A stretch of DNA of 62,534 bases, filler included, from Limisphaerales bacterium (GCA_044225505.1; 9 parts of 9 records of this genome joined end to end with filler, not necessarily neighbours in it); one strand, 5' to 3'; positions 1-62,534 are shown, counted from the first letter of the whole stretch. Notes: a model not told the origin generated them from the letters alone. Numbers and translations are program-made.

Positions 1-136
1 CCCGCGGACGCCAGGCGTTACGCAGAGCGCGTCAAGGGACTTCCGGTGTAGCTTCCGGCATTCCGACACTGTGCCTGGGGTCAAGCAAGCGAGCTGCCGG
101 GTAGCGGATTTTGCTATATTCCCCAGCCTCTGGCAC

Positions 137-165
137 TTGATTCTTCTTCTCGTCGCGTCGACAAT
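137..165 (+). promoter_or_regulatory. Possible sigma70 promoter for sodC
   Basis: TTGATT (137-142), 17-bp spacer, GACAAT (160-165), ending 37 bp upstream of the ATG. Confidence 0.3.
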
Positions 166-202
166 GAGAGGTAGGCCAAGACAACAACCGATAATAAACG
201 CT

Positions 203-793
203 ATGGTCAAATCGCGTAAACTCATTGTGGCCGTGATTGCCACGGCTGCATTTTCTGTTGCTCCCATTCTTCTCACCCGCGCCGCGGATGCGCCGCACGG
301 CGAGAAGGCGCACGTCGAAAGCTGGAGCTCCATTAAACAGGTCGTAGCCGTCATGCATCCCACCGCTGGCAATAAAGTGCACGGAGTGGTGCGCTTTACG
401 CAGGACGGCGACTCCGTCAAGGTCGTCGCTCACCTGGAAGGCTTGAACCCCGGGCAAAAGCACGCGATGCACATCCATCAGTTTGGCGATTGCTCGGCCC
501 CAGACGCCACCAGCGCTGGTGGTCATTACAACCCCGAGGGCCATCCGCACTCTCTGCCCGAATCTCAGACCAGGCATGCCGGTGACTTGGGCAACGTGCA
601 AGCGGATGATCAAGGAAATGCCCATGTCGAGCTCACGGTCAGCAACATTTCCGTCGCTGGCACCAAGAACCCTATTGTCGGTCGCTCGGTGATCGTTCAC
701 GCCAAGCCTGATGACGGCGGCCAACCTGTGGGCAACGCTGGGGGACGCGTCGCTTGTGGTGTGATCGGTGTCGCTAACGCAGCTGCCAAGTAA
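203..793 (+). CDS. sodC: Cu/Zn superoxide dismutase, secreted
   Basis: Signal peptide; HAMHIHQFGDC, SAGGHYNP, RHAGDLGNV, GRSVIVHAKPDD and GNAGGRVACGVI motifs; ATG 203 chosen over the ORF start at 71. Confidence 0.93.
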   Translation: MVKSRKLIVAVIATAAFSVAPILLTRAADAPHGEKAHVESWSSIKQVVAVMHPTAGNKVHGVVRFTQDGDSVKVVAHLEGLNPGQKHAMHIHQFGDCSAPDATSAGGHYNPEGHPHSLPESQTRHAGDLGNVQADDQGNAHVELTVSNISVAGTKNPIVGRSVIVHAKPDDGGQPVGNAGGRVACGVIGVANAAAK

Positions 794-984
794 TAGATCA
801 GCTCGTTCTCCGTCGTAACTCTCGCTCTCCTGCCTGGTGCTGGCGGGAGAGAACTTCTCCTTCCGTTCGTTGTTATACGCTCCTGGTTCAGCAGGCTTGG
901 TCCATTTCATTTGCCAGGGGACGTCGCCTTTCAACCTGTTACCGCGTACCCACCGATGCCGCTTTTCTCCGCCAGGTCGTGGAG

Positions 985-1004
985 TGCGGTTGCCCTCAAC
1001 CGCT
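985..1004. repeat. REP-like intergenic hairpin
   Basis: GCGGTTG-CCCT-CAACCGC followed by TTTT, between sodC and the SGNH gene. Confidence 0.4.
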
Positions 1005-1156
1005 TTTCCGGTGAGCAGACGCCTTCGCCATGACGCGGGTGGGCGTCCCTCGCTAGATGGAGGTTTCCCGCCACCGGCGAACGACACCTGCGTCCGAGAC
1101 TCAGACGCCGTCACTAAGGCTTTGATCCGTCCTCACGCAAGAGCTACCCTCGACGC

Positions 1157-2440
1157 ATGGCCTCGAATTCTCGCGGGATCTGCTTCGTGCTCGCCGCGTT
1201 CGCTTTGGCGAACATTCTTGCTTTGGCGGAAGAACCGCTCGCCGAGTTAGCGCCGCGAAAAGGGTTGGCGAACACCTTTGCCAAACTCGAGGCGGGCCAG
1301 GCGGTTCGTATTGCCTATCTCGGGGGCAGTATTACCGCGCAGGAAGGGTGGCGCCCCCAATCCTTGCGCTGGTTCCAGGACCAGTTTCCGTCCGCGAAAA
1401 TCAGCCAGATCAACGCCGCCATCGGCGGTACCGGGTCGGATTTAGGAGTCTTCCGCCTAAAACACGACGTCCTCGACCAAAACCCGGACCTGCTCTTTGT
1501 CGAATTCGCCGTCAATGACTCGGGCGCCGCGCCGGAACAGATCCATCGCGGGATTGAAGGGATCGTGCGCCAAACCTGGAAACACAACGATCGGACGGAC
1601 ATCTGTTTCGTTTACACGGTCGCCGGCAACATGCTCAACGATCTCAAAGCGGACAAGCTGCCCCGCTCGATCGCAGCGATGGAGCAGGTCGCCCAGCATT
1701 ACGGCATCCCGACCATCAACATGGGGTTGGAAGTGGCGCACCTCGAACGCAACGGCAAACTGCGTTTCCAGGGTGATCTCCCCAAAACAGACGAGGCGAA
1801 GGCCGCCCTCGGCGGGACGATCGTTTTTTCGCCCGATGGAGTCCATCCGTTCCCGGAGACCGGGCACAAGATCTATAACGAATCGATCGTCCGCGCCATG
1901 CAATCCATGCGTGGGAATGGTTATGCCGGCGCGCATTTGATCCCTGCGCCCTTGCGTGACGACAATTGGGAAGCGGCCCAGATGCTTCCGCTCAGCGCCA
2001 TCCGGCGCTCCGCTGGGTGGGAACGACTCGACTCCGACCAACATCCGATCGCCAAACGATTCAAGAGCCGCATGCCAGAGTGTTGGAAGGCGACCCGCGC
2101 GGGCGAGCGCATCGCCTTCAAGTTCCGGGGTACGGTCGCGCGCATCTATGACCTGCTCGGCCCGGATTGCGGACAGGTGATTGTTAAGGTCGATGACGCT
2201 GCCCCAGTGATCCGGCCACGCTTTGACGCCTATTGCACTTACCACCGCCTGGCCACCTTGCACCTCATCGAAGGCGCTCCCAACGCCGTTCACACGATCG
2301 AAGTGGTCATTCATCCAGACCAACCGGACAAAGCGAAGATCTTAAGCCAGCGCAACGAGCACATCGACGATCCCAAACGTTTCGAAGGCACCGCCTGGTA
2401 CGCCGGCGCCGTTCTCTTGGTCGGCGAACTCGCGGAGTGA
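1157..2440 (+). CDS. SGNH/GDSL hydrolase family protein, secreted
   Basis: Signal peptide; AYLGGSIT, NAAIGGTGS, FVEFAVND and DGVHP blocks; C-terminal beta-rich domain. Confidence 0.9.
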   Translation: MASNSRGICFVLAAFALANILALAEEPLAELAPRKGLANTFAKLEAGQAVRIAYLGGSITAQEGWRPQSLRWFQDQFPSAKISQINAAIGGTGSDLGVFRLKHDVLDQNPDLLFVEFAVNDSGAAPEQIHRGIEGIVRQTWKHNDRTDICFVYTVAGNMLNDLKADKLPRSIAAMEQVAQHYGIPTINMGLEVAHLERNGKLRFQGDLPKTDEAKAALGGTIVFSPDGVHPFPETGHKIYNESIVRAMQSMRGNGYAGAHLIPAPLRDDNWEAAQMLPLSAIRRSAGWERLDSDQHPIAKRFKSRMPECWKATRAGERIAFKFRGTVARIYDLLGPDCGQVIVKVDDAAPVIRPRFDAYCTYHRLATLHLIEGAPNAVHTIEVVIHPDQPDKAKILSQRNEHIDDPKRFEGTAWYAGAVLLVGELAE

Positions 2441-2489
2441 TTGCGGAGGCGGAACGGTTGCGGCTGTTCTGACAACACAGCTGCGCTTT

Positions 2490-2532
2490 GTATTCCAGAT
2501 CGGGGCGCGGAATTTATTCCGCAGGATCGCCC
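2490..2532 (+). repeat. REP-like repeat, copy 1
   Basis: 43 bp, 41/43 identical to 3687-3729; core hairpin GCGGAAT-TT-ATTCCGC. Confidence 0.75.
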
Positions 2533-2743
2533 CGTCAACGACAATTATTATTCACCATCCCGTGATTTTTAATTGTCGTTCGATGGGACAGCGTAGTTGT
2601 CGGCAAAGCTGAGGGCTCTCCGCGGCTTTTTCGGAAAGCGCCCCGCCGAAACACGCGGCGAACGGAAGAGCAAGAGCACAATCAAGATCAGGGTTTAGGG
2701 CGTCGCTCATGCACGCCTTGTGGCGCAAGCGCCGATGCGACCC

Positions 2744-2769
2744 GCCGTAAGCACGGCCGTGCTTACGGC
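2744..2769. repeat. Perfect 26-bp palindrome
   Basis: GCCGTAAGCACGG|CCGTGCTTACGGC. Confidence 0.85.
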
Positions 2770-3501
2770 CACGCTGCCGCATTCGCAAGGATTTGTAACA
2801 GAGCTGCTTACTTCTGTAACAAATTGCGAAATGCTTTTCGGTGATTCGGGTCGGCCATCCGGACCTGGACGCGCGTGGATTCGAGGACTCGGCGTGGAAA
2901 CGCCGGATATGTTCCATCGGCCTTCTCGCAGCCCATCCATTCTCTGGCAATTGCGCCAGACTGGCACAGTTCGATGTGCTCTCCAGTCTACACCTGGGTT
3001 GCTTTTGCCTTCGCCAACCTTTGTTCAGCCTTTGTTCAGCCGAGGCTATCGCAAGGACGGCTAAGGTCGAACGAAGCCTGAACGAAGCTCGAACAATCCC
3101 TGAACCAGCATCGGATCACTCCGCTGACGACTAACCATCTTTTGCAACTCAAGCGGCATTAGAAACACATGCGGTGGCGTGTCATTTTGGCGCGGTCGGG
3201 TGCGAGCGTTTCGCTCGTTGGATTCGCCATAATCGCGCTTGTGGAAGATCGGGCCGCTGGGCTCACCCAGTTCCGATCACACCTGTCCGAATGTAAACAC
3301 GGGCGTCATACCAAACACCTGAAAACGGATCGTTTCTGTAGCGCAAGTGATTGCCTAGCAGATTTGGCTGCGGTTGACAAATTGTTTATCTCGGTCATCC
3401 AGTCACTCCCCGTTGACTCTGGCAGTAGCCAGTCGCTTTGGGGTCATCAAGGTGACTGATTGAAGACCAGCCGGGAGGGAGCGGACGATATGCCTTATCC
3501 A

Positions 3502-3537
3502 CCGATACCGATACCGATGCCGACCCCGACCGCGACG
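3502..3537 (+). repeat. Degenerate hexamer tandem repeat (CCGAyn x6)
   Basis: CCGATA CCGATA CCGATG CCGACC CCGACC GCGACG. Confidence 0.6.
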
Positions 3538-3686
3538 TGGAAGGGACATTACTGCTGGCAATACTGCCAACCGAGCAGTCCATCGAACGTAAATCGGGCG
3601 GGAGGGGTGACCTCGCCAGAACCGTTCTCCCATCGCGGTCGATGACCCGTTTTTCATTATGGCCTGACAACTGCGGTCGCGACTTC

Positions 3687-3729
3687 GTATTCCGGATCGG
3701 GGCGCGGAATGTATTCCGCAGGATCGCCC
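3687..3729 (+). repeat. REP-like repeat, copy 2
   Basis: 41/43 identical to 2490-2532; core GCGGAAT-GT-ATTCCGC. Confidence 0.75.
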
Positions 3730-4214
3730 GCACGTTAGACGCGATGCTAAGGAACGTCAGGGAAGGCATCCCGTAGGTTTGGTGGCAGAAATTCCACAAA
3801 ATGCCTCGTTACCTGCTGGAACAGGGACAGTTGCAGTCCAATCAGCAATTGCTGATCGGACTCCTTTCGCGCAGCAGGCACGGATAGTCCTTTCCGATTT
3901 CAGCAGGCACTTAGGCGCCATCCCCTTACTGCACCGTGGCAACGAGGACGCCTAAAGACGCAATGCACCCGACCTTCGCGAGGGGCTTCAAGCTTCACGT
4001 CGACTGTCACCAGCGCGGTGTCGATGATTTGGCCCGTTCGATGAAAACGGATGGCTCTCACGGAGGCACCAATCCTCAGCGCGGCTCAGCCGCAACCGAG
4101 GGCTGCTGGTTGTTTGTGCGTCGTATTAGCCGACCAGCTTCACCTCCGCCGCGCTGAGATATTTCTCCTGCCGGAGAAAGAGGAAAATCGAGCCCCACGG
4201 CTGTGGACCCGGTA

Positions 4215-4314
4215 NNNNNNNNNNNNNNNNNNNNNNNNNNNNNNNNNNNNNNNNNNNNTTAATTAATTAANNNNNNNNNNNNNNNNNNNNNNNNNNNNNN
4301 NNNNNNNNNNNNNN
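4215..4314. other. Artificial contig linker
   Basis: 44 N + TTAATTAATTAA (stops in all six frames) + 44 N. Confidence 0.99.
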
Positions 4315-4316
4315 TT

Positions 4317-6368
4317 AGTCGCGGTTTGGCAGGACGCGGTTCGAGCCTTTACCTCCGCATTCCGTTCGTCTTGACTAACGCACTGGCGGTTGGGAGCGTG
4401 GCGCTCCACGTTCAATATGACGATGGTTTTGTCGCTTGGCTAAACGGAGTCCAAGTGGCAAGCCAAAACGCACCCGATTCCCTCGATTGGAATTCTACGG
4501 CCCTCGCGACCCGTGCCAATGCCCGGGCTGCTGAGCTGGAGACAATCCCGCTGAATCCGCAACTAGCCGGTTTTGTCGTCGGGACGAACTGGCTAGCGGT
4601 CCACGTCTTGAACGTCAGCGCGCAGAGTAGTGACCTGCTTTTCCGCGCTCGATTGGATGCCGTCCCGGCTCCAAAAACCGCAGCCTCCGAGGATGTTCTG
4701 AGAGCGTCCTGCACTTATCTCGTCAAACCAACGCCGGGTGCGCCAAACAGCGCCGCTATTTTCAAGGGGCCGGCGATCGCTTGGGTCCGTCGGCAACCAT
4801 CGGGATCCGTCGCCCGTGACGAGTCGATCGCAATTACAGCGAGATTAGCATCGCAAGTTTCGACGGTCATGACGATGCGACTTCGCTACCGCGTTATGTA
4901 CGGCCCGGAAGTGGAGTTGCCGATGGAGGACGATGGAAAGCACGAGGACGGTGCTGCTGGGGATGGAGTCTACGGAGCCACGATCCCCGCTCGCGTGGCT
5001 CAACCCGGGCAGATGGTTCGCTATTATGTCACGGGCACAGATGGCTCTGGGAGTGTCACCCGGTGGCCGCTTTTCGCGGATCGGGCAGACTATTCTGCCT
5101 ACGAAGGAACGGTCATTGGGGATGATTCCGTGAAGACACGGCTGCCGGTTCTACAGATGTTTGTATCCAAGGATGCCCAACGCGTGCGTGGACGCACCTT
5201 AGCCGCAATATTCTTCAACGACGAGCTCTACGACAACGTTGCACTCGGCCCCCACGGGCAGTTCTCGAGGAGTTTTCCCAAGCCCAGTTTCAATCTCACC
5301 TTTCCGCGGGACCATGCCTGCCGTTACGAAACCAATAGCTCCCGCGTGAAGCACTTGAAACTCCTGAGCAACTATGCGGACAAATCTAAAATGCGGAACA
5401 CGCTTGCTTACCAAATGATCGCTGCCGCAGGGTCGGTTTCTCATTTTGCATTCCCAGTGAGGGTTCAGCAGAACGGAAAATTCTACAGTGTTGCGGAAGT
5501 GGTCGAGCATGGAGACGAGCGATTCCTGGAGCGGGTCCAACGGGATCCTCAGGGAGCGCTCTATAAGATGAATAACAATCTGAGCGGCGTCCACGGCGCT
5601 CAGAAGAAGGCGCGCAAGTATGAAGGCTCTCGCGATCTTGCGAATTTTGTGGAAGCTCTCGACGAGAACCGGCCTCTGGACGCTCGCGCCGCCTATGCTT
5701 ATGGGCACATCGATATTCCTCAATGCATCAGTTATTTCGTGGCGTTGACTTTGATCAGCAGCGATGACCACGGACACAAGAATTATTATCTCTACCGCGA
5801 TGCCCGGAATACGGGAGAATGGGCACTCTTCCCCTGGGATGTGGATTTGAGTTGGGGCCGCGATTGGACTGGGCAGTATTTCAATGAAAATATTTTCGTC
5901 GATAACCCCCTCGATCTCTACCGGAACGGTCGAACCAAACCGCGCAACCGCCTCTACAATCTCTTTTTCGAATATCCGGACTTCCGCGCGATGTACTTGC
6001 GCCGGTTACGGACGGTGATGGATGAGATACTGCAACCGCCAGGCACATCACCGGCCGCGCTGGAGATCGAGCGTCGCGTGCGGAGTTGGCGTGACCAAGT
6101 GAATCCTCCGGGTTTTAGCCAGCCGGATGGAGACCGCGATACTGCCGCCTGGCCGTCGTGGGGCAGGGCGGCTTCCATGAACGCGGAGGTACAACGCATT
6201 CTCGACGAATATCTGCCGGGGCGCCGGCAGTTCCTATTCAAGAGCTCTCGTGCCAAGCTTTTTGGCGATGCCATTCCGCCAGCCCAGGCGCGCGATGTCC
6301 GGCTGCGATTTGCAGAGAGCGATATGACCTCGCCAGGGGGGGCGATTTGTCTGACGAACGCGGACTGA
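4317..6368 (+). CDS. CotH kinase family protein; 5' end cut by contig edge, 3' domain frameshifted
   Basis: YDDGFVAWLNG beta-sandwich; choice-of-anchor-X-like MEDDGKHEDGAAGDGVYGATIP; CotH motifs (DKSKMRNTLAY, HKNYYLYRD, PWDVDLSWG). Confidence 0.85.
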   Translation, partial: SRGLAGRGSSLYLRIPFVLTNALAVGSVALHVQYDDGFVAWLNGVQVASQNAPDSLDWNSTALATRANARAAELETIPLNPQLAGFVVGTNWLAVHVLNVSAQSSDLLFRARLDAVPAPKTAASEDVLRASCTYLVKPTPGAPNSAAIFKGPAIAWVRRQPSGSVARDESIAITARLASQVSTVMTMRLRYRVMYGPEVELPMEDDGKHEDGAAGDGVYGATIPARVAQPGQMVRYYVTGTDGSGSVTRWPLFADRADYSAYEGTVIGDDSVKTRLPVLQMFVSKDAQRVRGRTLAAIFFNDELYDNVALGPHGQFSRSFPKPSFNLTFPRDHACRYETNSSRVKHLKLLSNYADKSKMRNTLAYQMIAAAGSVSHFAFPVRVQQNGKFYSVAEVVEHGDERFLERVQRDPQGALYKMNNNLSGVHGAQKKARKYEGSRDLANFVEALDENRPLDARAAYAYGHIDIPQCISYFVALTLISSDDHGHKNYYLYRDARNTGEWALFPWDVDLSWGRDWTGQYFNENIFVDNPLDLYRNGRTKPRNRLYNLFFEYPDFRAMYLRRLRTVMDEILQPPGTSPAALEIERRVRSWRDQVNPPGFSQPDGDRDTAAWPSWGRAASMNAEVQRILDEYLPGRRQFLFKSSRAKLFGDAIPPAQARDVRLRFAESDMTSPGGAICLTNAD

Positions 6369-6579
6369 GTATCGCTTGGCCCCAGGCACGGTGCTACCTG
6401 CTGGACGCAGACTCTGGATTACAGGCGATGTGGCTAAGTTCCGCAGCCATCCTCCCGCGGCGGTGGGCAACGGACCTGCCTTCGTTCAAGGGGGATGGAA
6501 GAGACGTTTGCAGTCGGCGAATGCGCCGCTTGAACTCTGCAATGCCGCCGGTCAAACCGTCGTCACGCACGCGCCGTAA
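6364..6579 (+). pseudogene. Out-of-frame C-terminal lamin-tail-like domain of the CotH gene
   Basis: The +1 frame reads EYRLAPGTVLPAGRRLWITGDVAKFRS...FVQGGW...LELCNAAGQTV and continues the domain begun by ICLTNAD. Confidence 0.6.
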
Positions 6580-6623
6580 CCGAACGATCCGCCCCGGCTT
6601 TCCTCTCTTCCATTCCGATGCAT

Positions 6624-7802
6624 TCAGCGCCGCGCAGCCCCGGATCCTTTCGTCCAAAGAGTGCGAAAATATAGGACTCGGACTTCTTCGCTGCGCGCCA
6701 TCCGAAAGCCGAGTTCTTCGAGCCCTTGGGCTAGGCCAGGCATGTGGGCGGCTCCCCACGGGACCGCCAGTTGATCCCCTCGGCTGAGTTCGTCACCGAT
6801 CTTTTGAAGCAGGTGTCGGTTGCGGAGCGTCAGCAAGTCTTCCCAGAGTTGGGATGTTAAGGCTGGAGACTGAGAGCGTTCAATCAAATCCTGAATGATC
6901 TCCAAACTTAGTCCTCGCGTGTGAATACGCGTGAGCAAATTTAGAAAATCGACTGTGCTGGGAGAGAAATCCGAAACGTCAACGTCGGCGCGGCGTGTGT
7001 TGGCACCGATGGGAGCGAAAGTTTCTTGTTGCTCGGCGAGACCCAACGAGGAGGCCATGCGATGGTAGCTGAGCTTATTCGTAAGGAGGTTCTTCTCATC
7101 AGTCACTCCTTCAGCGAGCACCACGCTGTTGCTTCCGATAACCCGATTCACTGTTCGGTAAAACGAAGGCTCGGCAACGTGGATCATCGGGATGAGACTC
7201 ACGGTTTTTTGCATGGTGTTGGTGTAGGCGCGGCTTTGAACCGCCAAGCCATCCGCATGCAGAACGAGAAACCCAGCACTGTAGCGATCCACTGCCAGTG
7301 ATCCGCACTTTGCCAGGTAAATCGCTATTCCCGGGACGAGCAGTGCGCAGTTGACAACGACAAAGGTAATTAGATTGAGCCAGCTAAATCGCTTCAAACC
7401 GAGACGATGTTCGTCGAGATTTGGCCACTGGAGCCGCCAGCGGCCGTGTAATGCCCGTAAGACCATCACACCGGTCGACACTTGCAGGAGAGACAGCGCC
7501 CAGGCGCATCGTTGGATCTCCGCTGGATGGTAAATGGCAAAGGGAATCATCGCAAGGAGCCCGAGTGGGTAAAAAAGGACCACGGGCAAGAACAAGCGCT
7601 TGGGCACCATGGGGGTCACACCCATTAGCAGATAAATGACAATTGCCAACGCTGTCATCGGGAGCGCCAAGAAACCGCGGACCAGACTCAGTGCGCCGAT
7701 CCCAAAGAATAACAGCAGGGTGTCGTCAATCAGCGAAACCACCCCGTCGATTAAAAACAAGCCCAGGCAAAGGTTCAGTAGACCGGACAAAGCGCTTCTC
7801 AC
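6624..7802 (-). CDS. Membrane protein with C-terminal TraB/GumN-like domain (start uncertain; ORF extends to 7946)
   Basis: About 5 TM helices, then LIPMIHVAEPSFY, VVLAEGV, LTLRNRHL and AVPWGAAHMPGL motifs. Confidence 0.7.
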   Translation of the reverse strand: MRSALSGLLNLCLGLFLIDGVVSLIDDTLLLFFGIGALSLVRGFLALPMTALAIVIYLLMGVTPMVPKRLFLPVVLFYPLGLLAMIPFAIYHPAEIQRCAWALSLLQVSTGVMVLRALHGRWRLQWPNLDEHRLGLKRFSWLNLITFVVVNCALLVPGIAIYLAKCGSLAVDRYSAGFLVLHADGLAVQSRAYTNTMQKTVSLIPMIHVAEPSFYRTVNRVIGSNSVVLAEGVTDEKNLLTNKLSYHRMASSLGLAEQQETFAPIGANTRRADVDVSDFSPSTVDFLNLLTRIHTRGLSLEIIQDLIERSQSPALTSQLWEDLLTLRNRHLLQKIGDELSRGDQLAVPWGAAHMPGLAQGLEELGFRMARSEEVRVLYFRTLWTKGSGAARR

Positions 7803-7998
7803 GGGGCCAACTCTGCCATAGACAGCGGGCTGCGCCAACCGAGTTCCCAGACCGTCAGTCGAGCGCTCTCCCGGGCAGAGGCGAATACAGGGACGGAAAC
7901 CCAGGGTTGGGGACTGTCGCCCAGTCAATCTGGCAGATAGAACCAACCGTTGCCACCCAAGAAACGAAACCGGTGATATCTTGTCGCTAACGCCTCAC

Positions 7999-8304
7999 TT
8001 ACGGGCTTGAGTTTGGCGGTATTTCGATCCGGTCTAACTTCCACGACTGGGGTAGCTCAGACTTGGTCTCGAGCAGAATCTCCAGAATCGCCCGTTTTGA
8101 TTCCGGAGTCAGCCGATTGAAATCGTCGGTCCGATCCAAATTCGTTAGGATCTCCCAGAGGCGCTGGTAGATGCGTGCTTTGACGGGGCTCGGTAGCGCT
8201 TCAAAAGCTCCTGAATAGATCAGGAAACTGCACGGATACTTGAACATTCTTTGCTTCAAGTCGAACTCCCGGAGCGAGCGACCTTGGTGGTCAAAAGGCC
8301 CTTG
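7999..8304 (-). CDS. C-terminus of a conserved hypothetical protein (partial)
   Basis: QGPFDHQGRSLREFDLKQRMFKYPCSFLIYS...AILEILLETK resembles a PVC/Acidobacteria conserved family. Confidence 0.7.
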   Translation of the reverse strand, partial: QGPFDHQGRSLREFDLKQRMFKYPCSFLIYSGAFEALPSPVKARIYQRLWEILTNLDRTDDFNRLTPESKRAILEILLETKSELPQSWKLDRIEIPPNSSP

Positions 8305-8404
8305 NNNNNNNNNNNNNNNNNNNNNNNNNNNNNNNNNNNNNNNNNNNNTTAATTAATTAANNNNNNNNNNNNNNNNNNNNNNNNNNNNNNNNNNNNNNNN
8401 NNNN
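8305..8404. other. Artificial contig linker
   Basis: N44-TTAATTAATTAA-N44. Confidence 0.99.
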
Positions 8405-8405
8405 A

Positions 8406-10151
8406 TCGGGATTCGACCTGCCCCAAAAGGAACGAAGCCAGGCCGTTTCCCGATGTGGAAGAGCCCGGCAGCCCAGTGAACAGTGAGGTGAACTGGTATG
8501 CCCCGGTGGGCTGCGGGGGCTGATAGAGGTTCATTCGCTGCGACCGAATATCGACACCCAGTGCGAGCCGCCGCCCCGATTGTAGACGCGTGAATGTCTC
8601 CACGATCTGAGTGAGAGATGTCGCTTGCTCGACGTTCGCGGCACGAGTCGGCCCTAGCTGTTGGAATCCCTGAATCAGGTAGGTGGGCACCGTGTTGCGG
8701 AAGGGGCCAACGCCCGCTTGGTCTGTCCCGGAACCGCGCAACGCAGTCCGACGCAAGTCGCGGCCACTGTAGCCCACGCGGACTTCATTGATCGAGTTTG
8801 GCGACAGAGTCCAAGAATGGCTAACGACAATCCCCGAGGAACGCAGGTTGGTATCGCCCACCGCACCGTCAGCGACGTTCCCACCCGCAGTTCCAAGCGG
8901 ATACACGGGCAGCATATCGTCGCGGACCATGCTCAGACGACCGAAAATACGCTGTCCGCTCGTGATCTGGTGGTCGATTCGGATGTCGCCCTGATCCTGA
9001 ATCTGCGACTCAGTGGCGGTCAGTCGGTAGTTGTTCGCGGTCCCATTCAGGTTGGCGGTTGGATAGGCGGCCACGAGCATCCTGGCGGCAGCATCCCAGC
9101 GAGCAACCGGTATCGTGGCCCCGGGAAACAGATCCCGGACCGTCCGACCACTGTCGATGCGTGTCGTGGCAGGATCGTAGATCGCCACTGGCCGGCCGCT
9201 TACCGCCTCTGTGAAAACACCCGCGCGTTGCAGCGCGGTGGGCACGGTGCTGATGCGCACGCGCCCAAGGCCCCATCGGCTTCCCTGATAGTCGGTGAAG
9301 AAGTACGTCCTGTTCTTGCGGATGGGCCCACCAAGGGTGTAGCCAAATTGGTTTCGCCGATAGCGGGGTATCTCCGCACCGGCGGCAAAGTAGTTCCGCG
9401 CGTTGAGCCTGTCATGCCGGAAGAACTCGAACAGCGATCCGTGAACGGCATTCGTACCGGACTTCATGTTGACCTGGATAACGCCGCCGTTCGATTTGCC
9501 ATACTCCGCTGAGAAGCTGTTCGTCTTGACCGTCAGTTCCTCAATCGCATCGATGACCGGGAAGTAAGCCACCTGAACCGGATCAGGCTGCATGACGGAA
9601 GCACCGTCATATTGGTACTCGTTCACCCTTGGCCGCCCGCCATTGACACGCGGCAGAGTTGAACCGGGCGCTAGGCTGACCCCGGGTGTGAGCGCCAGCA
9701 AGGGGACGAAATTGCGTCCATCGAGCGGGATGCGTTCGGCCATCGACCCGCTAAGGCCATGAGTCACGGTCCCCGAGTCCGCCTTCAGTACGGCGGCACT
9801 CGCTTTCGTCTCCACGGTTTGGCGGACCGCAGCCACCATCAGTTCAACGTCAAGGGGCACGCGCTCTTCCACCCGAATTCCGTCCCGGATGACCGGTTCG
9901 AACCCCGTTTTGGTTACGGTCAATCGATACTCGCCCACCGGGAGCCACAGGAGGTGGTATCGGCCGTTCGCCGCCGAACGAAGCTGGAAGCGAGACTTGC
10001 TGCTCTTCTCCATCGCAACCACCGTTGCTTGAGGAACGGGCAGTTGGGCCGAGTCTCTCACATAGCCAAAGATCTCAACTCGTCCCGCGCCGAGGCAAGG
10101 GAACGGGCCCCCGACCGTCACCAGGATGAGGCCTGCGATGTTGCACCGCAT
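8406..10151 (-). CDS. TonB-dependent receptor with carboxypeptidase-regulatory-like N-domain (Oar-like), 3' truncated
   Basis: GYVRDSAQLPVPQATV, IPLDGRNFVPLLALTPGV, KSGTNAVHGSLFEFFRHDRLNARNYF and RNQFGYTLGGPIRKNRTYFF. Confidence 0.9.
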
Positions 10152-10183
10152 AGAAATCCTCCTGCTTATCCGCCAAACCGGGG

Positions 10184-11095
10184 CTAGCGCCAGGTCGGCG
10201 AACGAATCTCTACCTGTTTTGCGCCGAAAGGTTGAATCTTGCGCGCCACCTTCGTGGCCACGTTGGAGACCGTCAGTTCGCTTTTCCCGCTCGCATTCGA
10301 GACATAGGCGATTTCCTTGCCGTCCGGCGACCAAACGGGACTCGTCTTACCGCCAGGCCCGGACGTGATCTGCACCGGTGCGGCCTTTCCGTCGGCGTCC
10401 GCAACCCAAATATCCACGGTTCCCGACCGGTCCGAAGAAAACGCGAGTTGCTTCCCATCCGGCGACCAAGCCGGACGCGTATCCTGCGCGCTTCCGTGGA
10501 ATAGTTGCCGCGGCTTCCCCGTTTGGAGGGACACGACCCAAAGTTGCTGAGTCATCGTCGCGCCGAACCCAGGCAGCAGGGTCGCTAGGCTCGACATGTA
10601 TGCCAGTTGAGAACCGTCCGGCGAAACCGCAGGGTAATCCTGCGAGCCCGTCTGATTGACGAGCAGGCTGTACTTGCCGTCCTCGAAAGAATGCGTGTGG
10701 ATGTCACCGTCTTCGCGCGGGGGAGTGAACGTATAAACGGTGTAGACCAGCCCTTTGCCCTCCGGCATCCAGGATGGATAGCCGTAGTGACCGTTTGAGA
10801 ATTTGGCACCCAGCTTGCGAGTCGCCTTCGACGATAGCTCCATCAGCCAAAGTGCGCCGTCACTGGTTACGTAAGCCAGCTTCTTTCCATCCGGCGATAG
10901 GGCAGGCGCGCGTTCATCGATTGCACTCTTGGTCAATTGCTCCGGCGACCGTCCGGCGCGATAGAGATACAAGTCCCAATCGCCGGAAACATTGGCGCCG
11001 AACACCATCGTGCCCTGAATGTCCTGCGCCAGGGCGAATCCAGCACTCATCGCCGCTATCGGCAGAAGCGCTTTAAGTCGCAACGCGGATCTCAC
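10184..11095 (-). CDS. TolB-like PD40 beta-propeller protein, secreted
   Basis: Signal peptide; repeated P(A/V)(W/V/L)SPDG motifs; GTG start overlaps the upstream TGA. Confidence 0.88.
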   Translation of the reverse strand: MRSALRLKALLPIAAMSAGFALAQDIQGTMVFGANVSGDWDLYLYRAGRSPEQLTKSAIDERAPALSPDGKKLAYVTSDGALWLMELSSKATRKLGAKFSNGHYGYPSWMPEGKGLVYTVYTFTPPREDGDIHTHSFEDGKYSLLVNQTGSQDYPAVSPDGSQLAYMSSLATLLPGFGATMTQQLWVVSLQTGKPRQLFHGSAQDTRPAWSPDGKQLAFSSDRSGTVDIWVADADGKAAPVQITSGPGGKTSPVWSPDGKEIAYVSNASGKSELTVSNVATKVARKIQPFGAKQVEIRSPTWR

Positions 11096-12216
11096 TCCAG
11101 TCCTCCGTCGTACCATTTGTCAATCGCCGCGCGCAGCGCAGGCAAGCATGTCGCCGTCAGCGACTTCCCACAGTGAGTCTCGGCCAGCCCTCTCACCTTT
11201 TCCGCCAAACGGCCCGCCTCGGCGTCCGACGCGAGCATCCACGGCGAGACCTCCGTGAAGTTCGTCATTCTTGCCAGCCTCTCCAGCTTCTCTAGGCGCG
11301 AGTCCTTGTTCAGCTTGCGGGAGTCAATAAGGTACTGCGTAGCCGACTGCAAGCCATGTCGCCGGATGTCCGCTTCCGGGACATCAAAGGGCCGGCCGAA
11401 GCGTAGTTTCTCAAAGGGCTCGATGAAATGAAAAAGCGCGTTAGGCTCGGCGAAACGCTGGGTTGCCCAGATTACCAGGATGCGGTCCGGCTCAGGGACG
11501 TTCCAGGTTGTGTAGAGCTCCCGCCCGACGTAGGGAGGAGGTGATGCCGGGACCTTCTGCGCGTACCGGCTGCTAAAATCCCACGACATCGCGGCCAACG
11601 CCAGCGGAACGCCAATGGCGGCTGCCGCGAAAGCAGGAACAGGATTCTTGATTCTGTCCCAATACTTCAGCCCCAACCACAACACCAGCCCGTAGACCGC
11701 GTGCGATCCAATCGTGATCGCGAGGAATCGCGCGTCACGTTGGTAGCCAAATACCTCCGCATACGGCGTCAGCAGCATCATGGCTTCTAGCAACAGGCCC
11801 CACAGGACACCAGTGATGGGCCCCGGCTTCGGCATCAGAGCTGCGTACATTAGCGCAAAGCTCACGCCGTTCGAAAGGTGGTAAACCCAGCCGAGCGCCT
11901 CGCTCGCTGCAGTCGGGCGTTCCACACCAAGCAGCGTAGTTCCGAAATAGGAAATTGCCTTGAAGACCGGCACGCCGGAATGAACGATGGGAACGCGGAC
12001 CAAATCGTAGAACAGGGTCGCCAGGAGACCCGCCCAAATTCCAGAGACGACCAGTTTCCGCCATTCAGAACGCCGGGCTAACATCGCGAGCGCCACGACT
12101 TCGCCCACCAACAGGATCGTAGCCAACCGCGCGAAGCTGGCGATACCGAAAAAATACAGCAACAGGGACCCGATGGAAAGGCTGGCGGCCGAGAAGACCC
12201 AGAACCGAGTCACCAT
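11092..12216 (-). CDS. Multi-TM membrane protein fused to a ChrB C-terminal-like domain
   Basis: About 7 TM segments, then YTTWNVPEPDRILVIWATQRFAEPNALFHF...PFDVPEA, similar to the ChrB WxTR..DR...WLI.RF.D..A.F...PFD pattern. Confidence 0.65.
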   Translation of the reverse strand: MVTRFWVFSAASLSIGSLLLYFFGIASFARLATILLVGEVVALAMLARRSEWRKLVVSGIWAGLLATLFYDLVRVPIVHSGVPVFKAISYFGTTLLGVERPTAASEALGWVYHLSNGVSFALMYAALMPKPGPITGVLWGLLLEAMMLLTPYAEVFGYQRDARFLAITIGSHAVYGLVLWLGLKYWDRIKNPVPAFAAAAIGVPLALAAMSWDFSSRYAQKVPASPPPYVGRELYTTWNVPEPDRILVIWATQRFAEPNALFHFIEPFEKLRFGRPFDVPEADIRRHGLQSATQYLIDSRKLNKDSRLEKLERLARMTNFTEVSPWMLASDAEAGRLAEKVRGLAETHCGKSLTATCLPALRAAIDKWYDGGLE

Positions 12217-12222
12217 CGCGGC

Positions 12223-12381
12223 CTACTTCACAACCTTGAACTTTCGACTACCGATTCCTACCTGATCGCCAAAAGTAACCACATTTACCGTTAGCACGTG
12301 CTCTCCCGCGGGAAGGTCAGCCACCTCCAGCGGATAGCGAAACGGCAAATAGCCACGCTCTTCTTCCGAGTAAAACTGAAG
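12223..12381 (-). CDS. C-terminus of a hypothetical Ig-like protein (partial)
   Basis: LQFYSEEERGYLPFRYPLEVADLPAGEHVLTVNVVTFGDQVGIGSRKFKVVK*, stop 6 bp before the next ATG. Confidence 0.6.
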   Translation of the reverse strand, partial: LQFYSEEERGYLPFRYPLEVADLPAGEHVLTVNVVTFGDQVGIGSRKFKVVK

Positions 12382-12481
12382 NNNNNNNNNNNNNNNNNNN
12401 NNNNNNNNNNNNNNNNNNNNNNNNNTTAATTAATTAANNNNNNNNNNNNNNNNNNNNNNNNNNNNNNNNNNNNNNNNNNNN
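12382..12481. other. Artificial contig linker
   Basis: N44-TTAATTAATTAA-N44. Confidence 0.99.
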
Positions 12482-12483
12482 CG

Positions 12484-12858
12484 ATAGTCGCCGCCGCCCA
12501 AAGCACGACCTCATTCGTGCCGCCGCTCGGCAACGATAAGTCGAAGGTACTCACCCTGAATCTCCGCAACCGGATGATATTCCGCGCCGCCGACGAGGCC
12601 GATGCAGTCCAGGCCGCCGATTTTCTCGGCAAGAAGCGTGTCGTAAAGCGTTCTTGGGGCTTTAGCGCCGGAAAGCGCAATGTCAACTACTCCGAAACCG
12701 AGGAGCACAAAATCAAACCCCACAAGCTCCGCAACCTTCGCGACCACGAGTGCGTGTTGGTCCACTGTCAGCGCGGATTTCGTCGCTTGACGCTGCCACC
12801 GCTTGAGTCCGATGGAACCATCGCCAAATGGTTTCGAAGCTGGCGGGTTCTATGGTAA
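12484..12858 (+). CDS. C-terminus of a VirD4/TraG-like type IV coupling protein (TraM-recognition-type domain), partial
   Basis: IVAAAQSTTSF...LNLRNRMIFRAADEADAVQAADFLGKK...SETEEHKIKPHKLRNLRDHECVL matches the T4CP C-terminal pattern. Confidence 0.7.
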   Translation: MVAAAQSTTSFVPPLGNDKSKVLTLNLRNRMIFRAADEADAVQAADFLGKKRVVKRSWGFSAGKRNVNYSETEEHKIKPHKLRNLRDHECVLVHCQRGFRRLTLPPLESDGTIAKWFRSWRVLW

Positions 12859-13418
12859 TTACTCAGCAGCTTCCGAACTGCTCGTAGGCGACTTGGTACG
12901 GCTGGCGGCGGAACGACCTGACTGAACGATTGCCGCTCTTCGGCGGCGTCCGTCTCTGTCGCATCCACGTTTGGTTTCAGCTTCGGATCGTTAGGTCTTT
13001 TGCCATCATCGGCTTGGCGCCAACGGCTTAAGCCGCCAGCACCATCCCTTACTGGGCACGAGCAGATTCTTGAGATATGCCGCCAAGGATGCACAACGTC
13101 TTCAATCCGAGTCCATTCCGAGAAAGGATCGACCATTTTCTCAATTTGTTCCGAGCAATCCACCAACACAACCGCGCTGTTGATGCCCAACATGCAGACA
13201 TGCAGCGCACGGGTGAAAGAGCCGTCCAACGCGTCACGCAGAGCATTGAGCAAGTCGCAGAACATCCCCGCTTGCTTTAATCTTCCGTAGCCCAAAACAG
13301 AATTCGTTGCCAGGCCGGCCTGATCCTGCAGTTCTCCGCCGTTGTTGCCAACCTGGATGACACGGATTAGATGACGGACTTCTTCCTCGAAATCCTCATG
13401 GCTGCCGACCGTGTCCAT
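12768..13418 (-). CDS. Hypothetical protein
   Basis: 216-aa ORF with ATG start; 3' end overlaps the convergent T4CP by about 90 bp; no recognisable motif. Confidence 0.35.
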   Translation of the reverse strand: MDTVGSHEDFEEEVRHLIRVIQVGNNGGELQDQAGLATNSVLGYGRLKQAGMFCDLLNALRDALDGSFTRALHVCMLGINSAVVLVDCSEQIEKMVDPFSEWTRIEDVVHPWRHISRICSCPVRDGAGGLSRWRQADDGKRPNDPKLKPNVDATETDAAEERQSFSQVVPPPAVPSRLRAVRKLLSNYHRTRQLRNHLAMVPSDSSGGSVKRRNPR

Positions 13419-13663
13419 TATTCAACCCGAATCAAGCCTTTCAGGCGAAGCCGAATGCGGTGCGCGGCGACTTTGGGCTGAGAAACCGTGCACGATGTCC
13501 TCTGCTTCAGCCTCGCTCTGGTCGCGCGGCCTGCAACCAGCGAATCATCGGTTGGTGGTAGGCTTGGCACAGCGCGTTGAGGGCTGCCTCGGACTCGTCA
13601 CGAGCCCGGGTTTGCACAATTCCTTGAAGGCAGGAAACAACCGTAGGGTTTCTCCTGAGCTTG

Positions 13664-14002
13664 TCAATGGATTCCTGCTAATCGGGGTAGTCGATCGGAC
13701 AGCGGTACGAGGAAATGAACGTGGCAATCGGAGTTGAGAATCTGGTGTTGGTAGCCTTGGGCGGTCAGCTCGCCCTCAAATTCCAGAATCCTGTCCATAT
13801 CCCTCAGGTCGAAGGTGATCACTTTTCTCTCACGGATCAGAGTTACCAAATCCCCCCTCCAGCGGATTGTATCCGTACTAACGGAGTGACAGGAGCATCC
13901 AGGCGCCGCTTGGATGAGTTTGGTCTCCAAACAGCACCGTCTTTGGATAGTGCCGAGGGCGGAAATAGACGCCTCGGACCGGAATCTCTTCTCGTCTTCC
14001 AT
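13664..14002 (-). CDS. Hypothetical protein
   Basis: ATG preceded by AAAGGAAA; 112 aa; no motif. Confidence 0.35.
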   Translation of the reverse strand: MEDEKRFRSEASISALGTIQRRCCLETKLIQAAPGCSCHSVSTDTIRWRGDLVTLIRERKVITFDLRDMDRILEFEGELTAQGYQHQILNSDCHVHFLVPLSDRLPRLAGIH

Positions 14003-14184
14003 TTTCCTTTGAATCTTGGGGGGCGACACCAGCGCTCGCCCTGCCCAATACGGGCGGATGGTCAAGGTTCACGTGATCCTCCGCTCGATGTGACCAATCG
14101 CACACCCATTGCCTATTAAGCGTACGGCGCTTTGCAAGTCAAATCATCACGCATGCGTGATGACCATTCTGCCAGGCTGACCAC

Positions 14185-14397
14185 GTGCAACGAAGTCTCG
14201 ATCGACAGCTCGCCCGCTACCTGCGCGCGGCGCGAGGGAGTCTGTCGTACGCGGATTTCGCAAAGAAGGCGGGAGTTTCGTACACGACCCTCCATCGCAT
14301 CGAACGAGGGGAGCACCACATAACCCTGGATAAGCTGGAGACAATTCTGCGCAAACTCAAGGTCAAGCTCCGCGACGTATTCCCCGACGATTACTGA
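14185..14397 (+). CDS. Xre/Cro-family HTH transcriptional regulator
   Basis: LRAARGSLSYADFAKKAGVSYTTLHRIERGEHHITLDKLETI. Confidence 0.85.
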   Translation: MQRSLDRQLARYLRAARGSLSYADFAKKAGVSYTTLHRIERGEHHITLDKLETILRKLKVKLRDVFPDDY

Positions 14398-14691
14398 TCT
14401 CCGGTCGCTGTCAGCCTCGAGAGCAGCGCTGTCTTCTTGCACTCTTCAGATCACGCGCACCCAAGGGGATTGGACAGTTCTCGACCGTCGAAACAAATGC
14501 CGCGCTCTGAGTGGCGCTGGCCCATGTCGGCACTAACATCGTAGTGGCGCTTGGTATTGACGCCGGCCGACGAACGCCTACTCTGAAGGCGCATTCCCAA
14601 AGCAAATGAGCCGTTGGGTTCAAAACCAGGGAATTCTCTGAAGGCCATTGCGGCTGAGCGGCAGCAGTGATAGTCCGTAGTTGCCTCATTT

Positions 14692-15942
14692 ATGAGCTGG
14701 CGCTTTCGACGGTCCTTTAAGGTGATTCCGGGATTGAAACTGAATCTCTCTAAGAGTGGTTTGAGCCTAAGTATCGGTGGCGCTCCCTTCACCCTGAACG
14801 TCGGACGGAAGGGCGCCTACACCACCTCTTCAATTCCTGGAACGGGGCTTTCCTTTCGCCAGCGCGTAAGCGGCAAATCCGATGCATCACGAAGCTGGCC
14901 TCCCTCGCCGGTGATAACGCGAGTCCTACCTCAGGTCCCGAGACCGGAGCTCCACTCTTCTCGGCCCGGTGGGCCAATTCAAGAGATTCGGAGTGCCTCC
15001 AGCGACATCCTGACCAGCAAAAGCCTCGTTGACCTGAAGGAGCTCATCCAAACGACCCATGAAGAGCGAGAGGGAATTCGGGCTGACCTAATCCGAGCCA
15101 AGGATCAAGAGGACGGCGCCAGGCCTCGATATCTCTCCTGGGAGCAAGGATGGCTGCTAAAACGGCTCCTTAGGAAATCGTTTCTGCGGCGCAAAGAGAT
15201 GGCTGACATGGCCTCTGCAAAGATCGAAGAACTTGAGGAACAGCTTCAATTGACAAGCGTTAACACTTTTGCAGAACTCTCGGACGAGCAATCGCAACGA
15301 TACATTCGAATGCGAGATGATTTCTCGAAGCTCGCAGGCTGTGGCGCAATATGGGACTTAACTTCACAAGAGACCGTTGACAACGCCCGTGAGCGGACAT
15401 CGGTTGGGGTGCGGATCAGTCGGAAGCTTGTGAAATTCTCATTGGGTAGCTCGGAGCTGATTCAATGGGAGCAAGAGGTGCCGCATCTCGAAAATGCCAA
15501 CGGTGGAGATCTGTATCTTTACCCCGGGTTCATTCTTTATCGGGGGCCGGAGAACGCTTTCGCGGTCATCGCTTATCATGATCTTGAAGTCACCGCCGTC
15601 GGCTTCCGATGTCAGAGCGACGAGGAAGTGCCGAGTGACGCGAAGATCGTCGGCCGCACTTGGGTCAAGGTCAATAAGGACGGAACTCCCGACCGCCGCT
15701 TCGTGAACAACCGTGAGATCCCAATTGCATTCTACGGCGAACTGACCCTCAAGACCGAGGCTGGTCTTTGGGAATCGTATCAATTCTCGAATCCCGAGGC
15801 GCTTGAGCGGTTCGTAACGTCGTGGAGGGATTTCGTAATGTGCTTCGACAACCAAACCTCCTGCGTCCAGCTAAACGAGGAGACCGGCGACCAACCGGGC
15901 CGAGCACTGGGACCGAGTGTTGATTCAGTAGCGAACGATTAA
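14692..15942 (+). CDS. DUF4236 domain-containing protein
   Basis: N-terminal MSWRFRRSFKVIPGLKLNLSKSGLSLSIG...IPGTGLSFR; coiled coil; C-terminal WVKVNKDGTPDRRF motif. Confidence 0.85.
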   Translation: MSWRFRRSFKVIPGLKLNLSKSGLSLSIGGAPFTLNVGRKGAYTTSSIPGTGLSFRQRVSGKSDASRSWPPSPVITRVLPQVPRPELHSSRPGGPIQEIRSASSDILTSKSLVDLKELIQTTHEEREGIRADLIRAKDQEDGARPRYLSWEQGWLLKRLLRKSFLRRKEMADMASAKIEELEEQLQLTSVNTFAELSDEQSQRYIRMRDDFSKLAGCGAIWDLTSQETVDNARERTSVGVRISRKLVKFSLGSSELIQWEQEVPHLENANGGDLYLYPGFILYRGPENAFAVIAYHDLEVTAVGFRCQSDEEVPSDAKIVGRTWVKVNKDGTPDRRFVNNREIPIAFYGELTLKTEAGLWESYQFSNPEALERFVTSWRDFVMCFDNQTSCVQLNEETGDQPGRALGPSVDSVAND

Positions 15943-16440
15943 TATGCACCGCCCGAGCGCGTGGCTAACCGCGAACCTCAACCACATCCCCACTGACGGC
16001 CAGGAAGCCTCTCGCCGGACAACGCGATGAAAACGGGCACGATTTTATGGCGGCGTCAGTCGCGTCAAGGTAGTGCGTCCCCTCTGCTCCCGCCTCCACC
16101 TTGACCCGCCCGCCGCCGCCTGGGACTTTGCGCTTAGGTTTTCATCGCTGGAACTGTCGCTGTGCGACCTCGGAGAACCAACCCCGGACGCTTTGCTGGG
16201 CAAACAATTCCGTTCGGTCATACTTGCCGATTCAACAGCACTGAAAAGAGCACCGCCTCATCGTGCTGAATTCGCTGGTTTTGCGCAGCGAATGGTTCTT
16301 TAATGACGAATACGGAAGGACGGTCGGGACGCAGGTCAAATGCTTGTGAGCGAGCGGTGGAAACCACCGTCCAACGACATCTTTTATCGGACCGGATTGG
16401 TTCGCGAGGAGATCCCCTTGCGAAGCGGTCATAGGTACGG

Positions 16441-16540
16441 NNNNNNNNNNNNNNNNNNNNNNNNNNNNNNNNNNNNNNNNNNNNTTAATTAATTAANNNN
16501 NNNNNNNNNNNNNNNNNNNNNNNNNNNNNNNNNNNNNNNN
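16441..16540. other. Artificial contig linker
   Basis: N44-TTAATTAATTAA-N44. Confidence 0.99.
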
Positions 16541-16641
16541 TCTCTTCCTTTGTGCCCAAGGCGGCTGTGAATATCCGAGCGATCCGAGAGCTGCTCAAGG
16601 AAGCAGGAATTGTCGAACCGCGGTAGACCGGAGGACAGAGA

Positions 16642-17031
16642 CTACCGATGGATTCCGAGGTAATCCGGTAGAGGCGCGAAAACCCCAAGATTCACCAATA
16701 GAACGATCAGCGCGGTGTAGAGCAGCGCCATAAACAAGTCCCAAAGGAGCTTTTTCTTGGAATAGACCGAGCCTTCTTTTCGGAAAAGCGACGCGCCGCC
16801 CCATTGCATGAGCATGAGCCCGGCCACGTTGGTCAGCCAATAGCCGAGCACGAAGCTGGTTGCAAAGGCGGGAGGCCAAAACCAGCTGATGGCCCACGCA
16901 AAGCCCAGAGCCAGAGGCACATTGACGAGCAGATCGTTCCACCAGGAGAGGGGCGACAATAAAAACCCGATCGTCGCGATAATCGCGCCGAGGCTGCGAC
17001 GGACGATGGGTGAAGGGCCCGGATTGTTCAC
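16642..17031 (-). CDS. Conserved small membrane protein
   Basis: IGFLLSPLSWWNDLLVNVPLA...GYWLTNVAGL; 3-4 TM segments; start uncertain. Confidence 0.7.
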   Translation of the reverse strand: MNNPGPSPIVRRSLGAIIATIGFLLSPLSWWNDLLVNVPLALGFAWAISWFWPPAFATSFVLGYWLTNVAGLMLMQWGGASLFRKEGSVYSKKKLLWDLFMALLYTALIVLLVNLGVFAPLPDYLGIHR

Positions 17032-17394
17032 TGAACCGCCAACCTTGCGCTCGCCAGCGGCGCAAGTCAATGAACCTATCAGGTGCGTGAGGCGTTCACA
17101 GGGTGCGGCGTGCGGCCGTAACAGGGTGACACGGACTGCGAACAGCACAATGCTATGGCCGCAACCGCGCCCCGGGGTGGAGGGCCGCGGCGCAGCGTTC
17201 GATGGAACTCACGTTTCCTACGACTAATCTCTCTAACCCGTTTGCAAAAGTGTTGTTAATTCACGTTGACCTTCGGTATTCTCGCCCCAAGCCGATGACG
17301 ACCGACGCAAATTGCCCGGCTCAGCGTCCGAAAAAACAGTGGCGCCCGACTTGTGCAGCCTCGGGCAACACGGCGTCCTCTGGAGATCAAAATC

Positions 17395-18714
17395 ATGAAC
17401 CCCACCCTTGAATCCCACGCGCTCGGCACAAGCTCACGGCGCGAGTTTTTGAAACTGACAACCACAGCCGCAGCTGCGGCCACCCTCGGCACGGTCGAAC
17501 TCGCCCGCTCGGCGCACGCTGCGGGGTCCGACACGCTCCGCGTTGGAATGGTGGGCTGCGGAGGACGGAATGCAGGCGCGGCGGTGCAAGCCTTGAAAGC
17601 AGACCCTGGCGCCCGGTTGGTCGCTATGGGGGATATCTTTCTCGATCGTGTCAAAGCCAAGCGGCAAGAAATCAAAGAGAATCGCCCCGACCAGGTTTCG
17701 GTGAGCGACGATCAATGTTTTACAGGTTTCGATGCTTACAAACAAGTGATCGAGCGTTGCGACGTGGTGTTGATCGCCAACGCAGCGAAGTTCCACCCAC
17801 TGCACAGCTGGACGGCCATTCAAGCGGGCAAACACGTCTTCGTGGAGAAGCCTCACGGGATTGACCCGGCGGGGCTCCGAGTGATGCAGCAGGCGGTGGA
17901 TCTCGCCAAGCAGAAGGGCCTGAGCGTGGCGTCGGGATTGCACAGTCGCCACCACCCTGGGTACGCCGAAACGATTCAGCGAATTCATGACGGCGCGATC
18001 GGTGAGATCGTGACGATCGAGGAGAACTTTTTGAGGGCCCCTTACGGAGTGATTGCTCGCAACCCGGCATTGAGTGAGATTCAGTGGCAATGCAGCACGC
18101 AGTATCATTTCGTCTGGCTTTCGGGTGATGACGTAGTTCAGTCGCTGGTCCACAATCTAGATCGAGCGAACTGGGCTATGGGTGGCCAGGTGCCAGTGAA
18201 GTGCCATGGGTTGGGTGGACGGTCCGCGATGTTTGAAGGGATCTATGGCAACGTATTCGATCATCACTCCGTCGTTTACGAATACGAAAATGGGGTGCGC
18301 ATCTATGCGCTCTGTCGCACGACCACGGGGTGCTATGACGAGTCCTCCAGTTTGATCTTCGGATCCAAAGGGCGAGCCAACGTCACGTCGTGTCGGATTT
18401 GGGGGGAGAAACCGTGGCGCTGGCAAGGGAGCGGGGACCCCTATCAGATTGAGCACGACAAGTTGTTCGCCGGCATCCGGAGCGGGAAACCAGTGAACAA
18501 CGGCGATTACATGGTTCGAAGCACTCTCACCGCTGTAATGGGCCAACTCTCCTGTTACACTGGAAAAGAGGTGACTTGGAGCCAAATGCAAGATTCGAAC
18601 TTCGCTTTCGCTCCGAAGCCGGAGGAATGCCACGATGGCATGGCCGCGCCGGTCTGCCCGGATCGGGAAGGGAGTTACCCCGTCTACGTTCCAGGGAAGA
18701 CGGTCTTACTGTAA
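17395..18714 (+). CDS. Tat-exported Gfo/Idh/MocA oxidoreductase
   Basis: SRREFLK twin-arginine signal; VGCGGR; AGKHVFVEKP; DDVVQSLVHNLD. Confidence 0.92.
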   Translation: MNPTLESHALGTSSRREFLKLTTTAAAAATLGTVELARSAHAAGSDTLRVGMVGCGGRNAGAAVQALKADPGARLVAMGDIFLDRVKAKRQEIKENRPDQVSVSDDQCFTGFDAYKQVIERCDVVLIANAAKFHPLHSWTAIQAGKHVFVEKPHGIDPAGLRVMQQAVDLAKQKGLSVASGLHSRHHPGYAETIQRIHDGAIGEIVTIEENFLRAPYGVIARNPALSEIQWQCSTQYHFVWLSGDDVVQSLVHNLDRANWAMGGQVPVKCHGLGGRSAMFEGIYGNVFDHHSVVYEYENGVRIYALCRTTTGCYDESSSLIFGSKGRANVTSCRIWGEKPWRWQGSGDPYQIEHDKLFAGIRSGKPVNNGDYMVRSTLTAVMGQLSCYTGKEVTWSQMQDSNFAFAPKPEECHDGMAAPVCPDREGSYPVYVPGKTVLL

Positions 18715-18842
18715 ACGGAACTACGAGCGACGTTGGCGGGTCCACTTGTAGCACGACGCGGATCGTTCGTTGATGGTTCGTGCCACGCCAACTCTCGAAG
18801 CAACTCGACGTCGAACCCGCCGCGGTGGCGAAGTTCACTCGA

Positions 18843-19595
18843 CTAGGAATCGCGGTAGGAAGGCAGGATAGGCGGACGGTCGCTCTCGGGAGTCGATCTC
18901 CCGGGATAGGCCGGTCTGCGAGTAAACTCGCGGATGCGCAACACGCTACAGAGCAAAGCGCCAAAGACGAAACCGCCGGCGTGCGCCCACCAGGCAATGC
19001 CACCCAAGTGAGCCGATTGCATCAAACTGAGCGTTCCGTTGAAGAACTGGAGGATGAACCACCAACCTAGAAAGACGACTGCGGGCACCACAAAGAACGG
19101 ACCCAAGAAAAACGGTGGGACGAGCATTGCCACATTGGCTCTTGGGTAGAGGAGAAAATAGGCCCCCATAACCGCCGCCACCGCGCCGCTTGCGCCAATG
19201 GTCGGGAGCGTAGAACTGGCATTAGTGAAAATATGAACCAGAGCTGCGACGACTCCACCGACGAGGTAAAGGAACCCATATCGCACGTGGCCCAATCGAT
19301 CTTCCACGTTATCGCCAAAAATCCAAAGCGACCACATGTTTCCCAACAGATGAATCCAACCGCCATGGAGAAACATGGAGCTAAATAAAGGGAGCAGCTG
19401 TTCGCCCGGGCCAAACAACGCCGACACCTCCGGAATGGTGTATCGCGCTGGGATCACGCTAAAATAAAGCAAGAGGGTATCGAGATTATTGCCCACGCCC
19501 AGCTCGGCAAGAAAGACGAAGGCGTTGAGCAGGATGACCGCAACGGTGACCACCGGAAAACGACTACTGGGGATGTCGTCGCGAAGAGGAAACAT
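18843..19595 (-). CDS. Rhomboid family intramembrane serine protease
   Basis: SMFLHGGWIHLLGNM, IGASGA (catalytic Ser), AWWAHAGGF (His). Confidence 0.93.
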   Translation of the reverse strand: MFPLRDDIPSSRFPVVTVAVILLNAFVFLAELGVGNNLDTLLLYFSVIPARYTIPEVSALFGPGEQLLPLFSSMFLHGGWIHLLGNMWSLWIFGDNVEDRLGHVRYGFLYLVGGVVAALVHIFTNASSTLPTIGASGAVAAVMGAYFLLYPRANVAMLVPPFFLGPFFVVPAVVFLGWWFILQFFNGTLSLMQSAHLGGIAWWAHAGGFVFGALLCSVLRIREFTRRPAYPGRSTPESDRPPILPSYRDS

Positions 19596-19606
19596 GCAAG
19601 TGGGCC

Positions 19607-19936
19607 TCAGGTTCCGCGGAGGAATCGCAACTCTCGCCGCAACGATTCCACTTCATCCAGTAAACCAAAGACTAATTTAACCCCGGCGACGTCCATTCCA
19701 TGGCTCTGACGGAGCGCCTCCGCGCGTCGGACAGACCAAACTGCTTCCGGGGTGAACATTAGAGATCCGTACTCGGACTCGAATATTGACCCGACCAAAC
19801 CCTCTCGACAATAGAGAAGGAAGGTGCGCCGCGAGACGCCTGCCAAGTAAGCGGCGGCATCCAACGAGTAGAGCTGGTTCGCTGCGGGCTCAAACGCCTG
19901 CAATGCTTCGGTGACTAAACTCCCCTGCCCATCCAT
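19607..19936 (-). CDS. cbpM: Chaperone modulator CbpM (MerR-like HTH)
   Basis: Directly downstream of cbpA; MerR-type HTH; GMDVAGVKLVFGLLDEVESLRRELRF. Confidence 0.75.
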   Translation of the reverse strand: MDGQGSLVTEALQAFEPAANQLYSLDAAAYLAGVSRRTFLLYCREGLVGSIFESEYGSLMFTPEAVWSVRRAEALRQSHGMDVAGVKLVFGLLDEVESLRRELRFLRGT

Positions 19937-19940
19937 AGCC

Positions 19941-20417
19941 TTAACTCCGTGCCCGAAATTTGGACTTCTTTGACAGTTCTTCCCACGCCGCCCGCTCCTC
20001 CGCATCTATCTGCGAGGGCACTTCCACGGAAACGACCGCAAAAAGATCGCCGCGCTCGCCGTTGCGGGTTGGCAGCCCGCGCCCGCGCACGCGGAGCTGC
20101 TGTCCCGCGGCTGTGCCAGGGGCAATGCGCAGTGAAATCGATCCTTCCAAGGTCGATATTGATAACGTCGTGCCTAGCACTGCTTCCCACGGTGCAAGTT
20201 CTAGGTCATAATATAAATCAGTTCCGCGAACACGAAAGTCCGGATGCTTGGCCAGGCGGACCCGCAAATAGAGGTCGCCAGGTCCCCCACCCCCGACCCC
20301 AGCTTCTCCCTTTCCCGCAACGCGAATCAGTTGCCCTTCCTGGACGCCTTGAGGAATCTTCACCCGAAAGGTGTGCGTCTCGGTCTTTCCAGTTTGCCGG
20401 TTGGCTTGCTGGAACGA
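19941..20417 (-). CDS. cbpA: DnaJ-class chaperone CbpA, C-terminal part
   Basis: VKIPQGVQEGQLIRVAGKG, GDLYLRV, PWEAVLG and LRVRGRGLP...GDL. Confidence 0.88.
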   Translation of the reverse strand, partial: SFQQANRQTGKTETHTFRVKIPQGVQEGQLIRVAGKGEAGVGGGGPGDLYLRVRLAKHPDFRVRGTDLYYDLELAPWEAVLGTTLSISTLEGSISLRIAPGTAAGQQLRVRGRGLPTRNGERGDLFAVVSVEVPSQIDAEERAAWEELSKKSKFRARS

Positions 20418-20418
20418 A

Positions 20419-20518
20419 NNNNNNNNNNNNNNNNNNNNNNNNNNNNNNNNNNNNNNNNNNNNTTAATTAATTAANNNNNNNNNNNNNNNNNNNNNNNNNN
20501 NNNNNNNNNNNNNNNNNN
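20419..20518. other. Artificial contig linker
   Basis: N44-TTAATTAATTAA-N44. Confidence 0.99.
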
Positions 20519-20520
20519 AA

Positions 20521-21690
20521 TGCCCTGGCCAGGTCGTCTTGAACTCGTGCGGGTTGCTGCGTTCCTGTCCAGACGGTCAGTTTGCCGTCCGTCCACTCGG
20601 CGACGGCAGCGCGCGGTTCCATCGGTGCATGTTGGATGTAGGCAACGTGGTAAGACTGCCGGTGCGTGGATCCGGCCGCTTGGAGAAGGGAGTCCGGATC
20701 ACCCTGGACCTGACGTCGGCCAGGTTCGGGCGATGCCTTTTTCCGGAGATACTCGTAGAGCTCATCGCTCGATGGGTGCGGGGCTAGCTTCCATCGCGCG
20801 GTCTCGACGGCTTTAGCCAATGCTGCGGCCGCGGTGAAGGAAGAGTCCGCCGCGACGCCGACAAAATCGCCGTCCTGAATTGCCGTAACGCTCGCGATGG
20901 CTCGCGCTGGGGCAAGGTCAATTTCCGTCAACTCGGCGCCATAGGAAGGCGGTCGTAGGACTTTTCCGTAAAGCATGCCAGGACGGACAATGTCCGACGG
21001 ATACTGATGCGCCCCCGTGACAATGGCTGCAGCTCCGACCTTTGGTGTGGCCTGCCCAAGCACCGTCCATTCTTTAACGGCGGTCACTCGGACGTCCGCG
21101 GAAATGCGTTGCTGCCATGCGGCGGTCGGAGACAGGTCCGCGAAAGCGCTGTAATCAAAGTGACGATTCGGTCCTAAGCCTTGAACGGTGCCATCGATGA
21201 CCGACAATCGCGTGGGGTCCACCCCGAACTTCGTGGCCGCGGCTTCAACGAGCGCCTGGCGCGCTGCGGCGCAGGCTTTCCGCACGGCGGGAATGGTCGA
21301 CGGGGTCGTTCGGCTGCCCGCGGTGCCGCCGTCGTCCGGTACGAGGGCCGAATCTGCCATGATCAAGCGAATCCAGTCGATCGGGACGTGCAATTCTTCG
21401 GCTGCGGCTTGGGTAATTTGGGTTCTGGAGCCTTGCCCGATTTCGACTTTGCTCGTCAGGACGGTGAGGCTCTTGTCCTTCCCGATGTGAAGTCTCTGGG
21501 AAAGGCTGAGAGCGGAGTCGCGCCCGGCCCGCTGAGCCAGCGCGGAAGGTGCCGCCATGCCGAAGAGGAGTCCGGCCCCGAGAACTTGGACAAATTCCCG
21601 CCGATCCAGATCGAAATGGTAGAGGGGTGCTTCGCGCAGTTCGTACCGCTCCGGTTCGGAGAATTCATGGTCGAGACGAGGCTGGCTCAT
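20521..21690 (-). CDS. Xanthine-oxidase-family molybdopterin subunit (IorB-like), 3' truncated
   Basis: DRREFVQ Tat-like motif; KVEIGQGSRTQITQAAAEEL; DGGTAGSRTT; HAPMEPRAAVA. Confidence 0.9.
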
Positions 21691-22163
21691 CGGGCTTCCT
21701 TGTGATTGGCGGCCGCACGTTGGACCGCTTTGAGAATGTTCAAATAGCCGCAGCATCGACACAGATTCCCGTTCATGGCATCCAGGATTTGCGTGGGCGT
21801 GGGAGCGGGAATGCGGCGGAGGAGCCCGACCGTGCGCAGGATCATGCCGGGAACGCAGTATCCGCACTGCATAGCGCCTTCGGCAATGAAGGCCTCTTGG
21901 ACCGGATGAAGTTTTGAATCCTTGGCCAGACTCTCGATCGTCTCGATCGTATGTCCCGCGGCTTCCTGGATGGGAGTGACACAGGCGCGGACCGGGTTGC
22001 CGTCCAGCAGGACCGTGCAAGCGCGGCAGTGACCTTCACCGCAGCCAAACTTGGTCCCGGTCAGGCCGAGATCTTCACGCAGGACGTCGAGGAGGGGGCG
22101 CTCAGGGTCCGCAGAGAGCTCCGTGGATCGTCCGTTGACCGTTAGGCGCACGTTGGCTTTCAT
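21687..22163 (-). CDS. 2Fe-2S small subunit (IorA/CoxS-like)
   Basis: GTKFGCGEGHCRACTV, QCGYCVPG and NLCRCCGY; ATGA overlap with the large subunit. Confidence 0.93.
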   Translation of the reverse strand: MKANVRLTVNGRSTELSADPERPLLDVLREDLGLTGTKFGCGEGHCRACTVLLDGNPVRACVTPIQEAAGHTIETIESLAKDSKLHPVQEAFIAEGAMQCGYCVPGMILRTVGLLRRIPAPTPTQILDAMNGNLCRCCGYLNILKAVQRAAANHKEAR

Positions 22164-22424
22164 GGAGTAATGTGACAACAGATAACGCAGGTCTCGAGAG
22201 AAAGATAGCGGGTTTACGCGGGGGGGCGGGCGGAGGTTTGGACCGAAACAGAGCCATTCAGGTGATTGGTCAAACTCGCCTTTCGAGGGGATTTGGACGA
22301 GGGTTGTTTTCTGTAACCGAATGCTCGGGTGGGTGCGTCCAAGGGATTGCAGCTTAGTCTCTGTGAGTCGGACCTGCTTTTGGCGTTGTCTCTGCGGCTG
22401 AACGTGAAAGAATCGTTTGTAGTA

Positions 22425-24344
22425 ATGAAGCAATTCGGCGTTTCCTTGGTTAGCTTGGTGGCAGGGGTGCTCGCCTTCGCTGGGTGTCATTCTAAAGCCG
22501 AAAAGGAGTCGTCGTCTGCGCCATTAGCGCCACCAGAAGCAAAAGCTCCGCCTGTTTCTGTGGAGACGACCAACGAGTATCACGGGGTCGCGGTCGTGGA
22601 TGAGTTTCGCTGGCTGGAGAACGGGACGAATACGAAAGTGCGCGAGTGGAGCGCGTCGCAAAATCAAAGGGCTCGGAGTTATTTGGATGGTCTGCCCGTC
22701 CGGGCACTGTTGGAGGATCGTCTCGCTGATCTGTTGCACGAAGACGCTGCCGATTATTACTCTCTGTGCTGGCGGCGGGGCACACTGTTCGCCATGAAAC
22801 ACCAGCCGCCCGCTGAACAGCCCGTCTTGGTCCGATTGCATTCCTACACGAATCTGGCTTCGGAACGCGTTTTGTTCGATCCCATGAAATGGGAGACGAA
22901 CGGTGCCATGACGGTGGACTGGTACGTGCCGTCGTTAGATGGAAAGCGAATTGCCATCTCCACGTCGCTCCATGGGACTGAAGAAGGAACCTTGCGGATC
23001 ATTCAAGCGACTGATGGAGAGGTGGCTCCCGACATTTTGCCGCGCGTCCAAGCGGCGACGGCAGGCGGTAGCGTGGCTTGGAATGAGGACGCCACGGGGT
23101 TTTATTACACCCGGTATCCCCGCCCTGGGGAACGCCCGACCGAAGACTTGAACTTTTATCAACAGATCTATTTCCACAAGCTCGGCACTCCGACGGAGCA
23201 GGACGTTTACGAGTTGGGGAAGGATTTTCCCAGGATCGCTGAGATCCAATTGAAGAGCAGCCCGGATGGACGGCGGATTTTGGCGACGGTGGCCAATGGA
23301 GATGGAGGAGAATTCGCTCATTATCTGCGAGAACCGACCGGAGGGTGGAGACAGATTGCCGGTTATGACGACCAAATTAAGCAGGCTGAGTTTGGGCGCA
23401 ATCCGCTCTACGTGGAATGGGGTGCCGACCCGGCGCTTTACTTGTTGTCGTGCCGACAAGCGCCGCGCGGGGAAGTGCTGAGGTGGCCATTGGCGGCCGA
23501 CAGTTTGACCAATGCCACGGTGGTGCTTCCCGAAGGGCAGAGCGTGCTCGTCCAGTTCAAGACTGCGGCGAGCGGGCTTGGCTTGGTGCTCATGTCGGGA
23601 GGGCCCTCCCAGTTCGCGTTCTTCGACTTCTTCGATAACAAAGTGCGCAAGGTCGAAGAACGGGCGCCGACCGCCATTCGAGAGATGATTGTCGCCGACG
23701 GAGATGATCTTCTGTTTCGAGCGGAGACCTATACGGAACCGTATGAATGGGTGCATTACAACGCGAGCCGGAGCAAGGATCGTCTCGATGCAACGCCTCT
23801 GGCCGGGAGCGCTCGGGTCAGCTTTGGGGACGTCGAAGTGCTGCGAGAGAAGGTCCCGTCCAAGGACGGAACGTTGATCCCGTTAAACGTGATTCGAAAG
23901 AAGGGAACCCAACTGAACAGTAAGAACCCGACGCTCTTAACCGGATACGGCGGATTCGGAATCAGTCAGGTTCCGAGGTTTGATGTGTCGCGCCGCCCTT
24001 GGTTGGATGCTGGCGGCGTATTTGCGATCGCGAATCTGCGGGGTGGGGGGGAGTTTGGTCAAGAGTGGCACCGGGCGGGCGCATTAACGAATAAACAGAA
24101 TGTCTTCGACGATTTCGCGGCCTGTGCGGCCTTCCTGATCCAGACGAACTACACGTCCGCAGAGCGTTTGGCGATTCGGGGTGGGAGCAATGGCGGTCTG
24201 CTGATGGGGGCGGCACTCACGCAGTATCCGGCGTTATTCCGGGCGGTCGTGGCGCAGGTGGGGCTGTACGATATGCTGCGCGCTGAACTGGACGCCAACG
24301 GCACCTTTAATATCACTGAGTATGGCACCGTCGCGCGGCCTGAA
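22425..24344 (+). CDS. Prolyl oligopeptidase (S9A), lipoprotein, 3' truncated
   Basis: Lipobox LAFAGC; VDEFRWLE; GYGGFG; ANLRGGGEFG; GGSNGGLL catalytic Ser motif. Confidence 0.93.
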
Positions 24345-24345
24345 C

Positions 24346-24445
24346 NNNNNNNNNNNNNNNNNNNNNNNNNNNNNNNNNNNNNNNNNNNNTTAATTAATTA
24401 ANNNNNNNNNNNNNNNNNNNNNNNNNNNNNNNNNNNNNNNNNNNN
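24346..24445. other. Artificial contig linker
   Basis: N44-TTAATTAATTAA-N44. Confidence 0.99.
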
Positions 24446-24446
24446 C

Positions 24447-24893
24447 AAGCTTTCCAGCATCTTAATGTATTTGCCGAGCGTCCTCCTTCATGTGAGCCGC
24501 GGGGTGCGCTGGGACAGCGATCACGTCGTCACGTTTACGGATGAACTACAAGCAATCGCGCGGGAGATCGTGACGCCGAAACACCTCGGACGCATCCACC
24601 TTGGCTTGGACTATTTCGACGCCAGCATCAATCGCGTGGCCGCGTGGGTCATCGGAACTCGCAATCTACTGCGTGCTCTGCTCCTGGCGCTGCTCGAGCC
24701 GAGCACCCAGTTGCGCGCGATCGAGGACGCTGGAGATCTCACTGGGCGCCTCGCATTGCAGGAAGAGTTGAAAGCAATGCCGTTCGGCGCTGTCTGGGAC
24801 TTCTACTGCGAATCTCACGAGGTCCCCTGCGGCGCGAGTTGGCTACAGGAGATTAAACGCTACGAGTCGGAGATTCTCAGCCAGCGTCGGTAG
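24447..24893 (+). CDS. rhaA: L-rhamnose isomerase, C-terminal part
   Basis: [16 protein letters not shown] and [21 protein letters not shown]. Confidence 0.93.
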
Positions 24894-24908
24894 GTGCGGC
24901 ATTTCGGC

Positions 24909-27188
24909 ATGAGCCCTGGTAATCCCCGCCCCGACCGCGAATTACTGAAAGCCGTCGCGCGCCGTGATCCCGAGGGGTTCCACGCTTTACTGCACCAGTA
25001 TCTTCGCTTGGTTTGGGGGATTGCCTTCCGGCAACTTGAGGACCCTGGCCTGGCGGAAGAAGTGACCGCCGCGGTGTTCGTCACTCTGGTTGCCATCGCG
25101 CACCGGTTGCCCCGCAAGACACCCCTGGCTTCTTGGCTTCTCGAGACAACTCTCAGTTCCGTGAAGCGGTGTCGGAAGCTGGCCCGTGCGCAAGGGCGAT
25201 CCGCGTTGCCGCTGCGTCCAATGGAATCTGGGCCAACCCCGGATGCCGAAGTTTGGGATTCGGTGGGACCGGTTCTGGATCGAGCGGTGCAGCGTCTCTC
25301 GGCCAAGGTTCGTGTCGTAGTGCTACTTCGATGTTTCCTAGGTCTGAGCGTGGAGGAAGCTGCGACAGTCCTGCGCGCCAGGAAGCGTCGCATTCAGAAG
25401 CGTGCGGAGCGCGGTCAGGCTCGACTGTTGCGCCGATTGCGACGGTGGAACCGGGATCTCGATGCGGGACGCCTGGAGGCGAGTCTCGGCCAACATGCCT
25501 GTGGGATCGTCCCTGAGGGGGTGTTTCAGCGGGTTCTTGAGGGGACGAAGGATTCTTACGGACGACGTCCGAGAGAGCCGCTGGCACGCCGTACCTTCGG
25601 GGCCGCGGCTTGGCGGCGCTGGCGTCAGTTGTTCCGGGTGCCGGCATATGGACTGGCGCTGCTCTTAGCATTGGTTGGGTTTGTGGCCGCCACGATGGCG
25701 ACGTTGTGGAAGACCGGGTACCTGCTGCCGCTGATCGTGGAAATCAGCTCGCGCGCGCAACTTCGGCAAATGCCGGAGCTTGCCGAGCCTGCTCAGCCTT
25801 GGGAACCCACGCGGGCCACCACTCCAGCGGTGGCAGCCGTGGCGCAACGCGCAGACGAGCTCTATCAAACCGGGCGTATTTGGATGGCGCATATCACCTT
25901 TTCCCAGACAGAGTGGGCGAAGGTTCAACCCAACCGCGTGCCGCCCGTTAAGGACCTGCTCGGCCAGGACGGAACGGTCACTTTGCGTAATCCCAAGGCG
26001 CAGCGCAATGGCATCGCAGGTGCGCTCGGGTTCGACTATGATTGGGCATCCGGAAGCTGCGAAGTCGGGGGAGTACGCTTCACGAATGTGGCCATCCGCA
26101 TGCGAGGGAATGGTAGTTACCTTTCTGCTCGCCATAAATCCAAGAACTCCTGGAAAGTGGATCTCGACAAGTTCCAATCTGACCAAGGCTGGAAGGATCT
26201 CAAGACGCTGAATTTCTTGAACATGATTGAGGATCGTTCCTACATGCATGATGCCTTGGGTTACGAGATATTCGCCAGTGCTGCGGTGCCCACGCCGCGA
26301 ACCTCATACGCATGGATGACTCTCAGCGTCGACGGACAATGGACACGTAAACCCCTCGGGCTCTACCTCCTGGTCGAGAACGTGGACAGCCGTTTTGGGG
26401 TTGCCCGGTTCGGCTCCAAGAAGACAGCGATCTTCAAACCCGTAACTCCCACCTTATTCAAAGACCTTGGGAACGATTGGGCGGCTTACCAACCTGTTTA
26501 TGATCCCAAAACCAAGATCTCGACTCAGCACGAACAGCAGGTCATACGCTTTTCGCAGTTGCTCACGCACGCTGGCGACGAGGAGTTCGTCAGGCGGGTC
26601 GGGGAGTTCCTCGATCTGGAAGAGTTCGCGAGATTTATGGCCGCTCTGGTTCTCGTCGCTAACTACGACAGCCTGCTTTCTTACGGTCAGAACTATTACA
26701 TGTACTTGGACCCGCGGACGGAGAAGTTCGGGTTCATTCCGTGGGATCTCGACCAGGCTTGGGGGAGCTTCCCGCACTTTGGATCAGCCGCGGCTCGCGA
26801 ACGGAACAACCTTTGGCATCCGTGGATCGGGCCGAATCGCTTCCTGGAACGAGTGTTTCAAGTGCCCGAGTTCCAGCGACTTTACCGCCAGGCTTTGGAC
26901 CAACTGCTGACCCGCAGCTTCGTGCCTGAATCTCTGGGGCGCCGTATCGACGAGATCGCCGGCCAGATCCGCCCCGCGGTGGCTGCCGAATCAAAGTTTC
27001 GCTTACGCCTCTTCGACCAGGCGATCTCGGATCAGTGGCTCCCAGGAGAACGCGACGGCGGCGATGGACCCGGGCGCCCTGTGCACCAGCTCAAGCGCTT
27101 TATTTCCCAGCGCGCCAAGTCAGCTCGGCAGCAGTTGAACGGCAGGTCGCGAGGGGTCCAACTCGAAGCTAACGGAGACTGGGAATAG
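24909..27188 (+). CDS. ECF sigma factor fused via a TM helix to a CotH kinase domain
   Basis: Sigma2 (DRELLKAVARRDPEGF...AEEVTAAVF...LASWL), sigma4 (VLLRCFLGLSVEEAATVL), TM helix, then CotH (RMRGNGS, GLYLLVENVD, NYYMY, IPWDLDQAWG). Confidence 0.85.
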   Translation: MSPGNPRPDRELLKAVARRDPEGFHALLHQYLRLVWGIAFRQLEDPGLAEEVTAAVFVTLVAIAHRLPRKTPLASWLLETTLSSVKRCRKLARAQGRSALPLRPMESGPTPDAEVWDSVGPVLDRAVQRLSAKVRVVVLLRCFLGLSVEEAATVLRARKRRIQKRAERGQARLLRRLRRWNRDLDAGRLEASLGQHACGIVPEGVFQRVLEGTKDSYGRRPREPLARRTFGAAAWRRWRQLFRVPAYGLALLLALVGFVAATMATLWKTGYLLPLIVEISSRAQLRQMPELAEPAQPWEPTRATTPAVAAVAQRADELYQTGRIWMAHITFSQTEWAKVQPNRVPPVKDLLGQDGTVTLRNPKAQRNGIAGALGFDYDWASGSCEVGGVRFTNVAIRMRGNGSYLSARHKSKNSWKVDLDKFQSDQGWKDLKTLNFLNMIEDRSYMHDALGYEIFASAAVPTPRTSYAWMTLSVDGQWTRKPLGLYLLVENVDSRFGVARFGSKKTAIFKPVTPTLFKDLGNDWAAYQPVYDPKTKISTQHEQQVIRFSQLLTHAGDEEFVRRVGEFLDLEEFARFMAALVLVANYDSLLSYGQNYYMYLDPRTEKFGFIPWDLDQAWGSFPHFGSAAARERNNLWHPWIGPNRFLERVFQVPEFQRLYRQALDQLLTRSFVPESLGRRIDEIAGQIRPAVAAESKFRLRLFDQAISDQWLPGERDGGDGPGRPVHQLKRFISQRAKSARQQLNGRSRGVQLEANGDWE

Positions 27189-27251
27189 AGGAAATCTGCT
27201 TGCCCCGTTTGTCACCAGAGGCTTTGATAAGGGTAGTCACCAAACCATCCT

Positions 27252-28034
27252 ATGAACGCAACGGCTTCCGTCTGCGGCTTTCCTCCGAGCCAACCTGTGC
27301 GGCGAACTCTTTGGCAGGGCGGATTCACTCTGATCGAGCTATTGGTCGTAATCGCCATCATCGCGATATTGGCAGGGATGCTTCTGCCCGCCCTGGCCAA
27401 TGCGAAAGAAAAAGCGACGCGAACTTTCTGCGTTAATAACAACAAGCAGCTGGCGTTGGCCATGCTCATGTATGCCGATGACAATCGCGATTATATGCCG
27501 TGGCCCAACTGGGCCAACGATTACGGGCCTGGATGGCTTTATATGCCCGTGGGCGGCCGCGCTCCTGACCCAGTGAAGACCAACGAGTGGACCTATGTCG
27601 AACGCGGGCTCTACTGGCCTTTCTTGAAGGAACGCAAGGTTTACAATTGCCCGCTCGATCGCACCAATGATGTCTCCTGGCAAAAGCGTTCCCAGCGTGT
27701 CTCGAGCTATGTCATGAATGGCGCTGTCTGCGCGTTTGGTCGTTTCGCCAATGGCAAGACTTACAAGCTGACTCAGTTCAACCCGTCCGCCTATGCCTTT
27801 TGGGAACCCGATATTAAGAAATTCGGCTCCACGTGGGGCGCCAATAGCGGTTTTGATGCCAGCCAATACCCGAGCGAGGAAGAAGGCGTCGGGCGGCGGC
27901 ACAGGAAAGGAGCGGTCATCACCGGGTTTAGTGGACAGGTGCATTTTATCAAGTTCGAGACTTTTCAGACGGAGCAAAAGCAGAATCGTCCAGGCTTACT
28001 TTGGTGTGTGCCGGATACCGCATCCGGCCAATGA
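27252..28034 (+). CDS. Prepilin-type N-terminal cleavage/methylation protein (DUF1559-like)
   Basis: [39 protein letters not shown]; degenerate H-X9-DG ([15 protein letters not shown]). Confidence 0.9.
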
Positions 28035-28107
28035 AGCGGGCCGGGATCAGGCCGAAGTCGCCAGATTCAGGACGCGTTAACCCACATTCGCCGTCCCTGG
28101 CAAATCC

Positions 28108-28728
28108 CTACGGGGTGCCGTTCGCTGTGATCGGAGACTGAAAGCTGCTGGCCGGTTCGGCGCGATACGCCGGGTTGGGCCGTGACCAGGCCGGAGCGCG
28201 GATCATCCAGTAAATCCAGAAGATCGCGATCACTCCAGCTACCATCCCAATTCCGACCTTCCGCCCCTGCGACGTCTGCCACCAACGCGCGAATTCCCCA
28301 GATCGCGCGAGTTGAGCCGTTTCCTCGTTGGGCTTTCCCGCGGATTGGGCGTGAGCCCAAACCGTCGACCAGTCGACCGCTTCACACGCTCCAAAGACCA
28401 GTTCGACGTAGAGAGATGGGCATCCCGGCGTCACACAATAGCCTCGGCGCAACCGCATCGTCCCGGCGCGGTTGGGGCAGGGAGGCTCGGACAAAAGGGC
28501 GTTCACCAGCTCTGAACCATCCACGACCGTCCCGCATTGACTGCAGCGCAAGGCGACAGCGCCGCGCAGTAGATTCGGAATCTGTGCGGCCTGCACCCCG
28601 TGTTGGGCCAGGGTGTCTGGCAAGCATCGGTAAGAGTCGCTCAGATTGTAGATCGAGACGGAGGCACGAAACGCCGTTCTTTGGCCTTGTAGGAGATCTT
28701 CGGGGTTGGTGGACATAGGCAAATTCAT
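28108..28728 (-). CDS. Hypothetical protein with CxxC/CxxxxC motifs and a C-terminal TM helix
   Basis: ATGA overlap with the upstream pilin-like gene; CSQC and CVTPGC motifs; [19 protein letters not shown]. Confidence 0.65.
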
Positions 28729-29615
28729 TGCGGTTTGTACCACATCCAGTCTTTCGTCTCTTCATAGGGATAGCGCGGGTCCGTCTGAAGAGCCTCGGAG
28801 AAATTGTGTATTTGCACATGCCCATCGACAAAGAGGACCGGCGAAAAAAACAGCGGTGGTGCCCGTTTGATGTCGCCGATGTCGGATGCCTGCCTGCGGT
28901 AATGCCACTGATACCATTCCACGCTCCCATCCCCGCAGCCATAGACCCGCGCGGGCGGTTCGTGGACCGCGATGAATTTGACCGGATTCGGCACCCAGCC
29001 AGCGTTGTGCCCTCCAAGATCTGCCTGGAATTGCTCGACATTCACCTCGCGGCCGGAGGAAACGAGCTCTCCACTTTGCCATTGCGCCGACGCGCTTAGC
29101 CGCAACCCGCCTCCCGTCAGCGTGGAGAGCGGCCCGCTATTGTAGTGGTAGCTACACCCAACGGTTGCCCAGTTCGACGGCTTTTGATTGGGAGAACGGC
29201 AAGGCAGGATCCGCTGACCCGCATCGCGCGGACAGCGAAAGACCTGGGAATTGCGCACCAGAGGGTAGAGAGGCCGGACTTCCGCTGTGAGGTAAACGTC
29301 CTTGAATGAAGCGGCAGGTTCTTGGCCCCCGAGAACGTAAGTGGTCCATTTCTCGTCGCCATTCTTTTCCCTGGCACGCGGTCCGGGGAAGCGGGCGCGT
29401 GAGTCGTCTTGCTGGTAGAGCTCGAGGCAAACTCCGATCTGTCTCAAGTTGTTCAAGCAGACGGTGGCTTTCGCTCGCTCCTGGGCTCGGCTCAGGGCGG
29501 GCAAGAGCAGCCCGGCCAGAATGCCGATAATGGCGATCACGACGAGGAGTTCGACGAGCGTAAAGGCGTGAAGTCCGAACGGAGGGTTGCCAGCGGGCCT
29601 GGGGTGGCGCGACAT
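28725..29615 (-). CDS. Prepilin-type N-terminal cleavage/methylation protein (DUF1559-like)
   Basis: [48 protein letters not shown]. Confidence 0.9.
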
Positions 29616-29755
29616 ATTGACAGATGTCGCATTAAAAACGACCATTGTCAATATACAAATGGCGCCCACTCCTTGGTCCGCTTGGTCCGCGGCCCTGGAT
29701 TACCGAGGCGCTGAATGCAAGCTTTCCCGTCGCCTGGCGAACGACAAAAGACCGG

Positions 29756-31102
29756 TCAAGGCCGCACGCTCGTGCCGTCTCGTCGCCGGACGGGCTCCCA
29801 GTAGGCTGGACGGTCGGGATAAGGGAACTTCTTGGCCAGTTCTTCGTTCAGGTCGACGCCCCAGCCAGGCGCTTCGTTGACGTAAAAGTAGCCATTCTTC
29901 AGAGTGGGGCATCCCGGGAATACCTCGCGCGTGCTATCTCGGAAGACCATCGACTCTTGAATACCAAAGTTGGGAATGGCCAGGTCCAGATGAAGATTGC
30001 AGGCGTGTCCAACGGGCGACACGTCTCCCGGACCGTGCCAAGCCGAACGGACCCCAAACCATTCCGCGAGGGTGGCGATCTTCCGCGCCACGGTTAAGCC
30101 GCCGACTTGAGAAAGATGGACGCGGATGAAGTCGATCAGCCGGTCCGAAATAAGGCCGACCCACTCGTGAGGACTGTTAAATAGTTCCCCCATGGCGATC
30201 GGCGTGGCGCACTGTTGGCGGAGGAGTTTGAAATAGCTGTTTTGTTCTGGGGCAAATGGGTCTTCGACAAAAAAAGGACGATACTTTTCCAACTCTTTGC
30301 AGAGGTTGAGCGCGTCGATCGGTTCGATGCGCTCGTGGACGTCGTGCAAAAGGGCTAATTCATCGCCAAACTTGTTCCGAATCGTTTCGAAGGCTCTGGG
30401 CGTGATGCGCAGATAGGGTTTGGAGTCCATGTGCGTGTCATTGGGCATCCCATAGCCAGCCTCTTTAAAATCCGGAGTTCCGGAAAGGTGAGGGGAACCA
30501 TAGCCACCCACCTGAATGCGAATGTGACGAAAGCCACGTTCTTTGTTCTGGGCGACAGAGTCCTCGAGTTCTTTGAGGTCGCGTCCGCTGGAATGGGCGT
30601 AACAGTCGACGGCAAACCGGCATTTCCCACCAAGAAGTTGGTAGACAGGCATCCCCGCGCGTTTAGCCTTAATGTCCCACAGCGCCATGTCCAGCCCGCT
30701 CAAAGCGTTATTCAAAACCGGACCGTTTCGCCAGTACGAGCTGGTATACGCAGTCTGCCAGATATCCTCGATGTTGTCCGCATCACGACCGCGACAGAAC
30801 GGATCCAGATACTCTTCGACGGCCGTTTTCACGGTGAGCGGACGCTGTTGAAATGTCCCGCATCCGAGCCCATACAACCCGGGTTCGCTCGTTTCCACCT
30901 TGACGACGAGGAGGCGAATGCCTTGAGGCGCTGTTAGAATTGGACGGACCTTGGTAATTTTGACCGGAGCCGTCCCGCGGAGGCTTTTCTCGACCGTCTC
31001 CTGCACGGCTGGGTCTGCTTGGAGAACGGCGGAGCCAGCCGAGCCTAAGCCTGCCACAGCTGCCCCGTGCGAGAGGTGCTGCATGAAAGTTCTTCGATTC
31101 AT
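29756..31102 (-). CDS. Enolase-superfamily acid-sugar dehydratase (RspA/ManD-like) with Tat signal
   Basis: MNRRTF signal; YWRNGPV; DMALWDIKAK; LLHDVHER; EDP; MGEL; WHGPGDVSP. Confidence 0.9.
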   Translation of the reverse strand: MNRRTFMQHLSHGAAVAGLGSAGSAVLQADPAVQETVEKSLRGTAPVKITKVRPILTAPQGIRLLVVKVETSEPGLYGLGCGTFQQRPLTVKTAVEEYLDPFCRGRDADNIEDIWQTAYTSSYWRNGPVLNNALSGLDMALWDIKAKRAGMPVYQLLGGKCRFAVDCYAHSSGRDLKELEDSVAQNKERGFRHIRIQVGGYGSPHLSGTPDFKEAGYGMPNDTHMDSKPYLRITPRAFETIRNKFGDELALLHDVHERIEPIDALNLCKELEKYRPFFVEDPFAPEQNSYFKLLRQQCATPIAMGELFNSPHEWVGLISDRLIDFIRVHLSQVGGLTVARKIATLAEWFGVRSAWHGPGDVSPVGHACNLHLDLAIPNFGIQESMVFRDSTREVFPGCPTLKNGYFYVNEAPGWGVDLNEELAKKFPYPDRPAYWEPVRRRDGTSVRP

Positions 31103-31324
31103 AGAGAATATGCGGTACGCGTCGGCCACGCTGCCCGGAGCATCGGACACATGCGCTCCAGCGCGTAGGCCTCTTGAACAATCAACGGGTACGAGCGAAA
31201 GGTTCTCAGGTCCGTGCCGAGAAACAACCCTAAAGCGAGAGACTATCGTGCGGGGCGGACAACGCAGGTCGGATCCAGCTGGGGCGAGACGCGTGCCTCG
31301 ATGTTGCTCTTGCTCCCTCGGTCC

Positions 31325-32581
31325 TTATGGGGAATCAGGGCGACGCACTCGAGGTAGTTCAATCCAAAAAGTGCTGCCTTTCCCTGGCGAGGATTCCAAG
31401 CCGACTTGGCCGCGCATCCGTTCGACCGCGCGGCGAACGATGGCTAGGCCAATCCCAGTTCCAGCGTAGGAATCCTGGGAGTGCAGCCGAACGAACATTT
31501 CGAAAATCTTGTCGTGGCTGCTGGGCGGAATGCCCAACCCATTATCGCGCACAGAGATTCTGGCCATCTCGCCCCGTTCTTCCGCGACAATCCGGATCGC
31601 GGGCGCGGTGCCGACGGGTATGTATTTAAGAGCGTTCCCAATGAGGTTGATAAGCACCTGCAAAAGCAACGCCGGGCTGCCAAGCACTTGGTCCACCCGA
31701 ACTTCGGTGACGATCGTTCCTTGCTTTGCCGCGCGGTCTGATTCGATCATCGCCAAGGCTTCTTTGATGATCAGATCCGTTGAGATCGGTTGTAGGTCGA
31801 CGTCCGTCCGGCTGACCGCAGTGTACTGCAACAGATCGCGCAACAGAGCTTCGGCTTTGCGCGACGCAGAGACGATCCGGCCTACCAGCGCTTGTCCGGT
31901 CGCATCCAGATGGGCGCTGTGTTCCTCACGGAGGATCTCGCAGAATCCGACGACGGCGCGAGCTGGGGCTTTCAGGTCGTGAGCAATGGAGTGCGCGAAC
32001 ATTTCCAGATCGCGATTGGCTGCTTCAAGCTCCGCTTTCTGTTTCGCGAGGCCCTTGTTTGCCTGGGCCAGTCTCTCATGCGCCAGTTCGAGTTGGAGTC
32101 GCTGTTCCTCGGCGGCTTTGACACGGGCAATGGCACCGAAGACTTTCGGCACCAAGGGAAACAACGCCACGGCAGTGACCGCCGAAGCAATCGCAGTCAC
32201 GCCTTTCACATATCCTGCCAACCAATAAAGCGGCTGCCAAACCGTGAGCACCTCCATGAAATGGGTGAACCCACAAGAGATAATGAACGTACCAAATGCC
32301 AGGAAGACCCAGTGAAAGGGAATGTCCTTACTTGCACGGTAAACTAGATAACCCAAGGTAGAGGCAATGGCGACATAGGAAAAGCCGATGACCAGATCGG
32401 TCGTCACGTGGAGCCAAATGATTCCGGGATCGCGCAGGTAACACGTGGCGTGCGGCATAAAGGAACCCGGGTCGAGCATGTTCCGCACAAACTGGGGAAA
32501 CATCCACGATAGCAAGATGATTACGCCCGCGATCAGGCTGCTATACCGAAGTAGCGGCCTCCTCAAAAACTGGTCTATCAC
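31325..32581 (-). CDS. Sensor histidine kinase with ethylene-receptor-like TM binding domain
   Basis: TDLVIGFSYVAI...FIISCGFTH...YVKGVTA; HisKA SIAHDLKAP; HATPase NLIGNALKY, DNGLGI and GTGIGL. Confidence 0.88.
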   Translation of the reverse strand: MIDQFLRRPLLRYSSLIAGVIILLSWMFPQFVRNMLDPGSFMPHATCYLRDPGIIWLHVTTDLVIGFSYVAIASTLGYLVYRASKDIPFHWVFLAFGTFIISCGFTHFMEVLTVWQPLYWLAGYVKGVTAIASAVTAVALFPLVPKVFGAIARVKAAEEQRLQLELAHERLAQANKGLAKQKAELEAANRDLEMFAHSIAHDLKAPARAVVGFCEILREEHSAHLDATGQALVGRIVSASRKAEALLRDLLQYTAVSRTDVDLQPISTDLIIKEALAMIESDRAAKQGTIVTEVRVDQVLGSPALLLQVLINLIGNALKYIPVGTAPAIRIVAEERGEMARISVRDNGLGIPPSSHDKIFEMFVRLHSQDSYAGTGIGLAIVRRAVERMRGQVGLESSPGKGSTFWIELPRVRRPDSP

Positions 32582-32713
32582 ACAAGTATACAGAACTGGG
32601 ACTGTGTTTTCTCTTGGAACAGATGCGGTGGATGCTTAGCAGCTCGATCTCTGCCGCGCAAGGCATTCATGCGCGACCTCGACGGCCTTTTCTGCCATGT
32701 CGCGGCGCTCACT

Positions 32714-33554
32714 TCAAAGCGCTGCGTTTACCGAAGTCAGGCTTCGGCAAAGTCTCCGTGTGACCAACGCGCTCAGCGCGTGCCGGAGGTAGTCGATTCG
32801 AATGGCCGCGGCATCGTCCGTCAAGAACAACGCCGGCCAAGCTCCGGTGAACCCACCGCGGGCTTCGCCCGCTTCGACTTGGGCGCGAAGGACGAAACGG
32901 AGACCGATCTCGACAGCGCGGTCGATCCGGGGTCGATCGGGATGACTCAACGGCGAGATCTCACTTAACGCTTGAAGCCCTTCCAGCCGCGTCGAACTCG
33001 GAGTGATGCGACCTGTCAGATCGAAGGCGCCGTTCCAGCTTGGAACCCATGAAACCCAGCCTTGCTCTCGCAACATTATCATTCCAAGGGCGTGCGCATG
33101 AGATGCTAACTGAGCCTTCGAGATGCCTGGACAATCGCGGTCCGCGTGTTCACCACAGGCTTGAGTAGATAATGTTGGGCTAGAGCGTAAATCGCACCCG
33201 CATGACGCAGGACGTTGTAATGGGCTTGCCGCGTCGGCCGCGAGGTGGCGTTTGGTCGGTGCTGTTTGCTGGAGATGTGGATTCCGGCGAACCCATGCGG
33301 ACCAGATACTCAAATCGACCGTCGGAATCCAAGTGGTTTACGAAATACTCGGCCGCATGCGCCATGGCGGTCTCTTCGAGAGCCGCTGGCAAGCCGCTCT
33401 GTCGATCGAATCTACCGAGAGCAAGGCCGTAGACGATTAACAGAGTGATCAGGCCGGCAGGGACGCGTTTGACTACGCTCCGCGAGCTGGAACCTGGTGA
33501 ATTGACAGTTCCGTTATCAACATTGTCTTTCGCATCCTTGGAGGCGGCCCGCAT
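32714..33554 (-). pseudogene. Frameshifted, internally deleted alpha/alpha-barrel-like protein (YNxLRHAG / RIDxxxH family)
   Basis: Three frames hold consecutive pieces: DGRFEYL; HYNVLRHAGAIYAL...RRLS*; TPSSTRLEGL...IRIDYLRHALSAL. Confidence 0.65.
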
Positions 33555-34099
33555 TGGCTAAGACGATTCGCGAGTCTGACGCTCATTCCGTCAAATGTGG
33601 GCTGGAATGTCGGATCGTCCCCGGGGAGGATCCATACGTTTAGAGCGTGGGCTTTAGACCTCGAGATTTATGAAGCTTGGAAGGATCCGCTCTTTATGGG
33701 GATGGGCAGTGTTCGTGGGGATGATGATCCTTGCCTCGATTCCCTCCTTCACGGGCGACAGTGCCGTGGATTAACCCCGGATGGTGCATAATTAACGGAC
33801 AATTTGTTCTCGGAGTGTGAGACATTTTCCTATTCCCCAAACCTGGGAGGCCGCCCGCCGATGCGATTGCGGCTAAAGCCACTTCGCCGTTCTTCCGATA
33901 ACACGTTGGGAATATGTTTAGACATATCTTGTCTTGGGACGGCGCAAACGGCTTAACGCGAGTTAACATTCTGCATTTGAGTCCGTTACCACAGTTTTCA
34001 AGTCCCGGTGGCTTCGGGTCTCAAGGCGTGCCAAGAGCGGGCGGACGCTTCATTCAAGCGGCTTCGGTAGCCTAAACGAATCAGGGCAACAGACGTAAC

Positions 34100-36097
34100 A
34101 TGCAATCCTACGCATTCTTTTTAAACGCCGCGATCGATCCGCCCACTCCTGCTCAAGAAATGATCGGCGCGGCTGCGCTGACCTTCCAGGTCGCTGTGGC
34201 GGGGTACGCGCTTTGGCTAAACCGGATCTTCGGTGGGCGCCGTGCTGGGTGGGCGTTAGGGGGGGCATTTTCGCTGATGTTTCTGATGCACCTGAACGAG
34301 GCGTGGTCACCTCCCGTGACCGTGGCGGCGCTCGGCCTGAGGCCTGAACTCGCTTATCTCTTTATATCGCTTTTGCTCCTGCTCGGGTTGAGCCACCTAG
34401 CAACACTTTATCGGGAACGCCAGAGGGCCGAAGAAGAGATTCGCGCTGCGAATGATCAGTTAGATTTGCGCGTCCAGAACCGGACGGCAGAATTACTACG
34501 CGCCAACGAACAGCTTGCGGTTGAGGTCGAGAATCGGAAGAAGGCGGAATCCGAGATTCGTGCATCGCAGCAACTTTACCAAGGATTGGTTGACTCGCTG
34601 GACGGGATTATCTTTGAGTGTGAGACTTCGCACCTCGCGTTCACGTTTGTCAGCTCCCAGTGCCAGCGCCTGTTAGGCTATAGCGCCGCGGAATGGATGA
34701 GTGGAATTCGCTGGCGCGACATTATTCATCCGGAGGATTACAGCCTGTTTGCCGACAGCTGTGCTCGAGCGATCGCGGAACGAACGGCCAGTTCGGCGGA
34801 GTATCGGATTCGCCATCAGAGCGGTGATTACCGATGGGTCCGACACCTCGCTCGAGTTGTCTCGAACCGTGAACAGCAATCCAGTTTTTGCGGCGTGCTG
34901 TTGGATATGACGGAGCGGCGGCAGTTGGAAGAACAATTACATCACGCCCAAAAGATGGAAGCGGTTGGACGCTTGGCCGGCGGTGTCGCTCACGATTTCA
35001 ACAACATCTTAACCGTTATTCAAGGGTATGGCCAAATGTTGCTCGACATGGCGGAGTGGCAAACACAAACACCCAGTTACCTGAAGCTCATCTGCGGTGC
35101 TGCCACACGCGGCGAACATCTCGCCCGGCAATTATTGGCGTTTAGTCGGCGGCAAGCGATCCACGTCCAAGCGCTCGAACTTAATCAAGTGGTCGAAAGC
35201 ACTGCCCAGATGATCCGTGTCTTGCTCGGAGAGATGGTCGTGCTTCGTCAGGAACTGGCTGCCGAACTGCCGTCTGTCAAAGGAGACGGAGCACAGCTGG
35301 CCCAGGTGCTTATGAACCTGGCCGTGAATGCCCGGGATGCCATGCCCAATGGCGGCACGTTGACCATTCGAACCGAGCTGATTTCCTTCACGGAACGAGA
35401 ACAACAGTTTGACCCGAGTGTGCAGCTCGGAAGCTTCATCCGCCTGAGCGTCGCTGACACGGGCACGGGCATTCCAGACGATGTGCTCCCTCGCATTTTT
35501 GAACCATTCTTTACGACTAAAGACGTCGGTAAGGGCACCGGGTTAGGACTGTCAATCGTTTACGGCATCATTAAGCAGCACGGAGGCTGGGTCAAAGTTC
35601 AAAGCCAGGTCGGCCGAGGCACCTCGTTCCATCTCTACATACCGGTAACCATTGAAAAGGCGGCCCAGATCGAAGAACAAATGGGTTTTTCGCCCCGCCG
35701 TGGTAACAACGAGACCATCCTGTTGGTAGAAGACGAACCTGACGTGCTCAATATGGCAGCCTTGGTTTTGAAAGACTGCGGCTACCGCGTCCTGACGGCG
35801 GATTCAGGACCGGCCGCTCTCGATGTTTGGGCAAAGCATAGCGAAGAGATTTCAATGGTTGTTACCGACGTTGTCATGCCCGAAGGCATGTCCGGATGGC
35901 AACTCGTAAAGCAAATGCGGACCACGTGTCCTCAACTTAAGGCGTTGGTCACGAGCGGCTACACCAAAGATACGGAAGGTGACGACAATGTCACCTTTCT
36001 CACGAAACCGTATCAGCCGCGCACCCTGGCAAAGGCTGTCCAGCAGGCTCTCGAGGAGCCCGATCCGGTCCATGGTGAAATCGTTGAAGTGGCCTAA
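34100..36097 (+). CDS. Hybrid sensor kinase (TM-PAS-HisKA-HATPase-REC)
   Basis: [53 protein letters not shown]...TDVVMP receiver. Confidence 0.95.
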
Positions 36098-36495
36098 ATT
36101 TCGGGGTCCGTCGCTGCGTTCGACTCGTCCGGCTCGAGGCACGCTTCCACGGTTCGCAGGAATTCGTGCCCATCGAAGGCCTTGGGCATGCACCGAAGCG
36201 CTCCTAGGCGCTTGGCGACTTCTAGCATTTGCAGTTCCCCTTGATATGCGCCCGCTGAAATCGCAATCACGCGAACGCTCGATTTGATCCGTTTCAGTTC
36301 TACAATGGTTTCGATGCCATCCTTCTCCGGCATGAAGAGATCCACAATCACCAGGTCTGGTTGTTCACGTTGGAAGCCGCGAACACCCTCCACTCCGTTC
36401 CGGGCTTCAATGACCGTATGACTGACTCGCTCGAGGAGAGCCCGCATGAAATACCGGAATGGCTCATCGTCGTCTACGATCAGGATTTTTGCCAT
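36094..36495 (-). CDS. Single-domain response regulator
   Basis: ILIVDDD, VDLFMPEKDG and IAISAG; convergent with the kinase, 4-bp overlap. Confidence 0.9.
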   Translation of the reverse strand: MAKILIVDDDEPFRYFMRALLERVSHTVIEARNGVEGVRGFQREQPDLVIVDLFMPEKDGIETIVELKRIKSSVRVIAISAGAYQGELQMLEVAKRLGALRCMPKAFDGHEFLRTVEACLEPDESNAATDPEI

Positions 36496-36822
36496 GGCTG
36501 TTAGCTGGATAAAAAACTAGGGGCGATACTACCTCCCAGCGGCTATAAGGCCTACGCCGATTTTGCTGATCTGAAAACCCTTTTTGTTTCAACCCGCGTT
36601 GTTGTATCGCAGCCGGTGCTTTACCCCTCCCATCGCGTGAAGCCAAAGATTGGGCCGGAACGATTGAACGCCATCTCGTTTAACGGGTCGAGATGAAGTG
36701 TTTACGAAGGTGTTGAAACGCGGATCGAAAGGTTGCACGCCCCGAAGCCGGCATCTTCGTGCTTCTTCGTGTTCGGAACGGTTAGGAATCCCCCTGAGGC
36801 TTTTTCGCAGACCTGCTGAAAG

Positions 36823-36897
36823 TGGCGACCCTATCGGGAATCGAACCCGAGCTACCGCCGTGAAAGGGCGGTGTCCTAACCGCTAGACGATAGGGTC
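36823..36897 (-). tRNA. tRNA-Glu (TTC)
   Basis: GACCCTA/TAGGGTC acceptor stem; D-arm GTCTAGCGGTTAGGAC; anticodon arm CCGCC-CTTTCAC-GGCGG; T-loop GGTTCGATTCC; encoded CCA. Confidence 0.97.
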
Positions 36898-36949
36898 GTC
36901 CAAAGACAGGTGAATATAGACAGGCCAAACCGATTGTCACGCGAATTTG

Positions 36950-37603
36950 TCAGGGTTTGGGAAACCCGATTGCCTGGGCAATCACGATTTTCTGGTCGGG
37001 GCGAAGCGACATCGCCTTTTCCAGGACGGACCGGTTAAGATCATGAACTACAGTTCCCAAGTCTTCGGAGGCGCAGAAGAGGTAGACATTTTGGCTGATG
37101 TAGCCAGTGTCTAGAGCGGAATAGAAATCTTTTTGCTCAGGCTTGGCTTTTGTCATGCGCCCGTAGTCAGCCACAAAGATTAGTGTCAGGGGGGCTTGTG
37201 TTGTGAACTCCTGGCTGCCAGTGACTGGACGAATATCGCCCGGACGCACCGAGCGTAGTCGATGCGACGGTGCGTCATAAAGGTACAGGCCGGCACTTGT
37301 GGCGACGTAGAGATCCACCTCCTGCGCGTTCATGGCGGACGGAGCGGTTCGATGACCACTGGAAGGTCGATTAATCCCAAAACTGGCCCACAATAAATTT
37401 GAGAGAAGTTGTGGAGGAAGTGGTTCGGGACGAAAATCCCGTGTCGTCCGTCTTAGTCTAAGAGTGTCCAGAAGGGGTTTACCTCCGGACAATGCGGGGG
37501 AAGGCAAGATCAAGTCGTCCGGGGGCTCCGCCGCGGCAGGCGAGAGAGGATGCAAAAGCAAAACCGACAAAAGGCCAGCCAGGAAGAACCGAATTTGTCT
37601 CAT
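36950..37603 (-). CDS. Nitroreductase family protein (SagB/ThcOx-like), with signal peptide
   Basis: LRLRRTTRDF; LSNLLWASFGINR; RTAPSAMN; DTGYISQNVYLFCAS. Confidence 0.9.
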   Translation of the reverse strand: MRQIRFFLAGLLSVLLLHPLSPAAAEPPDDLILPSPALSGGKPLLDTLRLRRTTRDFRPEPLPPQLLSNLLWASFGINRPSSGHRTAPSAMNAQEVDLYVATSAGLYLYDAPSHRLRSVRPGDIRPVTGSQEFTTQAPLTLIFVADYGRMTKAKPEQKDFYSALDTGYISQNVYLFCASEDLGTVVHDLNRSVLEKAMSLRPDQKIVIAQAIGFPKP

Positions 37604-37753
37604 AGCGTCAGGCCTTGAGTTTAGCAGCCTTCACCGTCGATGGAAAGTCCGGGGGGGGGCACTGGTCTACATCATCTTTGCGGAATATTTACGGCTTTGA
37701 AAATGGTTCTGACTTGCCAGGCAACGGCTCCGTGGCGAGGACCTGTCAGTCAC

Positions 37754-39511
37754 TCAGGGTATCTGCTGGACCTGCAATGACCCCAGGTCAAACCAGGCTT
37801 CGCCCTTATTACCGCGCAGTTCACAGATAAACTCCACGTCGGAATCTTCGTTTTCGACAGTGAAATCGTAGACAAATCGTGTCCATGGGCGGCTGCCAAC
37901 CCATTTCCGGGGAGCGTTGCCTTTTGAAACGCGCAAGGCCACGCCTCCGCGAGTGTCGCCTTCGTCAATCGTCACGTTCTCGAGTCGAACTCCTCCTGAA
38001 AACTGATACTGGCCGGGGGAAAGGACGGCGCGAGTGCGCCAGGAACTACTGCTCGTGCCCGCTTCACCTGTTTGGATGTTCAGGCAGTGCACTCCTTGGG
38101 TATCTTTGATTTGGGAAAGCCTTGGTTCGCCTGAACGGACCGTGGCGGGATTCCAGTCCTTCAACGGCAAGGTACCGTCGCGGTTCATGGTGGTGCGAAT
38201 CACCGGAATGCCAAATTGTCGTCGGAGTCCGTTCTCTCGGGCGACGATTCGGCGTTTGAGACTACTCGCCTGGCGCTGCATCAACGAGGCAATTCCAGGA
38301 TGCGATGGCGAGATCTCGGCGGTAACCTCGGACGTGATCTGATCGATGCGAGCGGTCATCCGATCGAGATTGAACACATTGGTGAAAAGTTGGGCTGCCC
38401 GCTCACGGTATCGTCTCTGTCCCTCGCGTGTCGCCAAGATCGCCCGCGCCACGTCGCCCGAGACCTGACCAGGCATAATGGGGGCATTAGGCTGGAATCC
38501 TCGTCCGACCCCGAACAGTTGATCCAAGCCGTGAGGGATAAAGACCATTTTCTTCGCGTCAAGATCGTGGAAGGTGCGCCAGTTGTTTCGATTCATGGTA
38601 TAACCATCCCAGTGCCCAAGCATCACTTCGATGGCCATCATGGAAAGAAAGCGATCCACGTCGAGGACTTGATCGAGGCGCGCAAATGTGGGACGCGGTT
38701 CGGAAAGGGCTGCGAGCAATGCTTGGAGGCCGGAATGATTATTTGGGTTGTCGCCACAATTGACCGACAAGGATCCGTCCACGTCCTGGCAAAAACCACC
38801 GTCGTAAAGGTTGCCTTTCGTGTTGGCGAAGTGGCCTTTCAAGAACTGTTTATTCGCACCTTCGAGCAGGACGTAGAGTCCGAGATCTCGGCCGTTTAAT
38901 TCCACGAGGGCGTGCGCGGCGCGTGGAACGGGAACACCCGCTTGCAGAAACATCTCGCGAGCGAACTTCTCGCAGAGGTAAGAGGGATCCTGCACTGAGT
39001 TATTAAGGGAAATCTTGCGGAGGCCGTGGAAGGTCTGGCCAGGGGCAAACGTGTCGAAGTTTAAGGTCAATGCTGGCCGGTCGTCGATTTGACGAAAGCT
39101 TCCCGCGGCGCCTTTGAGATGAACCGCGACGTTCGTGTAAACCTTGTCTCCTTCGCGAACAATAATCTTCGCGACGGGGCGTTTCTGGCCGTTTCCCCAA
39201 CCGCCCCGATGCAGGATGTTGATTCCGGCTCGAGGGATCTCAAGTTGGATCCGCGGCACGTGCCGATTTGTGAAAAGGTCATCTTGGGCTCCGGCCGGAG
39301 GATGGACGAAATTCGAGGCCGTTTTGGCTGGCGAAGGACGAGAGTCAGAATGTGATGCCGATTCGGTGGTTGAGGCAGGATCTGTAGCGTCAGCCGCAGG
39401 TTCCACGGTATCGGTCGTGGCCTCCGCTTGCCGACTCGACCGACCACAGCCCATTGGGACCATCCAAAGGGCTAGAATCAATACTATCCAAGTGTGGGGA
39501 GCGTTTCTCAT
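37754..39511 (-). CDS. CotH kinase family lipoprotein
   Basis: Lipobox-like PMGC; HLKGAAGSFR; LNNSVQDPSY; HWDGYTMNRNNW; FIPHGLDQ; C-terminal beta-sandwich. Confidence 0.9.
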   Translation of the reverse strand: MRNAPHTWIVLILALWMVPMGCGRSSRQAEATTDTVEPAADATDPASTTESASHSDSRPSPAKTASNFVHPPAGAQDDLFTNRHVPRIQLEIPRAGINILHRGGWGNGQKRPVAKIIVREGDKVYTNVAVHLKGAAGSFRQIDDRPALTLNFDTFAPGQTFHGLRKISLNNSVQDPSYLCEKFAREMFLQAGVPVPRAAHALVELNGRDLGLYVLLEGANKQFLKGHFANTKGNLYDGGFCQDVDGSLSVNCGDNPNNHSGLQALLAALSEPRPTFARLDQVLDVDRFLSMMAIEVMLGHWDGYTMNRNNWRTFHDLDAKKMVFIPHGLDQLFGVGRGFQPNAPIMPGQVSGDVARAILATREGQRRYRERAAQLFTNVFNLDRMTARIDQITSEVTAEISPSHPGIASLMQRQASSLKRRIVARENGLRRQFGIPVIRTTMNRDGTLPLKDWNPATVRSGEPRLSQIKDTQGVHCLNIQTGEAGTSSSSWRTRAVLSPGQYQFSGGVRLENVTIDEGDTRGGVALRVSKGNAPRKWVGSRPWTRFVYDFTVENEDSDVEFICELRGNKGEAWFDLGSLQVQQIP

Positions 39512-39806
39512 CGGGCGTCGGATTTCTCTGGTGGCATCGGGCGGTTATGGGAAAGCATCAAGAAAATCGGCAAACGCGAATCTCAAAGGCAGTTCTCGTG
39601 ACAAGCTTGCGGCCGGACGTTGCAGCGACGTGAGTCAATCGATCAGCTTGCTTTGGCGTAGGGCAGGTCATGTCTGAGGAGCGAGTCGAACACGTCGAGC
39701 GGGATGCGACCTTCGCATCACCCTCACAGGCCCTACGGATCTAATCGTCACCTGGTTGGCACGCTAAATTCTTTTACTCCCCAGGTCAAATCGGTAGGCT
39801 ACGGCT

Positions 39807-40109
39807 ATGAGTCAAACAAAACTGGGCCCGACCCTGAGTGTGGCAGAGAACGATAAACACGAGAGCCATTCTTTCTGGTTTGAGAACTATGAGTGTTCCT
39901 TGAAAGTGGATCGGCGCAAGGATGGCGAAGGATTAGCCGTGACGCTGAAAACGCCTGAAGCGAAGGTGGTCATTAATCTGGGCCCTAAGGACGCACCGCG
40001 CTTTGTCGCTCAGGTAAAACATGCCAAGGAGTGGAATTCCGGTTGCGAATGCGCGTCCGAAGTGACGAGCGAAGGAGTCAAACTGCGATTTGACTACGAA
40101 CCGATCTGA
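39807..40109 (+). CDS. Hypothetical protein
   Basis: 100-aa ATG ORF with protein-like composition, filling the gap between convergent genes. Confidence 0.6.
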   Translation: MSQTKLGPTLSVAENDKHESHSFWFENYECSLKVDRRKDGEGLAVTLKTPEAKVVINLGPKDAPRFVAQVKHAKEWNSGCECASEVTSEGVKLRFDYEPI

Positions 40110-40115
40110 TCGCTT

Positions 40116-40616
40116 TCACGGAGTTGCTAGCACGGGAGAGAAATGCTCGTGAACGATTTTCCATGTGCCCTGGTCATAGACCAAGACCAGGGTGCCGCGG
40201 GCATTTTTCGTGACTGAATTGGTGCTGACGTGGAATTGGTACTGCAAAATGAACGTTGCGATTCCGATCTTGCCGAACACGTCGATTTTTTCGTCGACAC
40301 GTTGGGTTGCTAAGCCCTCCACCGCCATCAGAGACCTGTGCTCGTCTTCTCGAGACGCTTCAGCATCGAGTCGGGCGGCCCGTTCCCCAGAAAACTTAGT
40401 GAACTTCGCGTCATAGAGATGGTATTGGTCCAAGCGCGTGAAGTCTTTCTGCGCAGCGGCGGCGAAGACCTCGTCCAGGACCATGTGAATGGCTCGTTCC
40501 GTCGAATTGACAGCGAAAGAGTGGCTGGGATGACGAGTGGAGGCGCATCCAATGGCCAACGCCACGATCCAACCGATGGACAGGAGTTTCAGGTCGGCAA
40601 GCCAGGTTGAGTCCAT
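40116..40616 (-). CDS. NTF2/SnoaL-like lipoprotein
   Basis: LAIGC lipobox; C-terminal GTLVLV...WKIVHEHFS. Confidence 0.8.
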   Translation of the reverse strand: MDSTWLADLKLLSIGWIVALAIGCASTRHPSHSFAVNSTERAIHMVLDEVFAAAAQKDFTRLDQYHLYDAKFTKFSGERAARLDAEASREDEHRSLMAVEGLATQRVDEKIDVFGKIGIATFILQYQFHVSTNSVTKNARGTLVLVYDQGTWKIVHEHFSPVLATP

Positions 40617-40707
40617 AAACTCATTCGGTTTCACAACACGATGCATGGATCGAGCGTGCCTTTCCGCCGGCAACGTGCTGACGGTCATGGCAAGGGCGCT
40701 GATCTGC

Positions 40708-42741
40708 TCACACTCCCGCTGGGCCAGCGAACGATAAGGCTTCTTCGAGCCAATCGTCCACTCGCAAAACAGCTTTACGTTGATTGAAAGCCACCCGTTG
40801 CGCTTTCCGTTGAGCCAAAGCAAACGCGGCCTCGCCGATTTTTTGTCGCCCAGGGACGGTGGAGGCGAGAGCGCGGGGCAGGTTGCGGGCCATGGGCTTC
40901 GCCAAGTATCGCCGGATCAGTTCGTCCTCCGCGCTGACGAACGCTTGCGCTGAACCGGGGTCTCCTTGCCTGGCGCTACGGCCAAAGAGCTGCCGGTCCA
41001 CGCGGCCGGATTCGTGGCGTTCTGTGGCAATGACGTGCAGACCGCCGAGTTCAACGACCCCTGGAGGAAGCTTAATGTCTGTGCCGCGCCCGGCCATATT
41101 GGTTGCAATAGTGATCTGAGAGGCATAGCCGGCGTTGGCGATGATAGCCGCTTCTTCCTGGTGGCGAACGGCGTTAAGCAGCCGGAAGTAGAGACCGCGT
41201 TCGGTCAACAGGTTGGCAAGTTTTTCACTGGCGGCGACGCTGCGCGTGCCAATGAGCAACGGACGTCCCGTCGCATTCAATCGTTGAATTTCATCGGCGA
41301 CAGCTTTCCATTTGTCAGATTCGTTAGCGAAAAGGCGATCTGGCCATTGCGTTCGGATGCAGGGCTTGTTCGTGGGGATCCGGATTACGGGAAGCCGGTA
41401 AATATGCCAAAACTCCCCGGCTGCTTCCCGGGCGGTGCCAGTCATTCCGGAAAGGTTGTGGTAGAGCCGGAAGAAGCGTTGAAAGCTAAGGCGCGCGATG
41501 GTTTCAGCCGGGTCGGTGACCGGGACCTTTTCTTTTGCTTCGATGGCCTGATGCATGCCTTGTCGCCAAGAACGTTGCGGCATGGGGCGGCCGGTAAATT
41601 CGTCGACAATGACGATTTTGCCTTCCGTCACGACATATTGCTTGCCCATCTGGTAGAACTCTCGCGCGAGCAAGGCTTGTTGGACCAACTCTGTGCGACG
41701 ATCGTTTCCTCGCCAAATGCCACTAAGCGAGGCGCACCGGGAAGTGAGCTTTTGGCGGCCCGCCTTCGTGAGTTCGACCTCGCGGTAGCGGTGATTGACT
41801 TCGTAGTCCACCTGCGGTTCGAAAGGCTCGATGATTTCCTGGGCGACTTGAACGACCTGGCGAAGCTCTTCGTTCTTTTGCTGTGTCGAAATGATGAGCG
41901 GGGTTACGGCTTCATCGATCAAAACGCTGTCGGCTTCATCGACGATCGCGGTATAAAGACCGCGGAGGACAAGCGGATCATCGGCCGTTGGCGACGGTGC
42001 GAGGAGGCGGCGAATGAGGCGGCGTGAGGGATCCTTAAGTTCGCCGACCCGCAATCGATCTCTCAGGAAATCGGCTAACACCTCTTTACTGGTGACATAA
42101 GTGACATCGGCTGCATAGCCCTGACGACGAGCGGAATGGTCCATCGCCGCAGTCACAAAACCGACGCGCACGCCGGCGAAGCTATAGAGTGGCCGCAACC
42201 ATTCCGCATCACGTTGCACGAGGTAATCGTTGACCGTGATGATGTGGCAAGGGCGGCGCGTCCAACCAGCTAGCGTGGCGGCAAGTCCCGCCGTAAGAGT
42301 CTTGCCTTCGCCCGTGGCCATTTCCGCGAGATACCCGCGGTGCAGAGCCAAAGCGCCCATGAGTTGGACAACAAACGGATGCAATCCGAGTTTGCGATGG
42401 GCAGTTTCGCGGATCGCCGCCAGAGCATGGGCCAAAACGTCGTCTTGTTTCCGGCCGCCGCGGCGGAATCCGTCCCGATAGAGCAAGAGGCGCTCCTGCA
42501 AGTGGTGATCGGACAACTCGCGAAAGTCGGACTCCAGAGCATCCACGCCTTCGGCTTCCTGACGCAAGGAAGCAAGGACCTGACGCCGCCGCCGAAAGAC
42601 GCCGGTGAGAGCGTGCACCCCTGCGTCCAGGCCTTTCAGCAGTTTCTCTGGCGCATGATGATGGGTTCGGCGGTATTCCTGGGTTGGAGTAATCAAAGCT
42701 GGTAGCGCTTTTGCAGCAGTTGCCGCAGGCGTCGAATCCAT
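40708..42741 (-). CDS. Accessory, C-terminally truncated SecA paralog
   Basis: EMATGEGKT, TVNDYL, IVDEADSVLIDEA, DEFTGR, GMTGTA, ATNMAGRGTDI and QLFGRSARQGDPG; ends at 677 aa without wing domain or C-tail. Confidence 0.92.
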   Translation of the reverse strand: MDSTPAATAAKALPALITPTQEYRRTHHHAPEKLLKGLDAGVHALTGVFRRRRQVLASLRQEAEGVDALESDFRELSDHHLQERLLLYRDGFRRGGRKQDDVLAHALAAIRETAHRKLGLHPFVVQLMGALALHRGYLAEMATGEGKTLTAGLAATLAGWTRRPCHIITVNDYLVQRDAEWLRPLYSFAGVRVGFVTAAMDHSARRQGYAADVTYVTSKEVLADFLRDRLRVGELKDPSRRLIRRLLAPSPTADDPLVLRGLYTAIVDEADSVLIDEAVTPLIISTQQKNEELRQVVQVAQEIIEPFEPQVDYEVNHRYREVELTKAGRQKLTSRCASLSGIWRGNDRRTELVQQALLAREFYQMGKQYVVTEGKIVIVDEFTGRPMPQRSWRQGMHQAIEAKEKVPVTDPAETIARLSFQRFFRLYHNLSGMTGTAREAAGEFWHIYRLPVIRIPTNKPCIRTQWPDRLFANESDKWKAVADEIQRLNATGRPLLIGTRSVAASEKLANLLTERGLYFRLLNAVRHQEEAAIIANAGYASQITIATNMAGRGTDIKLPPGVVELGGLHVIATERHESGRVDRQLFGRSARQGDPGSAQAFVSAEDELIRRYLAKPMARNLPRALASTVPGRQKIGEAAFALAQRKAQRVAFNQRKAVLRVDDWLEEALSFAGPAGV

Positions 42742-44849
42742 CGCGGAAGCAGCGGTTCGGAAGGAAGATCCACGCGGAGCTTGCCCGCCCGTCCGTGCAA
42801 CAGCGCGGCATTCTGCGCATCCATGACGCCGGCTCGGACCTCAAAGAAAGGTTCTGCCGTTCGAACACCTTGAGGATCATCGTGGGCTACTCGAACTTCA
42901 CCACCGGCATTCCAGCCCAGGGCGGGCGATGGCAGACGATTCTGTTCTGTGGGCACAATAGTGAGCTGACCGAGTGTAAGAGTGCGATCGGACTGTCCAA
43001 AGAGGCGCGCTTGCGATCGGAGAACCTTGCTGGCGAACAAGCTGTCGCCGTCCTCTTGCGCCACCGTGGCTGTAAACTCAAAGCCATTAGGGTCAATGAT
43101 CAATCCCAGGGAGGTGCCGCGGACAAGCCAGCGTCCCAATGATTCTTTAATTTGTGGGGCAACCCAAAGGCCGTCCTGACGGGCTTGAATCGTCAAGGAG
43201 GCACGATCCCGCTCGAGACGTTCCAATCGCTTCTCGACAGAGGTCAAACGGCTTAGCAACGGTTTCAAACTGGCGGGGTCATCGCGGCGCGCTTGCTGCA
43301 AGCGCGCCTGCACTTCCGCGAGGCTGGCCAGGGCGGCGGATCGTTCGAATTCCAACGGGTCATTCTTCAATTGGAGAAGGACTTGCCCACGTGTCACGCG
43401 CGTTCCCGGTGCGGCGACCAGCCGGTCCACGCGGCCCGCCGATTCATTCACGACTTCGGTCCATTGCTGAGACTTCAGAACGCCTGGAGCCCGGAAATGG
43501 TTGGGAAAAGGTATCAGGTTTAGGAGAACCAGCAAGACCGCGGTAACCGCGGCGCAGACCGAAATGGCCCTGAGTCGTTGACGTTCGAGGGACGGACTAG
43601 ACGCAAGGTACTTGACGAGCGAGACGGTTGGAACCATCACCCAAGAGATCAAGCAAACGGCGGCCATTATAATTCCGATCAGCAAGAATCGATCGGCGAC
43701 AAAAAGGAGGATGCCGCTGAAAACGATGATCCGGTAGACGTTGCTCGAGAGGCCGTAGACCGTCAGCCAAGTCTTCTCTCGACGCGATGTCGTTGGACTC
43801 TCGGACTTGCGGACGCCAAAGAGGTAGCGCTCGGCCAAGTGTTTGAGGTGGTTCAGCGATTTCTGGTAGAGATTTGGGATTTCCAACAGATCGGACAGAA
43901 TGTAATACCCGTCGTAGCGGAGCAGGGGATTGATGTTAAACACCACGGTCGAAACCGAAGCCACGAACATCATGTTGTAAGCGAGACTATGAATCGTGCC
44001 TGGGCCGGAATTTGCCCAGACGAAGGTCGCTAAAGCGGCTAGGAACAGCTCGACGATCATTCCCGCAGCACCGACCAGGACTCGCTGCCAACGATTGCGA
44101 AATCCCCAACTCGAGGTAGCGTCCACATAGGGCATGGGGGTGAAAATCATGAGCATGATTCCCATCACATGCACTTCACCGCCGAAACGCCGGCAGAAAT
44201 AGGCATGCCCAAATTCGTGCACGGTCTTCACTAGAACCATTCCCGCGTAAAGAAGAACAAGGTTGTTCGGTGCGAGGACGCCTTGGCTCTGCTCTTGGAG
44301 GAGGCTCCAGTGGTCAATGACCATCTTGATCGCAGTGCCGACTACCCCGAGCCAAAGAAGGGCTCCCAATGGACTGATCAGGGCGCGAGCCAGCGGCAGA
44401 GTCCGAACCAGAAACTGGTCGGGGTCTAGCAGCGGAAACCGCATGAACATGACGTTCAGAAGCTTGGCGCGGGTTTCGCGTTGCCGGGTCCGTTCGTAGC
44501 GCTTGAAAAGCTGCGCGGTATCATTGCCCGCGTCGTAATGGAGCAGGTTAGCAAAATAGAGCTGCGAGAGCAGCTGTAACACTGACTCCTGGCCGGGAGC
44601 TTCGTCGGGAAAACGGTTGAGGCATTCCTGCCAAACTTCTTGCACGGTACGATCGCGGCGCAGCCGGGCGACAAACTCGTAAGCGGCTGGTCGAAGCCGG
44701 AAGAACTGATTGCTGAACGGGTTTTGAAGCACGAACCACCGTTGGCCACGAAAGTTCTGGCGCTGCACGATGACGTCTGGGCGAAGCGAAAGCTTCTGCC
44801 CGGCGATCCGGTACCAGGATTCACTAAAGGTTTGCGGCGCGTTCGTCAT
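42693..44849 (-). CDS. PqqD-like + M50 site-2 peptidase + HlyD/MFP fusion protein
   Basis: N-terminal PqqD-like fold; HEFGH and NINPLLRYDG; multiple TM helices; lipoyl-hairpin-barrel C-terminus. Confidence 0.88.
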   Translation of the reverse strand: MTNAPQTFSESWYRIAGQKLSLRPDVIVQRQNFRGQRWFVLQNPFSNQFFRLRPAAYEFVARLRRDRTVQEVWQECLNRFPDEAPGQESVLQLLSQLYFANLLHYDAGNDTAQLFKRYERTRQRETRAKLLNVMFMRFPLLDPDQFLVRTLPLARALISPLGALLWLGVVGTAIKMVIDHWSLLQEQSQGVLAPNNLVLLYAGMVLVKTVHEFGHAYFCRRFGGEVHVMGIMLMIFTPMPYVDATSSWGFRNRWQRVLVGAAGMIVELFLAALATFVWANSGPGTIHSLAYNMMFVASVSTVVFNINPLLRYDGYYILSDLLEIPNLYQKSLNHLKHLAERYLFGVRKSESPTTSRREKTWLTVYGLSSNVYRIIVFSGILLFVADRFLLIGIIMAAVCLISWVMVPTVSLVKYLASSPSLERQRLRAISVCAAVTAVLLVLLNLIPFPNHFRAPGVLKSQQWTEVVNESAGRVDRLVAAPGTRVTRGQVLLQLKNDPLEFERSAALASLAEVQARLQQARRDDPASLKPLLSRLTSVEKRLERLERDRASLTIQARQDGLWVAPQIKESLGRWLVRGTSLGLIIDPNGFEFTATVAQEDGDSLFASKVLRSQARLFGQSDRTLTLGQLTIVPTEQNRLPSPALGWNAGGEVRVAHDDPQGVRTAEPFFEVRAGVMDAQNAALLHGRAGKLRVDLPSEPLLPRWIRRLRQLLQKRYQL

Positions 44850-44853
44850 GAGC

Positions 44854-46749
44854 TCACCACCAGAGCCACAAGCGCAGGAAGTCCACCGTGCGGTGGGTTA
44901 GGATCCACAGTAACGTGCGCTTTTCTACGTTCAGTTTGCAGACACCGCTCATTCCCGGCCGCCACCAAAGCTGGAACGGACCTGTAAAGGCAGCGCGAAC
45001 AGTAAAGACGTTCTTCCCTTCCTTGGCGAGAGCGGCTGGTTCGATGCGGACGACGTGAATCGGAAACTTCAACTTCGGTTGAGCGACAAACGCAACTTCA
45101 CCTTCGGTGCGATTGAGTATCTCGTGCATATCGCGCTCCCCGATCTCCACTTCCACGTACTGAGTATCAATGCGTGCGACTTTGAATAGGGCCTCGCCTT
45201 GCTTAACAGGTGCGCCAACTCGCTGCCTTAAGTCTCCCTCGACGAGGACGCCGTCGAAAGGTGCCTTCAACTGCGCTTGACCGAGGCGGTAGCGAGCCAA
45301 AGCGAGCCGCGCTTGCGCCTGATCCGCCAAGGCTAAAGAAATCTTCATGTCTGCGAGGGAGGGTGGCTTGGCGCTCCGCACGTTTTCGGCTTCGGCGCGC
45401 GCTTTCTCGGCCTCGCGGGTGAACCGATTGAGGTCTGCGGCGGCGGCGGCTTCCTCCAATTCCAGATCCGCTGTGTCCAAGCTCAACATGGTGGTGTTGG
45501 TGGTGACGGGATCGCCCGGACGAACGGGAACACTGCGGATGTAGCCGTCGAACGGCGCGGTGAGGAACGAGACCTCATCGCTGCGCACGATGAAGTTCCC
45601 TTCCACTCGGTAAGTGAAAATCGGCAGCAGCAAGATCACCAGCAGGACCACGATGAGCAAGGCCAGGACTTTAGCCCAGGTATGCTCTGGTCCGACGAGT
45701 TTAGAGAGCTGCGTTTTGGCGGCGCTAGTCCAACGTGCGCCGAACCAACGGTCGTTGGCTTTGAGATCGGCCAGCCTCCGGGCCGCCTGATCGCACGCCA
45801 AGCGCAGTTGGCGCAGCTCGATCTCGGAGAAAGCTTGCGTCTGCCGTTCACAGGTCAAGACACCAATGGCCTTTTCGTCGAGCCGAACGGGCAATGAGCA
45901 AAGGTGGCCAGTCGAATAGTTCGTAGCGAAGCTGGCGTGATCTTTGGTGATGAGGGAAGCGTGTTCTGGGGATGGGTAGACCACTTCTTCATCCTGATCA
46001 AAGGCTTCTTCCATCGCGACTTCTAAGGCCTTTGACGCGGCCATCGTGCGGTCAAATCGTTCGGTCCGGCTGATCGTTTGAAGGCGGATGTAGCCATGTT
46101 CAATCCAACCAAGGCTTACGCGATCGCAACCGAAGCGGTTGGCCAGACCGTTGCAGAAGGCGAGCGACGCCGCGTAAAACCGGGTCTCCGCATTCACCAC
46201 AACCATAACGTCCAGAACCGACGCGAACTTCTCCACGTCTGTCTTGGCTTGCAGGACGGTTTGATTCAGCCGGTAAGTGCTTGGCGTGTCGGCCGCCAGC
46301 GCTAGACGAGCGAGAGCTTCGCGAGCTTGTTCGTCCGTAACATTCAGCAACAAGAACGCGGCAATGCACGTTTCATTTCCGGAAGGGAGCGGAATTGTCT
46401 GAGCGAGCGCGAAGTGCTTGGTGCCAGAACTGGGACCGTTTTCGATGGCCTGAAGGAACTGCTGCTGTTCCGCACATTTCTGAGCAATTTCCGGCGCAAG
46501 GCGCGTGAAGGTCACCACGGCGCGGTCAGCATGTCCGTTAGATGACCAGTCCGTGAGTTTCTTGAGTCTATCAGGTTGCGCTGGGTCGCGCAGGATTAGC
46601 AGGCCGCGGCATGCGCCAATGAGTTGACCAGCGGCAGCCATAAAGGCCGGCCAGAATTGGGCGGGAGGGCCCGAGAACCGACGCAACCGCCCGAGCTCTT
46701 CTAAGGCGTTCCGAAGTTGGGGATCGTCCTTACTTTCGTGCGCTAGCAT
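44854..46749 (-). CDS. GAF-domain HlyD-family membrane fusion protein
   Basis: CDRVSLGW...AMEEAFDQD...CSLPVR...IGVLTCER (GAF-like); TM; TAPFDGYI...KAPFDG...WWRPGMSG. Confidence 0.88.
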   Translation of the reverse strand: MLAHESKDDPQLRNALEELGRLRRFSGPPAQFWPAFMAAAGQLIGACRGLLILRDPAQPDRLKKLTDWSSNGHADRAVVTFTRLAPEIAQKCAEQQQFLQAIENGPSSGTKHFALAQTIPLPSGNETCIAAFLLLNVTDEQAREALARLALAADTPSTYRLNQTVLQAKTDVEKFASVLDVMVVVNAETRFYAASLAFCNGLANRFGCDRVSLGWIEHGYIRLQTISRTERFDRTMAASKALEVAMEEAFDQDEEVVYPSPEHASLITKDHASFATNYSTGHLCSLPVRLDEKAIGVLTCERQTQAFSEIELRQLRLACDQAARRLADLKANDRWFGARWTSAAKTQLSKLVGPEHTWAKVLALLIVVLLVILLLPIFTYRVEGNFIVRSDEVSFLTAPFDGYIRSVPVRPGDPVTTNTTMLSLDTADLELEEAAAAADLNRFTREAEKARAEAENVRSAKPPSLADMKISLALADQAQARLALARYRLGQAQLKAPFDGVLVEGDLRQRVGAPVKQGEALFKVARIDTQYVEVEIGERDMHEILNRTEGEVAFVAQPKLKFPIHVVRIEPAALAKEGKNVFTVRAAFTGPFQLWWRPGMSGVCKLNVEKRTLLWILTHRTVDFLRLWLWW

Positions 46750-47509
46750 TCGAGGATTCCTCAAAACTCATTTTTCCGGCCACGCCCGGCCGGACTTTGC
46801 CGTCGGCGTTTTCAAAGAGGACTTTGACTTTCATCAACCCGCTGGCGGCATCGACTACCGGCGAGACAAAGCTGATCGTTCCAGGGGCTATCACCGACGT
46901 AGGGCTGGACTCGATCTCTAAATCGACCCTGGTTCCTACGCGGAGCGACTGACCTGCCTTGGCTTCAACGTTGCAGATAAAATAACAACGGCGCGTGTCA
47001 ACCAGTCGCAAGACCGGTTGCTGGAGTTGGCAAGATTCGCCGATTTGCAGATAGATTTCGGTGATGAACCCATCAAATGGCGCTTGGATCGCGCGTTTCC
47101 GAACTTGTTCTTTCGCGAGCTCGTATTCCGCCAGGGCAACTTTGTAGTCTGCTTGCTTCTTTTCCAAGAGTTCTTTACTGACAGACGATTTGGGCTGCTC
47201 GAACAAGTACTTGCTAGCTTCAAAATCCGTTCGCAGAGGTTCTAACACCACCTCGCGTCGAGCGACTTCAAGATCTTCTAGTGTTTTGTCCAATTCGACC
47301 AACACGTCGCCTTTCTTGACGAAATCTCCCTCGACGAATTTTCGAGCGGAAATGATGCCGGCCACAGGGGTGCCTAGAGTCGAGTCTAAAATCGGTTCTG
47401 TAAGGCCCACCACAGAGATCGTCGGAGCGGCCTTAGTTGCCGAGCCGAAGGACGCGATAGAGACCATGGCTGCTAGCCAGAGCCGCCTAAGTAATAAGAC
47501 GCATTTCAT
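46730..47509 (-). CDS. RND-type periplasmic adaptor (MFP)
   Basis: Signal peptide; EGDFVKKGDVLVEL; IQAPFDG; SPVVDAASG; VRPG. Confidence 0.9.
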   Translation of the reverse strand: MKCVLLLRRLWLAAMVSIASFGSATKAAPTISVVGLTEPILDSTLGTPVAGIISARKFVEGDFVKKGDVLVELDKTLEDLEVARREVVLEPLRTDFEASKYLFEQPKSSVSKELLEKKQADYKVALAEYELAKEQVRKRAIQAPFDGFITEIYLQIGESCQLQQPVLRLVDTRRCYFICNVEAKAGQSLRVGTRVDLEIESSPTSVIAPGTISFVSPVVDAASGLMKVKVLFENADGKVRPGVAGKMSFEESSNASARK

Positions 47510-47537
47510 GGATCAATGAGGTCTTGCCGTCGATCGG

Positions 47538-49475
47538 TCAAGGGCGAGGTGGGTTTTTCGGCGCGACGTTCTCGTTCGGTTCGCGCATTTTCTCGCGCAG
47601 TAGTTCAATCGCCCGACGGTGCGCTGCCGGGTCGGCTTGTCCATCGGGAACAGCTGAGGAGGAACTGGCTCCTGGCGTAGGCGGATTGGATTCGAGTTGT
47701 TGAATTTGCTGTCGAAGCGTATCCACCGCTTTACGTTGCGCCTCAACTTCTTGGTCTGTCATCTCGCGGTGCAGGCGATCCAAAGCCTTGCGCTGGGTGA
47801 GGCTGTTTGGACTCAGGTCTTCGTAATACTGTTTGGCAGCGTCCCGAGAATACTTCTCCAGAGCTTGGTCTGAAAGCCGATCTTTCAGAAAGGCAGCCGT
47901 CTTAGCCTGCAACTGGGGCTTGGTCACATCGAGGTCACGGACCAAGAGGGTGGAACCGGTAACCAATTCCATTTCCAAGAAAGCCTTTTGATACTGAATG
48001 AGGTTTTCCAGTGCCGCGATGCGAGCTTCGAACAGCTTTTCCTCGGTTTCGAGAACGGTGCGACTATCAATCCGACCGACTTTGAGACGCTCCATTTGGC
48101 TATCGAGGAGTTGCTGGTGAAAATTGACAACGGCCTCATAACTCTGAACGTTCTCGAGATAGCTTCGAGTTTTATACATGGCCGACTCCAACGCGTTGCC
48201 AATTTGGAGTTCAATCTCCTTCAAACCCAGAAGTGCGCGTTGCTGTCCGAGCTTGGCGGCTTCAAACTCGTTGCGTTCTCGAATACCGCCGGTCACGGGG
48301 ACGCGCATTTCGACTCCGACACTCCAGGTGGGGAAATCGTAATGACCGACGTCATCCCACGCGTCACCTGGGGACTGACCAAGCCCATTGAAGCCATAGT
48401 TGGCTTTCAAATCGAGTTGTGGTCGGCGTTGATTTCGGGCGTAGCCCAGCCGGATTGTCTCCTGGTTAACCTGCGTTTTACGGGAAAGATAATCCGGGTT
48501 GAGTTGAAAGGCTTGTTGGTAACTTTCGAAATACGTCAGCGGCAACTCGCGGATCGCTGGGCGGTCAACGACCCGCAAGCTAGCGTTGGTCGCCAAGGTC
48601 GGCTCCGACAGCAGGGTTGCTAGCTGACTGACTCCCTCAAAACGTTTTGTTCCCGCCTCGCTCCGCCTGGCCTTGCGGAGCGAGAGTCCAGCTTCGGATT
48701 GGAGAACTTCCAGTTCGGATGAGCGGCCCACTTTGGCCCGGTTCTGATTGTCGGTCAGAATTGCTTCGGCAATCGTGATGCTCTCTGACGCAATTCGCTC
48801 TTGTTCTTGAGTCAAATACAGATCCCAGTAGGCTGACTCGGATCGAGCGACCAAGAGCATCAGTTGGCGGCGATAATCCTGGAAGGCGAGATCAGACGCG
48901 GCGGCGGCGAGGCGAATGCGCACGGTAGTGGCATCAATACCGAAGTTTTTCAAGAGGGGTTGCACCAGGCTGACTCCGACAAAGGTTTCATACTCGTGAT
49001 GGATATTGGTTCCGCCCGTGCTTAAGATTGACCCCTGGCGCTGCAGATTATTTTGGAGATCTCGAAACGAAACGCCTAGTTTAAAGCGAGACCCGATCGG
49101 AGATAGGAACTCGAGGCCGCCGTTATAGAGGGTGTTGCGCTCATCGAGTTCGGCCGTGAGCAGCGAGCGAGCTTGCTGCACATTGTTCGGGCGTTGATTA
49201 TCAACACGATCGATATCCGCGACGATCGCGGGCTCGAAAATGCCCTTTTCTGCCTTCAGCGTTTTCTGACTAATCTCCGCCTCCAACATTTTCATCTGAA
49301 TACTCTCGTTATTCTCGACGATGCGCCGCACGACCTCGGTAAGCCGAATCTCGCGGCCGGGCGGTTGATTAGTGGCAGCCGACAAACGAAAGGGAGCGAG
49401 GACGCAAAGGAGCAGAACAAAGCATAAGGCTATGCGGCGAGGACAACTGTCAACCGAGACAACAACGGATAACAT
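47538..49475 (-). CDS. TolC family outer membrane protein with C-terminal coiled-coil extension
   Basis: Signal peptide; VQPLLKNFG; AYWDL; RRPQLDLKANYG; two OEP repeats; start uncertain. Confidence 0.9.
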   Translation of the reverse strand: MLSVVVSVDSCPRRIALCFVLLLCVLAPFRLSAATNQPPGREIRLTEVVRRIVENNESIQMKMLEAEISQKTLKAEKGIFEPAIVADIDRVDNQRPNNVQQARSLLTAELDERNTLYNGGLEFLSPIGSRFKLGVSFRDLQNNLQRQGSILSTGGTNIHHEYETFVGVSLVQPLLKNFGIDATTVRIRLAAAASDLAFQDYRRQLMLLVARSESAYWDLYLTQEQERIASESITIAEAILTDNQNRAKVGRSSELEVLQSEAGLSLRKARRSEAGTKRFEGVSQLATLLSEPTLATNASLRVVDRPAIRELPLTYFESYQQAFQLNPDYLSRKTQVNQETIRLGYARNQRRPQLDLKANYGFNGLGQSPGDAWDDVGHYDFPTWSVGVEMRVPVTGGIRERNEFEAAKLGQQRALLGLKEIELQIGNALESAMYKTRSYLENVQSYEAVVNFHQQLLDSQMERLKVGRIDSRTVLETEEKLFEARIAALENLIQYQKAFLEMELVTGSTLLVRDLDVTKPQLQAKTAAFLKDRLSDQALEKYSRDAAKQYYEDLSPNSLTQRKALDRLHREMTDQEVEAQRKAVDTLRQQIQQLESNPPTPGASSSSAVPDGQADPAAHRRAIELLREKMREPNENVAPKNPPRP

Positions 49476-49816
49476 ACGAATTTTCTCGCTGCTTAGAAAC
49501 CAACTGGTGCTTACGCGCCGAGTGTTGTAGGACGACCGGCGGCTGCGGACAAGTCTTTTTTGCCGCATTAATTCCTCGCCCTGGGCTACATGGTGCGGTT
49601 TTTGGCTGAAAACGGCGCAACGATCAAGGGTGCGGCCGGTCCGGTTTGGGCTTCGCGCCGCTCGCCGTTGCGTTCGGGCCAAAACGAATATGTAGCGCAG
49701 CGTGGCCAGCAAACTGATTGCCATATAGTATTCGAACGACTCCCCAGTCTGCCATCACCGTTAATCCCGCTCCGATAAGGCCAGCAACGGCCAGTCGGCG
49801 GAAGAGTGGTTGAGTT

Positions 49817-51223
49817 TCAGTCGGGCTGAACGGATCGCGCCGGGGCGGTTTTGGCAGGCCACAACAGCACGAGGAGAGTGCAGATCGCTGCGTTAACGTG
49901 CAAAACCCCCTCGGTTGCCAAACGTTGAGCCGTGAAACTGACCAAGGCTCGTTCCAGGTTGCCCACGATCATCCACCAGAGGAAGATTAAATATAGGAGC
50001 TGGCCGCGGCCCAGCGAACTTTCGGATATTACGTCGAGTCGCGAGCGAGTGTGGCGTACAAGAAGTGCCAGAACCATCAGAGCCAACAGGGCGTAAGCTA
50101 TGTTGAACCAAGCCTCGGCGGATAGTGAATAAAGGACTGCGGGCATACTCTTTGCCGCAACCCATACGGGCGGATTCTTGCTCAAGTTGACGTAGGTGAT
50201 CACGAGCAGGACAAACGCGACCGAGTATATCCGGGTTGCCCGGGTGAGGGACGGTTCGGTGGTAAGTTGGCGCTCGCGCTGGGACACCAAGAGTAAAGCG
50301 ACGCCAAGTCCGACGCCATTGATGAATCCGTAGGTCTGCTCCAAGATGCTATGCCAGTTTGCGGTCCAGCCGCTTTTGACTTCGACCAACTTCAGCATGG
50401 TGGCGGTGGCAAAGCCGAATCCACCAATAAAGCCGGTGACTAAGGAAGCTAGTGCGACCGAAGTCCAGCGTTGCCGACGCAGAAAAGCAATCAATCCGAG
50501 CACCATCCCTAAACAACCCGCCCAGTTATCGCCGCGAGGTGGAGTCATTCGCCAGTCAAGTAGGACAACGAGTCCCAGGAAACAAAGCCACCAGCCGACG
50601 GCCAGGTGCAGGATCAGCGAGCTGGCTAGATCCACCCGGCGCCGAATTGCCGCCAAACCCAACACCGCCACCGGGGCAGTCAGGGCGGCTAGCCAGTCGG
50701 TATCGAACCAGTAAAGGGGGCTGGCGTGGCGGAATTGACCATCAGGGCGCTCAATCCAGCCGACCACAACGTCTTGCAGGATCCAAGCGGCAAATACCGT
50801 GGTCACTGGGGCCAAGAACGCATGCAATTCGTCGCGGGAGAGCTGTGCTGGGAGAGCTGCGCCTGCGCCGCCGAGGGCTCCCCAAAGGGCGCCGATACAA
50901 AACAGGCACGTAAATCCATAAAGGACAGAGGGTGAATGTCCTGAGTGAGTGTACGCGATCACTTGCATATAGGACATGCTCCCTCCGAAAGACCAGCCCA
51001 ACGCCCCTAGAAACCCAAAGCAGCTGACTCGCGGCCACCAATCGCGTCGCCCGGACAATAAGACGGCTCCCATCGTCGCGAGCGCTCCGGGAATCATCGC
51101 TCCGTACTCGTGGCCAAAGTTACCACGAATCCCCCAGCCGATGGAGAGCGACAGTGCAGTCACCAGAATCAGCTGAGCAGCTCTAATTCGGTCTGTTGTC
51201 ATAACGGTGATGGAATCCATCAC
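49817..51223 (-). CDS. Conserved multi-pass membrane protein of unknown function
   Basis: About 12 TM segments; GWGIRGNFGHEYGA, FGGSMSY, RGDNWAG and NWHSILEQ conserved-looking motifs. Confidence 0.8.
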   Translation of the reverse strand: MMDSITVMTTDRIRAAQLILVTALSLSIGWGIRGNFGHEYGAMIPGALATMGAVLLSGRRDWWPRVSCFGFLGALGWSFGGSMSYMQVIAYTHSGHSPSVLYGFTCLFCIGALWGALGGAGAALPAQLSRDELHAFLAPVTTVFAAWILQDVVVGWIERPDGQFRHASPLYWFDTDWLAALTAPVAVLGLAAIRRRVDLASSLILHLAVGWWLCFLGLVVLLDWRMTPPRGDNWAGCLGMVLGLIAFLRRQRWTSVALASLVTGFIGGFGFATATMLKLVEVKSGWTANWHSILEQTYGFINGVGLGVALLLVSQRERQLTTEPSLTRATRIYSVAFVLLVITYVNLSKNPPVWVAAKSMPAVLYSLSAEAWFNIAYALLALMVLALLVRHTRSRLDVISESSLGRGQLLYLIFLWWMIVGNLERALVSFTAQRLATEGVLHVNAAICTLLVLLWPAKTAPARSVQPD

Positions 51224-51361
51224 GCACCCACCAGAGGGTTTTTGAGGCAGCTCTTTGCAGATCTACCCCCGACCGGATCCCGAAGCGAGGGAAATATGGG
51301 GACCGTATCGATCGAACGAAGGGGACTCTTCTGAATAACCGTGTGGATCTGCGGAAACCCT

Positions 51362-51391
51362 TTGACGCTACAATCTTTAGTGTGGTATAGG
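51362..51391 (+). promoter_or_regulatory. Possible sigma70 promoter for the nrdR operon
   Basis: TTGACG, 18-bp spacer, TATAGG with upstream TG. Confidence 0.3.
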
Positions 51392-51425
51392 AATCCGACC
51401 ACATTTAGAAGTGGTCTGCTCGGAT

Positions 51426-51881
51426 ATGCGTTGCACTAAGTGTGGATGGCAGGAAGACAAAGTAATCGACTCAAGGACGTCGAAAGAAGGGTCAACTATT
51501 CGCCGTCGCCGGGAGTGCCTAGCTTGCGGTCACCGCTTCACCACTTACGAGCAGATTGAGCATGAAGGGGTTATGGTGATAAAGAGGGACGGGCGAGCAG
51601 AGGAGTTCTCGAGGGATAAGTTGCTTTCGGGGATACGGAAAGCCTGTCAGAAGCGACCGGTAAGCGCTAAAGCGATCGAAGAATTAACGGCCAGGATCCT
51701 CGACGAAGTCAGCGAGAAGTTCGATCGGGAGGTGCCCTCCCTGGCATTGGGTGAGCGGGTGATGGAAGGGCTCAAAGAGGTCGATCATGTCGCGTATGTC
51801 CGTTTCGCTAGCGTTTACCGTCGATTCCAGGAAGCGAACGATTTCGTGCAAGCGGTGAAGACTCTGGAGGAAAAAACATGA
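51426..51881 (+). CDS. nrdR: Transcriptional repressor NrdR
   Basis: MRCTKC...VIDSR...IRRRRECLACGHRFTTYE; ATP-cone; VAYVRFASVYRRF. Confidence 0.97.
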   Translation: MRCTKCGWQEDKVIDSRTSKEGSTIRRRRECLACGHRFTTYEQIEHEGVMVIKRDGRAEEFSRDKLLSGIRKACQKRPVSAKAIEELTARILDEVSEKFDREVPSLALGERVMEGLKEVDHVAYVRFASVYRRFQEANDFVQAVKTLEEKT

Positions 51882-52432
51882 TTCAACTTCACAAAGACTA
51901 TCTTCTGTTTGAGACGTCTCAAGGGCAAGTGATTCCATGTTCGGCAGAAATGGTGGCCGTTGAGTTTATAGGTGATGCTGCTGCGTCTCTGGATCCATCG
52001 TTGGTCCAAGAAGCTGCGGCTGCGGTGCTGCACTATTTTAAAGAGGATCTAGGATGGACGACTGTTTCTGTCGGCGAGTTTTCCAAAGCGTTGTCCGAAG
52101 CCTTGCGTTCGCTAGGTCTCCGGATCGAGTCCGAAGAATCCGCTGCGGGCGGGAGCGTCCTAAGTTGCGACCTACGTCGTTTGGTTTCAGGGTCGGAGCG
52201 CTCGCTAGAGTTAAGTTTCTTTCCTTCGCTCCGTGAGGAACTGCGCGCATGCTTGGAGAAGTCTCCATCCGTCCTGAGATTTCACGGGTTGCGAGATTGT
52301 GTTAAAGCCCTGGTTGGAGCGCGCCGCTGGTGTGGGAAATGCGAGATGCTTAGCGATCAAATTGTTGAGTTTTTGAGGGCGTGTCTAGAGACAGAAAGGG
52401 CATTCGGTTCTTGCGGACTGATCGTTCGGTGA
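51878..52432 (+). CDS. Conserved hypothetical protein coupled to nrdR
   Basis: ATGA overlap with nrdR; AVLHYFKEDL, ELSFF and GLRDCVKALVGARRW. Confidence 0.8.
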   Translation: MIQLHKDYLLFETSQGQVIPCSAEMVAVEFIGDAAASLDPSLVQEAAAAVLHYFKEDLGWTTVSVGEFSKALSEALRSLGLRIESEESAAGGSVLSCDLRRLVSGSERSLELSFFPSLREELRACLEKSPSVLRFHGLRDCVKALVGARRWCGKCEMLSDQIVEFLRACLETERAFGSCGLIVR

Positions 52433-52495
52433 ACCATGAAGTTATTTGGGGTTACAGCGAATCTAATACGCACACGAACGGCCCAGGCCTAAAGT

Positions 52496-52840
52496 ATGAG
52501 CAAGACGCTTTTTGAGAAAATCGCGGCCCGGGAAATACCCGCGGAAATTGTTTACGAAGACGACCTGGTGATTGCGTTCCGCGACATTAAACCAGCCGCC
52601 CCCGTCCACATATTAATTGTGCCGCGGCGTGGGATCCCCCGGATTGCGGAAGCGACGCCGGAGGATCACCAGATCCTTGGTCATCTTCTTCTTAAAGCCG
52701 CCGAAGTCGCTGCCAAAGTGGGCTTGGCTAGTGATGGCTACCGATTGGTCATTAATAATGGGCGGGACGCAGGCGAATCCGTGCCGCATTTGCACTGCCA
52801 TATCCTCGGGGGGAGGTCCCTGAGTTGGCCGCCTGGCTGA
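52496..52840 (+). CDS. hinT: Histidine triad (HIT) nucleotide-binding protein
   Basis: FEKIAAREIPA; FRDIKPAAPVH; VPHLHCHILGG. Confidence 0.93.
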   Translation: MSKTLFEKIAAREIPAEIVYEDDLVIAFRDIKPAAPVHILIVPRRGIPRIAEATPEDHQILGHLLLKAAEVAAKVGLASDGYRLVINNGRDAGESVPHLHCHILGGRSLSWPPG

Positions 52841-52952
52841 TCTCAAATCGTGGCCTCACTGGACCGTCGCGCGCATTACCCGGAAAGCCGAAACTTTGGC
52901 ACCGTTGAGCTGGCTATGGCGTTTGTCTCCAGCTATTGATTGGGTAGCGCCC

Positions 52953-54212
52953 TTAACCGAAAGAAATACGGGGCAAGAGTGGGATTCTTGCTTGGACTCG
53001 AACGATGGCAAAGAACAATTCAAGTCGCCAGCGGAGTGCCCATCCTCCGTCCAATTCTCCAGCGAGGACGGCTGTGACCGCGGCCGGCAAATCGAGCCGA
53101 TGGCGGGGCTCGAGAAAGACCTCCATAAAAGGAGTCGTGTAAAAACCTTCTACCATTCGCCAATAAAGTTTCATGCCGCGATACAGACGTTTTTCATACG
53201 CTCGGAGGGCGGTGCTGCCGTCATTTCCCTTAGCGAGCGAGTCAATGATTAAGTTGGCAGCGAGTTTCCCAGAGTGCATTGCCAGGAAGACGCCCGCGGA
53301 GAAGATTGGGTCCATAAACCCCGCAGCGTCTCCCACACGGATTAAACGCGGTCCCACTAGCCGCTCGTTCGTATAAGAAAAGTCGCTCGTAGTTTGGATC
53401 GGGCCGAGAGCGACGGCCTTTTCCATGCGTGCTTGCAGGGTAGGGCTCCCGCGCCACAGTTGTTTGAACAGTTCAGCTGGTTTTTCGTCGGCGTTGGCAA
53501 AGTCGCCCTGATCCAGGACGCAACCGACGCTCACCTTCTCAGGCGACAAGGGGATAACCCAGAACCATTTGTTGTCCAGTCGTACGATAACGGTATCTCC
53601 CGATGCAGGCCCCGAGTCGAGGCGCACACCCGAGAAATGTCCAAACACCGCCACCTTCTTGTGTCGAGGATGGATGCGTCGCAGGCTTTGCTGATTCCCT
53701 GTAAGGTTCGATCGTCCAGTCGCATCGACGAGAAACCGACCTTGAAACAACTGCCGCGAGCCGCTCGGTCCAGAAGCTTCCGCCTCAACTGAGGAAGCCT
53801 CGTTTGTGGTCCGACCTACCGTCCAACCTTCGCGGACTTCAGCACCTGATTTCGCGGCGTGTTTTAGCAGTAAATGGTCGAACGTGGATCGCTCGACCTG
53901 GAAGGCGATGGGCTCGTGAGTAAAGCGGCCATTTCGGAAAACGAGAGAGAGGGCTTTGCTGCCATTGCCCAAGTGAAACTGGGCGCCCTGCTTAACCGTG
54001 AACCCGGCGGCTGCAAGATCGCTGAGTACTCCCATCTCCTCAAAGATCCGCCGATTGTAAGGCAACAGGGACTCACCAATATGGAACCGCGGGAATAACT
54101 CCTTTTCCAATAGCAGGACCTTTTTGCCCGCGCGTGCTAAGAATGTCGCGGCCGACGTGCCGCCCGGGCCACCTCCAATGATGATGGCGTCATACACAGT
54201 AGAACTCTGCAT
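52953..54212 (-). CDS. FAD-dependent oxidoreductase of flavin-dependent halogenase type
   Basis: GGGPGG; FPRFHIGESLLP; VKQGA; WFWVIP; GDAAGFMDPIFSAG. Confidence 0.85.
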   Translation of the reverse strand: MQSSTVYDAIIIGGGPGGTSAATFLARAGKKVLLLEKELFPRFHIGESLLPYNRRIFEEMGVLSDLAAAGFTVKQGAQFHLGNGSKALSLVFRNGRFTHEPIAFQVERSTFDHLLLKHAAKSGAEVREGWTVGRTTNEASSVEAEASGPSGSRQLFQGRFLVDATGRSNLTGNQQSLRRIHPRHKKVAVFGHFSGVRLDSGPASGDTVIVRLDNKWFWVIPLSPEKVSVGCVLDQGDFANADEKPAELFKQLWRGSPTLQARMEKAVALGPIQTTSDFSYTNERLVGPRLIRVGDAAGFMDPIFSAGVFLAMHSGKLAANLIIDSLAKGNDGSTALRAYEKRLYRGMKLYWRMVEGFYTTPFMEVFLEPRHRLDLPAAVTAVLAGELDGGWALRWRLELFFAIVRVQARIPLLPRISFG

Positions 54213-54301
54213 GCAAAAGTAATCTCCGTCCCTGGTAAAGGGATAAGAGACTTGTGATGAACTCGCAAGAAGGAATCTCGCTCCGGTCGAATTTGAGCTC
54301 G

Positions 54302-54571
54302 TTAATGAGCGCTTCCGCCAGAGTGTTTCTCGATGGCAGAAGCGATCGTTCGCACGCTGTGCAGAACTTCCTTGGCCGCGGCTGGGTCCGGAATCTTTAA
54401 GCCAAAGCTTTTTTCTAGGGCCACAACAAGTTGCAGGGCGTCGACTGAGTCAAGTCCAAGGCTACCTGGGCCAAAGAGCGGTTGATCTTCGCCGATCTCC
54501 GTCTCGGTAACCTGAAGCATTAGATTCTCGATCATCAGCTTCTTAATGCGATCGGTAAGTGCCAATTCCAT
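54302..54571 (-). CDS. Acyl carrier protein
   Basis: LGLDSVDALQL phosphopantetheine-attachment motif. Confidence 0.92.
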   Translation of the reverse strand: MELALTDRIKKLMIENLMLQVTETEIGEDQPLFGPGSLGLDSVDALQLVVALEKSFGLKIPDPAAAKEVLHSVRTIASAIEKHSGGSAH

Positions 54572-54931
54572 GTTTTTGCTCAATGGTGCCATGGCTCATT
54601 GGACCTGGCGAGCTTTGGCCAAACGGATTCGTCGGCTCCGCACAAGTCCTCGCTGCGCCAATTCAGCGACTCGGTAACATTCGGCGGTCTCAGATTGGCC
54701 GGCAATGGTGCGGCGCCGTCGTGCCCAATGCGCCCAATTTTTTTGACGGAAAGGAGCGAAGCCGCAGGCCGATTTTGCTCAACCCGCTGGGCGAAGTTCT
54801 TAGTGCCGCCAGCTTTGTGGCTCGCTCCTCGCAGACCACTGCGCCCATGGCCTGTCGCTCGCGTTTTGCTGGCTCGCCAGGATTTGGCCGCCAATGTCGT
54901 GGTGACTCTGAATCTGAATCGGGCACTCGGC

Positions 54932-55579
54932 CTAATCGCAAGGCAGGCCTGAACGTGCAATATATGCTCCGATTGTTTGTTGGTTACATCCAACCACGCT
55001 GATAACGGCCCCTGAGAGTTCGCTTTGCATTAGGTAGTCCGTAGCAGCGACGCATTGCCAAGCTGAACTGCTGGCCAGTCCGTCGCCAAGGATTACCTTG
55101 GGAGAGAGTCGAACCCCTGGCCAATTGGCCCAAGTCTTGGCCTCAACCGCATCGGCACGCAGAATTCCTTGCTGACTATCGCAAAGCAGAACTCTCTTGT
55201 CGTCGGCGGGAAGTTGGATGCGCATCTGGGCCAGGCACGATTCACGGCTGCGTCCATGCACGTAGTTGTGAGCGTCTGTGATCGATTGGAGTTCGATGCC
55301 GAGGCGACTGTCCGATGTGGATTTTAGATAAATGGCGCCTGCGCCTTCACTGACGATGGAATTCCGCTGGAAGCGCCGGGCGGCATCTGCAATCAACCAG
55401 TCCAATTCCTCAGCACCTACCACCACGCACCCATCGATCTTGTCTTCTCGAAGCCACTGCGCTCCTAAGGCGAGACCGATCAGAAACATTCCTGGATCAC
55501 CAACCAACGTATAAGCGATCGCTGTGCTTCCGAGGAGCGAGGCAAGGTGGCTGGCGGGGGCATTGAAGACGGTTTCGGA
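54932..55579 (-). CDS. Beta-ketoacyl synthase-like protein (CLF-like), 5' truncated
   Basis: SETVFNAPASHLA, VVVGAEE, SEGAGAIYL and SPKVILGDG; no catalytic Cys at TLVGD. Confidence 0.8.
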   Translation of the reverse strand, partial: SETVFNAPASHLASLLGSTAIAYTLVGDPGMFLIGLALGAQWLREDKIDGCVVVGAEELDWLIADAARRFQRNSIVSEGAGAIYLKSTSDSRLGIELQSITDAHNYVHGRSRESCLAQMRIQLPADDKRVLLCDSQQGILRADAVEAKTWANWPGVRLSPKVILGDGLASSSAWQCVAATDYLMQSELSGAVISVVGCNQQTIGAYIARSGLPCD

Positions 55580-55580
55580 G

Positions 55581-55680
55581 NNNNNNNNNNNNNNNNNNNN
55601 NNNNNNNNNNNNNNNNNNNNNNNNTTAATTAATTAANNNNNNNNNNNNNNNNNNNNNNNNNNNNNNNNNNNNNNNNNNNN
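55581..55680. other. Artificial contig linker
   Basis: N44-TTAATTAATTAA-N44. Confidence 0.99.
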
Positions 55681-55688
55681 GGGCCAGT

Positions 55689-55994
55689 ATGTTCGGCTAT
55701 CGATTCAAGCGGCGAGTCTTCTGGAAGCTGACGCAGCTGAGCAGCATTGTTGTAATGCGGCCTCGGCTGATCGCATCCGTGTGCGCGCTGTCGGTCTGTA
55801 TGGCCATCCTGTTAACCTTTTCCAGCCGCTGGGTGTTCGCGTCCAAAGTCACGATTCATGTGAGGGATTTGTGCGGGAAGTGCGGCGTGATTCACAATCC
55901 ATCCGTGGATTGCCTCTCCGTCCAAGTGGGCTTCGACATTCGCAAGCTGAAAAATCTGCCATACGGGATGCAAGGTGAAGGATCTTTGCCCTAA
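55689..55994 (+). CDS. Cassette 1: hypothetical protein
   Basis: Stop TAA lies inside attC R'' (CCCTAAC); hydrophobic segment and CxxC; frame uncertain. Confidence 0.5.
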   Translation: MFGYRFKRRVFWKLTQLSSIVVMRPRLIASVCALSVCMAILLTFSSRWVFASKVTIHVRDLCGKCGVIHNPSVDCLSVQVGFDIRKLKNLPYGMQGEGSLP

Positions 55995-56114
55995 CGAATC
56001 AATGAACACGAACTGCCGCTACTTCCTTCTCGTTCGGAGGCACCGGGCAATTTGGGAGCCATTTGCGCGATCAAACTTTCCCTTCAGCGGCGGTCGGTTA
56101 TTTCAACGTTCGCC
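55989..56114 (+). repeat. attC site 1
   Basis: CCCTAAC...AAT(G)AAC...ACTGCCGCT // AGCGGCGGT...GTTATT...GTTCGCC. Confidence 0.85.
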
Positions 56115-56127
56115 CAGAGTCTTGGCA

Positions 56128-56622
56128 ATGAAGCGCTGTGGCAGAGTTCGAAATGCGGCAATTGTTCTCGGGCTGGTCCTGGTGGTGCTCGGCGTGACCA
56201 TATGGCGGATGGCTATCTCGGATCAGATCCCAATTCACGTCACGTCTGATAGGCCGATCATCGTTCTGCGTGAACTGTCGCCAGCCGACGTGGCCGAGAT
56301 TGTGGAGCGCGTGCGCAAATACAAGCGACAAAGCGATAAATCAGCCCTTCGCCGGTTTGGCCTCAGCGGGGCTCCCAGCGTCTTGTGTCGGCACTTCTTT
56401 GAGCCTATCCGCGAGATGGAAATTGAGCGCGACGGCAGTGTGACCGTTCTAGCGAGGAGCACTCGTGAACGGCCCCCGACTGGGACAAAGCCGAACCCAA
56501 GGTATTCGGGCTACGGGCGCAGTTACCGAATGGTGAAGGAAACTAACGCTTGGCAGGTAGCTGGAACAGGAGGCTTTACTGCTGGCAGCAAGATCGTGAC
56601 AATCAGCTATAGTGGCCAATAG
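56128..56622 (+). CDS. Cassette 2: hypothetical protein with N-terminal TM
   Basis: ATG 13 bp after attC1; stop 9 bp before attC2. Confidence 0.75.
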   Translation: MKRCGRVRNAAIVLGLVLVVLGVTIWRMAISDQIPIHVTSDRPIIVLRELSPADVAEIVERVRKYKRQSDKSALRRFGLSGAPSVLCRHFFEPIREMEIERDGSVTVLARSTRERPPTGTKPNPRYSGYGRSYRMVKETNAWQVAGTGGFTAGSKIVTISYSGQ

Positions 56623-56631
56623 AAAAACGAG

Positions 56632-56760
56632 GGCTAACAATCGGGTAGAGCAGAACCGCCGCCCCGCGCCGCGGTTTCGGAGCTGCACTGGCAACTTGAT
56701 CGCGACCACAGCTTCCGTGAGCACGTCTCCAGCGGCGGTCGCTCACCCGAGGCGTTAGCC
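56632..56760 (+). repeat. attC site 2
   Basis: R'' GGCTAAC, 5 nt, L'' GGT(A)GAGC ... L' GCTCACC, 6 nt, R' GTTAGCC: canonical spacing. Confidence 0.93.
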
Positions 56761-56773
56761 CTTACCACGCGCT

Positions 56774-57109
56774 ATGAGCTCGCCAGCGATTTACGTTTAC
56801 GTAGACGTGGATGACACATTCGTTCGTAGTACCAGTTCCAAGCGCATCCCCATCCCCAGCGCGATTCGGCACATTCGTGCTTTGAAGGACCAGGGGGCGG
56901 TTCTTTACTGCTGGAGCTCGGGCGGGCGGGATTACGCTCGGCGAAGTGCCGATGAGTTCGGGATTGCTGATTGCTTCGAGGCATTCCTACCCAAGCCAAA
57001 CGTGCTTCTGGATGACATGTCGATGACCGCATGGCCGAGGTTCATTACAATTCATCCGGGCAGCTGCAATACCCAGACTTTGGAAGATTACAGGAGACAG
57101 CTGAAATGA
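56774..57109 (+). CDS. Cassette 3: minimal HAD-like hydrolase (DUF705-like)
   Basis: YVDVDDT (DxDxT), WSSGG, KP and LLDD motifs. Confidence 0.8.
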   Translation: MSSPAIYVYVDVDDTFVRSTSSKRIPIPSAIRHIRALKDQGAVLYCWSSGGRDYARRSADEFGIADCFEAFLPKPNVLLDDMSMTAWPRFITIHPGSCNTQTLEDYRRQLK

Positions 57110-57110
57110 G

Positions 57111-57203
57111 GGCTAACCAGCCAACTGAACCGAACTCGGCAAGAACACTGAGGTTCCAAATCGAAGCCAACGGGCGCCGAGTCGGTTACCGGCGTCGTTC
57201 GGC
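57111..57203 (+). repeat. attC site 3
   Basis: GGCTAAC...T(G)AACCGA(A)CTCGGC // GCCGAGTCGGTTA...GTTCGGC. Confidence 0.85.
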
Positions 57204-57209
57204 GAAGAA

Positions 57210-57506
57210 ATGCCAATGAGACTACGCCTGCCCATATCAGCGAGCTATGACCGCCCGATTTTCGAAGCTCTAGCGATGCAAATCGTTTTAGGCCTGCTGA
57301 GTGGAATGATTCTGGATGGAGGACTGGTTGCGCAGTTCTGCGGGATCGCTTTGGTCGCTTTTTGGACGGGCGCAGCCGTTCTGATCTGGAGGCATCCTCA
57401 GTCCCCGTCAAAACTGGACCTCTCCCTGGTTCGGGTTGGGTATTTGCCTGTAGTCGCTCTCGCGTTTTTCGTGGCTCCAGTGGTTTGGCGTTTGAGGGGG
57501 ATCTGA
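57210..57506 (+). CDS. Cassette 4: small 3-TM membrane protein
   Basis: 98 aa, hydrophobic, MILDGG motif; bounded by attC3 and attC4. Confidence 0.8.
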   Translation: MPMRLRLPISASYDRPIFEALAMQIVLGLLSGMILDGGLVAQFCGIALVAFWTGAAVLIWRHPQSPSKLDLSLVRVGYLPVVALAFFVAPVVWRLRGI

Positions 57507-57516
57507 TGAGGGGAAC

Positions 57517-57642
57517 GCCGAACAAATCGATGATGGCGAACCGCCGCTGCGCTAATCCGCTCGCCGCGGAGTGGAAACTTGGGCGTGCAGTTCACGCCCT
57601 CGCATTACTCCCAGCGGCGGTCGCATATCTCCATCGTTGGGC
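57517..57642 (+). repeat. attC site 4
   Basis: GCCGAAC...GAT(G)ATG(G)CG(A)ACCGCCGCTG // CAGCGGCGGTCGCATATC...GTTGGGC. Confidence 0.9.
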
Positions 57643-57653
57643 AGCGTAGCGCG

Positions 57654-58118
57654 ATGCATTTCACAGTGACAGTGTTGGTTGGCGCCTATGGCATTGGCGA
57701 CGTTCTGTTGAAGCGACCACCGGAGTTGCGCTTGTTAGAGGATCTCTTCGGCGAAGGTCGGGTGCGGAAGCCTAATCCGGAGTTTAGCCGAGCGAAATCG
57801 ACGATTCATACTTTTGACGAAGCAGGTGTGTGGCTCTACGAGGAAGGCAAAGTGGTAAAACAAGTGTCCTTTCTCTTCTGCGAGCCACTTCCTCGGGTTG
57901 ACTTCCATCCGGCAAAGGTTTTCTGCGGCGCTCTAAGCATCAGCGGCAGGAAGGTCAAGTGCGTCGATGACTTCTTTGCCGTCGAATCTGACGAGATGGA
58001 CTTAAACGAATGGGAAACAGAAGGTTCGGCCAGCATGACTCTCGGCAGGCTTCGCTGTGACCTTTGGCGTAACCCGAAATCCCGAGCGATACAGGACATT
58101 TCGCTTTGGTTTCCATGA
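57654..58118 (+). CDS. Cassette 5: hypothetical protein
   Basis: ATG 11 bp after attC4; stop 4 bp before attC5. Confidence 0.75.
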   Translation: MHFTVTVLVGAYGIGDVLLKRPPELRLLEDLFGEGRVRKPNPEFSRAKSTIHTFDEAGVWLYEEGKVVKQVSFLFCEPLPRVDFHPAKVFCGALSISGRKVKCVDDFFAVESDEMDLNEWETEGSASMTLGRLRCDLWRNPKSRAIQDISLWFP

Positions 58119-58122
58119 TCAT

Positions 58123-58212
58123 GCCCAACCACCGAATGCATCGAGTACCGCGAGTAAACCAAACCAGAAGTCGACCACTTGGGCGCGGTGTCGATGATTC
58201 GGACTGTTAGTC
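58123..58212 (+). repeat. attC site 5
   Basis: GCCCAAC..CCGAAT(G)CATCGA(G)TACCGCG // CGCGGTGTCGATGATTCGG...GTTAGTC. Confidence 0.9.
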
Positions 58213-58224
58213 CACTGCGCAGTC

Positions 58225-58710
58225 ATGCCACTTACCAGCCGAGTTCGACCGCGAATAGGAGACATCATCGAGATTCCGACCCCGAAGGGGCTTGCTTATG
58301 CGCAGTTCACACACAAGCATGACACACCTCCTCGTTTCGGTGCGCTTCTCCGGGTGTTGCCCGGCCTTTTTGCTCAACGGCCTGTGGATTTTGCAGACTT
58401 GGTCTGTCGGCAGCCAGCGTTCAGCACGTTTTTCCCGTTGGGCGCTGCGTGTAACCGCGGCATTGTCCGTGTCGTGGCATCAGAGGAGATTCCCCGACAT
58501 TCAGAGTCTTTTCCGATCTTCCGCAGTTCGCATCGCGACAAGACTGGCAAACGAGCAGGCCCATGGTTTCTTTGGGACGGACAGCGCGAGTGGAGAGTGG
58601 AGGATTTGAGTAACGAGCAGCTTCGAGACTATCCCCCGCGTGGCATCTGGAACGACACATTGCTTATAGAGCGGATCCTGGCGGGGTGGAGGCATGAGCA
58701 CGATGTCTGA
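58225..58710 (+). CDS. Cassette 6: Imm26-like putative immunity protein
   Basis: RIGDIIEIPTPKGLAYAQ...GALLRV N-terminus and GIWNDTLLIERILAGW C-terminus resemble Imm26-type proteins. Confidence 0.6.
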   Translation: MPLTSRVRPRIGDIIEIPTPKGLAYAQFTHKHDTPPRFGALLRVLPGLFAQRPVDFADLVCRQPAFSTFFPLGAACNRGIVRVVASEEIPRHSESFPIFRSSHRDKTGKRAGPWFLWDGQREWRVEDLSNEQLRDYPPRGIWNDTLLIERILAGWRHEHDV

Positions 58711-58716
58711 CAAATG

Positions 58717-58845
58717 GACTACCCACCGCGAGGACCGGAACTGCTGCTGCTACTCCCGGTTCGATCCTTGCCGGGAAGCTCTGACGAGCTATTATAACAG
58801 CGTGAGACCTTTTCCAGCAGCAGTCGGTCACGCGGACCGTTCGGC
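58717..58845 (+). repeat. attC site 6 with mutated R'' (ACC instead of AAC)
   Basis: GACTACC..CCGCGA(G)GACCG(GA)ACTGCTGCTG // CAGCAGCAGTCGGTCACGCGG...GTTCGGC. Confidence 0.85.
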
Positions 58846-58859
58846 TGCATAGCCCAAGC

Positions 58860-58950
58860 GTGGAGACTTCGAGAAAACAACGAGCGGCGGAGATTCAAGA
58901 TTCCATTCGCCAAATATTGTTCCGAGATTGGGATCCGATCGGAGTGTGTT
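58860..58950 (+). pseudogene. Cassette 7: interrupted WDPIGV-motif small protein
   Basis: IRQILFRDWDPIGV, then an abrupt switch to TCGAAGG(GGTC) repeats. Confidence 0.6.
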
Positions 58951-59113
58951 CCGATCGAAGGTCGAAGGGGTCTCGAAGGGGTCAGCCATTAGGGCCCTGG
59001 TCAACAAGAAAAAACGTTATCTATCCGATTTTTTCAAAACGGTTTTGCCGCAGCTTTTCCGACCCGAACTCTGCCAGCAGACACGAACCTGCGTTCTCGT
59101 TGCATGAATCGGA

Positions 59114-59213
59114 NNNNNNNNNNNNNNNNNNNNNNNNNNNNNNNNNNNNNNNNNNNNTTAATTAATTAANNNNNNNNNNNNNNNNNNNNNNNNNNNNNNN
59201 NNNNNNNNNNNNN
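59114..59213. other. Artificial contig linker
   Basis: N44-TTAATTAATTAA-N44. Confidence 0.99.
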
Positions 59214-59295
59214 CGAGCCATTAGAACCGACCGCGAGGTCAAGACAGGACTTGGGGCTTGCTCCCAGGAGAAAGCTGGATCGCTGCGGACTTACG

Positions 59296-60171
59296 TTATG
59301 GCTGCCACAAACGGAAATACCGCGCTGTGCCAGTTAGCGTGTTGGTTTGTCGCACGAAATCACCGTCCGCATAAATTACGGATTCGGACACGGCCCACGT
59401 GTTGGTCGCTCGCAGCAGAGTAGCAAACTGCGGAATCAGCCCGCGCGCCGCCGCCGGCCAGCTTAAGACGGTGCGATTCGACGCGCCGCGTCCGATGACG
59501 AGCGATTCTAGATGGTCTGCGGATGGCGCTCCCACGAATGCCACCGACATGACCGCTGCCATCGCGGTCATTCCTCTCGAATTCGGGTGCACGGTATCGG
59601 GAAACCACTCGGCATGGCCGGCCAGCTTGGTCTGCAGATCAATTTCATCCAAAACCAGCCGGGCCGCCAAGTCATGTACGATCGGCGTGATATTCGTGGC
59701 GACGACCCCTGGACTAATGTCGAACGCGCCCTTGTTGTAGACCGGGCAAGGGGTGCACACGATGATCCTGGGATGCGTTGGCAATTTGGCGTAACTCGCA
59801 ACGAGTTCTTCGTAATCGGCAACAAAGTTTGTGCTGTAGCGCCAGTTGTACGGTTTGGAATCATTGGTCCCCAATTGGATGATGACGACGTCCGGTTCCC
59901 AGGTAAGGCTCGTTTTGAAGTTTGCTTCGTTCCAGTAAGGATAGTCTCCCTTCTTCAAGAGCGTCCGGCCGCTCACGCCAAAGTTGCGGACGACATAATT
60001 GGTGCCAAGCAGACGTCCCAATTTGGCCGGGTAGCTCTCTGTGCTTGGATTGGACAAACCCGCTCCCTCCGTGATGCTATCGCCGATACATGCAATCCGG
60101 ATGGGGACACCCCAGGTGGAACTCGACGCTAAGAGACAGCCCAGGAGGCACAGTAATCGAAGTGTGGACAC
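59296..60171 (-). CDS. Secreted GDSL/SGNH esterase with C-terminal YFRL-ending domain
   Basis: Signal peptide; IACIGDSIT, NFGVSG, QLGTND and PDTVHP. Confidence 0.92.
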   Translation of the reverse strand: MSTLRLLCLLGCLLASSSTWGVPIRIACIGDSITEGAGLSNPSTESYPAKLGRLLGTNYVVRNFGVSGRTLLKKGDYPYWNEANFKTSLTWEPDVVIIQLGTNDSKPYNWRYSTNFVADYEELVASYAKLPTHPRIIVCTPCPVYNKGAFDISPGVVATNITPIVHDLAARLVLDEIDLQTKLAGHAEWFPDTVHPNSRGMTAMAAVMSVAFVGAPSADHLESLVIGRGASNRTVLSWPAAARGLIPQFATLLRATNTWAVSESVIYADGDFVRQTNTLTGTARYFRLWQP

Positions 60172-60869
60172 GTTCGAATCCTAGCCTCGTCATCCAGGGA
60201 GAGCAATCCTGGCCTATCCCAGGCCGCCACTCAGCCGCTTCGCTCGGATGCGGTCGGCGACATTGCCCGGCATTCGTAACTCTTTCCTCTGCGGTAGGTT
60301 TAGGCTCATGAAACGCATGATTGGTGACTTTTTGTCACCACCCGATCCTAGTTTTGGGGCCGGACCGTTCCCAAACCAAGCGTCCATTGCCCGATTTGTC
60401 GCACACTCTGTCCTCAATTTGTTGTCAACCTCTCCCTCCCACGCCCTAGAACGGAGTTTCCTTCACCTCAGACAGCCTCCAGACGGCCTGTAAACGGCTT
60501 GTTCACCGCGTCGCGAGGCTGTGAGCAAGCTGTCAGGGAGCCGTGACCAGCGAGCGACTAAGCGTCCCAGGCCGAATTCAGGGGGCGATCCAGGAGCAAT
60601 TTGCTCCGGACATGTGCGACAAATCTCGGCGAGGCAATCACTGTCTAAGGAACCGGCCGAGACGCCCAAGAGCCTCGATGCGACAGCGCACCTCCGCACG
60701 ATACGCTGTTCCGCGCCAGGCAATTTGTGCCCTCTTTTCCGGCCTGCGATTGTCGAAAAGCCATTGTGGTGGGCGAGGCCGGGTGCTGTTCTGAATCGGA
60801 ATGTGGCATCGTTATCAGAGCCTGTCCGCTGTGCCGTCGTTCGATTCATGCGCCTCGGCTGCTTCTCAA

Positions 60870-61130
60870 TCAGGACTTTGCTAACAGTTCCGCCCGATTG
60901 GATTCGAGGAAAGCTTGGACCGTCGCCATCGATGCTAGGTGCTTCCGCAACCCTTTCTGTTCGAGTTTTTTCGTCAGCTTGTAATGAACGAGCCTTTTCC
61001 CAGCATCGGTGATTAAAAGGTAGGTCTCACCGGTCTTCCAGATCTGACCCTTTTCCAGCGCGGCGATCTGGGGGGAGGTTGCTGGATCGCTCGTCGCATT
61101 CCATCGCGGGGTCTCAAAGGCCTTCTTCAT
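60870..61130 (-). CDS. Small conserved hypothetical protein
   Basis: LEKGQIWK...GKRLVHYK...VQAFLESNRAEL; ATG at 61130. Confidence 0.65.
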   Translation of the reverse strand: MKKAFETPRWNATSDPATSPQIAALEKGQIWKTGETYLLITDAGKRLVHYKLTKKLEQKGLRKHLASMATVQAFLESNRAELLAKS

Positions 61131-61167
61131 ATCGGAGCATATACTGAAAAACCGAGCGATGTCAGGC

Positions 61168-61322
61168 TCATTCGCGAAGACCTCTCGGAGTGATGCCTCG
61201 CCGAACAAAATCATCTTCGACAAGCACACCTCTTTTACGGATCTATCCACCTCTCTAAGTTGGCATTCAAATTCGGACTTCGCGCCCGCAATTTCACGGT
61301 CTTGATGCCGACAGCTTTCAAG
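61168..61322 (-). pseudogene. DDE integrase-core (rve-type) transposase remnant
   Basis: GIKTVKLRARSPNLNANLERWI / frameshift / RSVKEVCLSKMILFGEASLR. Confidence 0.75.
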
Positions 61323-61857
61323 GCACACTGATGACGGGAGATTGTCCGGTCGGGCCGCGCCAGGAACGCCAGTGTGTGGTAACGGCTAATCCGTCGGGGC
61401 TGCCCAGGGGCGACCAATCCTGGTCCTCGGGTAGTTTCACCAGAGTGTTGGTCTGGAAGAATTCGCTTTCCGGGGAAACCACAGGGCCTGGATATGCCTT
61501 GCGCGCAACGCGGGCCACGCGGATTTGATTCAACGTCTGTTTGAGTTCTGGTGAGTAAGTTTCCAGGTATGCAACGCGCAGTTTCGCTGGGTCTTTTGAT
61601 GGCGAACCGAACGCCACGACAAAGGCACGAACCCCGTCACCGCCCTTGCCACCGATGCCCGGGTGGGGTGGAATGGTGTCGCTTGGCACGGCATAGAGGC
61701 GCTTCTCGCTTTGGTCATAAAACCAAACGCGAGCTCCCTCTTCGCCAGAGCGCGCGAAGGCACGAACACGCGATATGACAAGAGCGATAGCAGCGGTCGC
61801 CAACGCGACGGCGAAGGCAAGTTTAAGGAAGGACTTAAGTTGAGCATTCACGGCCAA
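61318..61857 (-). CDS. Hypothetical protein with N-terminal TM anchor
   Basis: 179 aa; VWFYD...IPP...DGVRA...AYLETYSPE; 21 bp downstream of the H-X9-DG gene. Confidence 0.75.
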   Translation of the reverse strand: MAVNAQLKSFLKLAFAVALATAAIALVISRVRAFARSGEEGARVWFYDQSEKRLYAVPSDTIPPHPGIGGKGGDGVRAFVVAFGSPSKDPAKLRVAYLETYSPELKQTLNQIRVARVARKAYPGPVVSPESEFFQTNTLVKLPEDQDWSPLGSPDGLAVTTHWRSWRGPTGQSPVISVP

Positions 61858-61878
61858 ACAAACGAAATTATGGCGAAC

Positions 61879-62532
61879 TTACCGCAGCATATCGCCATGC
61901 ATGTGGAGGTTTAGCGACCACCAGCATTCTTCCGCGTCACAACGAATATCGTTGGCGTTGTAAGCCGCTGCATGACCGTCTGCAAAAACGTAATTGGCGC
62001 GCCCGTGGTGGCGCCGGCACCCGTAATCATCCTGGAGGAGTCGGTTGAAACCTGGCGAATACTGCTGGTTGTTGGCCGTCGCCGTGGATTTGATCCAGCA
62101 GTTGTCATCCGCCCAGAGAGCGGATGTGCCACTGCCGCCGTCACCAAACCAGATCAGTTTTCCAGGGCTTGAAATCTCAGTGGTCTTCGCCAGCCCTTCG
62201 AGGTAACCAGATTCGGTGGGACGCCCGAAGGGCATGGCCTTGGGCTGCGACGCGACATTGGGGTCCTTCCTTCGTTTCCAATGGGCACCGGCAATGCCAA
62301 TGCCGCTGGCGTTCCACCGCTCGTACGGGTGGTGGACGCCATACAAGTGGTTCCAATCCGTGCTGCCGTCCAGGGGTAAGCCGCCGTAAGCAGCATCGTT
62401 CGGCGAAAGCCCGTCGGCGTAGACTGCCTTCAACTCGGCTGGGCAATCATAAATCTTGGCCACACGTCCGGTATACTCCCAAAGAATGCATCGAAAAGTC
62501 GTTTCGACCTCCACGCCGTTGGGGTAGACGTA
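61879..62532 (-). CDS. H-X9-DG-CTERM (prepilin-type/DUF1559-like) protein, 5' end outside the window
   Basis: IYDCPA and RHHGRANYVFADGHA. Confidence 0.88.
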   Translation of the reverse strand, partial: YVYPNGVEVETTFRCILWEYTGRVAKIYDCPAELKAVYADGLSPNDAAYGGLPLDGSTDWNHLYGVHHPYERWNASGIGIAGAHWKRRKDPNVASQPKAMPFGRPTESGYLEGLAKTTEISSPGKLIWFGDGGSGTSALWADDNCWIKSTATANNQQYSPGFNRLLQDDYGCRRHHGRANYVFADGHAAAYNANDIRCDAEECWWSLNLHMHGDMLR

Positions 62533-62534
62533 AT

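Follow-up and report, generated by a model that had tools for sequence, protein, structure and literature searches.

In type I secretion systems (e.g. HlyB-HlyD-TolC and LapBCE), an ABC engine exports RTX proteins and giant adhesins that carry an uncleaved C-terminal signal. The locus that we analysed, from a Limisphaerales genome (GCA_044225505.1), resembles these systems in having a TolC-family channel and HlyD-type adaptors, in its candidate cargo, which is very large, repeat-rich, cysteine-poor and in some cases equipped with calcium-binding repeats, and in the presumed one-step export of unfolded chains over both membranes. It differs in having a SecA-type ATPase and no ABC transporter, three different adaptors, of which two have cytoplasmic domains, and candidate cargo with an N-terminal leader instead of the uncleaved C-terminal signal. 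In PCATs, a C39 cysteine protease is fused to an ABC exporter and the substrates are double-glycine leader peptides. Here too, the export machine itself would recognise and cleave the leader, on the cytoplasmic side, but the parts are an RRE domain and an M50 metalloprotease fused to an adaptor, and the proposed motor is a separate SecA paralog. The SecA2 proteins of accessory Sec systems keep their C-terminal domains and work with SecYEG or SecY2. They resemble the proposed system in that a second SecA is dedicated to a few special, sometimes very large, surface proteins; the paralog described here, however, falls below the cut-off of all SecA2 models, in a genome with one SecY, and its partners are M50, MFP and TolC proteins.

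MpaP, from daptide biosynthesis, is described as an intramembrane site-2 protease with an N-terminally fused RRE that removes ELExMEAP leaders (bioRxiv 10.1101/2023.03.08.531785). It shares the N-terminal RRE-M50 fusion with our locus and its acidic leader motif, close to the N-terminus, resembles LExLEPR, but as described it lacks a periplasmic adaptor domain and its substrates are short modified peptides. Giant proteins of Omnitrophota and Actinobacteriota are reported to contain embedded SecA_DEAD and preprotein-binding domains without scaffold and wing (bioRxiv 10.1101/2023.11.21.568195), i.e. a wingless SecA module is again tied to giant-protein export; in that report the SecA lies inside the giant and has type II secretion-like neighbours, whereas here the module is a 677-aa protein of its own, encoded in a TolC-linked operon.

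The same gene set was described in silico by Kamneva, Poudel and Ward in 2015 (PLoS One, PMC4452313), in phyla that include Verrucomicrobia; a preliminary description of the present locus had mentioned a comparative-genomics report of secondary SecA_DEAD genes beside T1SS-like genes. As described there, the loci hold a secondary SecA_DEAD protein without wing and scaffold, Peptidase_M50/HlyD, GAF/HlyD and HlyD proteins and sometimes OEP, with no ABC transporter, and the extra SecA_DEAD, the wing and scaffold loss and the partner genes are all matched here. Those authors hypothesised that SecA is the ATPase and the M50 protein the membrane pore, so the idea of these two roles is already published. 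Neither a PqqD/RRE domain nor giant or large proteins turned up in a term search of their main text, the sections on the locus name no cargo or leader, and a SecA-less sister system is not among the systems reported in them. New here, relative to those parts of the paper, are the link to cargo, the leader and the two folds, RRE and tandem GAF.

Results

Gene organisation and conservation of the locus

The window, i.e. the whole stretch of DNA analysed (62,534 nucleotides), consists of several contigs joined by runs of N, and the locus lies wholly within one of them, a contig of 31 kb (window positions 24446-55580). The five co-directional genes that had been noticed at positions 40708-49475 are all encoded there on the minus strand (Table 1). 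From the TolC gene to the SecA paralog gene, the first and third pairs of neighbours are separated by 28 and 4 nt, and the second and fourth overlap by 35 and 49 nt, respectively. The TolC reading frame is open as far as 49724, and the Met at 49475 begins a signal-peptide-like stretch, which agrees with the end coordinate first proposed.

Table 1. Genes, domains and motifs of the locus (window coordinates).
Feature	Position	Strand	Length and basis
TolC-family outer-membrane factor	47538..49475	-	645 aa from Met at 49475; Pfam OEP, TIGR01844
Small periplasmic adaptor (MFP)	46730..47509	-	259 aa; Pfam HlyD_3/HlyD_D23, TIGR01730
Tandem-GAF adaptor	44854..46764	-	636 aa; Pfam GAF and HlyD, structure model
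RRE (PqqD-like)/M50 site-2-type metalloprotease/MFP fusion	42693..44849	-	718 aa; Pfam Peptidase_M50, PqqD, HlyD_3
Predicted RRE-fold leader-binding domain of the fusion, residues 18-105	44535..44798	-	VIA-align structure matches, Pfam PqqD
HEFGH zinc-binding motif of the M50 domain, residues 211-215	44205..44219	-	Translation
Second M50 motif N-x-N-P-L-L-R-Y-D-G, residues 305-314	43908..43937	-	Third zinc ligand Asp
Truncated SecA paralog	40708..42741	-	677 aa; Pfam SecA_DEAD, SecA_PP_bind, P-loop_SecA
Walker A motif GEGKT of the SecA paralog, residues 144-148	42298..42312	-	Translation

A comparison of synteny across genomes had been suggested, and the gene order proved to be conserved in the 80 related loci examined: of the 69 loci long enough to show it, 65 have the SecA paralog directly after the M50 fusion and four lack the paralog, and a gene with a GAF-type N-domain lies ahead of the fusion in 59 of 65. 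The five-gene arrangement is not due to chance. SecA paralogs and strong fusions are equal in number, and every paralog adjoins a fusion.

A truncated SecA in addition to a separate canonical SecA

The SecA paralog matched SecA_DEAD with 322 bits, together with SecA_PP_bind and P-loop_SecA, and Pfam gave no SecA_SW match in it. It consists of NBD1, the preprotein cross-linking domain, NBD2 and the beginning of the scaffold helix, and aligns with residues 11-608 of B. subtilis SecA and with residues 1-751 of the genome's own canonical SecA (1026 aa). Because the alignment ends there, the paralog keeps only a small part of the scaffold helix and has neither wing domain nor two-helix finger nor zinc-binding C-tail; Pfam domains and alignments thus agree with the earlier picture of a truncated SecA that retains both NBDs and the cross-linking region. 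Among 49 paralogs from related loci, lengths range over 643-759 aa and the ATPase motifs, including Walker A, are at least 95% conserved. In all SecA/SecA2 equivalog models the paralog scored below the cut-off, the SecA2 models giving 487 vs 930 (TIGR03714), 434 vs 725 (TIGR04221), 553 vs 1085 (TIGR04397) and 402 vs 1100 (NF012136).

SecA_DEAD matches occur at two places in the genome. The canonical SecA (1026 aa within an open frame of 1036 aa) lies on another contig and ends in a Cys-rich tail; a separate full-length secA, whose presence had been left to be confirmed, therefore exists, and the paralog is not the genome's only secA. One SecY match, and no second, was found in the genome (95% complete).

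The outer-membrane factor and two of the adaptors

HlyD-type membrane fusion proteins and a TolC-family outer-membrane factor are both present at the locus. The latter matched Pfam OEP in two stretches (121 bits), scored 84 bits against TIGR01844, under the cut-off of 225, and ends in a C-terminal coiled-coil-like extension of about 120 aa. The 259-aa adaptor has a hydrophobic signal-like segment at its N-terminus, judged by hydropathy, and exceeds the cut-off of TIGR01730 RND_mfp (149.9 bits, cut-off 94.9). The tandem-GAF adaptor is laid out as a cytoplasmic GAF-GAF region (residues ∼14-349), a single TM helix (366-384) and, in the periplasm, an MFP domain (382-614). Its structure model (pLDDT 85.7) was aligned by VIA-align with 3trc_A (Z 17.1 over 174-339), with the PDE5A tandem GAF 3mf0_A (Z 16.4 over 14-349) and with EmrA (Z 15.7 over 382-614), and Pfam found a GAF domain in 20 of 20 members of its family.

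No ABC or RND family was found among the 21 ORFs of the 31-kb contig that were scanned with Pfam, which upholds the initial observation of three different adaptors without such a pump. ABC motifs occurred in 1 of 940 ORFs from the related loci and the window's contig, and that ORF is on the opposite strand in its locus (L022); homologous loci therefore do not consistently carry an ABC transporter, a possibility that the preliminary description had raised.

The RRE/M50/adaptor fusion

The 718-aa fusion, in which an N-terminal RRE fold is joined to an M50 domain with HExxH and Asp motifs, is the predicted inner-membrane core of the machine. In its structure model (pLDDT 87.2), the N-terminal domain aligned by VIA-align with lasso peptide synthetase B1 with leader (6jx3_B: Z 9.0, 83/85 aligned, rmsd 2.9) and with TbiB1 with leader (5v1u_A: Z 8.9, 82/84 aligned), which suggests, at a middling Z of 9, that it folds like RiPP leader-binding (RRE) domains. 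Pfam detected PqqD in 13 of 45 fusion family members (best E 3.4e-8), the window's own fusion scoring below the curated cut-off. In the M50 domain H211, E212 and H215 of the first motif, and N305, N307, P308 and D313 of the second, are invariant among 45 diverse family members, i.e. the active site is intact. The fusion matches the daptide intramembrane metalloprotease model NF041824 over residues 21-407 (E 4.4e-54); with 184 bits against a cut-off of 300 it is not an MpaP equivalog, and it scores 35 against a cut-off of 225 with the YydH/LiaK model NF058609. The putative role of the M50 domain as a leader peptidase rests on its homology to RRE-dependent RiPP leader peptidases.

RiPP leader peptidases are the best family matches of the fusion, and together with the RRE fold of the N-terminal domain this could mean that it matures and exports a small leader-bearing peptide, as for MpaP, YydH and EpeP, the giant neighbours described below being coincidental. 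EpeP is thought, according to a review, both to cleave and to export its peptide. However, short precursor genes and modification enzymes were absent from the window's contig, all-against-all clustering of ORFs of at least 60 aa gave no conserved small-ORF or modification-enzyme family in the 80 loci, and TolC with three adaptors would be unusual for such peptides. The conserved partner is instead a leader on proteins of hundreds to ∼20,000 aa, and we consider a small-peptide system very improbable.

Association with LEPR-XLL proteins

The LEPR-XLL leader has the consensus F-x-L-E-x-L-E-P-R-x-L-L-S-A-D, and was scored with the N-terminal 24-residue motif NF012209, counting matches above the cut-off at the start of a long ORF. 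In the related loci, 10 of the 12 large neighbouring ORFs with visible N-termini were over this cut-off; a strict leader pattern was present in 15 of 81 loci (the 80 related loci plus the window's contig) and gave 0 matches in reversed sequences. In many genomes the tagged ORF begins ∼2.2 kb past the fusion gene, i.e. directly after the SecA paralog, examples of such open frames being 11,066, 10,789, 18,984 and 20,892 aa long.

In counts that overstate independence, because the sampled genomes are akin to one another, LEPR-XLL was found in 23/25 Verrucomicrobiota genomes with a strong fusion match, 1/43 with a weak match only and 4/233 with no match (301 genomes), and in 32/36, 14/47 and 2/268, respectively, of the Pseudomonadota (351 genomes), so that outside strong-match genomes it occurred in 5/276 and 16/315. 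The Verrucomicrobiota genomes with both a strong fusion match and LEPR-XLL cover all 22 genera, and 6 of the 61 strong-match genomes in the two phylum samples had no LEPR-XLL match. The co-occurrence with giant signal-peptide-less proteins that had been proposed for checking is thus seen in both samples, and such ORFs are also present in the Limisphaerales genome.

That genome has eight LEPR-XLL places over the cut-off, six of them in frames of 1,451-12,706 aa, with the leader ∼5-20 residues from the start codon. The tagged frames of 12,699, 4,939, 1,991 and 1,451 aa contain 0 cysteines each, against a background of 0.92%. All eight places are on other contigs and none is on the window's contig, which bears out the earlier remark that no obvious giant substrate is encoded there; the link in this genome therefore rests on co-occurrence. 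The machine most likely exports these giant cysteine-free LEPR-XLL proteins, large tagged, almost cysteine-free ORFs of which the genome has at least six.

M50 proteases act classically in signalling, GAF domains are sensors, and the adaptors are similar to the drug-pump proteins MacA, MexA and EmrA; the locus might accordingly serve signalling by regulated intramembrane proteolysis, with GAF as the sensor, or efflux of small molecules, with an incidental SecA-like ATPase. Either function would leave the tight link to leader-tagged proteins without explanation. The loci also have no conserved sigma/anti-sigma pair and the SecA paralog has kept its preprotein-binding domain, and we regard a function outside protein export as extremely unlikely.

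A SecA-less sister system

A sister family has the same core, i.e. TolC, two adaptors and the M50-adaptor, without SecA and without GAF. Neither a SecA paralog nor an ABC gene was found at the sister loci by tblastn (11 of 11 loci) or by Pfam (40 neighbouring ORFs), and the genomes that have the sister system only (n = 5) contain a single SecA_DEAD match genome-wide. As this core lacks both SecA and ABC genes, SecA and the GAF domains seem to have been added to a core built on M50. The proposal that SecA replaces the ABC ATPase is not supported in that form by this comparison, in which SecA seems to have joined the core rather than taken the place of an ABC pump. The type of leader changes with the type of system, position +7 of the leader being Ser in 23/25 leaders of SecA-type genomes and Asp in 14/14 leaders of SecA-less sister genomes.

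Because the sister system runs without a dedicated ATPase, the basic motor of translocation may be something other than the SecA paralog. The M50/adaptor/TolC core alone might recognise and clip the cargo and carry out the outer export steps, using proton-motive force or folding on the outside, with the SecA paralog serving as an accessory that holds, unfolds or targets long nascent cargo. Such a two-step or chaperone-assisted route is favoured by the same core and a related leader occurring without SecA paralog or ABC gene, by the RTX-type calcium-binding repeats of some LEPR-XLL cargo, which could act as a ratchet by folding outside, and by the loss from the paralog of the two-helix finger, the part of canonical SecA that contacts the channel. 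Against it, the ATPase motifs and the preprotein-binding domain are strongly conserved in the 49 paralogs, the paralog is translationally coupled to the fusion gene, and each strong fusion has its own paralog beside it. We judge a purely accessory SecA paralog to be unlikely.

Discussion

The five genes probably encode an envelope-spanning export-and-processing machine for proteins with LEPR-XLL leaders. From the observed gene content, domain folds, intact catalytic motifs, synteny, LEPR-XLL co-occurrence and adjacency, and leader-system co-variation, we infer its physical interactions, cleavage, transport direction and energy coupling as follows. The leader would be bound by the cytoplasmic RRE domain of the M50 fusion, and the unfolded chain would be clamped in the preprotein-binding domain of the truncated SecA paralog, which would use ATP to feed it N-to-C, maybe co-translationally, into an inner-membrane assembly made up of the membrane domain of the M50 protein and the GAF adaptor's membrane anchor. 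We know of no M50 protease that acts as a protein-conducting channel. The M50 active site would then clip off the leader at the cytoplasmic face, and the duct that crosses the periplasm to TolC would consist of the three adaptors, each with an alpha-hairpin-type helical pair; the tandem GAF domain may be a cytoplasmic ligand-sensing gate. The dedicated ABC-less, TolC-linked machine of the preliminary description is supported by the separate canonical SecA, the conserved synteny and the intact M50 active site.

We see an even chance that this is a separate Gram-negative secretion class, in which a LEPR leader would be read by an RRE and removed by a site-2-type protease that forms one protein with a TolC-docking adaptor, giant, cysteine-free cargo of up to ∼20,000 residues would be threaded N-to-C, possibly during translation, by a wingless SecA under GAF control, an older SecA-less sister would use a variant leader, and orphan LEPR-XLL giants, including those of Chlorochromatium, would gain a route of export.

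Among the largest proteins predicted for bacteria are LEPR-XLL proteins. Two LEPR-XLL giants without known transport signals are reported in a 2026 preprint on the Chlorochromatium consortium (bioRxiv 10.64898/2026.03.19.712371), which describes them as transferred between the Chlorochromatium partners. The species of that preprint appears in the supplementary trees of Kamneva et al. (PMC4452313) as a carrier of the secondary SecA and its partners, so that an organism with experimental cargo-export data may already exist. If the proposed scheme is true, a dedicated machine, with a leader that can be read, would account for the exit of LEPR-XLL giants from the cell, and a SecA-type motor and an intramembrane protease would join the parts list of TolC-linked systems.

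Organization of the cassette

All five genes of the cassette lie inside a single contig of 31,135 bases (window 24446-55580, G000:C182 of the genome itself). The window consists of short contigs placed end to end with paired N runs between them (4215-4314, 8305-8404, 12382-12481, 16441-16540, 20419-20518, 24346-24445, 55581-55680 and 59114-59213), across which gene neighbourhood is meaningless. ORF calling and a Pfam scan bore out the five co-directional genes and the domain content given in the preliminary description, and the observation of the cassette is confirmed. The ORFs run head to tail, with spacings from TolC to the SecA paralog of 28, -35, 4 and -49 nt (negative values are overlaps). 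A Pfam scan of 21 ORFs from the 31-kb contig gave no match to an ABC or RND family, in keeping with the reported absence of such a transporter. A promoter and terminator scan returned fewer sites than in shuffled sequences.

Features of the cassette contig (window positions)
Feature	Position	Strand	Evidence and remarks
TolC	47538-49475	-	Pfam OEP; open frame to 49724, Met at 49475 starts a signal-peptide-like segment
Small HlyD-type adaptor, 259 aa	46730-47509	-	Pfam
GAF + HlyD protein (GAF adaptor), 636 aa	44854-46764	-	Pfam
PqqD/Peptidase_M50/HlyD fusion, 718 aa	42693-44849	-	Pfam; HEFGH = residues 211-215
SecA paralog, 677 aa	40708-42741	-	Pfam SecA_DEAD, SecA_PP_bind, P-loop_SecA
Polytopic membrane protein, 468 aa	49817-51223	-	directly upstream of TolC; no Pfam or NCBIfam match
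SnoaL-like ORF	40116-40823	-	one hydrophobic segment; from its TTG start overlaps the SecA paralog 3' end by 116 nt; real start probably further downstream
CotH kinase-like protein	37754-39511	-	
CotH kinase-like protein	24894-27188	+	sigma-70 region 2 and region 4 matches at N-terminus, an unusual combination
Tryptophan-halogenase-like FAD enzyme	52953-54212	-	
N-terminal methylation (type IV pilin-like) motif proteins, one of them DUF1559	27252-28034; 28725-29669	+; -	

The 468-aa membrane protein 5' of TolC and the downstream SnoaL-like and CotH genes were considered as further parts of the cassette and rejected, as they are not conserved in 80 related loci.

The SecA paralog is truncated and is not the only SecA of the genome

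The SecA paralog aligns with residues 11-608 of B. subtilis SecA and with residues 1-751 of the 1026-aa SecA of its own genome. As the alignments end at residues 608 and 751, respectively, the protein stops early in the scaffold helix, just as had been described from the sequence, and lacks the wing domain, the two-helix finger and the zinc-binding tail. Compared with the canonical SecA of the genome, its N-terminus is extended by 44 residues and its NBD1 contains an insert of 19 residues. Every one of 49 SecA paralogs from related loci is short (643-759 aa), and conservation of their Walker A motif, DEAD-like box and arginine-finger region is 95% or higher. The canonical SecA, with a Cys-rich C-terminal tail, is encoded on a different contig, and the cassette copy is therefore not the only secA of the genome; SecY gave one match.

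Conservation of the cassette in related loci

A synteny scan using one genome per species yielded 80 related loci from Verrucomicrobiota, Planctomycetota, Desulfobacterota, Alpha-, Beta- and Gammaproteobacteria, Nitrospirota, Spirochaetota, Fibrobacter, Flavobacteriales, Myxococcota and others. Gene order around the fusion is conserved: the SecA paralog lies directly 3' of the fusion gene in 65 of the 69 loci with room for it (the exceptions being L018, L027, L034 and L059), and a gene with a GAF-type N-domain lies 5' of it in 59/65. The small adaptor and TolC were found upstream, downstream or not at all (41/80 and 26/80 loci, respectively, at the threshold used). An ABC transporter is not a consistent part of these loci, since ABC motifs occurred in only one of 940 ORFs (80 loci plus the contig in the window), which lies in L022 on the opposite strand and encodes an ABC_tran protein.

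The cassettes of nine of the 80 loci, all proteobacterial, also include a SapC-family protein (PF07277, E ~1e-72; e.g. L060:9072-9941 and L052:3783-4553). Neither SapC nor DUF3467 was found in our genome, which is 95% complete. A Chlorochromatium preprint describes a sapC gene preceding a giant with the LEPRxLL tag (bioRxiv 10.64898/2026.03.19.712371).

Domain architecture of the fusion and of the GAF adaptor

The fusion belongs to a family of 4,526 clusters (50% identity, E < 1e-30) of uniform length, most of the best 150 members listed being ~718 aa. The M50 protease is expected to be active because the catalytic and motif residues H211, E212, H215, N305, N307, P308 and D313 are invariant in 45 diverse members. 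The AlphaFold model of the fusion is confident (pLDDT 87.2), and a wide VIA-align search with it matched three parts of the protein to solved structures. Residues 448-701 resemble the periplasmic adaptors MexA, MacA, EmrA and ZneB (Z ~14), and residues 195-390 the site-2 protease RseP (9j83_A; Z 9.1, 164 aligned, rmsd 4.2). Residues 18-105 resemble two RiPP recognition elements (RREs) solved together with leader peptides, lasso peptide synthetase B1 (6jx3_B; Z 9.0, 83/85 aligned, rmsd 2.9) and TbiB1 (5v1u_A; Z 8.9, 82/84 aligned); a Z of 9 is middling, yet the whole target chain is covered in both matches. Foldseek with the whole model returned adaptors only, the RRE and RseP matches coming from the VIA-align search alone, and when PDB sequences were searched with the family profile, the matches were limited to adaptors, biotinyl-lipoyl domains and, weakly, a site-2 protease, with no RRE. 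Pfam PqqD matches 13 of the 45 members (best E 3.4e-8). The top curated family match is the daptide intramembrane metalloprotease NF041824 (E 4.4e-54, residues 21-407), at 184 bits against a cut-off of 300.

The model of the GAF adaptor (pLDDT 85.7) has a cytoplasmic tandem GAF at residues 14-349 that resembles PDE5A, PDE2A and CyaB2 (VIA-align Z 16.4, 16.4 and 13.4), a single membrane helix at 366-384 and then an EmrA-like adaptor domain (Z 15.7). A GAF domain is present in 20/20 members of this family, and the modelled tandem arrangement suggests gating by a small ligand.

A shared leader links the machine to very large proteins

Our initial reading of the cassette was of a RiPP-type small-peptide exporter; it was dropped on finding giant neighbouring ORFs with a common leader. 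In many related loci a very large ORF adjoins the cassette, usually cut off by the 10-kb flank. The 24-residue LEPR-XLL leader (NF012209) scored above cut-off in 10 of the 12 large neighbouring ORFs with a visible N-terminus, the other two being an HrpA helicase and a 2,106-aa ORF. A strict leader pattern was present in 15/81 loci (the 80 related loci plus the contig in the window) and in none of the reversed sequences.

Matches to the fusion profile are bimodal, with strong (best E <=1e-180) and weak (1e-33 to 1e-139) groups. Among 301 genomes of the phylum Verrucomicrobiota a LEPR-XLL hit was found in 23/25 with a strong match, 1/43 with a weak match only and 4/233 with no match; among 351 genomes of Pseudomonadota the figures were 32/36, 14/47 and 2/268, all of these counts being descriptive rather than a test statistic, as the sampled genomes are mutually related. 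The strong carriers in the Verrucomicrobiota sample span 22 genera, each with a LEPR-XLL hit, and the five hits in the other genomes of this sample have E >=9.6e-4 and lie on frames of 38-636 aa. Co-occurrence of the machine with giant proteins, proposed in the preliminary description as a check, is thus seen in both samples.

The start of the tagged ORF lies, in many genomes, ~2.2 kb beyond the fusion gene and immediately 3' of the SecA paralog; open frames at this position extend up to 11,066, 10,789, 10,591 and 18,984 aa. On the complete chromosome of Vreelandella aquamarina the SecA paralog is followed directly by a 20,892-aa open frame that bears a LEPR-XLL leader (L055; G301:C1:1418719 onward). 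On these comparisons we make a strong assignment of LEPR-XLL proteins as predicted cargo of the machine. V. aquamarina, which has one machine and one candidate cargo gene, is a possible model organism. In a member of Nitrospirota (G303, L079) and one of Phycisphaerales (G302, L029), LEPR-XLL hits head frames of merely 225-628 aa; the leader is therefore not confined to giants.

Candidate cargo in the genome

One machine is present in the genome, and LEPR-XLL scores above cut-off at eight places; six of these head frames of 2,006, 4,939, 1,461, 1,451, 2,776 and 12,706 aa, the first two both cut by contig ends. The assembly is fragmented (342 contigs) and the tagged ORFs sit on contigs other than that of the cassette; the earlier remark that no giant substrate is present on the cassette contig was correct. 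The leader, F-x-L-E-x-L-E-x-R-x-L-L-S-A, lies ~5-20 residues past the start codon. Cysteines number 0/12,699, 0/4,939, 0/1,991, 0/1,451, 2/2,763 and 6/1,436 in these ORFs, compared with 0.92% in the long ORFs of the genome. The 12,706-aa ORF (G000:C311:76882-114999, minus strand, outside the window) has CARDB, Big_5, beta-helix, PA14, many RHS repeat, Big_13 and dockerin-like matches, and the 2,776-aa ORF has beta-helix/NosD matches. Another LEPR leader is found 2.4 kb upstream of the 12,706-aa frame, within a frame that an N in the assembly interrupts.

A sister system lacks the SecA paralog

The weak fusion matches represent a related family, which we examined in 11 loci from 11 genomes (L092-L103; G426, G386, G586, G566, G006, G166, G226, G274, G132, G189 and G464). 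Here the fusion is accompanied by TolC and two adaptors, a small one (~275 aa) and a mid-size one (440-494 aa) that has no GAF domain. No SecA paralog was detected by tblastn in any of the 11 loci, and no ABC_tran among 40 neighbouring ORFs from eight of them. Genome-wide, five sister-only genomes had one SecA_DEAD match each, whereas in five strong-type genomes the canonical SecA was accompanied by one or two short paralogs, every one of which adjoined a strong fusion.

The existence of this sister system is real evidence that the SecA paralog may have an accessory role, acting as an unfoldase or holdase and not as the basic motor, a reading that we nevertheless regard as improbable. The interpretation in the preliminary description, of a distinct secretion machine in which a SecA motor replaces the ABC ATPase, is partly supported: the ABC-less locus with a separate secA and the giant-protein co-occurrence stand in its favour, and the SecA-less sister counts against SecA as the basic motor.

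The sister fusions of Pseudomonadota adjoin ORFs of 2,400-7,200 aa that are poor in cysteine and match LEPR in part. We compared 15 leaders of sister-only genomes with 25 of strong-type genomes, taking higher-scoring rows of the two phylum samples and not all. The strong-type leader reads F-x-[LVI]-E-[AP]-L-E-P-R-x-L-L-S-[AG]-[DET], with Ser at +7 in 23/25 (one of the 25 being a pattern mis-hit), and the sister leader reads [LM]-x-A-L-E-P-R-x-[LM]-[LF]-D-[AG]-A, with Asp at +7 in 14/14 (one of the 15 loci gave no hit). Leader subtype therefore follows machine subtype, a pattern in the sequences that would be expected if the machine reads the leader.

Comparison with known systems and a proposed mechanism

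Every feature of the locus reported by Kamneva 2015 is found in the cassette, i.e. a secondary SecA_DEAD protein that lacks the wing/scaffold part, beside Peptidase_M50/HlyD, GAF/HlyD, HlyD and sometimes OEP proteins, and no ABC transporter (PMC4452313). That work proposed SecA as the ATPase and the M50 protein as the membrane pore, and called the biological role completely unknown (PMC4452313); as the same roles are assigned there, the interpretation in the preliminary description is essentially the Kamneva 2015 hypothesis. A term search of its main text found no mention of PqqD or of a giant or large protein, and its sections 16-17 name no cargo or leader (PMC4452313). Among the genes it names are META1p2399-2402 of Methylobacterium extorquens AM1, a non-pathogenic carrier (PMC4452313). 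The gene set has thus been known in silico since 2015, and its function is predicted. Literature searches found no follow-up study of the locus and no printed link between LEPR-XLL proteins and it, preprint supplements, which may hold relevant tables, lying outside the search. Two Chlorochromatium giants are described as bearing a LEPRxLL tag with no known transport signals (bioRxiv 10.64898/2026.03.19.712371), and the supplementary trees of Kamneva 2015 include that species as a carrier of the secondary SecA and partner proteins (PMC4452313).

The cassette differs from type I secretion in the absence of the defining ABC transporter, from accessory Sec systems in its SecA2 scores, which fall below cut-off, and in the single SecY match of the genome, and from RiPP leader peptidases in falling below the curated cut-off and in that ORFs of 60 aa or more showed no conserved precursor-gene family. 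The closest characterised module is MpaP of the daptide pathway, an intramembrane site-2 protease with an RRE at its N-terminus, which removes the leader from precursors that share a conserved motif, ELExMEAP, near the N-terminus (bioRxiv 10.1101/2023.03.08.531785); the LEPR leader has the same L-E-x-hydrophobic-E-(x)-P pattern. The M50 protease EpeP is, according to a review, thought to both cleave and export its peptide.

From this likeness to MpaP (RRE plus site-2 protease, and leader motif), and from what the review states of EpeP, we propose a four-step course for the SecA-containing machine. The RRE domain of the fusion would dock the leader; the SecA paralog, which keeps the clamp and both nucleotide-binding domains, would feed the unfolded chain N-to-C; the M50 site would remove the leader; and the three adaptors and TolC would carry the chain out of the cell. 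Every step of this mechanism is inferred. Type I secretion signals are C-terminal, in contrast to the N-terminal leader here. An N-terminal signal would let export start during translation, which would be attractive for proteins of 10,000-20,000 residues. On these comparisons the cassette would act like a leader-guided, TolC-linked exporter, and it falls within none of the characterised families.

Follow-up and report, generated by a model that had tools for sequence, protein, structure and literature searches.

Organization of the cassette array

The window, the whole stretch of DNA analyzed (62,534 nucleotides), consists of nine contigs separated by N/TTAATTAATTAA spacers. The source assembly is a 9.0-Mb Verrucomicrobiota bin of 342 contigs from wastewater. 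The cassette array was found on one 3,433-bp contig, C193, at positions 55681-59113 of the window (Table 1). Five complete cassettes (439-646 bp) were identified on C193, each with a single co-oriented ORF. The cassette ORFs start 12-20 nt past the crossover point and stop 0-10 nt before the R'' box. In the incomplete cassette 1, the last base is the G of R' in attC1. Six attC sites were detected at the places and with the lengths given in the preliminary description (126, 129, 93, 126, 90, and 129 bp with 7-nt R boxes); the coordinates in Table 1 include 8-nt R boxes. The GTT core was present in R' of all six sites and AAC in R'' of five, the exception being attC6 with ACC.

Table 1. Features of the C193 cassette array and the integrase gene of C60 (positions are those of the window unless C60 is named; bits for attC sites are scores with covariance model R1)
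Feature	Position	Strand	Remarks
Cassette 1, 5' end off the contig	55681..56108	+	ORF 55689-55994 (101 aa); no Pfam family
attC1, subfamily A	55988..56115	+	R'' GCCCTAAC, R' GTTCGCCC; 61.3 bits
Cassette 2, 646 bp	56109..56754	+	ORF 56128-56622 (164 aa); no Pfam family
attC2, subfamily A	56631..56761	+	R'' GGGCTAAC, R' GTTAGCCC; 61.2 bits
Cassette 3, 443 bp	56755..57197	+	ORF 56774-57109 (111 aa)
attC3, subfamily B	57110..57204	+	R'' GGGCTAAC, R' GTTCGGCG; 70.7 bits
Cassette 4, 439 bp	57198..57636	+	ORF 57210-57506 (98 aa); no Pfam family
attC4, subfamily A	57516..57643	+	R'' CGCCGAAC, R' GTTGGGCA; 61.6 bits
Cassette 5, 570 bp	57637..58206	+	ORF 57654-58118 (154 aa)
attC5, subfamily C	58122..58213	+	R'' TGCCCAAC, R' GTTAGTCC; 70.7 bits
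Cassette 6, 633 bp	58207..58839	+	ORF 58225-58710 (161 aa); no Pfam family
attC6, subfamily A	58716..58846	+	R'' GGACTACC (degenerate), R' GTTCGGCT; 64 bits
Cassette 7, start only, cut by repeated sequence	58840..58972	+	ORF from 58860
End of multi-copy repeat, terminates C193, outside the integron	58973..59113		Copies on other contigs; word depth
intI, apparently intact	C60 69303-70238	-	TIGR02249 268 bits (cut-off 265)

None of the seven ORFs on C193 reached a Pfam cut-off. The cassette 3 product scored 17.2 bits against DUF705 (cut-off 20.4), and the cassette 5 product 23.9 bits against DUF7738, slightly under the cut-off of 24.6. As judged by eye, the cassette 2 product carries an N-terminal hydrophobic stretch and the cassette 4 product is hydrophobic. 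A family match was obtained for 6 of 27 cassette ORFs from other arrays of the genome, and resistance-gene families were detected neither among these 27 nor among the seven of C193. The small number of Pfam matches thus suggests that the cassettes represent a pool of uncharacterised small proteins, not resistance genes.

C193 is bounded by assembly breaks on both sides, on the left inside a cassette and on the right inside a multi-copy repeat. The terminal repeat showed 99-100% identity over 134-141 nt to sequences on C278, C245, C47, and C219, and 93% identity to C49, and its word depth in metagenome run X1 was about 40 vs 6-17 over the cassettes. No transposase was seen beside its copies, and the repeat could not be assigned to the insertion sequences. 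The sole end overlap of C193, 134 nt with C219, was not used for joining because it is the repeat common to five contigs and links nothing. An overlap of 140 nt was also observed between the ends of C330 and C201. No contig physically joins C193 to an intI.

Structure and distribution of attC sites

Folding of the bottom strands had been proposed as a check on the attC sites. Four strands folded better than shuffled sequences (z -2.9 to -4.0), with no shuffle out of 200 equally good in each case: attC2 (-40.2 kcal/mol, z -3.98), attC4 (-35.4 kcal/mol, z -3.69), attC5 (z -2.92), and attC6 (-30.7 kcal/mol, z -3.92). The check failed for attC1 (-14.9 kcal/mol, z +1.18), for which 178 of 200 shuffles folded as well, so that its fold is not beyond chance; attC3 was marginal (z -1.82). 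In the predicted folds, all six strands form an imperfect hairpin in which the R''-L'' arm has more unpaired bases than its counterpart, as with the one-sided bulges T and TC predicted on this arm of attC2.

The stem shared by attC1, 2, 4, and 6, already pointed out in the preliminary description, was recovered by motif search as GAACYGCYGC...CAGCRGCRGTCG. Within this subfamily A, compensatory changes were found at 7 of 18 predicted pairs (six sequences). RNAalifold predicted no structure for a mixed MAFFT alignment of 15 sites, in which the subfamilies failed to line up with one another; instead, subfamily A was analyzed by itself, and a structure was also set by hand. On 58 model-aligned matches, 73.9% of cells were paired vs 26-41% with slid partners, and the covariation score was 0.40 vs 0.07-0.12, a level reached by none of 500 shuffles, in an alignment that is itself fitted to the structure of the model. 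Pairwise identity inside a subfamily was 40-76%, with conservation mostly in the stem.

For detection of further sites, a covariance model (R1) was constructed from 15 attC sites of the present genome. As these sites served to train R1, the scores that it gives on C193 are circular, and only matches elsewhere are independent. When 80 intI loci from other genomes were scanned, 20 matches were obtained in 15 loci, all of them upstream of intI and on the opposite strand, as in the integron layout. An unfiltered scan of the 62.5-kb window at E<0.001 returned the six sites, attC2 on the reverse strand, and one extra site at 3949-4043. The Rfam scan of C193 gave no relevant match, the two hits at E 8-9 both lying under their gathering scores. 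A rough scanner for R boxes was dropped; it overlooked most sites, since a full match between R' and R'' is not expected within one site.

About 57 attC-like sites were detected on about 22 contigs of the genome. A search of other contigs for the attC consensus, suggested earlier, revealed the same subfamilies. The strict subfamily-A motif occurs six times in the 9-Mb genome, with four copies on C193, one on C60 beside intI, and one on C314; subfamilies B and C are also present on C60 (72 kb), C314 (13 kb), C330 (110 kb), and C311 (124 kb). A close relative of attC3 lies beside the intact integron (C60:71762-71856), and relatives of attC5 were found at C314:1162-1256 and C314:1565-1656. Among 151 genomes from the order of the host, the strict motif was present in 16 vs 1 for a reversed-pattern control, and it was present in none of the 80 intI loci drawn from many phyla. 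The earlier claim of a lineage-specific attC family is partly supported by these counts.

Recombination footprint and metagenome variants

Complementarity of R'' to the 5' edge of its own cassette, claimed from the first inspection, was then examined at the five variable positions. The match was 4, 5, 5, 5, and 5 for cassettes 2 to 6, or 24 of 25 in total, with cassette 6 complete despite its R'' ending in ACC, not AAC. For 32 adjacent attC pairs genome-wide, 122 of 160 positions matched vs a permuted mean of 73.3, and none of 20,000 permutations reached 122. The mean match of a site to its physical hairpin partner was only 2.19 of 5. This own-edge complementarity would arise because recombination falls at G|TT.

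Contigs from public metagenomes were found to skip whole cassettes: exactly 443 bp (cassette 3) in run X1, exactly 439 bp (cassette 4) in run X2, and exactly 882 bp (cassettes 3 and 4) in run X6. The three joints come from three different, unrelated metagenome studies, and G|TT lies inside the 4-5 nt of ambiguity of each. In addition, contigs of X2 and X8 part from the window exactly at 56108|56109, and loose ends of metagenome contigs bunch at 58972-58991. All three joints were read from single low-depth contigs (3-5x) and not from raw reads, two of them with short flanks of 21 and 26 letters; parts of the stretch uncovered in runs X6 and X8 were not counted as absence. These contigs provide modest evidence, direct if observational, for gain and loss of whole cassettes at the predicted crossover in public metagenomes.

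The integrase of C60 and its relatives

As first described, the short contig carries no intI; no match to TIGR02249 was found on C193. The search of other contigs, recommended at the same time, identified an apparently intact intI on C60 (Table 1); the minus-strand intI is followed by plus-strand attC sites beginning at 70642. An attI crossover adjoins this intI. The first C60 cassette has the 5' edge GTTGCGCG, which is 38 nt away from the start of intI and shows complementarity to the R'' of that cassette at all 8 positions. The C60 array contains the same subfamilies A and B, with four to five cassettes before the contig ends. A search near attI gave no sigma-70-like cassette promoter. A LexA-box-like perfect palindrome, CGAACCACGGTTCG, lies upstream of intI, but SOS control was unsupported, no motif of this type being found upstream of recA or of either of the two lexA genes in the genome.

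The alignment of the C60 integrase with VchIntIA (PDB 2a3v) spans residues 10-308 (E 9e-49) and covers the IntI-specific segment around LPxxLxxKYPxA...W..LFPS, a segment that the genome's remaining tyrosine recombinases lack. Conserved residues in this alignment include those we take to be the catalytic Arg, Lys, His-x-x-Arg, His, and Tyr. The tyrosine recombinases of C201 and C122 (379 and 381 aa) adjoin attC sites in an integron-like layout, but were rejected as extra integrases as they lack the IntI segment. The gene after each of them, as judged by eye, presumably encodes an IS91-type transposase look-alike, and both recombinases are read as insertion elements.

The verrucomicrobial host proposed at the outset was borne out by RpoB, which showed 86% identity to two Verrucomicrobia MAGs vs 55% to a Polyangiaceae MAG. 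The nearest IntI relatives (50-52% identity) were found in the same two genomes, and the C60 integrase showed at most 52% identity to any integrase found among species representatives. The nearest group as a whole, integrases of Verrucomicrobiota/Limisphaerales MAGs (L012, L013, L015, L016, L020, and L021), showed 45-52% identity over about 318 residues and, as in the present system, L012, L016, and L021 carry attC-like sites upstream, on the opposite strand. Other IntI proteins of the host's order showed only 35-41% identity to that of C60 and much higher TIGR02249 scores (276-464 bits); the C60 protein clears the cut-off by 3 bits only, the lowest of the over-cut-off matches in the order. 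The low identity together with the lower score therefore places it in a divergent subclade.

Nature of the array

These observations altogether indicate that the region 55681-59113 is very probably a piece of a gene-cassette array belonging to an integron in a Verrucomicrobiota chromosome. Each unit is one putatively promoterless ORF followed by attC. By analogy with the integron family, the bottom strand of attC would form an imperfect hairpin, which the integrase would recognise and cut in the R' box between G and TT; because of this cut at G|TT of the hairpin, cassettes would leave as circles, and they could re-enter at attI or at another attC. Action of the C60 integrase on C193 could be in cis, should C193 be a continuation of the C60 array, or else in trans. 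We infer that this integrase is active and is the maker of the metagenome variants.

In the survey by Cury et al. (2016; PMC4889954), a complete integron is defined as intI with at least one attC nearby, and the sedentary class by more than 19 attC sites or by presence in all genomes of a species. A complete integron is thus found at C60, whereas C193 as assembled carries none; the per-array count of the sedentary class is not applicable here because the arrays are spread over many contigs. A CALIN is a group of two or more attC sites with no intI within about 4 kb. That C193 is such a cluster, set apart from any intI by rearrangement or by intI decay and served by C60 in trans only, if at all, is a real possibility, somewhat short of an even chance. 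In agreement with this, attC arrays are dispersed over many contigs, some at the ends of large intI-free contigs such as C330 and C273, and both same-genus genomes searched gave attC matches with no intI in either (one of them is 63% complete). Integron platforms do decay in this genome, as seen from a truncated intI at C60:64385-64690 and an intI pseudogene on C311 with three stops and a frameshift. On the other hand, both ends of C193 are assembly breaks, and the C60 array, which shares subfamilies A and B, runs off its contig end, so that C193 could be its continuation. A sedentary integron and a CALIN both remain as readings of C193 because the assembly is fragmented.

It is very unlikely that C193 was misbinned from another organism of the community, even though the bin has an estimated contamination of 4.7% and C193 is as short as 3.4 kb, with a G+C content of 55.9% vs 57.3% for the genome. 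The strict subfamily-A motif is confined to six copies in 9 Mb, two of which are on C60 and C314, and C60, C314, C330, and C311 also carry subfamilies B and C; the closest IntI relatives belong to the two genomes with 86% identity in RpoB, and 15 further genomes of the order share the stem motif. That the spacers are ordinary intergenic palindromes (REP-like elements or terminators) unrelated to integrons is scarcely credible: GC-rich hairpins directly after stop codons and the lack of a named Rfam match would agree with it, but neither terminators nor REP elements explain the GTT/AAC cores, and R'' matching the R' of the previous site rather than its own partner, model matches upstream of intI in 15 unrelated genomes, and deletions ending exactly on G|TT are left unexplained.

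One divergent integrase might serve three structurally distinct attC classes at no fewer than 10 loci and, as suggested by the cassette-exact variants of the three metagenome studies, shuffle cassettes today in wastewater and biofilm communities, a proposal we regard as doubtful. If true, the lineage would offer a natural and tractable setting for the study of integron dynamics outside Proteobacteria.

Comparison with known integrons

Most knowledge of the integron mechanism was gained with Vibrio and clinical class 1 elements. The present locus adds a well-documented example from Verrucomicrobiota, where a single genome shows an intact integrase with attI, decayed platforms, dozens of cassettes, three attC shapes, and insertion sequences in arrays. 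The remark that integrons are little studied in Verrucomicrobia was fair, but the phylum was already listed among integron-bearing phyla in 2016 (Cury et al. 2016; PMC4889954).

C193 is a real and ordinary member of a known integron type. Chromosomal integrons and CALINs in the sense of IntegronFinder (Cury et al. 2016; PMC4889954) share with the present system the IntI-specific domain, attC hairpins having R and L boxes and extrahelical bases, co-oriented single-ORF cassettes of mostly unknown function, insertion-sequence elements inside arrays, and the coexistence of a complete integron, intI-free attC clusters, and intI pseudogenes in one genome; the present genome lies outside the complete genomes of that survey.

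The Vibrio cholerae superintegron is likewise a many-cassette chromosomal platform with the same cassette-edge footprint, and VchIntIA aligns end to end with the C60 integrase. The VCR sites of V. cholerae are very alike, whereas the attC sites of the present genome, in another host phylum, fall into three subfamilies with 40-76% identity within each. With class 1 mobile integrons the system shares the intI-attI-cassette logic and the G|TT crossover. It differs from them in that the scanned cassette ORFs carry no resistance-gene family, that a Tn402-type context was not seen, and that the C60 integrase scores 187 bits with the class-1-type equivalog NF011946, whose cut-off is 435.

Contig C193 as an integron cassette array

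Contig C193 carries a genuine array of integron cassettes, and its genome is verrucomicrobial; both the observation and the interpretation in the preliminary description hold. The 62.5-kb window strings together nine contigs of a single assembly, separated by N spacers. The finding takes up all of C193 (3,433 bp, window positions 55681-59113), one of 342 contigs in the 9.04-Mb assembly G000, for which completeness was estimated at 95% and contamination at 4.7%. All six attC sites were located where they had been placed, and with 7-nt boxes their lengths are 126, 129, 93, 126, 90 and 129 bp. The ORFs between them are co-oriented and of 98-164 codons, starting 12-20 nt past the GTT core and stopping 0-10 nt ahead of the next ..AAC core. 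Lengths of the complete cassettes are, in order, 646, 443, 439, 570 and 633 bp. The stem motif described for attC1, 2, 4 and 6 (subfamily A) is present in these sites, and was found six times in the whole genome, four times on C193 and once each on contigs C60 and C314.

Coordinates (window positions) of attC sites on C193 and of cassette-skipping joints in metagenome contigs
Feature	Position	Boundary or skipped segment	Run	Shorter side (letters)
attC1	55988-56115	8-nt R boxes		
attC2	56631-56761	8-nt R boxes		
attC3	57110-57204	8-nt R boxes		
attC4	57516-57643	8-nt R boxes		
attC5	58122-58213	8-nt R boxes		
attC6	58716-58846	8-nt R boxes		
Joint	56752 to 57196	443 bp, cassette 3 (56755-57197)	X1	26
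Joint	57194 to 57634	439 bp, cassette 4 (57198-57636)	X2	21
Joint	56752 to 57635	882 bp, cassettes 3 and 4	X6	85

Folding and covariation of attC sites

Bottom strands were folded as single-stranded DNA, and the stability was compared with 200 shuffles of each. The fold was markedly stable for attC2, 4, 5 and 6 (z -3.98, -3.69, -2.92 and -3.92; 0/200 shuffles as good), marginal for attC3 (z -1.82; 9/200), and unexceptional for attC1 (z +1.18; 178/200). The extrahelical bases of attC sites are expected to give an asymmetry, with excess unpaired bases on the R''-L'' arm. All six predicted folds carried more unpaired bases on this arm than on the opposite one, with one-sided bulges.

Compensatory changes were observed at 7 of 18 predicted stem pairs among the six subfamily-A sites. 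For 58 matches to R1, the attC covariance model built in this analysis, in the attC-bearing regions of the genome, 73.9% of cells were paired, compared with 26-41% when partners were slid, and the covariation score was reached by none of 500 shuffles; these pairing statistics are favoured by the fitting of the alignment to the R1 structure.

Own-edge footprint of recombination

Integron recombination cuts between G and TT of R'. It follows that the bases past GTT are part of the cassette that comes next, and they are expected to match the R'' of that cassette itself. This footprint, pointed out in the preliminary description, was recovered for cassettes 2-6: of five variable positions per cassette, four agreed in cassette 2 and all five in each of cassettes 3-6. 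Among 32 orderable adjacent attC pairs of the genome, the own-edge total was 122/160 against a permuted mean of 73.3, a level reached in 0/20,000 permutations, and the mean per pair was 3.81 of 5 versus 2.19 for the physical hairpin partner. Scores of 3 or less were obtained for 10 of the 32 pairs, some being weak model hits or degenerate sites.

Search for attC sites with the covariance model

R1 was made from 15 aligned sites (C193, C60 and C314) with 18 hand-set pairs; its scores on these training sites are circular, and the informative results are those on other sequences. An unfiltered scan of the whole window (E<0.001) detected all six sites of C193, attC2 a second time on its reverse strand (this site is nearly symmetric), and only one other stretch, at 3949-4043 (30.8 bits, E 1e-4, R' GTTCGATG). 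This further attC-like site lies near the end of a 4-kb contig, C168, which may be another array fragment. Of 80 loci (660 kb) around IntI relatives from many phyla, 15 contained R1 matches at E <=0.1, 20 in total, and the remaining 65 contained none. Every one of these matches is situated upstream of intI and on the strand opposite to it, the integron layout.

Three subfamily sequence profiles detected 57 attC-like stretches on 22 contigs, the 15 training sites included, and R1 likewise gave 57 sites in the fetched regions. The whole-genome R1 scan scored 150 of 4,026 candidates, making its count a lower bound. Several arrays are situated at contig ends, the usual effect of repeated attC sites on short-read assemblies.

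Integrase gene and probable attI on contig C60

No intI lies on C193, and the probable integrase of its array is encoded elsewhere in the assembly. The gene was found on the minus strand of C60 (69303-70238) and encodes a 325-aa protein, which scored 268 bits on the integron integrase family TIGR02249 (cut-off 265). Residues 10-308 aligned with VchIntIA (PDB 2a3v) at E 9e-49, the IntI-specific segment included. The C60 array contains subfamilies A and B, and four or five cassettes are followed by the contig end. The first downstream attC starts with CGCGCAAC, perfectly complementary to GTTGCGCG, which is located 38 nt upstream of the intI start; from this complementarity, the GTT within GTTGCGCG is likely to be the attI crossover.

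A perfect 14-nt palindrome, CGAACCACGGTTCG, precedes the intact intI and also a truncated copy on C60, in each case by 13-26 nt (positions 7918-7931 and 2352-2365 of the fetched locus L009), with a chance expectation of 0.04 in 10 kb. The palindrome may serve as an operator, or as a part of attI to which IntI binds; the sequences preceding lexA and recA of the same genome did not show it. Two lexA genes exceeded the family cut-off (C204:15321-15932 and C311:74633-75244), each with its own, different inverted repeat just upstream of the start codon.

Decayed integrase genes, probable insertions and repeats

The truncated intI copy (C60:64385-64690; residues 1-133, 58% identity) is separated from the intact gene by 4.6 kb. 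With the four attC-like sites that follow it (L009 1963-4812, C60:64313-67162), directly beside the intact integron, it has the appearance of a second platform that stands in tandem and has decayed. On C311, a pseudogene of intI is interrupted by three in-frame stops and one frameshift but retains the IntI-specific segment, and two attC sites of 48.8 and 50 bits follow it (L011 8516-11945, C311:23515-26944).

Two copies of a two-gene unit were detected among attC sites, on C201 (L093 1100-3365) and C122 (L092 11431-13714), each consisting of a tyrosine recombinase of about 370-380 aa and then a protein of about 377 aa, which by eye we take to resemble IS91-type transposases. The recombinases were rejected as extra integrases: the IntI segment is lacking, and the IS91-type-looking gene follows each. 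We read the units as insertion elements inside the arrays.

The last 141 nt of C193 (58973-59113) are not an attC but one end of a multi-copy repeat, which interrupts cassette 7 and accounts for the contig break. Its identity is 99-100% to C278, C245, C47 and C219 and 93% to C49, the similarity extending to about 780 nt in C245 and C219. Since it is common to four other contigs, this sole end overlap of C193 links nothing. The copies examined showed no neighbouring transposase. Another repeat, of about 240 nt (C245:17757-17996), occurs on more than 20 other contigs at 77-96% identity, and some of its copies (C82, C132 and C330) are near attC arrays.

Cassette variants in metagenomes

Parts of the C193 stretch were found in sequencing runs from ten studies, and variants were sought in Logan contigs of four runs, each from a different study. 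Three joints skip exactly one or two cassettes (see table), each represented by one low-depth contig, two of them with short sides. Positional ambiguity is 4-5 nt at all three, with G|TT within it. As the flanks have just these 4-5 nt in common, collapse of the de Bruijn graph is unlikely. Full and shortened forms occur together in X1 and in X2, and contigs of X2 and X8 depart from the window sequence precisely at the attC1 crossover, 56108|56109. These cassette-exact joints are signs of cassette turnover in nature.

Cassette cargo, host and relation to known integrons

None of the seven C193 ORFs reached a Pfam cut-off, DUF705 and DUF7738 falling just under. For other arrays, 6 of 27 cassette ORFs matched a family (DUF6881, DUF4279 with SEC-C, DUF1801, ankyrin, SMI1/KNR4 and GNAT). 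No resistance family was seen among these 7 and 27 ORFs.

In RpoB, G000 shares 86% identity with the genomes of two Verrucomicrobia MAG records and 55% with a Polyangiaceae MAG; no match to the query was obtained in two other genomes. The closest IntI relatives (45-52% identity) are mostly from Verrucomicrobiota and Limisphaerales MAGs. In a sample of 41 genomes (G000 plus 14 from its family and 26 from elsewhere in the order), IntI exceeded the cut-off in 17 (same family 6/12, same genus 0/2) and R1 matches were present in 21 (family 10/12, genus 2/2). Among 151 genomes of the order, 16 contained the strict subfamily-A motif and 1 contained the reversed control pattern; the 80 foreign intI loci contained no copy of the motif.

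The C193 array belongs to a kind already known. Verrucomicrobia were named as integron hosts by Cury et al. 2016 (PMC4889954), who also described CALINs, intI pseudogenes and IS elements in arrays.
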